A stretch of 64,000 nucleotides of DNA from Tubulanus polymorphus (lineage: Eukaryota > Animalia > Nemertea), in contig NC_134029.1 in NCBI RefSeq assembly GCF_964204645.1, forward strand, positions 14,162,850-14,226,849, in the 5' to 3' direction. The notes under the pieces were generated by a model, which saw only the letters and a list, made by a program, of their open reading frames with translations, did not search any database and was not told the origin of the DNA. This document shows positions 1-64,000 of this stretch, one piece after another (within the stretch, counting starts at the first letter, position 1; every line of letters starts with the position of its first letter). Both the position numbers and the translations under genes were made by a program.

Positions 1-7
1 AACTGGA

Positions 8-103
8 TGTAAAAGTACAACAAGTCAATACGTGGCCATGATGTATAGTTTATTTTAACAACTCTAGATGGCAGCACCTGCCAGTACAAACAAATACATT
101 ACA
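8..103 (-). repeat. 3' LTR of Gypsy element
   Basis: TG...CA bounded, 95/96 identical to 4313-4408; polypurine tract AAGGAGGA (minus strand) abuts it at 104-111. Confidence 0.95.
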
Positions 104-442
104 TCCTCCTTAAGTATAAAGAATACACCGAATGCTAAATTGTATGAACCAGCAAAAATTATACCTAATAGCCTAATATACTTATCTAACCTAAGACCAA
201 TTACTACAACAAGTAACTCAAGTTTGAGTTTTTTTGTGGTAAAAACAATAACCCAAAAGGACAGAAAACCATTTCTGTTCTAATCTAACATGCACAAGTT
301 TCTAATCTAACATGCACAAATTTCTAACAGGCACAAATAAGTAGATCAACATCGAATAATGCAAATTGATATTGTAGTTAATGTTAGTCATCATTGTACA
401 TTATTACAATGCAAATAAACTATCAGTTATTAAGTAACATAA

Positions 443-3111
443 TCAGCCAAGTAACTTGGTTTTTTTTACAAATCGACCGGACGTTTTGGAAACATTAGAA
501 TCACTAACAACCTGAGGAGTTTCAGGGGGGTCAGGGAGACTAACTACAGGAGATTCTGGGTAGAAGGGTGGAGATTGAGGAGGTTCAAATTCTGGTAGTC
601 CCTGAACTAATACCGGCGGTATAGGCAGAGTTTCCTCTCCAGTTTTAAGTAAGTGTCTACGATTACGACGCAATTGTTTACCATTAACATCATTAAAATA
701 TGATCTTTCATTATTATCAGCAACTGCTGTTACACGTGCCGGTTGCCAAGTGTCTTTTGCAGACTTTTTGTACCTCACTATTTCACCTGGCCTCAGTGTA
801 GGCAGTGATCTGGCGGCTCTGTCATAATATTTCTTGTACAACTCTTGCCTTGACTGAAGACGCAAGTGATCCCTATTAGAATTTGAATTTGATGGTTTTG
901 ATATGACCTTGGCAACTGGCAGTCTCGTTTTCAGATGTCTACTCATCAGTAACTCTGATGGGCTTTTACCCACACCCTCTAGAGGTGTATCTCTATATGC
1001 CATAAGAGCAAGGTAGATGTCTCCACTAGAATCCTCGGCTTTTTTTAACATGTTTTTAACTGTTTGTACAAAACGCTCAGCTTGTCCATTTGATTGTGGA
1101 AATGTTGGACTGCTAGTATCATGAACAAAGCCCCAGTTTCTGGCAAAGTTCTGAAAGTCTCTACTAGTAAACTGCGGTCCATTATCACTATAGGTAATGT
1201 CGGGTATTCCATGACGAGCGTAGATTGACTTCAACGCGTTAGTCGTTGATTTACTCTGGCAGTAACGCAACTTCTGGATACTTCGAGTAGAAGTCAACGC
1301 AGATCAGATAATCCCGATGTCTGAAGTGAAATAAATCACATGCCACCTCAGCCCATGGACGATCAGGCATTTCGTGAGGAATTAATGGTTCCTTGCGATT
1401 CGCGTTTCTCGTTTCTAGACATATTTTGCAGCGCGATACCATGCGTTCGATGTCTTTATTCATATCCGATCAATATAATATATCTCTCGCTCTGCTTTGT
1501 TTACATTTCACGATGCCGAAATGCGACTCGTGTACGATTTCGAGCATTTCCGGATGCATTTTGGCGGGAACTATGATACGCTGTCCGCGATACGCAATGC
1601 TGTCGATAACACTAATTTCATCACGAAATGTCATATGTTTTCCAAGTTCTGGATTGATATCTCGCTTATCTGTCGGCCAACCGATCATGACCGCAGTGCA
1701 AAGTTGCTGCAATACGGGTTCCGATTTCGTTTCCTCGCATAACTGGCATAACTGGAAGATATTTCTCGACGCTACAGACTTCCAGTTCTTGACAGTCTGC
1801 TGTTTCATCTAAACACGTACGACTGAGCGCATCTGCCACATACATTAGTTTACCCGGTTTGTAAACAACGTTGAATTGATATTCACGCAATGCCATGCAC
1901 ATTCCTTGTAATCGCGGTATAACCTTATCTTACGACTTCGTGCAGATCGACACTAACGACTTATGATCCGTCTCGATTGTAATCTCGCGACCATAAATAT
2001 AGTCGTGGAATTTCTGTGTTCCAACGACGACCGCTAGGAGTTCCCGTTCTATTTTTGCATACCGACATTGTGTATCATTTAAACTGACAGGTTTCCCTTC
2101 TTGTAATAAAACAGCTCCTAGTCCCATTGAACTTGCGACTGCAGTGTGACTGCTTTAGAATTATCGAACAGTTTCAGAACCGGTGCCTCTGAAACTAGTT
2201 TCTTAACGTGCTGGAAGCTCGCATGCTGCGGAGGGTCCCAATGCCATGGTACCTCTTTACACGTAATCTGACGTAACGGTTCTGTAATTCCAGACAGATT
2301 CGGGATGAATTTGCCCAGGTATTCTACCATACCCAGAAACCGCAAAACTGCTGATGAATCGGTTGGAGCCGGCATCTTTACGACTGCTCGAATCTTTTCC
2401 GGTTCAGCTTTCTACCCCTCGTTGCCAATTAAGTGACCGCAGAACTTAACTTCAGGTTCGCATAACTCCAGTTTATTGGAGTTAAATCGGACACCATTGT
2501 TGCGCGACGTTTGCAACATGTCTCGACATGTAGTGTCGTGATCCTTGGATGTCACTCCCCTAAGTAACACATCATCAACTATACACTTCATGTCTGCTAT
2601 GTTCTCATCAATCTGATCGCAGATATCGGTATCTACCGAAGGGAGCATTAAAAATTGTCAGTCTCGAACTATCCTCGTCAAGGACGGCCTGCAAGAATCC
2701 AGATGTAGCATCGAATCTGGAGAAGTACTGCGCTTTCGCACATTAGTTCGCTATGTCCTCAATAGTGACCATAGAATAGTGTTCAAGATGAATCGCTCTA
2801 TTCAAATTGAGCGGATCGTTAAAAATTCGTAATTACCATTTGGTTTGGTTATGATCACACAACTACTGACCCAGTCTGTAGGTACATCAACTTTCGTGAT
2901 CACTTCTTGTCCCTCCATGTGATCAAGTTCAGCTTTGAACTTTGCTTGCAACGCTAATGGTACCTTTCGGCGACTCCACTACTGGAGGTACAGTAGGATC
3001 TAGTTCTATATGATGTTCACCAGGAAGACATCCTAGTCCCTGGAAAACATCGCTGATTTCAGCCAGTATCTCGTCCCTTGTCATTGGCGTTGAAGTGTCT
3101 ACCATCATCAC
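443..3111 (-). pseudogene. Gypsy pol (RT, RNase H, integrase) broken into many ORF pieces
   Basis: RT pieces 'IVDDVL' and 'LRFLGMVEYLGKFIPNLS'; RNase H 'GLGAVLLQ..YAKIERELLAVV..ETDHKSL'; integrase 'HESHFG..C..C', 'SDNGPQF', 'PQSNGQAERFVQTVK'. Confidence 0.92.
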
Positions 3112-3204
3112 TAGTTACTAGGTTTAAATCAGTACAGTACATGTCCCAACACCGGGCTTACATTGTCACTAACAATGTAGAAATCGAGCTCCATTTTACA
3201 GTTC

Positions 3205-4247
3205 TTATACTGACATGGTAAGTTGGCAACACCAAGTGGTGACATTTTTCGAATTGTTGTAGGTCACTAGTTTAGTAGCTGTATTCGTGATGACAGTTGT
3301 TGCTGATTTCAGCTGATCAAAAGTTTCTCGCGGAAGCACATTGGCCTGCGCCCCTGTATCTAATTCGACAGTTGCCGGTATACTGTTGATGCACACATTC
3401 TCAATCCAGTCATCTGACCGACTTAGACTACCGATGGACAGACAGCCTATGAATAAATCATCCTCAATGTCGACAGTGTCAACCGTTTTACTAGGTTTAA
3501 TTTTTCCTCTCGATTTTGAGCAACAACACTTAGAAAAGTAATTTAGTCCTTTACAGTTAAAACATGTCTTTCCATAGGCCGGACATTTACCATAATCGTG
3601 TTTACTGTTACAGTTCCTGCAGGATGCAGATGGAACTGTGATTGACGATTTAAATTTCTGTTGCCTATTCTGTTGCTGTTTGTACCGGACATCGCCTGGT
3701 GGTCTGGTCCTTATAGCGTGAACTGCTTCCATGCCGCTTGCAGAACTCAGGGTCTTTAGCTGAACATCACTGAATTCTTGAGCTCTACATAAATCAATCG
3801 CTTTCGTCAGTGATAGGTTTGATTCTCGTAGTAATCGAGCTCGTAATGCTTCACTTTGAATGCCACACACTTTACGATCTGTAAGCGTTCCAAACTCACA
3901 ATGTTTTGCTTTACTCCTTAGATCGGTTACATATGTATCAATATTTTCACCCCTCTCCTGACTTCTGGTGAAAAACACATGTCTTAAATAAGTGACATTC
4001 TTCTTTGGCTCACAGTACTCTCTAAAGCGATCTTTAATTCAGATCTTTTTTTTCCAGCATCAGTCAATTCCAATGTATTATATACTCGCCTGGCCTCAGC
4101 TCCAATTACGGCTAGGAATTCCGGTGCCTTGCCTTCTCTTTCCGAGGCAATCATAAACAGATCAAAACCCTGTTCAAACTCTCGCCACGACTCGGCAAGG
4201 TTCTTGGACGCCATGTCCAACTCTGGAGGCGGTTTGAAGGTCTCAAT
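3205..4247 (-). pseudogene. Gypsy gag and aspartic protease (frameshifted)
   Basis: KPPPELDM..NLAESW gag start; Cys knuckles CRNCNSKH..CPAYGKTCFNC; protease motif LDTGAQANVL. Confidence 0.9.
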
Positions 4248-4301
4248 TGGAGTAGTTTTGATAGCCCTTACTTGTTACAGTAGATGTGGAAAATCATTTG
4301 T

Positions 4302-4312
4302 TTCTGACACCA
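4302..4312 (-). other. Primer-binding site TGGTGTCAGAA, complementary to a tRNA-Leu 3' end
   Basis: Immediately inside the 5' LTR; starts TGG; matches the ...UUCUGACACCA end of tRNA-Leu. Confidence 0.75.
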
Positions 4313-4408
4313 TGTAAAAGTACAACAAGTCAATACGTGGCCATGATATATAGTTTATTTTAACAACTCTAGATGGCAGCACCTGCCAGTACAAACAAAT
4401 ACATTACA
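4313..4408 (-). repeat. 5' LTR of Gypsy element
   Basis: Direct repeat of 8-103, followed on the minus strand by the PBS. Confidence 0.95.
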
Positions 4409-4983
4409 CTGGAGTTTTGATACTCGACGAACTAAAGGTTATCGGTAAAGTAGCGTGGAATAGCAAAAATAAACAACTCAACGGGCTGGCTATGGACGCC
4501 ACAGAAATGTCTTCTTTGAAAGATATTTTCAAAAAATTATCTGGAGAATGTACGCCAGAGAGGGCTGAATATGAGTTGCAGTTGCTGGGGAGGGATTTAA
4601 GCAGTGATTTTGATATTATTGGACCTTATTCTAATTGTCACACAACAATGGATGCAGCTTTTACGACAGCTTGTCTGTATGATGTCTTGAGAATCATTTA
4701 TGAGTATGGATTCAGGGTAAGTTTTTAAGTTGATTGCAAATGAAACCCACTGATAGATATTCATCTTCAGATATCTTTAATTTTCATATTTCTTTGCAGA
4801 CAAGGGCGGTGGTGACTGATGGAGCCAGCACCAACCTATCGATGATAAAACCACTTATTGGTTATCCGCACTGCCTTTGGTCTGAAGGATGCCCAGGAAG
4901 ATCGGCATAAAGTTGAACCTTGGACGATAAACCCCCATGAACCAGAAAAGAAAATTTACTTATTCATCTGTCCATCACATCAA
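4409..4983 (+). pseudogene. P-element-like transposase fragment #1; its 5' part lies left of the Gypsy insertion, outside the window
   Basis: GVLILDELKV (first catalytic D); GT-AG intron 4717-4799; VVTDGASTNLSM (second D); frameshift, then IYLFICPSHQ (the D/CxxH motif position). Confidence 0.75.
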
Positions 4984-4986
4984 GTA

Positions 4987-5100
4987 CCGTATTTTCCGGC
5001 CAATAAGCCGACTCGGCCAATAAGCCGAGGGCAGTTTTTTAGCCTAAAATACATGGATTTCATAAAGCTTCGCCCAATAAGCCGAGGCCCTTCATCAGAG
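4987..5100. mobile_element. One end of a Tc2/pogo-type MITE
   Basis: TA|CCGTATTTTCCGGCCAATAAGCCG with internal repeats of CCAATAAGCCGA; partner TIR not found. Confidence 0.45.
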
Positions 5101-5414
5101 ATTTTAATTCACTGATTTGTCAATTAGTTCGTCTTAATTGCTGATTTAAGAGGCTGACAGTAGCGCCCGCCGATGTGTGAGAGTGCTGTGTATACTATCA
5201 TCGCCGAGTGACTGTGCTATATATAGACTCACTCAGCTGATTACTATACACACAGCCATACACGCAGTACGCGGCTCACTGCTGATTTGCATATATACTA
5301 ATGTATGAACTGACACGTGGTAGTACGATGAACTCGCGCGTTATATAAATGTATACCATTGCCGCTGTGCAGTGATGGAACAATCAAAGTAAAAATAAAA
5401 TAGTGCAAAATAGA

Positions 5415-6296
5415 TTATAATTGGTAGTAAATAATGACCTCAAATATATATCGACCACTTTTCTTGATTTCTCCATAACGCGCATGGGTGTATTTACACA
5501 GAAAGTCTGTCCAAACAGAAACTGTTAGGTCTAATCCAAAAATTTGTGTGACGAGTCCGACAAAAACTGCTTCAAGATCCTTGTTTGGCAATACTTTGTC
5601 TGTTGTAAGCTGAAAAAATTGAAAATTTCATTATGTTTTGATGTGTTTTTATTTTGTATTAAGAACAATAAAAAAAATATATTTTAAAACATTGTTTACT
5701 TACCCTGATAATTCTTTTTTTATGTTTTTGCAATTCGGTTACATTTACACAATTCATGATTTCGGTATCAATTGATTTTACCATATCCATGAATTCTGGC
5801 TTGAGTATGTAAAGTCTACCTTTATCATGGCACCAAACCTCAACAGGCAACTTTGAAGACTTGCTCTCATGCAAGATTATTATTTTCGAAAGGACTCGAA
5901 GTTTTCGAAGTTTTTTCTGGGCTTCTGTGTTACCCCGTCGACGTTCACGCTTATACAAAGAAAACATAAGTCCTAGACAGCCCCCATAGTAATAGTGATA
6001 GATCCCATAATAATTTGTGAAGAGTAGATATGAATTGTCCATTGCTCGAAAATTGACGAAGTTTATTATTCCACTCCAACGTGAAATTAACGTATGGATC
6101 CGTCATGGATTGGGTTTTTTTATAACAGCGTAGAAATGTATCATGCAGGTCAAAAATTAAATTGCTCACTAACATTCCTTCTTTCAACATTTTTTTCCTG
6201 CAACATTTTGTCTTTTACATCCTTACAGATATCTATCAAATAGATTGATTCAGTCATTTTAATAGCGGAATTAGCTTTGCGTTATTGTGCCATGGT
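5415..6296 (-). pseudogene. Convergent accessory gene of P-like element #1 (DxGxL-module protein), degraded
   Basis: ORF pieces 5951-6190 and 5704-6042 (YYYGGCL...LPVEVWCHDKGRLYILKPEF); GT-AG intron 5610-5703; last exon 5415-5609 (..FLCKYTHARYGE..). Confidence 0.55.
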
Positions 6297-6799
6297 CACT
6301 TTTACAGTGTGAAAAAGAGTACTGAAACACTGATGCTTATACGTTATTTATTTCAAAACACATGTTGATAACCTTCTGTTGACCCACCAACTTGGATCAA
6401 AATATAACCCACCTGTTGAAGCTGGAACCCAGCCAGTAACCCTCCATATATGTATGCAATACGCTAGTGCCGCACTCTATGTTACACATCAGGGACTGAG
6501 TGCTACGGAAACTGCCTGTGAATGAAGGCCTAAATTGAGTCATTCATAGGTGTTTATAAATGCTAATTACACTGTTCAGGCTTTTCCTGGCTATTACACT
6601 TAACACCCCTTAGACAAAGCCCATTCTTCTGCTTCGATTGGTGCATTCATGATGAATATAACACAAATACTTATTGAGCTACAGGCTTTCGAAGTTACCT
6701 CAAAAGTCGGCCAAAAAGTTGTACATTTTTAGTCTTTATGAACTTTGCTGCTATGCAGCTGTATTTCTATATTATATTTGTACCTATGCATATTTTCTT

Positions 6800-7028
6800 A
6801 CCACAATCAATTGCAAAGTTGTAGCTCATGAAATCGTTAACGAGGCATCTTTTGTTATCACGGTCAATAACAAAATCGTAGGTGCTGACATGTTCTATGA
6901 TTGTGGTGGGTTTCAAGGTCATTGGTTTTTGTATATGGTCACCAGGGGGCGTTGAATATTGGAATTGTTAGATTGTTGAACATTTGAAACCACTTCCCAA
7001 GTGGGCATGGTGTCCCTGGACCCCTAGT
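6800..7028 (+). repeat. 3' part of Helentron-like HINE family A
   Basis: Same sequence as 43490-43651; ends CCCAAGTGGGCATGGTGTCCCTGGACCCCTAG|TTT. Confidence 0.7.
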
Positions 7029-8984
7029 TTTAGTAGGGTATCTTTTAGCATTATGCCCTTATACCATTTGATTGACACCTGGGGCAGGCCTGGTCGTCTG
7101 CCGATGATGTCAGATGTAAACAATGATATAACCATGTGCATTGGCACATGGCAAAAGGAACGTGACAACAAATGCAAGTTCAATTCTCTTTTGTGCAATG
7201 ATTTTTTTCAACTGAAGCCAGCTATACCATTAGGCTGTACATGGATAGAAATTTGTTCAAGTTTTCACATTTTATGTAGACACTGTAATGGTTTTTTCCC
7301 CAGGCCGGCAAAAGGCCCATTTGGATTTTATTTTGTCTTAATATATCTATGCAAAAAATATTTTCTATACTCTTTGGTGGGCAGATTCAAATTCTGAAGG
7401 GAAGGACTAGTCCAGCCCCTAATTGAGCTGCCAAATTCCACCCTTGTAATCAGTTGCATGAGAACTAAAACCTTAAAAATTCATCCTGGACTCGCCTCAT
7501 ACTAAATTTCTTGAACCTCGATTTTGCAATCCAAAAGAATTTATTAATTACGTAGTAAGATGATACTTGAATACCCGGAATTCAAATTTCCAATTAATGC
7601 AGGTGTCCCGTGCAGTTGTCCGGGTCTACATGTATTTCATAGGTGCACATCCTCTTTAAAGTTTCTTTCTAGTTTTTCATTGGGTTGCTCTTGTAATTCA
7701 GGTGGAAAATCTCCAAATTCAACTGAAACTAAAAAATGATTTGGTGGATAGATTCAATGGAAGTGACAATGACTATGGACAAGGTCTTCAAAATATGCAA
7801 CAAAATCTGGAGGCAGTTCATAACGAATTGATTGAAAAAACTGCTGAGGTTTGTGTAAATTGCTGTTATTGATATATGTACAGCTAATCCATGTAGAAAG
7901 TGTACAAAAGTCTGGTTTCCCAGTTCTCTTCCTTATTATACCCCGCAACAAAGTGTAGGCTCTAACTGGAGTCAGGTTGTCCGTCATCCACCCAATGACA
8001 CAATCTTGTCCGGAGAACTCATCCTAAACTACTGGCTCTCTGATCTTGTAACTTAACAAATATGTTTGTCTGGATATGTGTAAAGTTACTGCTAGGTGCT
8101 ATCTGCAAATATGTATCTCCATAACCGTTCAGGTAAATATTCAGAGGAGAACAGGTTAATTGAGTAAATTAGTGAGTAAGTAATTAGTGGTTGGTACGGC
8201 ATGAAGTAATATGCTTAACCCTTTCAATACCACATAGTATCTCTGCTGCTGTACCGGGGGGAATTTAGGGTTTATAGGGGATGTTTGAGGCTTCATAGAA
8301 TAGTTACCTAGGCATCTGACACAGAAAAATTATATAGCATGTTGTTGATAACTTTTGGGCCAAAAAGTAGACATAAATAATTGGAATGTAAGTGAACTTG
8401 AGGTCTAGGTCACATACTCCAAGATGGCCACCAAGAAAAAGATTCACGAAAAAGTTTCAGACAAACTGCTCTGTCTCCCAGGAAAATGCACTGATCTATT
8501 CAATTTCAAGTGAAATTGTATGCCATATCCTTACTTTATGTAGTAAAAATTTCAAAGCAATTTACCCATTTACCCACTTTTCCACCGACATGTTGGAAGG
8601 CTGGATTTAAGGGGTTTCATTGGGGTATAATTTCAGGCCTCAGAAAATTGTTTCCTATGTATTTGACACCGATATATTATATACCATGGTGTTGATAACC
8701 TTTGGGCTTACAAATATGACAAATAATTTGGATATATATGACCTTGAGGATGGACAATTTCGGTGTCCGTTGCCATGACAACTGGATCAACAGGGCCTAA
8801 AAAAATTGTCACTGATTTCATTTTCATCATCAAAATCATTGCCGGCACTAAACTATTTGCTGACTTAGTCTCATCATCAGAAGTGCACTGTTATATTCGT
8901 TGTCACTCTCAATTTGTTCACTACCAAATTCCAAGTCACCAGCATCATATCTGTCAGCATCATATACGAGCTGGGCAACGTTAA

Positions 8985-9656
8985 AATTTATATGAGCTTT
9001 TTTGCGAATATCTGATCACAAAAATATTGGTTTTGAAAAGCCATTTAGAAAGCAAAGACTCCTCTATGATTGGCTTAGCCGCAGAAATCAGCAGGTGTTC
9101 ACGTGAACCCGCGGTATCGTCTACCGTTTTACTTCCGGGTTTTATTTTAAGATCTAAAATTGTATTTCAAGATCGATTTCTGTGAAAGCTTTAGTTGATT
9201 TGGTTTATAGGAGGAATATTTTTATAGCACTACAGAAAATATCATTGACCATTGTGCAAAGTCCGGGATAAATAGCTTTTTCTTTAATCGGATAGATGAC
9301 CTTGATATGCTAATTTGCCATGTGCTCATACTACAAATTCAATCAAATTTTATTCTGCAAAAAATATCGAATCCAATTCAATTTTGTTTTATTGAGCAAA
9401 TTTCAGAAAATTCAATTCTATTCCGCATTTAAATCAATTAGACCACGGGAAAAGATTTATCTGAGGTATTTGTTCCTGCCAGATCCAGTCGCTGTCTGTA
9501 CTACTTTTGTATTCTACGATTGTATTGTGTAAATTATTAGGTAATGACTCTCAGCTGGGAGTGTATTTTGACAAATTTAACCCACAGAATGCATCATTAT
9601 TTGCCATTTCATGAAAAGCTGACAGGCTGGCCATAGTGCCCCTTGGGGCTCTTGTT
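8985..9656 (+). repeat. HINE family B copy, 5'-truncated
   Basis: Near-identical to 60160-60861; ends GGCTGGCCATAGTGCCCCTTGGGGCTCTTGTT. Confidence 0.75.
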
Positions 9657-10495
9657 TATGATCTATTTTGAAATGGGATTTTTTGCGTTAGTGGCATGTC
9701 TATACTAACAAATTTTTATCTGTCTGTTGCCCGACCATGTGTCTGTGGATATATGTATCTACATTATTGATTTTTTACCGAGTGTTGCTCGTGCAATGGA
9801 AATGTTTCTTTCAATGTGTTTCTTTCAATGGCTGTAGCAATCCCCGCTGTATATGACTGTTCATAGAATGCCTCTATCTTCGGGCACTAACATAGATACT
9901 AGGTGAAAGGTCATTCTGGGAAAAAAATATTGGTAGGCCAAAACCGTAGCGGTTCCTACGGCCTTGAATTATGCGGAGAAAAGCAATTATCTAAATTGGT
10001 GCTAATATCTGAGTGACGAGTAATTAAGGCAGACTCAACTATGTGGCATTTCGTGTAAGTATATTACTTAATGCCTTGCCAACCAATGATTACTTACTCA
10101 ATAATTTACTCAATTTACCCGTTCCCCTCTGTATGTAATACCCAAACGGTTATGGAAATACATACAATTGGGTGCATAGTGCCTAGCGATATAGGGTATG
10201 TACCAGTTTGGTGAAAAACATGACACCAACCAAAAATTGTTCCCAGACCTCTAATTAGTTGATTTCTGAAGAGTTTAGCTCTGGACTGAAATGTGCATAC
10301 AAAACCCCTTGAGCTACTAGAATACCAATTATACAAGGCATTTATTTTTTCAATCACTGCTAGTCCTACAATTTTCTTTGACTGCCATGAACCAAACCCA
10401 GCGAAGCTTTCTCAATCTTCAGCTTCCTTATTTCTTCTCCCTGTTATGGGGTTTGTATCTGATTTAATTTGAATTTGTTTTTTTTTTTCCGCTAG

Positions 10496-10879
10496 GTGAA
10501 ACATCTAAATATGAGCATATCCCGAGAAAAAGATAAATCCATAGATTTGGAAAAAACTATGAATAAATATGATATCATTGTTGAACAGCTTACACAAGAA
10601 CTTGAATGTGATAGGAAAAAAATTGATATAGTCATGAACGAAAATGGCAGCGCTGTTATACGTCAGAATGAGCTTGAAAGACAGGTTATGGATTTGGAAG
10701 CTCACAATCTGCGGATAACTCATGAGCTGGAGAAATCAAACGGTCTCCTTGAAACTTTCAAACAAGAAAAGATGAAATTAAAGGAGGAATTGCAAGAGAC
10801 AAAACAAGTTTTAGCAAAAGAGTATGCTGTGAATAATAAACTTACAATGGAAAAATCTGAAGCCTGTCAGAAATTAGAG
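10496..10879 (+). CDS. Host coiled-coil protein exon (first seen in window), phase 0-0
   Basis: Polypyrimidine tract + AG|GTG; 128 open codons rich in E/K/Q/L; GAG|GTAAGT donor. Confidence 0.85.
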
Positions 10880-13800
10880 GTAAGTGTTGCTATACACATT
10901 TGTTGCTAATTGGTATTTGGCCTATGCTTAACACAAACCTTGGAAACCAAACACTTTTCCGAGATATGTTTTCAATCTGAGTTTTTGACTTGATGAGTTA
11001 TGATTTGTTTATATAATTTATGCAATAAAGCTAATATTCCTGGCAAAACCATTCTCTGTACTGACATATTTGCCAAGTTGCTTTAGACGACTACCACCCG
11101 CAATAAATGACTGAGAGTAGACCAGCCATCAGTTGGCACCACCTACCCTGATAATCTTTGTTTTATTGTGCAGGAAGATGGTCGACATTTGACATATTGA
11201 CTGGTTTATTTTAATTGTATGATTTACAGTTGAGAGGATTCCATTGGGTTGTAATTTGGTAACAGACCAAAATATTGGTCTGTTAGCTGTAAACCCCACT
11301 GACCCAACGTCAAAGGTACGGAGTGTAAACTTTTTTCTGGGATTCATTTAAATTCATTTTATCTTTGACAAAAAGTGGAGGACCGACTGACCCACTGCTG
11401 ATGTATGTGCTACGTATGTTAGTCAAGCGTGCATTATATGAAAAAAACGTGCTCCATGTGTGGCCTAGTTTGAGTTTTCCAGGAAATTGGTAGTCGTCCA
11501 ATAAGCTGCGTTTATTGGGCCTAAAGCGTCCATATCTTCAATGTATTTTTTGTTTACCTATGTTATGGCTGTTGGTTGGCAGTCCGCCAAGAGTATGTTA
11601 AATCGCGGCACAAAATTGGTAATACTTACGGAGTTGTCTTTTATCGTGAAGCAAGTAGAATTGATGCGCGGAGGTTAGGCTGGTAATCTTCGAACGGATG
11701 ATGCAATACTTTTCGAGAAAAACGCGAAAACCATCGAAAATTCTTCCCTTTCTATAAGTTACTTGTGTTGACCTATATTTGAGTTTCCGACGTGAAAACG
11801 GGAAATTCTCTGAATTTCCGGGAATTTCGGCACCTCTGACGTAATTTTGGGAGTCACAAAATGGCAAGCAATTCATTTTATATTTGTGCCGAGCTTAGTT
11901 CGCTGTTAGTTTGTTCGGTTGTGAGGATTATAATAGAGTCGGCTATCTAATTTAGTATCTCGAACTTTGTAAGTGTGGCAATTTCTATAGTCCTAGCCTG
12001 GCTTTGTCTTGTCATAGTCTTATTTTGACCGACTCATACAAAAAAATACATTCTTTCTTTGAAAGAGTGATAGACGATGGCGCCAGTTCGAGAGCCAGTG
12101 TTTTTGGAGAGAGGCAGTCGACAAATGTTTGGCATCGTTTTTGTTGGAATGAGAGTTAATTGGTTCCACACAGTTGTGTACGCTTTTTCATTTGCTATTG
12201 CCGTAGGCTAATTAGTGTGTTTGCCGATGTTTTTGCTGTATATTGGCATTCTTCGCGTAACAGCGCATACACTTTAAAATCTGCGGACTATGTAAATCAG
12301 CTGGTATGTAATCCATATATCTAACGTACGTACATACACACCGCAGTGCATGGCAAAGTGGATGTATACTCTGTTTTTGCGTATAACCGCGCGTTGCACT
12401 ACTGCGCTCTCCTAGCGCATATTATAAATACTGTCATACCCTGTCAGTTCCTAATTAAGAAGTTTTTAATTGAAATAAGCTTCATTAGGAATGCTTTATT
12501 GTCGTGGATAATCATTTGAACTGTTTCTGTGGCAACTATAGATAAGTGTGCTCCTCTTTTAATTTCATTAGATACTTCGTCGATGGATACTTACATTAAT
12601 ATTTTAAGGTAACCTTAAAATATTATATAACTTAGTCAAGGTCTGGTAGACTTGCTGTTTCTTGACGTAAAACGATAACAATAATGTATATTTAGGTACT
12701 ATACGTTACGGTATCTGGTTAAGCAAAGGACTGGAAGGGGTCCACTTAATTCCACATACTCAAAAGGTTTTTAGATCTTCTAGAACGGGAAATTTACCGT
12801 TTTAAAAACAGTTAATTGCCAATAAAGTTTTGATATTTTCTGTTTTTAAACTAGATTTTGATCTATTTTCAGAAAATATTCAGTTCGGAATGTTTGAGCT
12901 TGAAATTTTTCAGAGACCTCAAAATTGTAGGATACTCCCGTATGATAAAACATTCAACGTTTATTTGTTCTAAAAATATGGCAATTTCAGAAACTCAATT
13001 TGTCACTTTCTGATGAGTATTTGTGCTGTCTCATCTAGGCCTCTCTGCATTCAAGGCTGGAATGATTGGATAGAGCATTGGACAAAATTTAAACCTATAG
13101 GAAAATATTGCCACATTCATCAGGAAGAAAATGAGCTGGTAGGCCTAAAATGATAATTTTGGAACTGTTTAATTGGCTTCATGGATTTTTATGAAAAAAT
13201 ACAAAGCATTGCTAAAACACAGCCAATATAAAATTTTGTATCATGCTTCCCAGAGCCCTTATAGTTTTATGGACATATCTAAACCAAAACTAGCAGCCAC
13301 GACGCAAGTGGAAATCAAAATGAATACATGTATAATTGTACGTTCTTCTAGATAGTAGAAAGGTAAACCACTTTGCCTGTGGCAAATTGTCTTATTTTTA
13401 ACACCGAGATGGCACTCCGGACGAAGTTAGAATATTAGAATTATTCTTGAAAACTAGGCTATTTGACAAATTTCCCTCGCGCAATGCCGATTTGTGATTT
13501 TCAATATAAAAAAGGTGATGAAATTGTTTTTTTGCCCTAATATCTTGCAAAATTAAATTTCTACAGCTAACAGACAAATAATTTCGGATAGCCTAAGCTA
13601 TTGCTCTCACTCTCCTATACTTCATTGCTCGCTATTTAGAGATATTTTCATATGAAACTATTGAAAGTCACATTCAGTTGATAAACCTGATTTCATCAGT
13701 AACCGGCCAGCCTGGTAATATGCACTGCCTTGAAATTTGAAGAACTTTTGTAGCAGCTTCTGATTTGTTACCCTCCAGAATCATAAGCTGTTTCTGCTAA

Positions 13801-15160
13801 AGTTTTAGTTAGAAGATACCACTCAAGAATTATTGGTCTTCCGCTGGTGAGTATTGTTTTTCTGTTCCACGTGGTCAATCGTTAGACTAGCTATAGGCTC
13901 TCAGGGTATAGCTAGCAGTTGTCCTTTAGGTTCAGTCTGTGAACGGCTTCAAAACACCTGTCTTATATCATAGATGTGAAGCTTGTATGCATGGCCAATT
14001 TATTTGGCCTATGTCGTGGGTGCCGAGAGCAGACAGTGCCCATGGTAAATATACATACTGACGTTTGACCTTGATAGTATGGATTAATTAAACATGCATC
14101 GAATCAATATTTCCATTCACTTTGCAAGTTAGGAATCAATTATGCTGAAACCCATCATGGAAAGTTTCTCTCTGGTTTTATTTTGCAATCGTTACCTTAA
14201 GCTGTGTTCAACATGTGGCATTAAATTAAGCAACATTGATCTTTGCCCAGGAGTGAATCTACTTAAGTACTTTAAAAATGCAGGCAGGCAGGTGCTGCCA
14301 CTGTCAGGTGATGAAGGGTTAAGTAGAGGTTTTCCCATAGGTAGAAAAATCTATTAATATAGTCAGAAAAAAAGAATCGTTAATGTATAGTCTGCAAATT
14401 GTTTGGTATTCTACTCATGTCAAATTTCAAGGTGTTTATGTTATTTTTCTAATAAAAGTACGGTTTTTTGTATTTTTGTCAGAAACCTTACTCTGAGTGT
14501 CTGTAATAGAAAGATGTCATGAGCGTTTAATCTGAAGCTTCCTCGGTTTTTACATTGATTTAACAGAAAAATCAGACATTCATAGCCTATATATAAAACG
14601 CATGTACTTCACCTCCCATATAAGGTAGACTTAATTTAAGGTAATTCAATTAAACATTGGTAGAATAGAAATTTAGAAAATCAACTTAGGCTTTATTTTC
14701 ATTTAGCTCTCCGACATTATACCTACCTTTAAAAAATCTGTAAACCAACAAAATGAAAAAAGCCTGGCCTAAATATTGGGTAAGTAGGCTTGATGTCAAT
14801 TGAATTTCAATATGAACCTAGTGAAGTCATACCTTGTCCCCTTTCAGCAATTTGCATATCTGGGGATGAACTTTTACCTGGTAGCCAGTCTAGTCTGTCC
14901 AGCCAAACCAAGAGTACTCTAACTTAGAAGCCTGACTGAGGGGATTCCCCAGTCAGTGCAGTGCTGGTCTTGAGTGGGATCAGGGAGGTGGGAGTGAATG
15001 GAGTATGAACGAGTCAGCTGTCTTTGATCGTATCAGCGATGCCGCCGTACTTGGAAGAGCTAATTACGTAATACGATATGCGCGAGTTTATGTTCACTCG
15101 GTAATCTCCGTCAACACTCGGTAATTTCCGTATGTTGATAGTTACCGGTTATAATAGAAA

Positions 15161-16644
15161 ATGGCGGCAGGCTATTGTAGCGATGCAGAAATTTCTGACA
15201 CAGAATTCGATGAGGAAGACCTCATAGAGCTTCAAATGATAGAAAAAAATTATTATAAAGAACAATTCAACCTATTTTCTGCCAATGACGATAAAGGTAG
15301 GTTATGATGCTTCCTAACTGAGCATAAAAAGCCTATTATTAAAGAGGGCTGAATGAAAGTAGTCTGATTTAATCCTTTCAGAAAAACAACATAAAAGTCA
15401 CTATTTTAAACAAATATTTTTTATTTATGTAGAGTTGGAATCGCCACAAATCAACGATGAAAGTTTCCAGAAGGAAAAGAAATACTATGAGTAAGTTCAA
15501 ATGATAATTATCCGTGTATTGAAATAAAGCTGACAGGCTGTTCGTAACATTTTATATTATGTACAATATTACTTACAAACATTACTTACAAAATACAAAA
15601 ACGATAGTTAATGAAATGTAATGTACATGATAGGATTTAACAATAAAACTGTGTTTTTCTTCAATTTCAGCACATTATTACACAAATCACTCAAAATCAT
15701 TGAGGAAAACCGACTATTTGCGTATAGCACTCACGGAAAATTGGCGAAAATTTACGCAAAGTTAGTTTTAAATGAGATTGATTCTGTATTCGTTCAGACA
15801 TGGTATTCTCATATCCTATCATCGCTAGACCAAGCTTTTCCGAAAAACAACGATTTTGATAAGATGTGGGCAAACTTTCATACGTATTCTAGTGGTAAAG
15901 AAGCAGATGATGATGTAAAAACTTTGGTTTTTAAATGTGCGCAGAGCACGGATTTCGACAATCGGGCAGGCAGTCTTTTCATTCAGTCATTGCTCAAGGA
16001 GATATTCAAAGGTTTAAATTGACAAAAGATATGAATCGACCTCTAAAAATTCTAGTCAACTAGCTCCACTCACCAACGAAGAGGAACAAGCATTGAGGTA
16101 TGCAGCAGGATATATTCCTCATGCACTGATTAAGTACTATTCGCGCTTAAAAAACAACACTGCTGCTGCAGCAATTCTAAATATCTTAGAACATTGGAGA
16201 GCCGAATGCGACACAAAGGAAAACTTGGAACAGAACAGTTACCTCGATTATACAACTTTCTGGATCAAGGCTGTTGATCGTGGCGGTCTTTTCCAAGTAA
16301 AAGACAGTGTATACAACTTATTTAAACTATTAGAGAATATTGTTCGCCCTCATCTCCAAATAAATGATGTACACACATTGAACGGATTAAATATCAAAGA
16401 AAAGCTGCTTCAACAAATCGAACGGAGTGTAACCGTTAAAAATTCTTGGAAGACATTGACACGTTTTGTCAGTGACGAAAATCTGAGTCGCAATTTGCTT
16501 AGACGAGTAATTACATACTGGATCGACATTCGTGTCACTGCATTCAAGGATGCTTTCATGTACATTAGAAAACAAAATAATATCAAAAATGTATCCAAAA
16601 AAGGTGAAAAATCATTAAGAAAAGTATTGGCTAACAAGAACTGA
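15161..16644 (+). pseudogene. Accessory gene of P-like element #2 (about 388 aa when repaired; acidic N-terminus, EEQALRYAAGY and DRGGL motifs); one 1-bp frameshift near 16018
   Basis: Exons 15161-15296, 15433-15490, 15671-16644 joined in frame by GT-AG introns (phases 1 and 2); AATAAA at 16704-16709. Confidence 0.8.
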
Positions 16645-16724
16645 TCTATTTTGTACCTGTCTACATGTATTCACTTTTTCATTTGTAATACTACTGACAT
16701 ACAAATAAATACACTTTTCGACTT

Positions 16725-19577
16725 TTAAGTACGTTTTTTTCTTTTAAGAGGCACAACCAATTCAATGTCTATGTCGTCATCTCTTCTGAATTTACCACGG
16801 AAATTGCCTTTTGATGATGCCTTCGCACAATTTCCTGCTATCATAAGGTTGAGTTCATTGTGGCCAAAAGCGGCGGCAGTGGGGTTGTCACTGTTTCCTC
16901 CACAACTTCTTTGTTTCGAGAAGTGCTCCTCTAACGGATCTTGGCTGAGCTTCTCGCTGAGGAAATATTCCACTCCATTGATATTTAATTACTCGACTGT
17001 CAACTCAGTAAAAGAGAACACTGAAAATATATAAAATCAAATTTTGTTCAATAATGCTGATCACATAAGGTTTTCTATCGATATAAGGAGAAGAAACACA
17101 CCAGTTATCCGGAAGCCTTCAATTGTTTCCCAACTCAAACATTTTCTTGCTTTTTGTGCCTTTGTCAAACCTTCATACATGTCTTTTTCTCCTTCCCATT
17201 CGTCCAGGAATGGTATGAATTCTTTGAGAAGCCACTAGAATCACAAGAATATTCAGTTATAATTTAATTATATGTGAAACAATACATTCCAAATGAAATA
17301 ACTATAAATCTACCTTTAATCGTTCGTCCGATTCACTACGATACTCCTTTAAATCTGGATTCCTCTTTCTTATGCTCTCATAAGCTGTCGAAACATTCAG
17401 GCAATCGAAAAATTTTGTTTATCATCCGTATGTAAAGAATCAATGAACTGAGCTCTGGTTCATTATAAAGTTCAAGCGCCACTGCCACAGAATTACTCAG
17501 AACCTGAAACAGAAAGAATATTAATTTGTGATTCATAAGATGAGGGAGGTGGGAGGAACAGTAAAAAAAAAACATTAGCCAAGAACTCAACATACTTGGG
17601 CAGCTAAATTCACATGCATACGTGTCGCTGGTGTCAAATGCAAATGTTCATGTCGTAATTTTCTTAGACGATTCAGTCCAGGAGCCTGCCTATTAATTCC
17701 AACTTCTCCTTCAACTAGTCGAAGCAATTGCGTCCATTTAATAGGCTTTCCGCGGAACTGTAATATACAAAAATTTATCATTAGGTACATTAAATAAATC
17801 GACTAGACACAAGTCTATCAGGAAGGTGGGACCTCCCTGGGTCTATTTAGACCTACCATTAAATCACGTGATTTTCTGTTGAATCCAGAATTTTCGAGGT
17901 TGTTGCGGCTAGTTTTGATCAAGTGCGGCACATCACATATAAAATAAATTCTCCGAGACTTGTCATATCTGTTGATCGTCCAGTATGTAATTTTTTCATC
18001 TCATCTGTGCATACGATAAAACTTCGGGTTAGGAGTGGCTCCATCACTTACGAATGCTCTAACAAAAAAGCCGATTCCCTCAAGGATCTGGACAGCTTCC
18101 CAAACACACGGATACAAATTATGGCTGCTGAATCCTTGGCACGGAAAGTATCCAAGCAAAATTTTCATGTTCGAAAACAATCCACGAGCTATAAAAACAC
18201 ATACATGAGTCGCTAGATCTTTCTCATTGTCATCCAACGATCGTTTAAATTTCTCAATTACGTTATTGATGTCTCCCATTTCGCAAAATCCAATCAGCTG
18301 GCCAGTTTTTTTGGAATAGATCAGTTCCGATTTAATTTTCATTTCATCATATAGCAAACACACATTTTTTTGAAAATCTGGCAATGTTTCAAAATTCATG
18401 TCATTTAAGGCATGTTCAATGAATTCACTATTGAATCCTGAACATGGATCTGTGAAGCGTGTATAACCATCCAAAGTACTAGAGTGGGGTAGCTGTAAAA
18501 ATCCGGAGTCTCGAATGAACTTGTACACCGACTTCGATTTGTGTCGCAAAGCTATGCACCACTTGATTATCAAAGGATGCCATCGCATCTGTTTGGCGAA
18601 TTTCGAATTTTGAAGACGCTGTTGTTGCCAAAGAAGTTCTTGAACAGATCCACTCGGAAAGTCATTATTGAATTGTTCGATATTTTCCTCAACCGATTTC
18701 GTTAACAACACTGATAGTTCAGGGGTAACATCGACATTTGCAGCTTCAAAATTATATTGTTTTAGCCGTTCTTCAACTTTCTTCAAATTTTGACGTTGAC
18801 CTTGTGTTTCACGGAGACGGATCTTAAGCTGTTCATTTGACAAATAATCGTATCGTACATTACTATTTACACAGGTTCGCGATGAAGTTGTGGATATCAA
18901 ACGGCTTCGCATTGTGAAAAGGCATCCACGAAATGTTTTACACGCATCACAGCGATCGACAAATATATTATTTACAATTTTACAAGATACATGGCGAATA
19001 ATTTTACTTGAATTTGTTGTCTGAACGGTAGCTATAACATCACCCTTCTGATTTCGGAACTCATTCAGACCTCGACCAGTGATGACATCAACAAAATCAG
19101 GGTTACCGCAGCACAGTTTAAGTTTCTTAAGTTCCAGCAATTTGTCCTCGATTTCTAATTTATCGCCAAAGAATCAGTCACTTCTAGTTGATCGATAAAG
19201 AATCGGTGTTCAGCACTGCATTCTACCATCCGTATGCAGTTATCAGAATAGAAAACATACGTTTTTTCATTCACTTTAACAAAACCATTTTTCGACGCAA
19301 TGTCCTGAAAGTTATCTGGCGGAGGGTTTTCGACGTTCCATGTTTTTAAAGTGATATTGACTGGAATATTTCTTGATTTATTTTTCGCCTTACGCCAACG
19401 TTGCAATTTTTGCCGGCAAAGATTGCAAATAAAATCTGGGTGTATACCGGCGGTGTCTGTAGTGAAATCAATGCCAAATAATAATGAAACGTGTGAACTG
19501 AACTTCATTTTGTCGTATCGATTACGGTCATTATTGGCTGCAGATAAACCACACAAGCGACAAACATCATCTGCCAT
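16725..19577 (-). pseudogene. P-element/THAP9-family transposase #2 (about 830 aa when repaired) with a RAG1-N-terminal-like zinc finger; 3 frameshifts and 1 stop
   Basis: Exons 19577-17857, 17757-17596, 17503-17314, 17234-17102, 17020-16725, all GT-AG. Motifs LQLPHSSTL, LLYDEMKI (D), FVSDGATPN (D), CDVPHLIKTSRNNL, MHVNLAAQVLSNSVA, LSQDPLEEHFSKQRSCGGNSDNP (E). Confidence 0.9.
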
Positions 19578-20732
19578 CTTACTGAAAAAATTTAAAAACA
19601 ATGACATTATCTATCATTAAATCATTGATTCTTGACTTAGTCACCAAGGGGGTAGGCCTTTTTTGATATCACGATGGTATTGTATACTTTTTTCTTAGAT
19701 AGGCTTCAATTGACACGTATTTGTATATATGTATCATAGCAACATGACTACACATATCCGGATATGCGCAGTGGTCAATGAATAATTCTCATATTTCAAT
19801 CGTTAATTTAGAAGTGTTCCGGTTAGCGGCCACTACATTGATGAAGGCAAAGGAATGCAATGCATTTCAACGTGTTTTATGGTATAACATCACCCTTCTG
19901 ATTTCGGAACTCATTCAGACCTCGACCAGTGATGACATCAACAAAATCAGGGTTACCGCAGCACAGTTTAAGTTTCTTAAGTTCCAGCAATTTGTCCTCG
20001 ATTTCTAATTTATCGCCAAAGAATCAGTCACTTCTAGTTGATCGATAAAGAATCGGTGTTCAGCACTGCATTCTACCATCCGTATGCAGTTATCAGAATA
20101 GAAAACATACGTTTTTTCATTCACTTTAACAAAACCATTTTTCGACGCAATGTCCTGAAAGTTATCTGGCGGAGGGTTTTCGACGTTCCATGTTTTTAAA
20201 GTGATATTGACTGGAATATTTCTTGATTTATTTTTCGCCTTACGCCAACGTTGCAATTTTTGCCGGCAAAGATTGCAAATAAAATCTGGGTGTATACCGG
20301 CGGTGTCTGTAGTGAAATCAATGCCAAATAATAATGAAACGTGTGAACTGAACTTCATTTTGTCGTATCGATTACGGTCATTATTGGCTGCAGATAAACC
20401 ACACAAGCGACAAACATCATCTGCCATCTTACTGAAAAAATTTAAAAACAATGACATTATCTATCATTAAATCATTGATTCTTGACTTAGTCACCAAGGG
20501 GGTAGGCCTTTTTTGATATCACGATGGTATTGTATACTTTTTTCTTAGATAGGCTTCAATTGACACGTATTTGTATATATGTATCATAGCAACATGACTA
20601 CACATATCCGGATATGCGCAGTGGTCAATGAATAATTCTCATATTTCAATCGTTAATTTAGAAGTGTTCCGGTTAGCGGCCACTACATTGATGAAGGCAA
20701 AGGAATGCAATGCATTTCAACGTGTTTTATGG
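19033..20732. repeat. 850-bp direct tandem duplication (19033-19882, 19883-20732) covering the 5' end of the transposase
   Basis: The same 150-aa ORF occurs at 19155-19607 and 20005-20457; no nucleotide differences spotted by eye. Confidence 0.95.
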
Positions 20733-21060
20733 TGTTAAATTAATATGTGGCCGATTGTCTCTTCAAAGTATGTTTAATGTCAAAGTTTGCTTACCAACTG
20801 AGGTTATTTTGCCGTAAAATATTCAGTTTTCATCCGATTTTTTCCTCTGAAAAACGTGAAAGTTGACCGCGACACGCCGTACAAGAAGAATTCAACTGCC
20901 CATGCGCAAGGCTGATGCTATTGTCAGTACAGCATGTGCTAGTTTGGCAAACTTGACGGCACAGGCCTAACGTCTAGGAAACGGACCTGTGTGATGGGAT
21001 ATTTTACCATCACACACTCGCTGCAGCGGTGACCCAGTTAGCAGCGGTGACCCAGTTGAC

Positions 21061-21882
21061 CAATTTAAATTACATGGTTTCCAGAGCAAAGGCTCGACTG
21101 TGCTACTAGCATAAACTCATACAAATCATTCATTAGAGCATTATCCATTCGCCAACCCCTATGAAGCTGAATTTTGAAAGAGGGCCTCGTTCAAATTTAA
21201 ATTAGCTTTTTCGCGAAATTCTGATCGCAAAAATATCTGTTTCAAAAAGCCAATCAGAAAGCAAAGACTCCTATGATTGGCTTAGCCGCAGAGATCAGCA
21301 GGTGTTCACGTGAACCCGTGGTATCATCTACCGTTTTACTTCCAGGTTTTATTCTAAGATCGAAATTGTATTTCAATATCAATTTCTGTGAAATCTTTAG
21401 TTGATTTGGTTTTTGGGAGGAATATTTTTATTTTCATTACAGAAAAAATCGTTGATCATTGTGCAAAGTCCGGGAAAAATAGCTTTTTCTCAAATCGGAT
21501 GGATGACCTTGAAATGCTAATTAGTTTTCAAACTGCAAATTCAATCAAATTTTAATCCGCAAAAAAATATCAAATCCAATTCAATTTTACTTTATTGAAC
21601 TAGGTTAAACAGCAAATCCAATTCAATTTTATTCTATTGAGCAATTTTCAAAAAATTCAATACTATTCCCATTCAATTCATAAAGGTCAATAAGGGAAAA
21701 GATTTATCTGAGGTATTTGTTCCTGCCAGCTCAAGTCGCTGTCTGTGCTACTTATGAAAGCACGATTGAATTGTGTAAATTATTAGCCTTGGATTGACTT
21801 TAGTCTATCGAGCTGGGACAAATTTAACCCACAGAATGTATCATTTGACAAGCTGGCCATAGTGCCCCTTGGGGCTCTTGTT
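21061..21882 (+). repeat. HINE family B copy, 5'-truncated
   Basis: Aligns to 60020-60861; same 3' hairpin GCCCCTTGGGGC. Confidence 0.75.
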
Positions 21883-22808
21883 GTAAGAGAAATTATAAAG
21901 TATACAATACATCCCTTGGGGTCGAGCTTAGGACGTCAATCTTGTGAGGGGCACATCCCCAGCCCCACTCAAGGCGTGGATTCACCTATTGATGGACAGA
22001 GATCATTCTATTGGTCTAGGCACAGGCAACCTCGCTGTCAGTATCCAATAGGTGGAAAGTTGAATGTGGCCGACGAGGGATAAACCCATCTCCACATAGT
22101 GGACCCTGTCTCAGCCAGAAGCAGATTGAGTCTGGTTGGTTTGCCCCTGTTTGCCACCAGTTTCAACACTAGGAGCCCAGTGTTCACCTCCCTATTTCCA
22201 GACGACAGGGCATGAGACGTGCATGAGCCATGAACATGCCAACAAGTACGATTCATCTGTATTCATTATGTTTCCTTCATTAAAAATGATCGTCAGCACG
22301 ACACTACGGTCAACAATTATGAAGTGCGTCAAAATATGATTTTTTCACAAAAAATACTTACCTCCCGGTCTTGAGTCTAACTATTTTAAAACAAATATGA
22401 TCAGGGTAGTTGGCACCAGCTGATGGCCTCTTCTCAAAGTCATTTTTGGCCTGCACCAGTCGTCTAAAGCAACTTGGCTATTATGTCAGTACAATTAAAT
22501 GGCAAAAGCCATCAAAATTGTACTTTCCGCGATAACTTAGCCATAAGAAACTTCAGTACCGGGGTATGATATGCCCCGGTACTTAAGTTTATATAACGAT
22601 GTATAATATATATAACGACCTTAGATCGGACTGATCGAAAAAAGTAGCTCAAATTAGCCATAAATTAGTCATTTATTTATCCTTCACTTTTTGCGTGTAG
22701 TTCACATACTACCTGCAATGGTGCTATTTATGATGTTATCTATGACAATCAGCGCAGGCATACGCGCCCATACGCGTAGCCTATGTGTAATCGATAAGAT
22801 AAACATCA

Positions 22809-23002
22809 ATAAGATAAAATCCCACTATTTAAATTATTATTTCACACCTGACGATGATCTCTAGGGTGAGATCGAAACGTCGTGTCTTTTATATATATTT
22901 TAGATTTAATAAATAAATTCTGGTTTTTTAATTCTTTTAATCTGTAAATAGTGGGATTTTATCTTATTATCCATTCACCACGTTTGAGTGTGGTCATCGT
23001 TC
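22809..23002 (+). mobile_element. Short Penelope-like (pLTR-only) insertion with a 5' inverted segment
   Basis: 14-bp TSD TAAGATAAACATCA (22795-22808, 23003-23016); 22809-22831 is the reverse complement of 22945-22967; contains a hammerhead motif and AATAAA. Confidence 0.75.
22844..22885 (+). ncRNA. Minimal type I hammerhead ribozyme
   Basis: ACAC-CTGACGA-T-GATCTC(TAGGGT)GAGATC-GAAA-CG-TC-GTGT: stem I ACAC/GTGT, 6-bp stem II, palindromic ACGT stem III, GUC cleavage triplet. Confidence 0.75.
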
Positions 23003-23454
23003 TAAGATAAACATCATTTGTTCACCATCTTCACAGATCTACGGCGCTACTCACTATATACGATTATCATGTCATATAAATGGTAGCAAACTATACAATG
23101 GTAAGAGCTAATTAATTCAAATCACTCCCAAAACGATAAAATATTGCATGAAATGTCTGGTGAAATCTCTGGAAGCCTCGAGCGTTAGTCAGAGATGACG
23201 TCAGAAACAAGCACCTGCTAACATGAACAATAACAGTCAGCACGTGCTGAAACTGCCGATTTAAAAGTCTTATTTCTCAGTAATGGCTGAACTAAAATCC
23301 AAACTAGTAGCATATTTGTTATTTGTGAATATAACACATTTCAAAATGACTTTTTCACAATATTCTATTTTGATGGCAGTTCCTCTTTAGGCATTTTAGG
23401 GAATGAATTTTTTCAATAGAAAAATGAATTGTTTAGTGTTGTATTCTTTTTCAG

Positions 23455-23628
23455 ATTACAGCCCAGGAATGTGTTTCATTCAAACAACAGAAAGAGTCAC
23501 TTTCATTAGATCTTCAGCGACGAGACACAGATATGAATGATTTGATTAAACAATATGAAAATGATGCATGCAGAGCTGATATAGATAAGGATGAATGGTA
23601 TAAAAATCTCTCAGCTGCTGGTAAAAAG
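23455..23628 (+). CDS. Host coiled-coil protein exon, phase 0-0 (ITAQECVSFKQQKESLSLDLQRRDTDMNDL..AGKK)
   Basis: TTCTTTTTCAG| acceptor, 58 open codons, AAG|GTAAAA donor; too short for the ORF track. Confidence 0.8.
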
Positions 23629-24764
23629 GTAAAAAATGTAATGCTTGACCAATTGCAATAATGATGATATAAACAAACTAAACGAATGACTGATGGATAA
23701 CACAGGTGCTTTCAAGACAAAAATGTCACACTTGTTGATTGATTGCCATTGACTTTGTTGGTGCATTTTCAAATATCTCTATTTTGTAACAGATTTAATA
23801 TAGAGTGTGTACCATTCCGTTCATTTGTTTACTGGCATGTACAAACAATGAAGCAGTTGATTTTGTATTTTGTTTTGTAATAATGAAATTGCAATATTCC
23901 ATCACGCACTAAAGCGTATAACGAGTAGAATAGGAAATCACTGAATTGTTTTTTCTTATACCAAAATACTTCGAATCATGAGGAAGCTTTGATCTTTTGT
24001 AAACTTTTGGCAACACCACCCGGGTCAACTATTGTCCACTGGGTGGCGACTGTTGATTGATTTGTAAAAAACGCTTCATTTTAGACGGCTTTTTGTTGAT
24101 TGGTGATTTGTTCCTAGGATACTAATAGTTACCTACTCATTTCAAACTCCAATAAGCCCATAACCCATAATAGCCATTTACTTCCAAAAAATATAATAGT
24201 TATTCATGGGTTCAGGATTGAAGTGCTCGGAAAATGCTTTTAAAATTCTAAAATTTTCTAGGGGAAGGACCCCAAACTCCCAAAAATGATATTGCACTTT
24301 CGGCACTCGCGAGTTCTGATGGCTACGCCGTCAGCTGATTCGCATGTATAACTCAAGCAGAAAACTGCGGATTTTATAGGTTGGCCTTCTCATCTCTGAA
24401 TAATTGTGAGATTTCTTATGTATTACTTGGATATTGAGTGCCTTCTCAACCTATAATGACAATCGTTATTTGAAGATATCTCGGAACATAACACAAACTG
24501 CACTGCTTTAACCCTTTAACCGGCAATCGGTCGCTAGCGACCGATTTTAATAGACCAGCTATAGTGAATAGGATAGTCAAGTATTGATTTCAGTGAAGCA
24601 ATCTAACTCATTTTCCTGTGAGCAGTTGGCGACACCAGATGGCTTACAATGTCTAACAAAGCAGGAAAGTGATATATCATACATTTGGCATGTAGTAGGG
24701 GGTATAGAAACCACATGTCACGTGGGTCAGATTTCTGAAGTTGAAAAGATCGTTAGTAGTAATG

Positions 24765-26863
24765 TGTGGGCGGCCATTCCCGCCAAAAATCAGCGTTTCA
24801 TCTATTTGTCTGTACTTTGACAAAATGTCATAGTACAACCGCCAAAATGTGTAAGCATAACGTCAAATTGTGTAATGCGGCTAAAAAACACAGGGGGCGA
24901 CACTGTACGGACAGTATTTTGCAGTGTTTTTCTAGCTTTGCGATCATCTTAAGGTCGTTTCATTGAAATAATTTGGTAATTCGCGCGTATTAAAGCAACA
25001 AGGTATATTTCTAAAAGGAAATATACTGCGACAGGTGGTTTTGCAAAGTCATTAAAAATCAAGATCAGAGAATTTTGGAGAGAGAAGTCATAAAGAATGA
25101 ATAAATTAATGAAGATTAAAAATTGGAAGTAATAAACGAACAGTTTAAAAGCGGAAGCACCCGTTGCGATAAAATGAAGATTTAAATATTACAAAATCAT
25201 TATGAAAAACGAAATGAAAAGAAACAAATGCTACCGTTGATAGTATTCATGTACAAATTGTAGAATGAGAATAGAAAATTTAATTGAATACAAGTCACGA
25301 GAAGAGCAAAGAGATTTAGACAATCAATCCGGGGCTTGAAATAAAGAAACTCCTTAAAATGAATAAACTCGAATGCAAGATCTTTGCTTTCGAATAATTT
25401 GTTAATTACAAGGGTAGACCTAAGGTTTATATAAATCTATATTTTTGAATTTTGAAATCAGGGGATCTAAAAATAGTATTCATCATTAGTGGGACGTCGA
25501 TTCAGCTATTAATTTTTCAGGGAAGAGCCGATCAGCCTTCCAGAAAGGGAATGCGCATCATCCGTGAGTGTAGCAAAAAAATTATCTCATTGCTAATTAA
25601 AGTTGAAAAATAACATGTACGTTGTTTTCTGAATACTAAAAGATTTTTAATATTATTTACGTTATGTCTACTTAATTGCGGAAATCCGATGTATTTGCAG
25701 TACTGGGAACAATAAAGTATTGAATAAAGTAATAATTAAATATATTTGATGAGTATCAATAAAGTATATTTGATCTTGAATTTGAGCCCACTAGGTGGTG
25801 GTGGTATTGGAAGACACCAGGTGGTTCGATCAACTTAATATGCTCCAGCGCGTGGCGCTGTCGCAAAAATCCGTTATGTTTCCAATGTCTCCGTTTTAAC
25901 GTATGCGCATTAGGCTGAATAAGTGTTGAAAAAGTCTAAGTCGAGAAATCAGTACAGTGCACAGGCATCATGACAGTGTTTTCATATTTCAAAACTGGGT
26001 CATGTCAGTACGGTATTCGCTTGAAATGAACCAGCGTGAAGTTTAGCAGTGGGATCACGATGTCTAAATAATCTCGTGTATCATATGCTTGCGTATCATA
26101 TGTTAACACAATTAAATGACTTGTCCAAATAAATATACAGTGATTGCAACAAAGTTCATAATGGTTAGCATTTCGTGATCAGCATTTTCGGGATTCTAAC
26201 ATGATAGCACCGTATAAAATACATCAGCGACTAGACTGGTTGCCGGTCTCTATTCTGACTGTGAATGCAGGTGGCGCAGAATTTGACAGGCGACCAGTCT
26301 AATCAGCGACCTGGAGTCATCAAAGTTCAAATTGAATTGAAATAAGTTCAGTATTTTTCGGGGCTCGAATCTGGTAGCGCCGCAAAAATAAACGAGTCAC
26401 ATTGGGGTCATCAATGTTCAAATCGAATTGAAATAAGATAATTATTTATTGTGGGATTCGAATCTAATAGAAACGGAAACATTGGAGTCATCAAAACACA
26501 CATTCATTATGCGTACTGACATGACCCAGTTTTGAAAGTTCTGACATGTAGTGACGCCTGCGAACCGATTTCTGGACTCAGAATTTCCCCAACACTCAAT
26601 ATAATGCGCATGCGTTAAAAACGGAGACATTGGGAACATTACGGTTTGATACGCGCAAAATTTTTTCAATGAAACGACCTTGAGATGATCGCAAAGCGAG
26701 AAAAATACCGCAAAATACTTTCCGTACAGTGTCGCCCCCTGTGTTATTTAGCCTCATTACACAATTTGACGTTACGCTTACACATTTTGGCAGTGTACTA
26801 TGACATTTTGTCAAAGTACAGACAAATAGACGAAAGCTGATTTTTGGCGGGAATGGCCGCTCA
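24765..26863. mobile_element. Long-TIR (Mutator-like) non-autonomous element nested in the piggyBac element
   Basis: 24767-24975 inverted against 26655-26863, continuing 25870-26010 against 26510-26645; TAGTAATG flanks both ends. Confidence 0.7.
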
Positions 26864-27117
26864 TAGTAATGGCCAATGCACTAAATACGTTCTCTAGTGA
26901 GTTTGGCTGATATTTTGGACATAGAAATGAAAGATTCTGATGATAAATTCGCATTGGGATGAATCTGATGACAGTGCTTGATTATGGATGGCCCTAAAAT
27001 CTGGATGACCTTGGGATCTGTGAGCTTGGGGTCAGACCCTGAAAGTGACCACCAAAGTTCGCAAAATTGGTACCATTCGAAAGCTTATGAAAAGAGCTTT
27101 TATAAAATACATGCAAT

Positions 27118-27808
27118 TTATGGAAGCCCTGAGATGACATCTTGAGTTTATGAGTTCTGAGTCATAACTTCCTGAGTTCTCAATTTCATGAATTCCTGGG
27201 TTCGTTTAATGACAAAAAGCCTGCTATACTTAAACATCGAACGTAAACGCAATGTTCTATGATGGACCCGCGTCTCGGGCTAAGACGACACTGAATAACC
27301 AGCAATTAATGGCATGTTGAAGGGAGAAGGGCACCTCCGTTCAGCCTCTGGCAGGTAGCTCGAGTGGCTCCGATTTTCTGTGCGCGGTAGTGAGGGGGTG
27401 ACTCCGATTCACCGCCGACTCTCGATGTGTCTGTTCAGGTTTTAATGATAACAGAGATAACAAACGCTCATTATTAGACATTTTTAACATCTATTAATTT
27501 TCTATAAACCATCAAGAAAGCAGATGGCTGACGATAGACTGGTTGCCAGTCTACCATCAGTTGACTGCCAGTGCAGAATTGGACACAGTCAACCAGTCTA
27601 GGTTGATGTGGGACATAATTTTTGTGGGACATAATTTTTGTAGTTAATTCATGGCGAAAAAGGATTTGACATCCTTAAAATATGATTTTTTAAGTCGCGT
27701 AATTTCATAGTGTTGTGCATGCCCAAATAAACTCGAAATCTCATAAACTCAGGAAGTTATGAACTGGGGAACTCATGAACCCAAGATGTCGTCTCAGGGC
27801 TTTCATAA
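27118..27808. mobile_element. MITE with about 80-bp imperfect TIRs nested in the piggyBac element
   Basis: TTATGGAAGCCCTGAGATGACATCTTGAG.. inverted against ..CCCAAGATGTCGTCTCAGGGCTTTCATAA. Confidence 0.65.
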
Positions 27809-27963
27809 TATGGGGTTATCCCTCATTTCTACTGAGTTATTCAGTTTTCCCCTTGTAAGGTCCAAAATCACTCACAGGCCGAAAAATATTTGCCGGTTAA
27901 AGGGTTAAACATAAACATATTATACTGATATGTAGATTGAATGAAGATTTTATGTACTTGAAG

Positions 27964-28155
27964 GTTGCAGTTGAATTAGAAGCTACCAAAAAACTTTGTG
28001 ACGCTAAGGATCAAGAATTGTTAGCTAGACAAGAGTCCATTAGTAGGCAAAAAGTGGAGTTGGAATCTGCTTTGAAAAGAAGTGATTTGCTCAGGGAAGA
28101 TAATGTTAAATGCCGAGAAGATATGGAAAAAATGAATAAAGAAATTGCAATCAAA
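27964..28155 (+). CDS. Host coiled-coil protein exon, phase 0-0 (VAVELEATKKLCDAKDQELL..EIAIK)
   Basis: Coiled-coil reading frame; AAA|GTAAGT donor; acceptor TTGAAG| chosen to keep phase 0, so the start is less certain. Confidence 0.75.
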
Positions 28156-28979
28156 GTAAGTTCTAAAAGCATGAACTATATATTACACATACAGGACAAG
28201 CTGTATAACCACCTAATGGTTATACAGCACAATTTCATTGTCACTTATCCTAATCATTTCTTGGTTGAGAACCCATATTGGTCTCAGTAATATCTCATCC
28301 TGGGCAACACGATAAAATGGTAATAGTATTGAAGTAATAAGCTGAGGACAGCTGAGATTAGAGGTTAGGGAAGTGTTACATGTTTAGGACTGTATAACCA
28401 AGGTGGATTAGTTCTAATGGTCTACTGGGTAGCAGGCTTACTTTCTACACATGAGACCCACAAATGATCACCGATAAGTTCGTGTAATTTCACCGTCACT
28501 TCTCTAATTTTATGCAAATAGTCATCACACCATGATGAACTTAATTGGTACTGTTAATAAGTAAGCACCTGAATAGCCTCAAGTCTGTATTGAATTAAAA
28601 TGGTTTATTTATTTCTGTAGAATGGTTATAGGAAAATTTCAATAAATGAGCTATTCATGAAATAAAAAAATAGAATGAAAAGAATTTTTCTAACTCCCAT
28701 CAAAAATCAATCGTTTTGTCTCTTTATTAAATTATCATAGTCTATCATCAAAACCTCTTTGTAAGGCCAAATCATCAAATAGGAACACCAGATGGCAGCA
28801 CTATATTGTATTTGTCAATTTTCCAGCTTTGCCATATTATCAAGGTCATTACGTAAAGCATCCTCCCGAATTTGACATTACGCTATATGTCCTACATATT
28901 TAAAAAATAACTTTTATGATTCTGAGTAAGCTTAACTTGCTCTTTTCAATGACAGAAACCACAAATTAATATCTCTTGT

Positions 28980-29430
28980 TTTTACCCCGTGGCTGTAGGA
29001 TGCGAGGGGTGTTGTTGTTGCCTGTGTCCGTCTGGGCGGGTGGGCAGATAGACAGATGTTGTTCCCGCTCTACAGGCTTAAGTTTTTGGTTGATTTTCTT
29101 GTAACTTGGTATGTTTGTTTTAGGTGTGAGGAGCCCTATTGTTTTTGACTTATATAGGTCATCCAAGATGGCCGCCACAGTCATTTCGATGTGTAAATTA
29201 ACCATTTTTTTTGCTTGTGTCCACTCTACAGTATACAGTTTTAGACCAATTTACTTAATCTGTGGTTTCATGATAGAAGTAGGATGAGCCCTATTGTTTT
29301 TGACATATAAAGGTCACCCAAGATGGCTGCCACAGTCATTTTGGTGTGTGAAATAGCAACTTTGGAGCTTGTTCCTGCTCTACATCTACAGTTTCTGAAC
29401 AATTTTCTTCAAACTTGGTCTGTGGTTTTA
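28980..29430 (+). repeat. 5' part of a HINE-like family (related copy about 52643-52830)
   Basis: TTTTACCCC..GGGGT 5' hairpin, GTCCGTC-type microsatellite, about 150-bp internal subrepeats. Confidence 0.5.
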
Positions 29431-30549
29431 CCTTCATGACGTAGTCATAAAGGTTATAAGATGGTAGTGAGTCAATGACGTCACTTTCATGTGTGACCGG
29501 CTGGTTGTTGTATCGGCAGGCTGGCTGGGGAACTAGCATTAACACCAGTGGTACAGGATTCCATCCATCAGGAACAACAAGGCAATTAAACCTCACATGT
29601 ACAATCTTTATTGCATCCCGGAATGAGAATGATTCTCATAACTTAACATAGTGTTTATATACAGAATCATGAGTATTGTCGTAAACAGAGACGACATTCC
29701 TCCGAAAAATTACTCTAAGGTAACACAGGCTTTAACTGGACCTACTTTTTATTAACTTTACGTCCGTTAACTACAAAATAAGAAAATAATGATACAAACA
29801 TATAAATAGAGGAAGTAGGAAGTAAGAAACTAGAAATAAGAGCGAACAAATAATGCTACAAAATTTTAAACCATGTAAACTTCAAATCATGAGCGTGAAA
29901 AACATGAGCGCACAAGGACAGATATCAAATATCTGGAGCAAAGACTGTAACTAAATACCTACAATAATAGCTAGGAACTGAAATGACAGTACAGAATGAG
30001 AAGTATTGAGAAAGATATAATAATACATGATCTTTGAACAAAAAAGCAGATATAATCTTCAACAAGTATGATGTGAGAACTAGGTGTTTGACAAGTTGTA
30101 GACATCAGGACTCATAAACTAACACCTAGGTGGCATGTTTGAGAGACATTAATTAATTATTGATGAGCACTGAGTAGAGCTAATTACTATGAAAACATGT
30201 TGAGTAATGTCACATGTTGATTACGACTTTAAAGCACATATTGATTCTATATTCATAAGTTATATTACATTATCAATATTATTACTATTATTATTATTAT
30301 TTTTATTTTTATTATTATTATTATCAAGCATTTCATTTAGTAAGAGATATGAAATATTATGAACCGTTCGATAGATATATATGCTTATAGAATCTGTGAC
30401 TTATATCAGGGTGACAGACAATAACTTGTTGGTGGGAGTTCAGATGAAGATTTGTCAAACGAATAAATGCTTTAATCTTACTAATGCAGCGTGTGAAATT
30501 TTGCTTTTTGGTTTACCTTTGTTAGCGATATTGAAGTTGTGCCAATTAT

Positions 30550-31610
30550 GTAAAATCGCGGTACTTTTTTTAATGTGAGCATTTGTTTCATTGGTTCTCG
30601 GCTTAAATGACGTATAATCGATGCGATCAAAGACATAGGGAACCTTCGTGGATGACACCGTCAACTTTGTTAAAATTCTACGAAAAACTGTTTTTGGCGG
30701 GGAAAATTCTTAGCTCTTGCGTATAAAATTGCAATGACCTCGATTGGGGGGCGTTGTCTCTACGAGCGAATGTGATAGGCTCTTTTTGGGATATACGGGG
30801 AATTCTGGGGCTGCTAAAATGATTATGGGAAAGCCATAGAATGGCGAACGTTTCATTGGACTAGGCCCTACGCTCGTGAATTCCAAATGCTCATTGCTGG
30901 TGTGAATATAATTATTTCACATATCTGCCACATATCTATAGGTATTGTTTCATTTTGATACCCGGTGATTGTTTTCATCGACACTGAAGTTTAAGCGAAC
31001 ATTCACACGGCCTCCACGTGCGCGCTGAGTGCTAATCATTATGCTGTTGTACACACCCGCTCGTACTCCTACAGTATACACTACTACATGTACTACATGA
31101 TACTGTAATAACGCTGCTTGCTGGCGTGTGCACATTTGACTTGAAAATAAGCTTTTATTTAAACTATTATAGCAGATGATAAGCGCTGTGTTTTCTGTTT
31201 GATAGAATTTGTAATAAATTGTAATTTCTTGTGAACTGAAAATACTTAGCAGCAAACTATAGGTATAGGTCAAGGTCTGAATATTTTAGTGGTAATAAAA
31301 CAATGTCCTGACATACGCTGATTTTTAATTACGGTACCGGTATGTTTCGTAGCTTCCGCGGCCATACATTGGAAAAGATTGTCAAGACTATTTAGCCACA
31401 CTCTGATTTGTGATATCATATGAATTTTATTCAAATATTTTTCATTTTTTGAAAAATATTTTTTTCCAAATGTAAATTAGTTTTCCTGTCTACCTGTACT
31501 CTATGAAATTTTGGACGCGGACCGTAAACAAATGTATTTTTGGCCTTGATTTGATTACAAATTAATGATTTCATAAAAAGAAAATGAGATGAACTTTGAA
31601 TTCACGAATT
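30550..31610. repeat. Dispersed repeat family (other copies about 36447-37025 and 38150-38940)
   Basis: Long stretches shared by the three loci, e.g. ATAGGTATTGTTTCATTTT.ATACCCGGTGATTG; class not determined. Confidence 0.7.
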
Positions 31611-31889
31611 AAAAAGATTTTTCATAAGCAATGCCCTTGCCAAACAGGCTCCAGTTTTCAAGGTAAACCACACTTTGCCCATGGGCAATTTATTAGGCTG
31701 AGCCTATTACTGTCCGGATTTGTATTACAACGACATCCAACACGTGGACTTAAAATAATTTGGCAAACTGACAGATTAATTTTTTCTAGCAAAATTAAGT
31801 TTATTTTCATGGGATACCAGAACTGTAGCATTTTTGCATAGATAATGTGAATTAGTAATGTAGGTAAATTTATAGTGTAATTTATTTAG

Positions 31890-32045
31890 ATAAATGAGCA
31901 ATCCTCGTCATTTGAAACAAACCGAAGTCTTTTGGCTGATAAATCTCAACTACAGATGGAAAAGTACCAACTACAGAAAGATCTTGATAAAGAAAAAGAG
32001 ATATTAGCCATCAAGACTAATGAGATATCAGAATTACATAAAAAG
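31890..32045 (+). CDS. Host coiled-coil protein exon, phase 0-0 (INEQSSSFETNRSLLADKSQLQMEKYQLQKDL..LHKK)
   Basis: TTTATTTAG| acceptor, 52 open codons, AAG|GTGAGT donor. Confidence 0.8.
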
Positions 32046-32130
32046 GTGAGTTCTGAGTTAAGCAAAAATTGTGATTACGATGCAACAAACTGAAAACATG
32101 TGATGTTGTTATTCTAATGCCCTACACTAG

Positions 32131-32361
32131 GTGGATCATATCGAAAACCAAATTCGAAACGTTGAGAAGGAATGCCACCAGAAAGATAACCAATTGGTGG
32201 TTATGGAAACAGAACATAAACATTTGAAAAAATCCATGTGTTTTCTTGAAACGGAACGTGACCATTTACGACAGCAAGTGATAAGTATAAATGAAGATGT
32301 ACGAAAACTTACTATTCATGATAACGCTATTCAAAAGCAGTTAGACCTAGAACAAAGTATG
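32131..32361 (+). CDS. Host coiled-coil protein exon, phase 0-0 (VDHIENQIRNVEKE..LEQSM)
   Basis: CTAG| acceptor after an 85-bp intron, 77 codons, ATG|GTAAGT donor. Confidence 0.85.
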
Positions 32362-32444
32362 GTAAGTTACTTTATGCATTCACTGTCAGGCTTACTCTTA
32401 ATTTAAGTTGTGCCATCGGGGGAAAACCGCCTACAGGCTGCAAC

Positions 32445-32703
32445 TAAGATAAAAACCGACTATCTACAGATTTAAAGAATTTTAAAACCAAGAATCTATT
32501 CATTCGAACAATCTAAATTATATAAAATACACGAAATTTCGATCTCACTCTAGAGATCATTGTCAGGTGTGACGAAACATTGTATTTTATATGTTTTAGA
32601 TTGTTCAAATAAATAAATTCTTGGTTTTAAAATTCTTTTAATCTGTAGATAGTGGGTTATTATCTTATTATCCATTCACCACGTTTGAGTGTGGTTATAG
32701 TTC
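32445..32703. mobile_element. Fold-back copy of the short Penelope-like element
   Basis: 32445-32535 inverted against 32575-32670; degenerate hammerhead on the minus strand about 32529-32571; 3' tail TATCCATTCACCACGTTTGAGTGTGG shared with 22968-22993. Confidence 0.7.
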
Positions 32704-33066
32704 TATACAGCTACAACTGTTGACCAATTTTCAAACTTAGTACACAACTAGGGTATCACATGGGACCGTATTCAAAATCGTATTGATTTAACTCAAATTA
32801 TGGCCACCAGGGGGGCAGCATGAAAAACAACATTAATGTCCTAGAGGCTACCATGGCAACCAATTTTCTTTCAAACTTGGTACATGACTAGGGTATCACT
32901 TTGGACAGAAACTTATGAAAAATTTGGTTGATGCAGATCACATTATGGCCACCTGGGAGCCGGCGTGATAAACAATGATAACAGTCTAGAGGCAGCAATT
33001 GTCGACCAATTTTCTTTAAACTTCATACACGAGTAAAGCTTCACTTAGGGCAGAACCCCATTAATT

Positions 33067-35299
33067 ATTAGGCCAGCCGTAGGCTGAGCCTATTACTATA
33101 CAAATGGAGCGAATTTAAATGACATGGTTTCCACACAAAAGTCTTTTGCTTGCCAAGTGAGGGCATATTCGAACAAATCACGTATTTAAGCGTAATCCAT
33201 TCTCGGAATCGTAGCGAGCAGAATTTTGGAATAGGGTCTCATAAAAATGTTTTCTGCATTTTTCACGAAAGTTAAATCGGGAAAATTTCAATTTTTATCA
33301 GCCAATCAGGAAGTTGTGTCTTCCCTGTGATTGGTTTATCTGAAAATATCAGCAGCTGTTCACGTGAATTATCGCGATTTCATTACTGGCGCTTTTGCGC
33401 ATGACGTCATGTATCAACACGCGACAATACTTCCGCGTTCGCTACGTGTTCGCTGATTGGCCCATTTACTGGGAAATTCCACAGAAGCCTAATGTGGTTT
33501 GTTACAAGCGCTGTGATTGGCCCAACCCGATTCTGGCATGGCTTTAGCTTAGTGGGTTCGAATCCCTTGACGGGTGAAGATGATGGATCCTATCAATATC
33601 TATTGAAACAAATAAGTTTCCCGGTTGGGCAGCCGCGGATATCTACAGTACCGGATGTGTTCCGGTTCGATATTTCGAGGTTTCTTTGAATTTTGGAGTG
33701 ATATTGAAATCCGGTAAATACCAGCGGTAGATTGTGAAAACCCATTGCATGATATTTGTATTACTTAATCAACGAAAAGCGTCGGGGCCGCGCCAGGAGT
33801 TTTCGTGATTCAAGTAGCGCAATAGCCTACTTCTTCGAGTTCGTCCACCTCAATTTTCTCTCCGCCGATCTCTGACACGGCTCTGTCCCCGTCGGCGCTG
33901 TGATTGCACTTTCGTACCACCAAAATTTTTTATTTCTATATCAGGGAGGTCTGGAGAATAAAAAAGTCAAAATTTGGATATCACATAGGCCTGATTTCAT
34001 CGAATAAGTCGACCATGGTCGTTACGTTTCCGTACTTATTACCACCTAAAACCGTCTGAACAATTTTGTCCAACCAACATTTCGTTTACAGAAATCAGGT
34101 GTTCACGTGAATCCGCGGTATCGTCTACTGTTTTACTTCCGGGTTTTATTTTAAGGTTTAAAATTGTAATTCAAGATCGATTTCTATGAAATCTTTAGTT
34201 GATTTGGTGTTTGGGAGGAATTTTTATTTGCTCTACAGAAAATTCATCCTTGACAATTGCGCAAGGTTCGCGAAAAAAAGGTTTTACCAAATCGGGTGTA
34301 TGACCTTGATATGCTAATTAGCCATGTGCCCGAATTGCAAATTCAATCAAATTTTATTCTGCCAAAAAATGTTAAATACAATTCGCTTTCCGAGAGTTAA
34401 TGGTATGCTGCATGGAACAAAGTTGTTTTGAGATGGGTCTTGAAGCTATTGAGGTCGAGAGATAACCATCTAGATAGTTCGTGAGAGTTCCAAAGTTTTG
34501 AAGATGCTTCAAGGTAATGTCTTGATATTTGTTTTATACGTGTATCTACCCTAGACACATCTTCAGGCCAAAAACTGGCCCTGTCAGATTCAAGATGGCC
34601 GACTGGCAGCCATTGTTGTTCGCCAAAATCAGCACTTTTTACACATTTTTGAAGTTTTCGAGGGAAATTTTGAAGACACTTTTATCAATAACCTTGATCA
34701 TTCGTATATATTTGTATCCCCCGAGGGCCCATCGGCATGTGAAAAATTGAGTTGATCGGACTCAAGATGGCCGTACTGTGACCTTTTTTGTTCCCAAAAA
34801 TGTCAATTTTGGCCTGAATTCTGAGTACTGTAGCTTTCTAATGGTGCGCCATGTTTCATTGCAATTTGTAATGGGTATTCTTTGGAAAGGGATCTTTTAT
34901 ATCCGAGAGGGTATTTTTGACCAGGCAATTATGGCAATCATCTTGGGGTCATCAGTACTCATTCGTAGGTGGAAAAAAAGTTTTTCCACATCATAATTGA
35001 TACTTAAGCATATTTTGCTACTATAATCAATTGGAAAGTTGTAGCTCATGACATGTTCTATGATCGAGGTGAGTTTCAAGCTCATTGGTTTTTTTTATGG
35101 CCACCAGGGGGCGTTGCACAATACAATAACTTAGTATTTCTATATTACATTCGTTCCTGCTGTCTGTGTTAACACACTATTTTACTATGTAAATGATATT
35201 GAGCAGGGAGTGTATATTGATAAATATAACCCACAGATTACATCATTTATAAAAAGCAAATCTGACAGGCTGGCCATTGTGCCCCTTGGGGCTCTTGTT
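33067..35299 (+). repeat. Composite HINE family B copy containing family A sequence (about 34480-35140) and other inserts
   Basis: 5' TAGGCCAGCCGTAGGCTGAGCCTATT; 3' GGCTGGCCATTGTGCCCCTTGGGGCTCTTGTT. Confidence 0.65.
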
Positions 35300-37354
35300 A
35301 AGGTGATGCGATTCAAATTATGGCCACCAGAGGAAAACAGCTAATATCATTCTAATAGAAATAATTGTGGCCTCAATATTTCTAAGGCATTTACCACAAA
35401 TCCTGTAACTTCACATGTGGCGGTGAATTTCAGGCTGGGGGCATTCAATTCTTTGCCTCATTCTAGTTTTATTTTGTTTTAGCTATTTTGATTACCAGCT
35501 TTTTAAAGGATGAATAATCACAGGGCTTTCAAAGGATGAATAATCACTGGGCTGATCTTTGAGGCCTACATGGACATTTAAGCCCTTTTGCGACTCCTGA
35601 ATCCCAGCGGGCTATTGTGTTCACTTTTTGTTTGTCATCCATCCATTCATCTGTTTGTCTGTTCATCCGTCCATTCGTCTGTTTGGCTGATCCGTAGACG
35701 GAATCCAGTTATTTTGGGAATTTTGAAGATGCTTCAATGTAATGTCTTGATATTTGATTTATACATGTATCTGCCCTAGACACATCCGTCAGCCCTAAAA
35801 CTGGAATGGATGGCGAATTCATCGCACAAAACCAGTTAGTTCAATGTCTTAAACTACTAAAACAGATTACCATCAGTCAAATGGGTGCTGAACATGCATG
35901 AATGTGCATATTTTCTGCCAAATACCCTCTGCACTGGTATTCAACAGATTGTATCACTCTTAGAAGAAATGCTGCTGATTTTACATGAAAAAGCAAGACC
36001 ACATGAACAAAATGAAACAAATTTGATGAAAAATCTCTTTTAATTTTGGTTTTATGAATCTGTGAAAAACATGGAAATCCTGGCAAAGCGCAGCATTTCC
36101 TGAAAAAGATAGGCCTGGCAGGCGGAGTAAATATTATTTAATTTTACCGTAAAAGCTTAGGAAGCATTTATTATGGATGTTCGCTTTGTGTCTTGTAGGT
36201 TTCCGATTCTGGCAGATAAGTCTCGAAAACTAAAAGATCGTTGTCGCGTTAATAATAGTAGAGGCCCAAGTGCCCACCGACGTCTCAATTTCAAATCGTT
36301 TAGCATAGCGGTCGCCGGCTGTAGTTGAATGGTCGGCTTCCTTACTTTGTTCTCCGAGGAGGATCGCAAGTTCTTCGGTCAGCAGTCAATCACTGGTCGC
36401 TGGTCAATCACCGGCTCATAAGTTCAGTTTTTGACTATTGGTTCACGCCATAGGTATTGTTTCATTTTAATACCTGGTGATTGTTTTGATTGACATTGAA
36501 GTGTAAGCGAGCATTCACTAAAACAAAAGGCCTCCACATCGGCGTGAGCGCTATTATCATTGACATTAGACTGTTGCGCACACACACACACACACTACCA
36601 TATATTGACACTGTAAAGCTGCTTGCGGGCGCGTGCATGCTTGACAGGAAAATACGCCTATGAATAATCAACTATTATAGCAGAAGACGAGGGCTGTGTT
36701 TTCTGTTAGAATTTGTAGTAAATTGTAATTACTTGTGACCTGAAAATACTAAGCAGCAAATTATAGGTATAATGAAAAGGTTGTCAAGACATTCAATATT
36801 TAGCCACCATCTGATTGGTGATATCATATCAATTCTATTCAAATATTTTTCATTTTGTGAAAAATATTTTTTTCCAAATATGAAATAGTTTTCCTGCCTA
36901 TCTGTACCCTGCGAAATTTTGGACGTGGACCATAAACAAATGTATATTTTTGGCCTTGATTTGACTAAAAAACAATTCTTTGAGAAAGATGAAATACAAT
37001 AATAGAACTTTGAAGTCACGAATTAAGTTTTCCAACACCGGTCAGCGGTCAATCACTGGTCGCTGGTCAATCACCGGTTCAGCTGTTTCAGTTTCTGACC
37101 ACAGGTTCTGAAGTGAGCGTACGCGATAGTCAAGAAACCAAGGTACGGGTCCGACCTGCTTCGAGAGGCCTACATTTAGAGGAAATGGACCGGGTTATCC
37201 AATCCTTGGCTCGGTGTGTTTCACATGCCATTCAGTTGTCGGTTCAGGGTCAGGCTATTCGTGTGTTAGCCTCCTGCCAGTTCCAAAGCTCGTCTACCAG
37301 ATACGGTATCTAATTCATTGTTGAGAGCTCCATTGGGCACTTCTTCGCGTCTCT

Positions 37355-38030
37355 TCTCTGGTTGGTGTGCTCCCGTGCTACTGAGGAAGATTCAGGAGGC
37401 CCAAACCAAGTCCGCCATGCGAACTGCGTGGAAGAAGCGTTCTGGTCCGGCTCCAGCGGCGCAAGGTTCGGCACGTACTCAAAAAGGACCAAATCAAGCT
37501 TCGGCACTTTCTCAACTGGCTACAAATGCCATTTGGAGAACGAGCGCACAACAATCAAACAATCCAACAAGCGCGTCGAGCCCCGTTCGGTCATTACAGT
37601 TCCAGTTCGTATCGGGTCAAGTGGAAGGCTCCATAAAGGGCTCTTCCTTTCGGAAAAAATCTCTGAAATGAATTCTGGGGCCAGTGTGAGGTTGTCTGTA
37701 ACAGGCAGCCACCAGGTACCAGGAAAAAACGTCTCATTGAGATATCTAAAGCCATCTCATTGTACAGAAAGTAGTGAATCTTGATTCGAGCAGTACGAAG
37801 ACACAATACCAAGTACCTTGCTGTAATCCCAATTTTGGATGTTTGCAGCTTGGATTGATGAATTAGAATTGGGTTGCGAAACTCAACTTGAACAATTGAC
37901 TGACACAACCAGTGTCGAGGAGACTATCTTAAGATTATCTGCGGATCGTGATTTGCAGCAAGAAGAGATTCCAATGTTCGATGGGACACCAACATTATGG
38001 CCGCTATTAGTGGAGCACTTCCATCATGGT
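37355..38030 (+). pseudogene. BEL/Pao gag fragment
   Basis: LSADRDLQQEEIPMFDGTPTLWPL..EHF (BEL gag 'FDG.P..W..F' motif); inverted homolog of 50040-50650. Confidence 0.7.
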
Positions 38031-41000
38031 TCACACACTACCGGGAAAACGGGGAAAACTTGGGAATTTTCTAATCAGATTTCCCGGTTGGGAAATAAAA
38101 GGAAATTTTTGGTTTACCTTTGTCAGCAGTATGAGCTTGGCATTGAGCCAATTCATGTAAAATCGCGGTACGTTTTTTTATGTGAGCATTTTTTCATTGG
38201 TTAAACGACGTATAATCGATGCGATTGAAGACATGACGAACCTCCTTCGATGACATGGTCAAATTTGTTAAAATTCGACGAAAAAATGTTTTTGGCGGGA
38301 AAATTCTTAGCTCTTGCGTATATAATTGCAATGACCTCGATTGGGGGGCGTCGTCTCTACATGCGAATGTGATTGGCTGTTTTTGGGATATATGGAGAAT
38401 TCCGGCGCTACTAAAATAATTATGGGAAAGTCATTAATGGCAAACGTTTTATTGGACTAGGTGCCGTATATGTGCGAATCTTAAATGCTCATTGCTGGTG
38501 AGAATATAATTATTTCACATATCGCCATAGGTATTGTTTCGTTTTAATACCCGGTGATTGTGTTGATAGAGATCGAAGTGAAGCACCTTGCGTAGTGAAC
38601 GTTCACTACACAAGGCCTCCACGTGTGCGCGGGAGCGCTAACATTAGACTGTTGCACTCACAAACACACGCTTATACACACTACTATATGGTGATGCTGT
38701 AACGCTGCTTGGCGCGTGCACGTTTGGTATGATAACAGGCTGAATAATCGTCGTAGCAGAAGATGAGCGCTGTGTTTTCTGTTTGATCGAATTTGTAATA
38801 AATTGTAATTTCTTGTGACCTGAAAATACCAAGCAGCAAACTATAGGTTTAGGTCGAAGTCTGTATATTGTAGTGGTAAATTCCAGGATCTAATACTATG
38901 CCCCGGTGTTTTAGCTTCCTTGGCCATACATTGGAAGAGGTTTAGTTTCCAAGACTCAAGTTAGAGGTAAATACAATCTTCTCTTTCAAAATAGATGATC
39001 AAATTTATTTACATTCCAATAGTAATATTATGATGAAAGATTGAAGTTTCAATCAAGCACTTGTCTCCACTGGTAGGCATTTTCAAAAATGCGTTCATTC
39101 ATAAGAAACATCGTCGTGAACGTGTGAATACAATCCCTGTACTGCAGGTGTAATGATGAATGTGTGAAGACGTACACTACGTCTTCACACAATAACTGAT
39201 ATACATGCTGTGTCCGTATTAACAGGTGTATTCATATTCCAACAAGAAAATTCATCTCTGGCTTACAATTTAGTTTAATTTTTTTATTGTTGTGGCTGGT
39301 AACATTTCTCGACACCAATTAGGCAGGGCCCAGCTTATTTGAAACCAGCTAGTTGCAGACACCTAGGCATTGCTCAAACCCAATACTTCAAGGAAAATTA
39401 TATATTTCTTCTGCCTAAATATTCAGTGGAGGTGCTTGACTCAAACAACACATGTTGATGGTTTGGTGGTAAAATATTGAATTAACCGCAAAGTACTGTG
39501 GCCCATAATTGTCATTTTATTTTCACAAATGATATTGAAACTCAACTGTGTAGTCGCATTTTTGAAAACCTGTTGAAATAGATCTTGCAAATCTGTGTCT
39601 CAGCTGCCTTTCTTCTCAATCAAAATTAAAGTTCATTTCAAAATAGTTGAATTCTTGCCTTTCTTAAATTATATGTTTTATACTGTTTCAGAATGGATAA
39701 CAGGCGGCTAAATCTTTTTTGCTGTTACCCTTGGCCATCTGTCAGACTAGCCCAGGCCCAGTTTTGGGTACAGCTAGCAGTTGGCTTTTAGGATCAGTCT
39801 GTGAACTCTTTCAAACTAGTTGTAATAAATCACATTGCCCTTTCAAGGTCATTTGGTTAGTTTTAATTAGGGTTTTCTGTTTCTTCACAGAAAACCCTAT
39901 TGAAATTCGCGTGATTATTAGGGTTTTCTGTTACATCACAGAAAACCCTATTGAGATTCGCATGTTTCTTATTATTATTATTATTATTATTATTATTTTT
40001 TTCCACACTTTTTTTGTCAAAAGTACATAGGCTTTTTTACATTACCGCTGTTGCCGATACAATCTGTTTGATATCATTCAGCTCACTTCGATCTACAAAT
40101 ACTCCGTGCAAATTTTGAAGAATCAACGTTACAAAAGCGCTGTCGGGCCGTAAACATCGAAAATTGAGCCCCATTCAAAGAGCCGACATGTTTTTCTAAG
40201 TCGTCTTTCCGAAATCTACCGCACGTTTCTTGTCACATCAATTATCAATTCAAGCATAAATTAACAAATTTATTACCGAAAGATTGCACATTCTGTCGCG
40301 GTTTTTAAAAACTAATTTTAACAATAACCCATTTTCCTCATCAAATTATAATACCAATACACAGGAAATTTACTACTTTAGATTTTAAAAGCACTGTCGA
40401 GCCGTAAACATCGACAAATCGACGTGTGTCACTACATCGTCGTTCCGGGAATCAGCTGCGAGTTTCTCCTCATTCTGAGAATCAAATCGAGTACAAATTA
40501 ATTTATTACTACCAGTGATTTGGCTGCGGGCGTCAAGCAGTTAATTTAGCAATACCTATTTTTCTTTACCAAATTTACCGTGTTTTTACTAAGATAAATC
40601 ATAAGTGTACCGGGGAGTCGTAGGCCTAAACTAAACACGCCGAAGAGATATAGCGGAGAAAAGCTGTTATGTCGACGAGGTATCAAAATAAAAGAATATA
40701 TTACTTTATTCGGCCGCAGGCTTCAACCTCTATATCAATACCATCAATACTCTATATTTCCTACAGTACATACCGATCATTGTCAAATCCACAAGGTATT
40801 TACTAAATACAAGTATAAAACACACTCCTATCCGTATGCTGGACTCGCACTTGACATTCGGAGTAAGCTTTCGCTTTGGGGGAAAGGAGATCGTTCGCTG
40901 TGTCGCTTGAAGTGTTTATCGAGTTTTACGCGACCTTAAAGCTTTAGTATGGTGGCTGATAAGATAACAAAACACGAATATGCAAATGAGGGCGACATTA

Positions 41001-41040
41001 CGACAAAACGAAAAAAATAAAATAACGCGAGAAAACAATG

Positions 41041-43915
41041 ATTTTGATTTTGTCGCCCGGGGCAATTCATTATTTTGGTTTTATCGCCCACGACAATTCA
41101 TTACTTTGGTTTTATCGCCAGCGACAATGCATTATTTTGGTTTTGTCGCCCGCGACAATTCTTCTTTTTGGTTTTGTCGCCCGCCACAATTCATTATTTT
41201 GGTTTTATATTTTGTTTTTGTCGCCCGCGACAATTCATTATTTTGGTTTTATCGCCCGCGACAATTCATTATTTTGGTTTTGTCGCCCCGACCATTCTTT
41301 TTTTGGTTTTGTCGCCCGCGCCAATTCATTAGTTTGGTTTTGTCGCCCGCGACAATTCAATATTTTGGTTTTGTCGCCCGCGACAATTCAATATTTTGGT
41401 TTTGTCGCCCGCGACAATTCATTATTTTGGTTTAATCGCCCGCGACAATTCAATATTTTGGTTTTATCGCCCGCGATAATTCATTATTTTGGTTTTATCG
41501 CCCGCGACAATTCATTATTTTGGTTTTGTCGCCCGTGACAATTCACCATATTGGTTTTGTCGCCCGTGACAATTCACCATTTTGGTTTTGTCGCCCGCGA
41601 CAATTCATTATTTTGTTTTGTCGCCCCGACAATTCTTTTTTTGGTTTTGTCGCCCGCGACAATTCATTAGTTTGGTTTTGTCGCGGGCGACAAAAAAAGA
41701 ATTGTCGGGCGACAAAACAAATTCAATATTTTGGTTTTATAGCCCTTGACAATTCATTACTTTGGTTTTATCTCCAGCGACAATTCATTATTTTGGTTTT
41801 GTCGCCCGCGACAATTCTTGTTTTTGGTTTTGACGCCGGCGACAATTCATTATTTTGGTTTTATACTTTGTTTTTGTCGCCCACGACAATTTTTTTTTTT
41901 GGTTTCGTCGCCCGCAACAATTCAATATTTTGTTTGTATCGCCTGCGACAATTCATTATTTTGGTTTTGTCGCCCGCGACAATTCATTATTTTAGATTTA
42001 TCGCCCGAGACAATTCATTATTTTGGTTTTATCGCCCGCGACAATTCATTAGTTTGGTTTTATTGCCCGCGACGATTCATTAGTTTGGTTTTGTCGCCCG
42101 CGACAATTCAATATTTTGGTTTTATCACCCGCGACAATTCATTAGTTTGGTTTTGTCGCCCGCGACAATTCATTATTTTGGTTTTGTCGCTCCAGACAAT
42201 TCATTATTTTGGTTATATCGCCCGCGACAATTCATTATTTTGGTTTTATCGCCCGAGACAATTCATTATTTTGGTTTTATCGCCCGCGACAATTCATTAG
42301 TTTGGTTTTATCGCCCGCGACAATTCATTAGTTTTGTTTTGTTGCCCGCGACAATTCAATATTTTGGTTTTATCACCCGCGACAATTCTTTTTCAGTCCA
42401 CTTGGGACTTTAGTCCCAGCGGGCTATTGTGTTCACTTTTCGTCCATCCGTCCGTCCATAGACGGAATCCAGTTATTTTGGGAAGTTTTGAAGACGCTTC
42501 AAGGTAATGTCGTGATATTTGGTTTATACATGTATCTACCCTAGACACATTGTCAGCCAAAAAACTGGCCCTGTCAGATTCAAGATGGTCGACTGGCAGC
42601 CATTGTTGTTTGCCAAAATCAGCACTTTTTAAACATTTTCGAAGTTTTCGTGGGAAATTTTGGAGACGCTTTGATCAATTACCTTGATCTTTCGTTTATA
42701 TTTGAATCTACCAAAGGCCCATCAGCATATGAAAATTGGGTCGATCTGACTCAAGATGGCCGTCCTATGACCTTTTTAGTGCCCAAAAATGTCAATTTTG
42801 GCCAGAATTCTAGGTCCTGTAGCTTCCTACTGGTTTGCCATTTCTCATTGCAATTGCTGATGGGTATTCTTTAGAGAGGGATGTTTTATACCTGGGACAA
42901 GTATTCTTGATCAGCCAATTATGACGCAATTGGCATCCATCTTGGTGTCATCAGAACTCATTCGTAGGTGGGAAAAGGTTTTTCCACATTAAATTGATAC
43001 CTAAGCATATTGTGTTACTATATTCAATTGGAAAGTTGTAGCCCATAACGTGTTCTATGATTTTGGTGAGTTTCAAGGTCATTGGTTTTTGTATGTGGCC
43101 ACCAGGGGGCGTTGAATAATACAATAACTTAGTATTGCTATATTATATTTGTACCATGGCATATTTTGTTACCATGATCAATTACAAAGTTGTAGTTCAT
43201 GACATCGCCTATGATTGTGGTGAGTTTTTAAGGACATAAGTTATTCCATATAGTCATCAGGGGGCGTTGAATAGTAGAAAAGCTTAGTTTTTCCTTATTA
43301 GATTGGTACCTAGGCATAGTTTGTTACCATGATCCATTGCAAAGTTGTAGTTCATGACATCGTCTATGATTGTGGTGACTTTTTAAGGACATTAGTTATT
43401 CCATATAGTCACCAGGGGGCGTTGAATAGTAGAATGGCTTAGTATTTCCATATTAAATTGGTAACGAGGCATATTTTGTTATCACAATCAATTACAAAAT
43501 CAAAGCTGCTCACATGTTCTATGATTGTGGTGGGTTTCAAGGTCATTGGTTTTTGTATATGGTCACTAGAGGGCGTTATGTTTTGAAATTGTTAGATTGT
43601 TGAGCATTTGAAACCACTTCCCAAGTGAGCATGGTGTCCCTGGACCCCTAGTTTGGTTTTGTCGCCCGTGACAATTCATTATTTTGGTTTTGTCGCACGC
43701 AACAATTCAATATTTTGTTTTTGTCGTCCGCGACAATACATTATTTTGGTTTTATCGCCCGCGACAATTCATTATTGTGGTTTTATCGCCCGCGACAATT
43801 CATTATTTTGGTTTTATCGCCCGCGACAATTCATTATTTTGGTTTTGTCGCCCGTGACAATTCAATATTTTGGTTTTGTCACCCGCGACAATTCATAATT
43901 TTGGTTTTGTCCCCG
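41041..43915. repeat. 31-bp satellite TTTTGGTTTTGTCGCCCGCGACAATTCATTA, two blocks (41041-42390, 43652-43915) split by a HINE insertion
   Basis: Head-to-tail units without unique spacers; internal palindrome TTGTCGC-CC-GCGACAA. Confidence 0.95.
42393..43651 (+). mobile_element. Complete Helentron-like HINE family A element inserted at a T-run in the satellite
   Basis: 5' subTIR CACTTGGGA with hairpin GGGACT..AGTCCC; GTCC microsatellite 42442-42458; about four 155-bp core repeats; 3' subTIR TCCCAAGTG, hairpin GTCC-CT-GGAC, terminal CTAG|TTT. Confidence 0.75.
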
Positions 43916-44034
43916 TGGTTTTGTCGGAGCATTAAGTTTTTTGGTCGAACAGTGTGTTAAGGTCAGTAATAGGGATAATAGGCTTTCAGATCAAAGGTCG
44001 AACGGTCGAGCTCATAAAAAATGAAAAACATGAA

Positions 44035-44236
44035 AATAATAACAATTTCTACTTGAATTAGTCGCGAAACTCATAAAAAATGAAAAATAATTCTCACACA
44101 CTCGAATTTATTTTTCATTTTTACTCGCTAGAAAAAAGTGTGAGTAAAGTGTGAGTGAAATAAATTCGAGCGTGTGAGAATTATTTTTCATTTTTTATGA
44201 GTTTCACTCCTAATTCAAGTAGAAATTGTTATTATT
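44035..44236. mobile_element. About 200-bp hairpin MITE
   Basis: AATAATAACAATTTCTACTTGAATTAG.. inverted against ..CTAATTCAAGTAGAAATTGTTATTATT; arms about 80 bp. Confidence 0.75.
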
Positions 44237-44239
44237 ACA

Positions 44240-44600
44240 GATGTTCAGTGACAATGGCACAAACATTGTTGGTGCTGATAGTGAGTTAAAACGTTGTCTC
44301 TTGGAGTTTGATCAGAGTCTTATTCAATCGTTCTGTTCTATTCTTGGTATGCAGTGGAATTTTATCCCACCCCTTGTGCCACATTTTGTTGGCGCTTGGG
44401 AACGCATGGTTAAGTCGGTTAAAAGGGCGTCTAAAGCTGTTTTGGATGAATCGCAGGTTTCCCAGTCCGTTTTGAGTGCGGTTCTAGTCGAAATTGAGGC
44501 GGCAGTTAACTCCAGGCCACTTACATATAATAGCTCTGATCCCAACGATTATACTCCGAAAGCTTCTAACCACTTCCTTCATGGGGGCTCCAGTACAATC
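44240..44600 (+). pseudogene. BEL/Pao integrase core fragment
   Basis: FSDNGTNIVGA..WNFIPP..PHFVGAWERMVKSVKR..EIEAAVNSRPLT. Confidence 0.9.
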
Positions 44601-45585
44601 ACTTCATGAACCGATTCGGTTTGGGGGCTATCCCTTGTTTCTTTTTTCCCGAAATGATTTAACTAATTTAATCTAATTTAATTTAATTTAATTCATTATT
44701 GTGACCGATTAATTGAATAATAATGCCGCCCCCTCCTAAAGGTCAGCATCGTGGTGGTGAGGGATGTGGACATTTATTCGGTGCCTGGGATGACCACGTT
44801 TCGTGTGCGTCGTGTAGGCGTAAATCTGGCCAATCTGTTCTAGGAGGAATCCTTGCAAGACTTGCGAGGGTTGGTCCGAGGACCTTTGGATTCGGGCTGG
44901 TATCCAAAGGCTCGGAAGCTGAAAGATTGTCTCTAATTCTATTTTAGTCAGTAACCTGACTGTGGTTCAGTTTCACGATCAGATATTTTCACAAACCACA
45001 GTCAGAAATGGGAAGGTCATTTTTCAATGAAATTTTCGTGAGTCAATTTGACTCACGAGTAATTTGCCTGGCATTTCATTGTCTCTTATAATATCAGTCT
45101 AGTTTTTGTTGTAATCAACGCACAACAGATTCGTAGTTTGTTTGATACCTATAACACCTCACCTGACGATCTTAATCCATGTGCAATTCGGCCGTAAAGT
45201 GAGAGTAAATTTCCGTCGATTCAACGGCGGTTATTTTAAAAACTGGCGGAGGGTGCCAGGACAACAACACAAACTAAAGAAATGAAACGACGAAATTTAA
45301 AAAATTAAGAAATCAGCACTTACATTTTTCTTCAACCAGAATTTATTTATATGTCATTTATCAAAGAAAACACGAAGATTTGAAATGTATGCTTGAAAAC
45401 TATAAAAAAGAAATTGTCGTTTCGTTTTGGAAGTTTTATATAAATCCTTGTAGGTCACATTGTCTATCATGCCAGATTTATGCAATACAGAAAAATAGCG
45501 GCCAATTGTGTAATTCGAGGGACCGTCACCGAACTCGTCATGATCGTCGGAATACGGGAAAATTCCTGACACCAGAAGGATTTCC

Positions 45586-46199
45586 ATGTATTTGAAGAAA
45601 ATAGCTTCATTGGACCTGAAAGGTGCTTACTTTCAGGTCCCAAGTCACCCAAAATCTCGCCGATTTCTCAGGATAAAGTGGAAAGGCCGCCAGTTCCAAT
45701 TCAGGTCTCTTCCATTTGGCCTCAGTACGGCCCCGTGGGTTTTCACCAAGTTGGTCAAGTCCGTTCAGACGGTACTTAAGTCCAGGGGTGTTCGACTGTT
45801 CGTTTATCTCGACGACTGGTTAATAGTCGCAAACTCGGCTCGAGAATGTCGGGAGGCAATGACCTCAGTCTTGGACTTAGTCTATCAGCTAGGGTTCCGC
45901 GTAAACAGGGAAAATCTCAATTGAAGCCGGCTCAACAGTTCACTTATCTCGGCATGGACTTCGATCTCCGAATCGGCAAAGTCTTTCCGTCCCATGGCTC
46001 GAGTAGCCAAACTTCAAGAAGCTGTAGCGGGAGTGCCCACAATCCCAAGAATAGCTTGTTACTGGTCACGGCTTCTAGGCTCCATCAACTCCATCGGTCT
46101 GGTGGTGCCCTTAGGCCGCCTCAGAAGCAGGCGCTTGCAACAATATTGGAAGGTCTTCTGGTCTCAGTCAAAGGGCAACTGGGAGACCTTGATCCCTGT
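45586..46199 (+). pseudogene. DIRS-type reverse transcriptase (frameshifted)
   Basis: SLDLKGAYFQVP..FQFRSLPFGLSTAPWVFTK..VYLDDWLI..KSQLKPAQQFTYLG. Confidence 0.9.
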
Positions 46200-47585
46200 A
46201 TAAACTCCACGATGGACATTAGGGCTCAGATTGTTATTGGAGCAAAAATTAGAAATTTTGTTATTATACTTGAAAATTAAATCAGTATTTAAATGACGAA
46301 GAGCCGGTTTGAATTTGTCAAGGCAAGGGACAAAGGGAACTATAATTTTGTTTTTTTTGGTTTAGAAGAGTCAATAGGATTACGGGGTTGAGCAGGAGAG
46401 AAAAATACTTTTTTGGCTTTGTGAAGGGCTTTCACTAAAATCTTGTCCGGGTATGCAAGTTTTTTAAAACTGGATTGAATATGTAAAATCTCATGATCTA
46501 AAAAGTTTTTATCACAAATCCTGTAAGCCCGAAGGAAAAAACCTTGAACAACGGCCACTTTAAAGTAAGTTGGAGTGAACGAGAAGAAATGTAGGTAGGA
46601 TTCACAGTTAGTAGGTTTACGAAAAACAGAGAAACCTAATCTTGAATTAAAATTATGTATGAGAACATCCAGAAAGGGCATTTTCCCGTCAACTTCCCAC
46701 TCAAAGGTGAACTTCAAGGAAGGATAAAGGGAATTAAGATATGTCAAGAAAGATTCAAGGTTAAAATCAGTTGATACTAAACATAAAATATCATCAACAT
46801 ACCTGAGCCATAGAAGAGGCGCAAACCCAGTATATAGGGGTAAAATTTTCGATTCAATATGTTCTAAGAAGAGGTTAGCTAAAATCGGCAAGAGGGGGTT
46901 GCCCATAGCGAAACCATATATTTGCTCAAAGAAAATGCCATCGAATTGAAAATAGGCTCTTCTAGCACATAATTCAAATTCATCATTCGTCATTTAAATA
47001 CTGATTAAATTTTCAAGTATAATAACAAAATTTCTAATTTTTGCTCCAATAACAATCTGAGCCCTAATGTCCATTGTGGAGTTTATAAAGTTAACTGTTA
47101 TGATTGTAACCTTTTTTACATTGGGGAAACTGGTAGGAATATTAAGGAACGTATAAAAGAACATAAATGAGATGTATACAATGGGGTTAAATTAGAAAGT
47201 GGGGTAGTCTCTCATTCTTCGGTTACTGGACACAATTTTGATTTTTCTGGAGCCAATATTATTTTTCCCAACAGTAGTCGCACTAAACGACATATAGTTG
47301 AATCTGCTTTGATTACTACTCATTCCGATCATTCCATAATAAACTTCTTTCAAGTTATGTCAGTGCTCTAGTCCCCATAATGTAATGTGCAGTGATTCGT
47401 GTCTTATTTCATATTTCATGTATTAATACTGTGTTTGTATTCGGCAAGTCATTTTAGACTGAAGAAGGGTGGTAGTAACCACCCGAAATATTTCTTGTAT
47501 GTTTTAATAAACATTTTATCACTTAATTCATTTATTGTGGGATTTTACTCGTATCGTTTTATCACGGATATTGTGATCTGCAATT
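46199..47585. mobile_element. Penelope-like element with 5' inversion: RT on the minus strand (46340-46993), GIY-YIG endonuclease remnant and pLTR on the plus strand (46987-47585)
   Basis: RT motifs GFAMGNPL..LANLFL, WLRYVDDIL, VFRKPT; [22 protein letters not shown] at about 47078-47170; hammerhead-like core at 47459-47494. Confidence 0.88.
47456..47497 (+). ncRNA. Hammerhead ribozyme-like motif in the Penelope pLTR (possibly degenerate)
   Basis: CTGAAGA-A-GGGTGG(TAGTAA)CCACCC-GAAA-TATT-TC; core and stem II intact, stems I and III weak. Confidence 0.55.
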
Positions 47586-47589
47586 GATT

Positions 47590-48050
47590 CATGGGATCTG
47601 TCTGTAATTTTGAAGAAGTTAATGGAGGCTCCATTTGAACCTCTTTCTGCAGCGTCATTTGCGGATTTGTCAAAAAAGACTGTATTCTTGCTGTTCTTGG
47701 CTTGCTCAGCCCGTCGTTCTGAGATTCCTGCACTTTCAGTGCGACAAATTTTTTGGCAAAGAACCAGCGGCCGGGCTCAGTTGGTCGTTAATGGCGAATT
47801 GAAGCCCTAAGACATCGAGTGGAACCGGGTCTTCTGGACAGGACGTTATGTCCTGTACGGGCGTTGTGTTTCTAGTTAGATCGCTCTGCTCCACGAAGGG
47901 GTTCGCGGGAGCGGTTATCATCTGAAGGGTGATATTTCTCGGGACACATTGGAGAATCTTTCCTCTGAGGGAGTTGTTTCTCATCAAGAAACGTCGGTGC
48001 TCCGTTGGAAGAAGTCTGTCGGGCCGCCTTTTGGAATTCTCCATCGACAT
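47590..48050 (+). pseudogene. DIRS tyrosine recombinase fragment
   Basis: WDLSVILKKLMEAPFEPL..LSKKTVFLLFLACSARRSEI..; a later piece reads LCPVRAL. Confidence 0.85.
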
Positions 48051-48874
48051 TCACGTCATTTTATTTACGGGATGTTTCAGGCCAGTTAGGCTCCTGTTCT
48101 TTCGGATCGGACTCTTTAGCGTAGAATGTGTATGTTTGCATTATCAGGATCACAAAGGGGTGTATCCATGTACATAGTTTGAGCTCAAATTCGCAAGTAT
48201 TAATTTTGCAAAATTCTGGGGGGGGGGGGTGGCCTGAGCTGGACGGACTCACTGTGGCCAACCGGTCTTCCCTGTGCTACAGTGCTCCATTCCATGCTTG
48301 GGTAAGTGCTTTTTTTTTTCCCTCTTACCTTGCGTTTGAGCGGTACCATAGGAAAGGGTACAGTACTCGATGGAAATATTACAATTTTTGGAACTAAAAT
48401 TTGTATTTCCGAGTAGTACTTACCCTTTCCTATGGTGGGAATCCCACCCACCTGCCCCGCATAGCTGCATTTTTGGGTCTGCTATGACGTAAAAAGATGG
48501 TGGATTTCGCCGGTGGCTAAATGCAATACCGCAGGGCCGGGTTGTATAGAAAAACCATTGGCAATCAATCCAAATTTAGAAAATATTGGCAAAAACCATA
48601 AGGGTTTGTAAAATTGTAATTTCAGATAGAGAAATAAATAGTCATTAGATGTGGCGTAGATTTCAGGTTCTAGCAGATAATGTGTGGCACAGATGGCGAA
48701 AAGAGTATCTTCCAGCCCTCACTTTGAGGGGTAAGTGGCTTGAAGAAAATGTAAACGCTTAAATTGGCGATTTGGTATTGTTGATTTAGGATAATTCCCC
48801 TAGGGGCCAATGGCCACTAGGACGAATTAACGATGCCATACCAAGTAAAGATGGAAGAATCAGCAAAGTTAGAG

Positions 48875-50650
48875 TTAAAACAGGAGGGGGCGAGTATTTG
48901 CATGTTGTGAAAATATCTCTCTACCTCGTATGCAAAAAGAACCAATTTCAGACATTAGAGACTCAGGCCCATTAGAGGACTTGAGACCCAAATCTTGTGC
49001 TAGACCAACTTCAATAAAACTAACATCAGAAGTAGAGTTAAGCAAAGCATGTGCTACGCAGATGCATCCGTTCCTTCCCAACACCGTGACGGGTAGTACC
49101 TGGAAATTAACAGATGAATCATTTAACTCGTGCCCAGTATTTTGATTTAGAACATTGGTAGAACATTCGCTTTCCACTGAATTTTCTGTGTAACTGAGTA
49201 CTAATTGTTCGATAAAACAGGAGTAATCCCCGAATTTACGTTTGATCCAAACTTAGGAGTAAATCCCGGATTATGCAAAGTAGTGTGATGCTTCTTAATG
49301 CAGCATCCTTTGATTTTACTCTAGAATCGCAAAATGCAATTCTGTGAAATGGACTTGAGCAATTAAAGCACAAACTCTTTGACTTTACTACAGTATAACG
49401 ACCGTTAATTGGCCCACTCAAATATTCTCTGTTCTTTGATAAATGATGATTCTGATTACCTATACATAATGGACATGGTGCACGATTAGCCTGATCATCT
49501 TGACTAACTTGAGAATTCTGCGAAATTCTATGACTACTACCAACTGAGGACGAATTTGGATTACGTTTCTTAGCATGCGGAATGGTGAAAGGTCCAAATT
49601 CCGCATCAACACAGTGTTTAAGAAAATTTTGCAAGTCATATAAAGTTGGTTCTCTCGTGCGTGAAATCTTTCTAATAAAATCATTCCACTTGGAATGTTT
49701 ATCAAAGGATATACGACTAGATGCTATCTGCAAGACATCACTACTTCCTAATTCATGAAAGAATTGCATTTGAGTCAAAGCAGTAATACAATCTCTCACG
49801 CAAACATAAAAACTTCTTAAGGAAGTTATATCCTGAAGTTATAGACTGAATCTGATTCCCTTTGGTGATTTTCTGAGTGAATGCTCTAGCTATTGATTTT
49901 CCGTGACGAAAAGCAGATTTCAATCCCTGCAGGGCTTGAGCATAATTTCACCCGCTATAACCCAAACCCATAATCAAGTTCTTAGCCTCACCTTGTAAGA
50001 GATCCATTCGCTGTATGTCCTTTATCTCTGGACGCAGGTGGACGTGTATGTGCTCCACGAATAGCGGCCATAATGTTGGTGTCCCATCGAATGTTGGAAT
50101 CTCTACTTGCTGCAAATCAAGATCCGCAGATAATCTTAAGATAGTCACCTCGAGACTGGTTGTGTCAGTCAATTGTTGAGTTTCGCAACCCAATTCTAAT
50201 TCATCAATCCAAACGGCAAACCGCCATTATTAGGATTACAGCAAGGTACTTGGTATTGTGTCTTCGTACTGCTCGAATCAAGATTCACTACTTTCTGTAC
50301 AATGAGATGGCTTTAGATATCTCAATGAAAGACGTTTTTACCTGGTGGCTGCCTGTTGCAGACAACCTCACACTGGCCCCAGAATTCATTTCTGAGTTTT
50401 TCTGAACGCATGACCGAACGGGGCTTGACGCGCTTGTTGGATTGTTTGATTGTTGTGCGCTCGTTCTCCAACTGGCATTTGTATCCGCTTGAGAAAGCGC
50501 CGAAGCTTGATTTGGTCCTTTTTGAGTACGTGCTGACCCTTGCGCCGCTGGAGCCGGACCAGAAAGCTTCTTCCACGCAGTTCGCATGGTGGACTTGGTT
50601 TGGGCCTCCCGAATCTTCCTCAGTTAGGCAGAAACGGGAGCACACCAACC
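48875..50650 (-). pseudogene. BEL/Pao gag-protease remnant
   Basis: IPTFDGTPTLWPLF; Cys clusters CPLC..H and CFNCSSPFHRIAFC; protease-like VLPVTV..HALLNSTSDVSFIE. Confidence 0.8.
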
Positions 50651-50691
50651 ACACTTTGCCCATGGGCAATTTATTTAAATCTGGCTTGTCT

Positions 50692-51680
50692 AATAAACAT
50701 TGACGAATCTCTCATTCTCTGGAGAGGTAGACTTTCCTTCAAACAATTTATTCGCACAAAGTGTGCACGTTTTGGGATAAAATTCTCTATTCTTGGTGAG
50801 AATCTGGCATTACCCATTCTTTACATGTGTACTGTGGAAAACCAATCCAGCCCATCCAGAATGATGATATATTATATTAGCCCTTAAAAAAACGGAACAA
50901 TAAGTTCTTTGATTGTCAGAAAAGTTACTGGACAAAGGATATGCCTTGTTCACGGATAACTACTACACATCCGTACGGCTAGCACTCTACCTACACAGTT
51001 GACGAATTAATTGTGTGGTACCATGAGTACAAACCGTGGAATACCAAATGAGTTGGTAGTCAAGCAACTGGAGAAAGGCTCCTCAGGATTCAGGTGCTCT
51101 GATCAGATGCTCGCAGTGAAATTTCGAGCTCTAAAGGACAAATCGAATGGGAAAGAGAAAGTTGTATATATGCTCTCCTCAAGTAATTCTGATAGCATTG
51201 TGCAGATTGGTCAAAATAATAGAGGTGAAAACATTGAAAAAATACAGGCTGTCAGGGAATACAATCTCTGTATGGGCAGTGTCGACATCACTGACCAGAT
51301 GATTCATTACTATGATGCGGCGAGGAGAACAATGAAATGGTATAAGAAGATTGCGGTTGTTTATGCTTTGCATCTTGAATGCCCATCTTATTGCCAGGAA
51401 AAGAGGGTCTAAACAGGACTTTGTTCATGACGTGGTATCTGCGATGTTTTTAAACCATCCTGTTATTGACAACAACACTGCCAGTCGTTTAGTAGGCAGA
51501 CACTTTATGGAGAGAATTCCTTCAACACCGGCCAGACCGCACCCAGGAAAGAGATGCCCATTGTGTAAGGCGCGACGTGGCATATGTGGTGAATCATTCT
51601 ATCATTGCTAAACCTGTCCAAACAAACCTGGGCTACATCCAGTTGAATGTTTTTAGATTTATCACACAATCAAGAACTAT
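50692..51680 (+). pseudogene. piggyBac (PGBD4-like) transposase 3' remnant
   Basis: IDESLILWRGRLSFKQFI..FGIK, LFTDNYYTS, YN..MGSVDITDQM..KWYKK, C-terminal Cys-rich RCPLC..C.TC..LH..CF; degenerate right end GCAGTGAAAGGATTTA about 51955-51970. Confidence 0.88.
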
Positions 51681-52195
51681 GCTATTTTGTCAAAAATAAA
51701 TTTTATTGGACAGTTGAATGACATTTTATTGGTTTTTATTTTTTTGTGATTTTTTCGGAAAATGATGCTTTTTAGTATGGTTAGCCATATGTATCAAAAT
51801 CGCCACTTTGGGATACCAAATGTCAAAATTATGAAAATATAATCTCACAATTAATTTAATTCGTCTTATATGTAAAAAAGAGATCAATTATAGTTATTTA
51901 AAAAAAAGTCAAGTTTTGACAAAAACGTTCAGCACAGGGCAATAATATGCCTCAGCAGTGAAAGGATTTATTCATGCACCGTGTGTTTGCCATGAGTGAT
52001 AGATAGGATGACTGTTCATTGACTCGTGACAGAAACAGTAAACGATCAACTAAGCCAGCAGTCTTCTTTTGTCAACAAAATCCTCTATTACAGGCTTTGC
52101 TTTCCATGAATTTTGCCTCTGGATGATCTTCCTACTCATAAACATTGGAGGATATTGCCTCATCTAGTTTACTACTGGTGTATTTTTTAATTCAG

Positions 52196-52336
52196 ATTCA
52201 TGATGAAAAAGTATCCCGCCAGAAAGCACAAGATGATCTTGTAGCAGTCAGCAAGCAGTTTGATAATTTGAAGGCTGATTATGATGTTCTTTGTGTTAGT
52301 CTTGAATATGAAAAAAATTCAGCCTACAAGATCAAG
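52196..52336 (+). CDS. Host coiled-coil protein exon, phase 0-0 (IHDEKVSRQKAQDDL..YKIK)
   Basis: TTTTAATTCAG| acceptor, 47 codons, AAG|GTATGG donor. Confidence 0.8.
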
Positions 52337-52845
52337 GTATGGTTGAGTCTTTTAAGTGCTGTGAGAATATGATGATAGATTTATCTCTTACATTATTTGG
52401 ACTGATTTTTTATATTTTTACATTTTTTTTGGTATATTGGTTAAGGGTGGAAGGAGGGTGACCTCTTTGGGCCCACTTTGGACTTGAGTATCTACAGGCA
52501 ATTGAGTTTTAGTCCATTATCTGGGGACCTCCTAATACTCAACCACTTCTATACTCTGATGCTTCGATTATCAGATAAACGCCAGTGTATTTTTAGATGA
52601 TAATGCTGCAAGAATTATTCATGAAATCCCTGCAGTATTCAGTTTTTACACCTCAGCCGTAAGACACAAGGGGTATTGTCGTTAACTATGTCCGTCTGAT
52701 GTTTTTCCCGCTCTACAGGCTCAAGGTTTTGATTAATTTCTTTGTAACTCAGCATGTTTGTTTTAGATGTGAGTGGGATGAGCTCTATTGTTTGACATAT
52801 ATAGGCCATGCATGATGGCTGCCACAGTCAGTAGCAAAATAGCTA

Positions 52846-55395
52846 TTTTTAGCATTGGTTGACGTCTATGACATCATGCCCATGCTAGTAAAGTGGATCG
52901 AAAGTCATGGTCGAAAAAAAGCGCTGACTCTTCTCATTTTCATAGTTATTTCAAAATGTAACTCCGTTCACGTAAAACATTAGACACAGCTGAAAATGTA
53001 TCAAAGTAATGTTTCGATTATTCCCAACAAGCGTCACCACATTTCTGTTTTAATGGTCCAAAAAGTTATTCTATCGCATTTTTCTAATAACTCGGTGATT
53101 AAATTTACATGTTGTTTGTCCTAAATTGCAATATGTTATGTTATGTTATGTTATTTGCCACTACTCTAGTTTTTAGCATTGGTTGACGTCTATGACATCA
53201 TGCCAATGCTAGTAAAATGGATCGAAAACAGTAGTACGAAAAAATAGTGCCGACTCTTCTCATTTTCATACTAACTTCAAAATGTCACTCCGTTCACGTA
53301 AAACATTAGAAACAGCTGAAAATGACTAAAAAAATTATTCCCCACAACATAGCATCGCCAGATTTCTGATTTAATGGTCCAAAAAATTATTCGATCGCAT
53401 TTTTCGTGTTCATTATCTGGTAGATGAGAGCGGGTTAAACAATCGCGTAGCGATATGTCCGCATTTACATTGGCAGTAAAGAATGGGGAACAGCCTCTTC
53501 TGAATAGAAAAACATAAAATTATGTACCTCCGGTTTATAAATATCACTACCACCAGGTAGGCTACCACCATGATAATATATCACCAATAAAGATAGATCA
53601 TTTTATTCTATTTTACCAGAGTTGTTTATTGGAGGAAAATATCATTGTTAAGTACGCCGAGAACAACCATGTTGTATCATCAATCAGTTGACTGTAAAAT
53701 TCAATTCGGCTATATTCTAATATAAGTTTACACTTTAGGATGCCCTACCCGCCTGCTGCGCACTCATAAGGCGTAGCACCCTCTTACACACTCGGCAGAG
53801 ATTCGCTTTGTAATGTGCGCTGGGAAAAAATACCTTTTATTATCTTTTCCATGCGTTAAACAACAGTGATTGAATTTACGCGTTGTTTGTCGTAAATTGC
53901 AATATTGCGATGGTTATCTGCCGCTGCTGTAGTTTTTTGGAATTGAATCAAGCGGCCTCGGTAGCTCAGTGAGATAAGGCGTGATGCTGTTGAATCCACT
54001 ATCAATGCTGAGTGACAAGTGGGTTCGAGTCCTGCTGGCTGCGAACAGTGTGCGGGCAACACTTCAAAGGCTGTACCGTCGTGAGGTTAAATGAACAATC
54101 CAATAGGAATAGTCTTGGGAAACCAAGATCCAAACGACGTACGTAAAGCCAAACAAACAAAAAGACAAACAAACAATCATCAGCTGGCCTCAGTGACACC
54201 AACGCCGGCATCGCTCTCTGCGACGTTTTGCATGCGTACATGCATCAGAGCTGTAAGATCAGAGGGTCTTGCAATTGCATTCAGAAAAATCGTTCTGTTT
54301 TTGTTTTCATTATACAGTGGGGCCTAACAGTTCATGCGTAAAAATGGGTTTTTGTATCCAAATCTTGATTGATATATCTTGGCTGGGACATGATGGAAAA
54401 CATCAGAATAAACTAGTTTCATCTTTTTAACAGAATCGCATTAATGAGGTTTAACAGTACAAATAGCCTAGGCTAAATAAATTCATTTTCAGGAATAAAA
54501 TCGTACTAGACAAATAGACCTTTAAGTCTGTGGTCGTCCCAATCAACATCGTCATAGAAGATTTGCCGGCTGATGTAAAACATTATAACCACTTAATACC
54601 ACAGTATAATCTACCAATGCTTCAAGGCCCATTGGCCTCTTGTTTGGAATTGAATCGAGTGAGATAAGGCGTGATGCTGTTTCATCCACTATCAGTGCTG
54701 AGTGACAAGTGGGTTCGAGTCCTGCTGGCTGCTCTCATTGTGCGATAACACTTCAAAGGCTGTCCCGTCGTGAGATTAAATGTACAATCCAATATGGTTA
54801 AAAAGGTCTGAACGACGTAAAAAAATAAAAAGACAAACAATCATCAACCTGCCTCAGTGACACCAATGCCAGCATCGCTCTCTGTGCGACTTTTTGATGC
54901 GTACGTTTGTCCGGTTGATCTACCTATTATGCATCAGAGTATTTTGCATTCAGAAAAATCATTCTGTTCTTAGTTCCATTACTCAGCAATAGGGCCTTAC
55001 AGTTTATGCAAGAAAAACCACTGTCAGTCGAGATTACCCTTACAGTTGTACAATGAATACGAATTTTGTGTAGGCGAAAGTGCCGAAATTGTTGTATTAA
55101 ATGGGCCTTTGTATACAAATCTGGATTGATATGAATAAAGTATCTTGGCTTGGACATGATGGAAAACATCAGAATAAACTAGTTTCGTCTTTAACAGAAT
55201 TGCATCAATGAGGTTTAACAATACAGATAGCGTAGCTTGGCAGAAAAATGAAATTCATTCAATTCTTAAGTCTGTGGTCCTCCGTCCCAATCAACATCGT
55301 CGTACAACATTTTCCAGCAGATGTAAAGCATTCACCACTTAATACCTTACCACAGTCTAATCGAACAATGCTTCAAGGCCTATGGGCCTCTTGTT
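52846..55395 (+). mobile_element. HINE-like family D with duplicated 5' ends (52851, 53175) and duplicated 3' ends (54644, 55395)
   Basis: 5' AGCATTGG..CAATGCT hairpin; 3' CCAATGCT subTIR + AGGCC..GGCCT hairpin + CTTGTT. Confidence 0.6.
53952..54176 (+). mobile_element. tRNA-derived SINE (5'-truncated copy 54658-54842; head fragment 55797-55820)
   Basis: A box TAGCTCAGTGAG 53962-53973, B box GGTTCGAGTCC 54022-54032, (CAAA)n tail. Confidence 0.75.
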
Positions 55396-56259
55396 GATTA
55401 CTTGGAGCACAGATTCTCTGAAATTCTGCCAAAAACTTCATGCCGAAGATAGGTATGCGTTTCCATTCATAATTCGAAAAAAGACATTTTCCATCCTTAT
55501 TTTCGATCTAATTGTCTGTAAAAAGTCAGTTTTCCCCATCATTCAATTCAAGCCAATAGTTTTCACTATTTTTTATTAGTTTTGCTTATAATCTCTAATC
55601 TAGACTACCAATGTTTAATTTTGATGCTGATTAAACATACACTCATGTAAATTTAGGTCCATATTAAGAATTTAGTTTCTTGTTATCTTTTCCATGCATT
55701 GAACCACCACAACAGTGATTAAATTAACACGTTGTTTGTTGTAATATCGATGCGATGGTTATTTGCCGCTTATGTAATTATTTGAAATTGAATCGAGGGG
55801 CCTCGGTAGCTCAATGAGATAGTACTGAGCAACAAGCGTTGATTGATATTTCAAATGTTTTTATTAGATGAAATTGAATTTCAGATCAATTCAACAACAT
55901 CTAATTATACTAAAATTTCAATATTGATGACAAGTGATCCTTCTGGATTAAAGATCTAAAAGACCTAAACTTAAGCGAAGAATAATATAATGGTAATATC
56001 ACTATTTAAGCTTTTTGCAGTGAGATAATCATGCATTCTTCTTGCTCATTAACAAAAATCTCACAATTGAATACTCTTCTTAATTTATCTTAATTAAGTT
56101 GTGATCTAAAAAAAAATAATAACACAAAGCAACAACAAAAATAATAACACAACACAACAACAAAATTTGAAATATTTTCAAAGAATGAATTTTGGAACAG
56201 TAACAATGATAAAGTGCATTAAATATCTATTTGTAAACACTAATTCCATATAGGATCGA

Positions 56260-57500
56260 TGAAACCACACTTTTTAATTTCAATTGAGTCTACAAGCTCA
56301 TCATTATTTTGGATGTTCTCCCAGAATGATCGCCTATCTTCGGGCAACAATGGACACAAATTTCATATGATATCTGCGTTTTTGCTTGTCAATAAGCCAC
56401 GTGGTTGGGGTCCTAGAAGTGTGGGAATCGATAAATTTTCCAATTTTACTGTCTTTTTACATATGAAAAAGTTTCCCACTGCATATCATTGTGGTTCATT
56501 TTATACAAGAGATCGATTGACCCCCTGCATAACTTGATAACAGCAATATTCTTCAGAAATGGGCGCCCTGGTTTATTAAGTTTTGCCGCTGATTGATTCC
56601 CTGTCCAATGATGAAAATCTTCATTGGCCATTTCCACAACATCCATGTTCAAAGCATTTGAATCAGATATAACTTTGCTAAAATCACTGAAGTTATACAC
56701 ATTTCCGAAAGGAATTTTCTTTAATTGGGCCTCAACGCCTGTGTGTATGCTATTTGCAGCCATGAATGTGTGCCCAGGCTCAAAATACTTCAGTGTCCAT
56801 ATTAATACTCTTCACCCGGATCACAGACGAGTTGACAAACACAACCAGTACGGTTAAAAGACAGTAACACTTATTTTGGCTTGAACATTTGTCAAGCCAG
56901 TAAATGATGTGCTCGAATTCTTTGTCTCTCAAAAGATCTTTGTGAAATACCGACGTTTTTTCTTCAGCTGAACTGACGGATACAAATGTCTCGTGATATG
57001 CCTCAAAACGTTTTGTGAAAACTGTGATCTTGACTCCAGGCATGCGAGGTAACATAATAACCTTTTGTAAATCAACTGATAATAATGTGCTGTTATTCGG
57101 ATTCGGCATCCCTTTTATAATACAATCATCCATTCTGTGCTCTATTAATATGGACAATTTGGTTGTGGCATATTTCGCAAGTACAGTTGTCTCGAATTAC
57201 AGCCTTTCGGTGTATTTCATATGCTAGGCAAGATTCACACTGTTCCTCTCCCAATTTGGTAAATCTTATACCCATTTCAGAAACAGTATTTCTGTAGGTC
57301 GAGTAAGAACACATTTCAGTTTTATCTACGGTCTTCATGTTACGTGTTGTACCTCGGTTATCATGCACTGGTGTTAGGTTAGTGGTTGGTGTGTTCTTTA
57401 TCACTGATACTACGACCAAATCATTTTTCAATGGTGGTCAAGAAAAACGTTTTACAAACTGGGAGCGACATCCCATTTTCATCGAGGAGGGAATATTCGA
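56260..57500 (-). pseudogene. Sola1-like DDD transposase remnant
   Basis: SVDLQKVIMLP, YWLDKCSSQNK, KYFEPGHTFMAANSIH..VE across frameshifted ORFs; superfamily assigned from remembered motif pattern. Confidence 0.6.
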
Positions 57501-58232
57501 AGCTGAACTGACGTCGAGAAGTGTTAGGATTAGCTTAAGTTTTCATAGATTTGCAATTTACATATTTGTATATTAAGTTTCTTTGGCGGTTGTTATTAGG
57601 CAATCCCCAATATTCGGCCCAAATTGCTTTACGTTGTGCCTCTGATATTGTCTACGGCAGGTGATCCCACACCCAGCTTTCAAAATGTGCTTATCAGCAT
57701 CCCTTTTACGTCTACCTTCATGAGTTCTCGTTTCTTTGGATTGTTTGTATTTCTTTTTAGCCGGTTCATTTTCATTCTCATTTGCTGTTACTTCATGTTA
57801 ATTTGTAAACATTTCATATTCATTCAATTGTATTTCTTGTTCTTGTCTTTCAGTTTTCCTTTCTTTGGATTGTTGTTATTACTTTTTAGCCGGTTCATTT
57901 TCCTACCCCACCAGGAATTCTGTTCCCACCCAAATTAGACGAATAAAAAACACGTACATTCAAATACGATAGCCAAATTATGCTGTCATTGTTACACTTT
58001 TTCACTAACTTGAGCACTGTACCCAAACCCTGTACCCAACACAAACCCTGCCGCAGACCTTATTGCTGTATTTTTCCGGTCTAAGATTTCCTGGGTGGAC
58101 AGGATGCCACTATAGCCTATATCTAGTGAATCGGATGTTTAGTATTGATAGAGCGAACCTGCCAGCGAAAAACAACGCATCTGATGTGATTGGCTTAAGC
58201 TAGTGGACAAGATTAAGATTTACCCAGTATAT

Positions 58233-58298
58233 GACACACACGCACGCACGCACGCACGCACGTACGCACGCACGCACACACACACACACACACACACA
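58233..58298. repeat. (CACG)n(CA)n microsatellite
   Basis: Seen directly. Confidence 0.95.
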
Positions 58299-58676
58299 GG
58301 TTTTTATTGCTGCAAGATATAACCTTATCATGAAGTTTTTTAGCTTTATCCACTAAAGAACAAACAGTCTGACTCTAAAAGCTTAGCTTTATCCACTAAA
58401 GAACAAACAGTCTGACTCTAAAAGTTGCTTTGTAGTACAAACAAAACTATCCTGTGTTTTATTTATGTGAATATCAAGTCACCAGTTATGATGACACAGT
58501 CGGTCGTAGGCAGACATTCTAAAATGCGGTAAATTCCTCCAACAACTCTGTCATGCATTTGTGGCACAGATCTGGTCTATATATGGTTATTACGTGTTGG
58601 TTTAAGAATGCTAGTGCTAAATGTCTATATTGCAATATATTTATCTGTAATAGACATCTGCAAACTTTTTCCACAG

Positions 58677-58827
58677 GAACACAGTGATAGTGTGCTCAAA
58701 GAACATCAGAACTCACTACAAGAACTAAAGAAGCTTCAAGATGAATTAGAATCCTGTAAAACTGAACTGAATGCTAATATAGACATGATAGTAATATTGA
58801 AAAGGGATAAAGAATCTTCATACAGAG
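58677..58827 (+). CDS. Host coiled-coil protein exon, phase 0-1 (EHSDSVLKEHQNSLQELKKLQDELE..SSYR)
   Basis: TTTTTCCACAG| acceptor, AG|GTAAGT donor; the gene presumably continues beyond the window. Confidence 0.8.
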
Positions 58828-59977
58828 GTAAGTTCTTTTAGTTGTCTTAAGAGTAATTAATAAAACCCATGTTGCTAGAAGAACTGTCTGTTTCATTAGA
58901 ATGATACCAACCAGAGAGAACTGTTTAATTCATAGAATTTAGAATAGATAGCATTATTGAAGATTGCAGTATTGAGAACTCAATACACAAATGAAGATCT
59001 GTGATCTTGTAATTTATGAAACATATTGCCATATCATGACAGTACAATGCATTGAAGATATGCTTACTGTATCACTTGAAATTTGGGATTGTTGCAATGT
59101 AAGGGATCGGATCAAAATCCTAGAATTATGAGAATAATCATGTAGTCTTGTAAATTGTGTTTTATCGATGAAATTATCCTGGACGAGCTAGAAACACAGA
59201 TTATTCATGACAAAGGGTTTGGGCATACTGACGAAGTCAAGCTTTACACCATTTTCCACCCAATCCAGAACTGTCAAATTTGTTCATTTGGCAATGTTCA
59301 TACGATTGTGAGTTTCAAGGTCATTGGTGTTTGTATATGGTCACCAGGGGCATTGAATAATACAATAACCTATTATTTCCATATTATTTTGGTATCTAGG
59401 CATATTTTGTTACCGCAATCAATTGCAAAGTTGTAGCTCATAACATGTACTATAATTGTAGTTTCAAGGTATTTGCTTTTTGCATATGATCACCAGGGGG
59501 CGTTGAATAGTAGGATAACTTAGTATTAACATATAATATTGGTACTATGCATATTTTAAGCCAGTGCATGATAGGAATGAAAAGATTCTTTACTGTCAAA
59601 ACTCAACCTTCTTTCTGTCCATTCAAGTCATGTAATATATTCGCAGCCTTCACATCGCTGTGTTCTTTTCTTTCATTTAAAGTAAGACATAATTTTTCTC
59701 CAGACTTATCTCTCAGTTCCTCTACAAGTTTTTCATCAGCTCTTATTTTGCATATAAAACAAATATCCAACTTTCTTCGCTTAGCTGTCAAATCATTTTC
59801 TATACCCTCCATAATGTACTTTCATTCAGAGTTTGCAAAATCATTATCAAACTGATAATCATATCAGTTATGACAATTCAGTTACCATGGTCAATGTTTT
59901 ATTATTTAGACAGTAAACTGTTTAGTTTAAAAAACTAAGAAAAGTTAATACCTAAAATTTAAAAAACTATATGTTTT

Positions 59978-60861
59978 TAGGCCATCCGTAGGCTGAGCCT
60001 ATTACTATACAAATGGAGCGAATTTAGATGACATGGTTTCCAGAGCAAAGGCTCTTTTACTGTGCAACTGAGCATATATTCAAACAAATCATTCATTAAA
60101 GCATTATCCATTCTCCAAACTCTAAGTAGCTGAATTTTGAAAGAGGGTCTCGTTAGAATATATATGAGCTTTTTCGCGAATATCTGATCGCAAAAATATC
60201 GGTTTTGAAAAGCCAATCAGAAAGCAAAGACTCCTCTATGATTGGCTTAGCCGCAGAAATCAGCAGTTGTTCACGTGAACCCGCGGTAACGTCTACCGTT
60301 TTACTTCCGGGTTTTATTTTAAGATCTAAAATTGTATTTCAAGATCGATTTCTGTGAAAGCTTTAGTTGATTTGGTTTTGTGGGAGGAATATTTTTATCA
60401 GCACTACAGAAAATATCATTGACCATTGTGCAAAGTCCGGGAAAAATAGCTTTTTCTTAAATCGGATAGATGACTTGATATGCTAATTAGCCATGTGCTC
60501 AAACTAAAAATTCAATCAAATTTTATTCTGCAAATATCAAATCCCATTCAATTTTACTTTATTGAACAAAATAAAACATCAAATCCAATTCAATTTTGTT
60601 TCAATGAGCAAATTTCAGAAAATTCAATTCTGTTCCGCATTAAAATCAATAAGACCAAGGGAAAAGACTTATCTGAGGTATTTGTTCCTGCCAGATCCAG
60701 TCTGTGCTACTTTTGTATTCTACGATTGTATTGTGTAAATTATTAGGTATTGACTTTGAGCTGGGAGTGTATTTTGACAAATTTAACCCACAGAATGCAT
60801 CATCATTTGCCATTTTATGAAAAGCTGACAGGCTGGCCATAGTGCCCCTTGGGGCTCTTGT
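59978..60861 (+). mobile_element. Complete HINE family B element
   Basis: Starts at a T-run; 5' GGCCATCC..GCCTA, 3' GGCTGGCC subTIR, GCCCCTTGGGGC hairpin, TCTTGT end; no TSD. Confidence 0.75.
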
Positions 60862-62539
60862 CTATACCTTTAACCTTGTCAAGCCAGTCTGAAATTTTAC
60901 CAAATTGGTTACCATGGCAACGGCCATTAAGATTTGAAAAGGAATTCTCTGGAAATGCTTTTTGATACTCATAATTGCTCAAATTTGAACTAATCATCAA
61001 CAAGTGGTTTCGTGGCTAAAAGTATCTTTTATCAATTAGGCCTATAACCTATTTTTTGATTTAGTAGTCAAGAAATTAATTTTTAATTCTTCAATTAGTG
61101 TTAAAACGAGACTTTTGATCGGCCGCGCTGATTCTTTCCCAACCCGGAAGCGTGACGTCATTCTGAGAACCCAAACCAAAACAACATGGTGTAGTGTATA
61201 AAAACAAACAGCGATTAAAGTGCTTAATAGGGACTCAAATACATCAGATTCCAATCAAACGTCGAAGTTTAGGAAGCCAACAGTTGTTATTAATAGACAG
61301 TCGAAATCATTCCATTTAATTTGGACCTGATGCCTCAGAAGGAAGCAATTTGGGACTTAAGTACAGCATATTTCTACATCATGGAGCTGCGAGCATTAAT
61401 CATCATTTTAGTCATTCGCTCTTCATAAAAACCACACAGAGGGGATGACTGATATAGACATCACAGATATTTCTGTGGGTAGAGATATTTTTATCTAGGA
61501 CTGGACCATAAAAGCGTCCTGAAACCGTAAACTTGTTCGTGAATCCCAGCCCAGCCTGCGCCATCCCAGCCGTGTAATAGTAATATGTGCTGCATACATA
61601 CAGTCAGTATGTTGAACATACTACAGTGATGTGGGTCACTGGGGAAAGCCAATACTATATGCAGTGGAAAGCGCGTTAATACTAGGTGTTGAATTTGCAG
61701 TAATAGCGTCACTTGGCAGAATAAAAGGGTCTCAGATGATAAAAACATAAGTTTTGTGTATCCAAGTTTATGTGTGCCGTAATATTTGCGAGAATTCTCT
61801 AAAGTGTGAAGCTAGTTTACACATAGGCCGGATGTTTTCGCTCTTACGGTCCATCATCTTAGGGCCAAATCTTTGGTTTTTGGCCACCAAAATTTGTCGC
61901 TGCCTTTGTTGAACAGTTCATAGCTACACACAGCCAAGGCTTCAAAAGACAGTAAAATTAGCACGATATTCAACGTGAATGAGCATTGTATTATAACGCT
62001 TCTGAGTGTGCTGCAGGCAATGTGTTCTCAGAATGACGTCATCAGCATCACCGCATAAACGCGAGCATCCTGTTGCTAGGGTCGTTGCTAGAGGCTTTTC
62101 TGGAGTTTGGATAAAGATATTTAGAAAATCTTTTCACGAGACTGTGCATGTGCATACGGTGCATGTTTTATACAAAAAAAAATTAGATTTAAAAATTTTT
62201 CCCAAACCTCTTCATGACCCCTTTGAAAATATTAAGAGTAGATATTACTGGTTGAGTTTTTTAATCTTGATTATTAAAATCAGCGTGAAAATATCAGTCA
62301 AGTGCAAAAAAGAGTGAAATTATCTTTTCATTCCCCAGAGCAGTATCCAAATAGGGAAAAATTTCACAATTATACATTTTTGATACCATAAGAAGGGTAA
62401 GAAGTATGTTGCCATGGCAACTAGATAACAGATAATGAGAAAAATGGCACCTCAAATTTCTGAAACTTCGAGGTTCCTACTTTCTAAAAATGATGGGTGC
62501 CAAGCTTTAACCTTTTATGCACACTCGGCTCAATAAGCT

Positions 62540-62699
62540 CCTGGACTATGTAGTTCTTGACATATTCTATCATTGTGGTGAGTTTCACTAGGTCATTGGC
62601 TTTTGTATATGGTCACCAGGGGGCGTTGAATACTGTAACTGTTAGAATGTTGAGCATTTGAAACCACTTCCCAAGTGGGCATGGTGTCCCTGGACCCCT
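62540..62699 (+). repeat. 3' end of HINE family A
   Basis: Matches 43510-43650. Confidence 0.7.
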
Positions 62700-62700
62700 C

Positions 62701-64000
62701 TAAGACGACATTTGCATTTCTTTCAACTGAACCAGAATCCAAATATATTTCTAGCAGTATTGAAACTTTTTTATGCGGTCCCAAATCTTTTAAATTATTC
62801 CAAAAATCCATTGGATTTTGGTTTTTAGACGTCTCTAAGTCCAAACTTATACCCCTGCAGTATCTTCATTTGTAAAATCTATGTCGCCAGTCAAAATTGT
62901 ATCTTGCTTCTATTCCATTTGAATTTGATGTTTTTGTTTTTTTTCCGGCACATGCGAATCCAAAGACCATGGAGTTCATAATTCCAATAATGACTGCGAG
63001 GTTTTTGATACGAATTTCTACGCTGATGTTTAGGGCTATTAACAGGAATTTCATGTTTCATTTCCTTAGTTATCTTTAAGACAATGGTGTCATAAATATG
63101 ATAAACTGCTGTCTGAGTTTCTTGGCAGAGTTCTATGCTCTCAATTAGAGAAATAATTGCATTCCTAGCATTGTCAGAGCTGAACATTTATCATTTTAAT
63201 CTAAATCAAGGTCGTTCAACCTGTGCTACAAGTCATGTATTGCGTTGAATGGTAGGTTGATGCCTTGCACTTCACAACATGGCGTATTGTTGATTTCTAC
63301 AGTGAGCAATGAATGATTGGGCAATTTTGATCCTTGGCCAATGAGTGATTGTACATTATACTTGTTATGGATATGAGTTCCTGTGGCATGTGAGTGAAAA
63401 TAAACTTGTTGTTCTGTAGCTGTAACCATTACGTTAGGGTTATATTATCTGAGGCTCTTTACAACACGAAACAATACTTACTGGCAATTTCGCTCATAGT
63501 AGAAATTGTAAATCGTTTAACATCTTTTAGAATGTCATAAGGTAATAAGAAATAGTCTACAACAGATTTACCATGACTCGAAATATAAGTATTGTTGTTA
63601 CCATCATACCTCCCGTTTAGTAGAGCCATTTTGGCTTCAACAAGAGATCTGTCATTCTTATTGAATTCAATAAGTGATCCACCATGAGGGTTAATAGATT
63701 TATCTAAAATAGATCTGGAAGGCTATCTACATCAGGGATATAATCTTTTAATGAACCAACCTTCCCGAGTCACAGGATAAGTAGACTTGGGATGATAAGT
63801 GTGAGTAAAAACTTGACGAATCTCTACATCAGGGGAACCCTCTAGTGGTAAATAACAGCAGAAAATTGAGATTTTCATATCAGTTAATCTATGCTTTAAC
63901 GTAGTCCCAAAATTCCATCGAAGGCGTTATCACAAACTTTTGTGTCGTACAGCTGAGTGAGGTGCTGCATTATGAAAATACCTATACCACCAAAAAATTG
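62701..64000 (-). pseudogene. Non-LTR retrotransposon (LINE) ORF2 AP-endonuclease region, decayed, running off the window
   Basis: NPHG, LLNGR, GKSVVDYFL, LPNHSLL (xDH position), CCYLP, followed by NPMDFWNNLKDLGP. Confidence 0.75.

Follow-up and report, generated by a model that had tools for sequence, protein, structure and literature searches.

The window, which is the whole stretch of 64,000 nucleotides of Tubulanus polymorphus DNA that was analysed, probably contains a dead copy of a two-gene cut-and-paste transposon of the P superfamily, in which the transposase is split and the two proteins likely belong to one transpososome. The P transposase is a single-gene enzyme; here, instead of being fused to it in the canonical manner, the C-terminal domain (CTD) sits on the facing gene. 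The transposase is described as split because the partner gene carries the P CTD and the transposase stops just before this domain would begin.

Both genes lie inside a single multi-copy unit bounded by terminal inverted repeats (TIRs), which the reads place from 14981 to 21047; the other copies of the element were studied through reads only. The left TIR, also derived from the reads, is 37 bp long (14981..15017, plus strand) and starts CAGGG, the consensus for TIRs in the P superfamily being CANRG. Before 14981 there are mixed loose flanks in 34 reads, and a joint to the opposite strand, from 15017 to 21047, is found in all four read runs. Read depth rises evenly across both genes and falls outside 14981-21047. 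The right subterminal region (20734..21047, minus strand) is followed after 21047 in other copies by the TIR. The window copy has lost this right TIR and its target site duplication (TSD) cannot be read; a search of the window sequence alone found neither TIRs nor a TSD. The first-pass annotation had placed the right limit at 20732, which is merely the end of a perfect 850 bp tandem duplication of the 5' region of the transposase gene (19033..20733, as 19033-19883 and 19883-20733). Contig depth is 0 at 19818-20438 in three out of three contig runs and raw reads are at about half depth, and the duplication is either private to the window copy or an assembly artefact. There are five lesions in total in the two genes, each of which is missing from many or most of the reads of other copies. 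The window TIR itself is present in none of 80 metagenome loci, and the 76 pattern matches in viral contigs include none that is related.

The P-type transposase gene (16725..19577, minus strand) encodes about 833 amino acids in five exons, at 19577-17857, 17757-17596, 17503-17314, 17234-17102, and 17020-16725 in the rebuilt gene model. Its four GT-AG introns, of 99, 92, 79, and 81 nt, are supported by homology only, and a Patiria protein with 39% identity over 871 columns is colinear through all of the exon joints. There are two frameshifts (near 19166 and 17413) and two stops (near 18003 and 16990). The partner gene (15161..16644, plus strand) encodes about 388 amino acids in three exons, 15161-15296, 15433-15490, and 15671-16644, separated by GT-AG introns of 136 nt and 180 nt that again have support from homology only, and has one frameshift near 16016. 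The gap between the two stop codons is 80 bp (16645..16724). The spans and exon numbers of both genes and the spacing of their stop codons, proposed from the sequence alone in the first-pass annotation along with GT-AG introns, are confirmed to the base.

In the transposase, an NZD-like zinc finger is followed by a helix-turn-helix (HTH) domain and an RNase H domain with a GTP-binding insertion, in which D411, D512, and E766 are the predicted catalytic residues. The core matches the P superfamily (PF21787, E 3e-25; PF21789, E 1.5e-9; pieces of PF21788, E 0.002-0.004) and the Drosophila transposase chain 6p5a_A (E 2.3e-34). The P-type PF21787 is matched by all 35 aligned transposases, which shows that the core is not of the CMC type. 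In the stretch that separates the second D from the E there is a C/DxxH signature, DVPH at model residues 549-552, of the kind shared by the hAT/P/MuDR/Kolobok/Dada group (PMC9587614). The C-terminus is 67 amino acids past the catalytic Glu, coincides with the end of the Drosophila RNase H chain, and has no CTD. Likewise, among 34 homologous transposases examined, all 24 with a recognisable QDxxE end no more than 81 amino acids after this motif, and a CTD profile matched 0/34.

The partner has an acidic N-terminus, a helical domain, a P-transposase CTD, and a basic tail. The CTD (16018..16641, plus strand), with YxAGY and RGGL motifs, is encoded apart from the transposase. Its predicted fold and its profile both match the Drosophila CTD: the model superimposes on Drosophila 6p5a_B over 118 of 118 residues (rmsd 2.2 Å) with a Z of 12.5, a value close to the range that helical folds reach by chance. 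In a fold search of 48,161 chains, 6p5a_B was the only one with Z of at least 8, the runner-up being at 7.3; it ranked first in Foldseek (prob 0.99, E 0.18) and was the top match in a profile search (E 2.3e-4). The sequence match of the CTD is weak by itself (E 0.017 and 2.3e-4), with a weak match to PF12596 (Tnp_P_element_C) in 4 of 120 members of the partner family. The CTD motifs and the basic tail, which has a median net charge of +8 over the last 40 amino acids, are the most conserved part of this family. The roughly 180 additional N-terminal residues have no counterpart in the solved structure. They include the middle helical domain (15672..16019, plus strand), which is conserved in the family and modelled with a pLDDT of 94, and for which there was no clear fold match (best Z 6.7; no Foldseek E <= 0.001). 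The idea that this domain is a degenerate second CTD was dropped, as the hhalign probability was only 17%.

Homologs of the partner are 133-535 amino acids long, carry annotation as uncharacterized host proteins, and gave no match to the transposase profile (0/150). No fused long relative was found in a weak search covering only 938-2675 amino acids, and an earlier search of 365-2000 amino acids gave a single match, of 467 amino acids. The ESM Atlas gave no usable match for a homolog. Five of 120 homologs have a PHD match and three of 120 a C2H2 match. The PHD finger, which is absent from the window copy, is of the ING type, with RAG2 not among 58 matches, and one of four PHD-bearing partners falls inside the clade of partners of NZD transposases, in a sample biased to the relatives of the window element. 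The predicted complex of one intact natural pair (L010) scored 0.00 in both runs, which used no alignments and in which the partner fold was uncertain, and counts neither for nor against the pairing.

The two genes are linked and co-diverge among distant relatives. The survey of 80 metagenome loci started from transposases only, so that partners lacking a transposase are uncounted. The partner is present in 25 loci (21 of 65 nucleotide clusters), on the opposite strand in all 25 and convergent in 24, the exception being L025, where it is upstream and divergent. It is seen at 22 of the 25 loci having at least 1.5 kb downstream; at the other three (L008, L026, L051) no partner was found, even with a wider profile. 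TIRs starting CATAG, of 32-51 bp, are present at L029, L062, L066, and L080, and in L029 and L062 the TIRs and TSDs of 7 bp enclose both genes, the other two having no TSD. The TSD of the P superfamily is 7-8 bp. The Branchiostoma homologs have consecutive accessions on a single contig (CAH1269054/55) and are also present as near-identical copies on different contigs. The gene trees of 21 pairs share 13 of 18 splits, against a mean of 0.23 and a maximum of 3 in 2000 shuffles, the Mantel test gives a rho of 0.72 (p 1e-4), and the partner is retained across cores of only 30-84% identity. The earlier suggestion of a two-component P-superfamily lineage is thus borne out by a single TIR-bounded mobile unit, by linkage, and by congruent trees, and neither random orientation of the two genes nor a single-copy host gene, either of which was to count against it, was seen.

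From the Drosophila structure it can be suggested how such a split enzyme would work. The core gene appears to encode the catalytic part and the facing gene to supply the CTD as a separate subunit, the two proteins likely joining into one transpososome. By this analogy the core would bind the transposon ends, cut, and join with GTP, while the partner would dock where the RNase H domain faces the GTP-binding one, hold the looped-out transposon strand, and use its last helix, which is basic, to reach the target DNA. Fission would be tolerable since the break falls in a linker that is disordered in Drosophila. Alternatively, the core may be active alone and the CTD-derived partner be a regulator or targeting factor, such as a repressor, an end-protector, or in some cases a chromatin tether through PHD or C2H2, and not a needed subunit. 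This is unlikely, even though such fingers do occur in a few partner homologs and no partner is visible at three loci. It has some encouragement from a human THAP9 with a CTD truncation, described as hyperactive in a preprint (bioRxiv 10.64898/2026.09.03.748810), which would mean that the CTD need not be required. Against it, PMC7776569 describes the Drosophila CTD as touching both transposon and target DNA and bridging subunits, with a basic target-contacting helix; the partner is also kept, and co-diverges, over very different cores, and what its family conserves most is the basic tail together with the motifs of the CTD.

A separately encoded CTD subunit is also favoured over the remaining explanations. 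It is very unlikely that the two genes are joined by trans-splicing into one fused protein, leaving the split only genomic: the parts are indeed complementary halves of one known protein, but neither gene lacks a start or a stop, both are intron-free long ORFs in L010, L023, and L029, and a conserved N-terminal domain is peculiar to the partner. A reading of the plus-strand gene as belonging to the host, or as a chance passenger beside a truncated P element, which the host-protein annotation of its homologs and the missing right TIR and TSD might suggest, is refuted by the depth across both genes, the several flanks at 14981, the near-identical Branchiostoma copies, and the linkage and co-phylogeny. 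Descent shared with the RAG transposons, with the element as relative or precursor and the partner as counterpart of RAG2, is highly improbable. RAGL/ProtoRAG/TransibSU elements (RAG1L + RAG2L) do have two convergent genes within TIRs and a transposase that begins with an NZD/Chapa-type zinc domain, as here, and in the window family an acidic stretch and a PHD finger occur in some partners. However, the core is P-type and not Transib-type, RAG1 being matched only over residues 99-271; the partner is an all-helical piece of transposase and not a kelch propeller; the PHD is of the ING type; and the TSD is 7 bp in L029 and L062, not 5 bp as in RAGL (PMC8355894). The fold, core, and PHD evidence thus already largely refutes this reading. 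The comparison with ProtoRAG in the first-pass annotation holds for the layout and fails for catalytic core, partner fold, TIR, and TSD; since the core is P-type and the partner a P CTD, the resemblance is one of layout and a single shared domain. The second protein, similarly, is a component with its own gene, as had been proposed, but it is the missing CTD of the transposase and not an independent RAG2-like acquisition.

The N-terminal NZD-type domain, a further likeness to ProtoRAG, had gone unnoticed. In the window only its first zinc site (CRxC ... HPxxxCxxC) is encoded, at 19400..19577 on the minus strand, and the N-terminus matches zf-AD and RAG1_imp_bd, not THAP. In most homologs both zinc sites are kept and the vertebrate H2 insert is missing. 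The profile of the clade matches the RAG1 NZD (21WB) with an E of 3.1e-12 over residues 13-131, against 5e-4 for ZAD. By motif, and not by comparison with Chapaev sequences, both loose Chapa motifs (PMC1131882, Kapitonov and Jurka 2005) are present in 15 of 34 proteins and the strict H-x3-L-x3-C-R-x-C-G in 9 of 34. THAP was found in only two of 35 homologs and at one split locus (L045). On these sequence matches, an NZD/Chapa-type zinc domain replaces THAP in this clade; its role, at a guess, may be end binding or protein contact.

Drosophila P (6P5A/6PE2), vertebrate THAP9, and zebrafish Pdre have in common with the window element the HTH, the RNase H DDE core, the GTP-binding insertion, DxxH, the CTD fold, and short TIRs starting CA. 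They differ in that the CTD of the window element is encoded by a convergent gene of its own, which adds further N-terminal domains, its clade has an NZD-type finger and not THAP, and the TSD is 8 bp in fly and zebrafish but 7 bp in two relatives of the window element. Chapaev and N-RAG-TP share the Chapa zinc-domain motifs with the window clade, whose core is P-type and not CMC and which has two genes; this holds for N-RAG-TP as described in PMC8355894, where no support was found for it being P-related. Kolobok0 (transposase and KolX) and KolobokP (transposase and, on the other strand, a His-Me nuclease) are also two-gene systems of the C/DxxH group (PMC9587614), but the termini of the window element are CA and not RR, the TSD is not TTAA, and what its second gene encodes is a domain detached from the transposase.

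Two papers confine the NZD/Chapa-type domain among transposons to RAG1L and Chapaev, PMC4411706 stating that no other known transposable elements encode the Chapa domain and a 2026 preprint that Chapaev is the sole lineage consistently retaining it. No description of a split P element with an NZD head was found in the literature searched, with Repbase outside the search; what the present analysis adds is the NZD-type domain on a split P clade and the ING-type PHD finger in some partner homologs. It is a tentative and rather speculative proposal that NZD-headed split P elements make up a third group of transposons, so far unrecognised, that carries the RAG1 NZD and may have donated it. They would then have reached a RAG-like design independently: convergent genes would encode the two obligate subunits of a transpososome, the small one would make the contacts to target DNA, and an ING-type PHD would, in some lineages, steer insertion to H3K4me3 chromatin as the PHD of RAG2 does. 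Occurring naturally and widely, a split at the linker of the CTD would, if fission was its direction, mean that a two-gene cut-and-paste element can come from gene fission and not gene capture, and would provide a switchable two-part system with which to probe the CTD of P and THAP9 in end holding and target choice. The NZD-type head bears on the origins of RAG: cnidarians, echinoderms, and amphioxus have an NZD-bearing P clade, which is an extra candidate source of the domain and shows that it has moved between superfamilies.

The transposase (19577-16725, minus strand; 5 exons, about 833 aa) and its partner (15161-16644, plus strand; 3 exons, about 388 aa) were recovered by six-frame reading and exon modelling with the coordinates given to them in the first-pass annotation. 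Exon modelling also agrees with it on the 80 bp between the two stops and on GT-AG borders, present in 6/6 introns. A Patiria protein aligns end to end with the transposase model (39% over 871 columns), which gives its exon joints homology support. A splice acceptor just 5' of the transposase start codon and a donor-like site around 20797 make a 5' UTR intron (about 20797 to 19582, minus strand) likely.

In Pfam the transposase matches the P-type RNase H (PF21787, E 3e-25; PF21789, E 1.5e-9), pieces of the GTP-binding insertion and, weakly, an HTH. Its 33 longer homologs come from Hydractinia, Hydra, Stylophora, Branchiostoma, Patiria, Diadema, sea cucumbers, Ptychodera and unnamed contigs. 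A QDxxE motif can be recognised in 24 of the 34 transposases made up by these and the window model, and none of the 24 extends more than 81 aa past it; the remaining 10 are divergent, truncated or mis-predicted in this region. The clade profile aligns with the Drosophila P transposase chain 6p5a_A up to residue 564, stopping shortly ahead of the disordered linker by which, as PMC7776569 describes, the protein continues into its C-terminal domain (CTD).

The C-terminal 208 aa of the partner, modelled with pLDDT 87, superimpose on this Drosophila CTD (Z 12.5, rmsd 2.2 A, 118/118 residues), the sole chain with Z of at least 8 among 48,161. Foldseek ranks the CTD chain, 6p5a_B, first, with prob 0.99 but E 0.18, and it is also first in profile searches (E 0.017 and E 2.3e-4), where the YxAGY and RGGL motifs carry the match. 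No match to the CTD profile is seen in the 34 transposases, nor to the transposase profile in 150 partners. The match in fold and profile, together with this mutual absence, therefore indicates that the two genes encode complementary pieces of a single known protein. The partner family has 1201 clusters at E <= 0.001, the best 150 being stand-alone proteins of 133-535 aa. Beyond the CTD, the partner has an acidic N-terminus and a helical domain for which structure searches gave no clear fold match. PHD fingers are present in 5/120 partner homologs and C2H2 fingers in 3/120; the window partner has neither. Carriers of the PHD include a hemichordate, crinoids and a starfish. In four partner homologs (P0038, P0044, P0048, P0059) an acidic N-terminus precedes an ING-type PHD finger, and two others, P0001 and P0043, carry a C2H2 finger.

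No THAP domain is found in the window transposase, where the N-terminal domain gives weak Pfam matches to zf-AD and RAG1_imp_bd; PF12560 is matched in 9/35 transposase homologs (best E 2e-10). A 20-member clade profile aligns over residues 13-131 with the RAG1 N-terminal zinc domain (NZD) structure 21WB at E 3.1e-12, and far more weakly with a ZAD (E 5e-4). Both zinc sites are kept in most homologs, and only the first in the window and Patiria proteins. In a midpoint-rooted tree without an outgroup, the 19 NZD-labelled proteins make up a single 20-member clade (support 0.91) together with an N-truncated twentieth; this clade is nested in a wider split lineage, the other members of which have THAP or no recognised head. 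The domain motifs are defined in PMC1131882, which allows for an origin from a separate, unknown transposon.

That the two genes belong together, as the first-pass annotation had proposed, is borne out by their linkage elsewhere. Among the best 80 of the 321 metagenome stretches confirmed in a transposase-led scan, 25 bear a partner, on the opposite strand in 25/25, with 24 convergent and one (L025) divergent. At the nucleotide level these 80 loci fall into 65 clusters, and a partner is present in 21 of them; where at least 1.5 kb of downstream sequence is available the partner is found in 22/25 loci, the exceptions being L008, L026 and L051. TIRs starting CATAG bracket both genes in L029, L062, L066 and L080, with 7-bp TSDs flanking L029 and L062. 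In Branchiostoma lanceolatum the accessions of the two homologs follow one another on a single contig, which would place the genes side by side. The transposase and partner trees, from 21 of 27 pairs (4 near-duplicates and 2 short matches left out; transposase identities 30-84%), have 13/18 splits in common, against a mean of 0.23 and a maximum of 3 in 2000 label shuffles, and their distances are correlated (Spearman 0.72, p 1e-4). Descent of both genes together as a unit explains this congruence, which by itself is no proof of physical binding; that the partner is a host passenger gene is unlikely. In L025 (4371-8617) both ORFs are intact in head-to-head order, and the two genes nonetheless take corresponding places in the two trees.

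The best reading, and a probable one, is of a P transposase split between two genes with the CTD supplied in trans. The core transposase would recognise and cut the element ends and join them to target DNA with GTP, while the partner would provide the CTD in trans, bridging subunits, and hold the looped-out transposon strand, its basic last helix touching target DNA; every step is proposed by analogy with the Drosophila structure (reviewed in PMC7776569 and PMC10824691). A core that works alone, with the partner as regulator or targeting factor, is a considerably weaker candidate; in its favour, bioRxiv 10.64898/2026.09.03.748810 mentions a CTD truncation of human THAP9 as hyperactive. Descent from RAG transposons is unlikely: the PHD of the partner homologs is ING-type (E 7e-16 to ING4), with RAG2 missing from its 58 matches.

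The window copy is dead. Its transposase carries four lesions and its partner one, and 850 bp of it are perfectly duplicated in tandem. Reads differ from this copy at 18003 (43/47) and 16990 (43/48) and at the indels near 16016 (14/22), 17413 (14/31) and 19166 (10/17); the lesions are private to this copy. The duplication joint is spanned by no contig (depth 0 at 19818-20438 in 3/3 contig runs), and the duplication is therefore private or an artefact.

No TIR pair was found when the window sequence alone was searched. The left TIR (14981-15017, 37 bp, starting CAGGG) was placed from read and contig joints and flanks, because an opposite-strand joint 15017/21047 is present in 3/4 runs in one analysis and 4/4 in a later one (at most 3 samples from 2 studies) and 34 raw reads have mixed flanks before 14981 (agreement 0.55), with more distinct flanks in other runs. 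In other copies the TIR follows 21047; the window copy lacks the right TIR, so its TSD is unreadable. A very high-copy repeat (21060-22017) lies immediately right of the truncated end and may be linked to this loss. Sequencing run X1 has a depth of 130-244 in the bins that cover the two genes and the right end, compared with 39 and 43 in two quiet bins of the flanks; the raw reads give about 20-58 against 6-8. Depth, though no copy number, rises over both genes together. The reads suggest that the family is young, includes intact members and has inserted at various sites. In 20 reads a different sequence follows the same TIR at 15017, and three internal deletions (15795-16332, 17259-19460, 17415-18536) are seen, pointing to non-autonomous derivatives. 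Near-copies of the TIR's first 12-17 bases occur in two introns of the transposase (17539-17555, 17816-17832) and may be binding sites or chance.

Elsewhere in the window, a decayed, distant P-like RNase H fragment (4354-4990, plus) faces an ORF (5662-6102, minus) weakly matching the partner/CTD profile (E 0.09, search within the window), possibly another split-P relic. Decayed pieces of gag, protease and integrase resembling those of an LTR retrotransposon lie at 443-4274 (minus; rve E 1.7e-8), an element of about 2.1 kb that has long inverted arms (93-98%) but lacks a long ORF at 24767-26863, and a piggyBac-like transposase fragment at 51011-51412 (plus; DDE_Tnp_1_7 E 1.5e-12). Long inverted repeats (37380-38023 / 50045-50624; 93-95%) about 12 kb apart have between them a 31-bp tandem array (40915-43885), an RT-like ORF (46340-46993) and a gag-like ORF (49236-49838).

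The element belongs to the P superfamily by its core, its signature and its TIRs; it differs from the canonical THAP/fused-CTD type of P and is a member of neither RAGL nor Chapaev. Neither two-gene P elements nor an NZD on a P transposase was found described in the openly accessible literature searched; Repbase Reports and subscription journals, outside the reach of these searches, may already catalogue two-protein P families. The split architecture is real and well supported, the role of the partner being putative. This architecture is testable, and an NZD on a P-type transposase bears on the origins of RAG.
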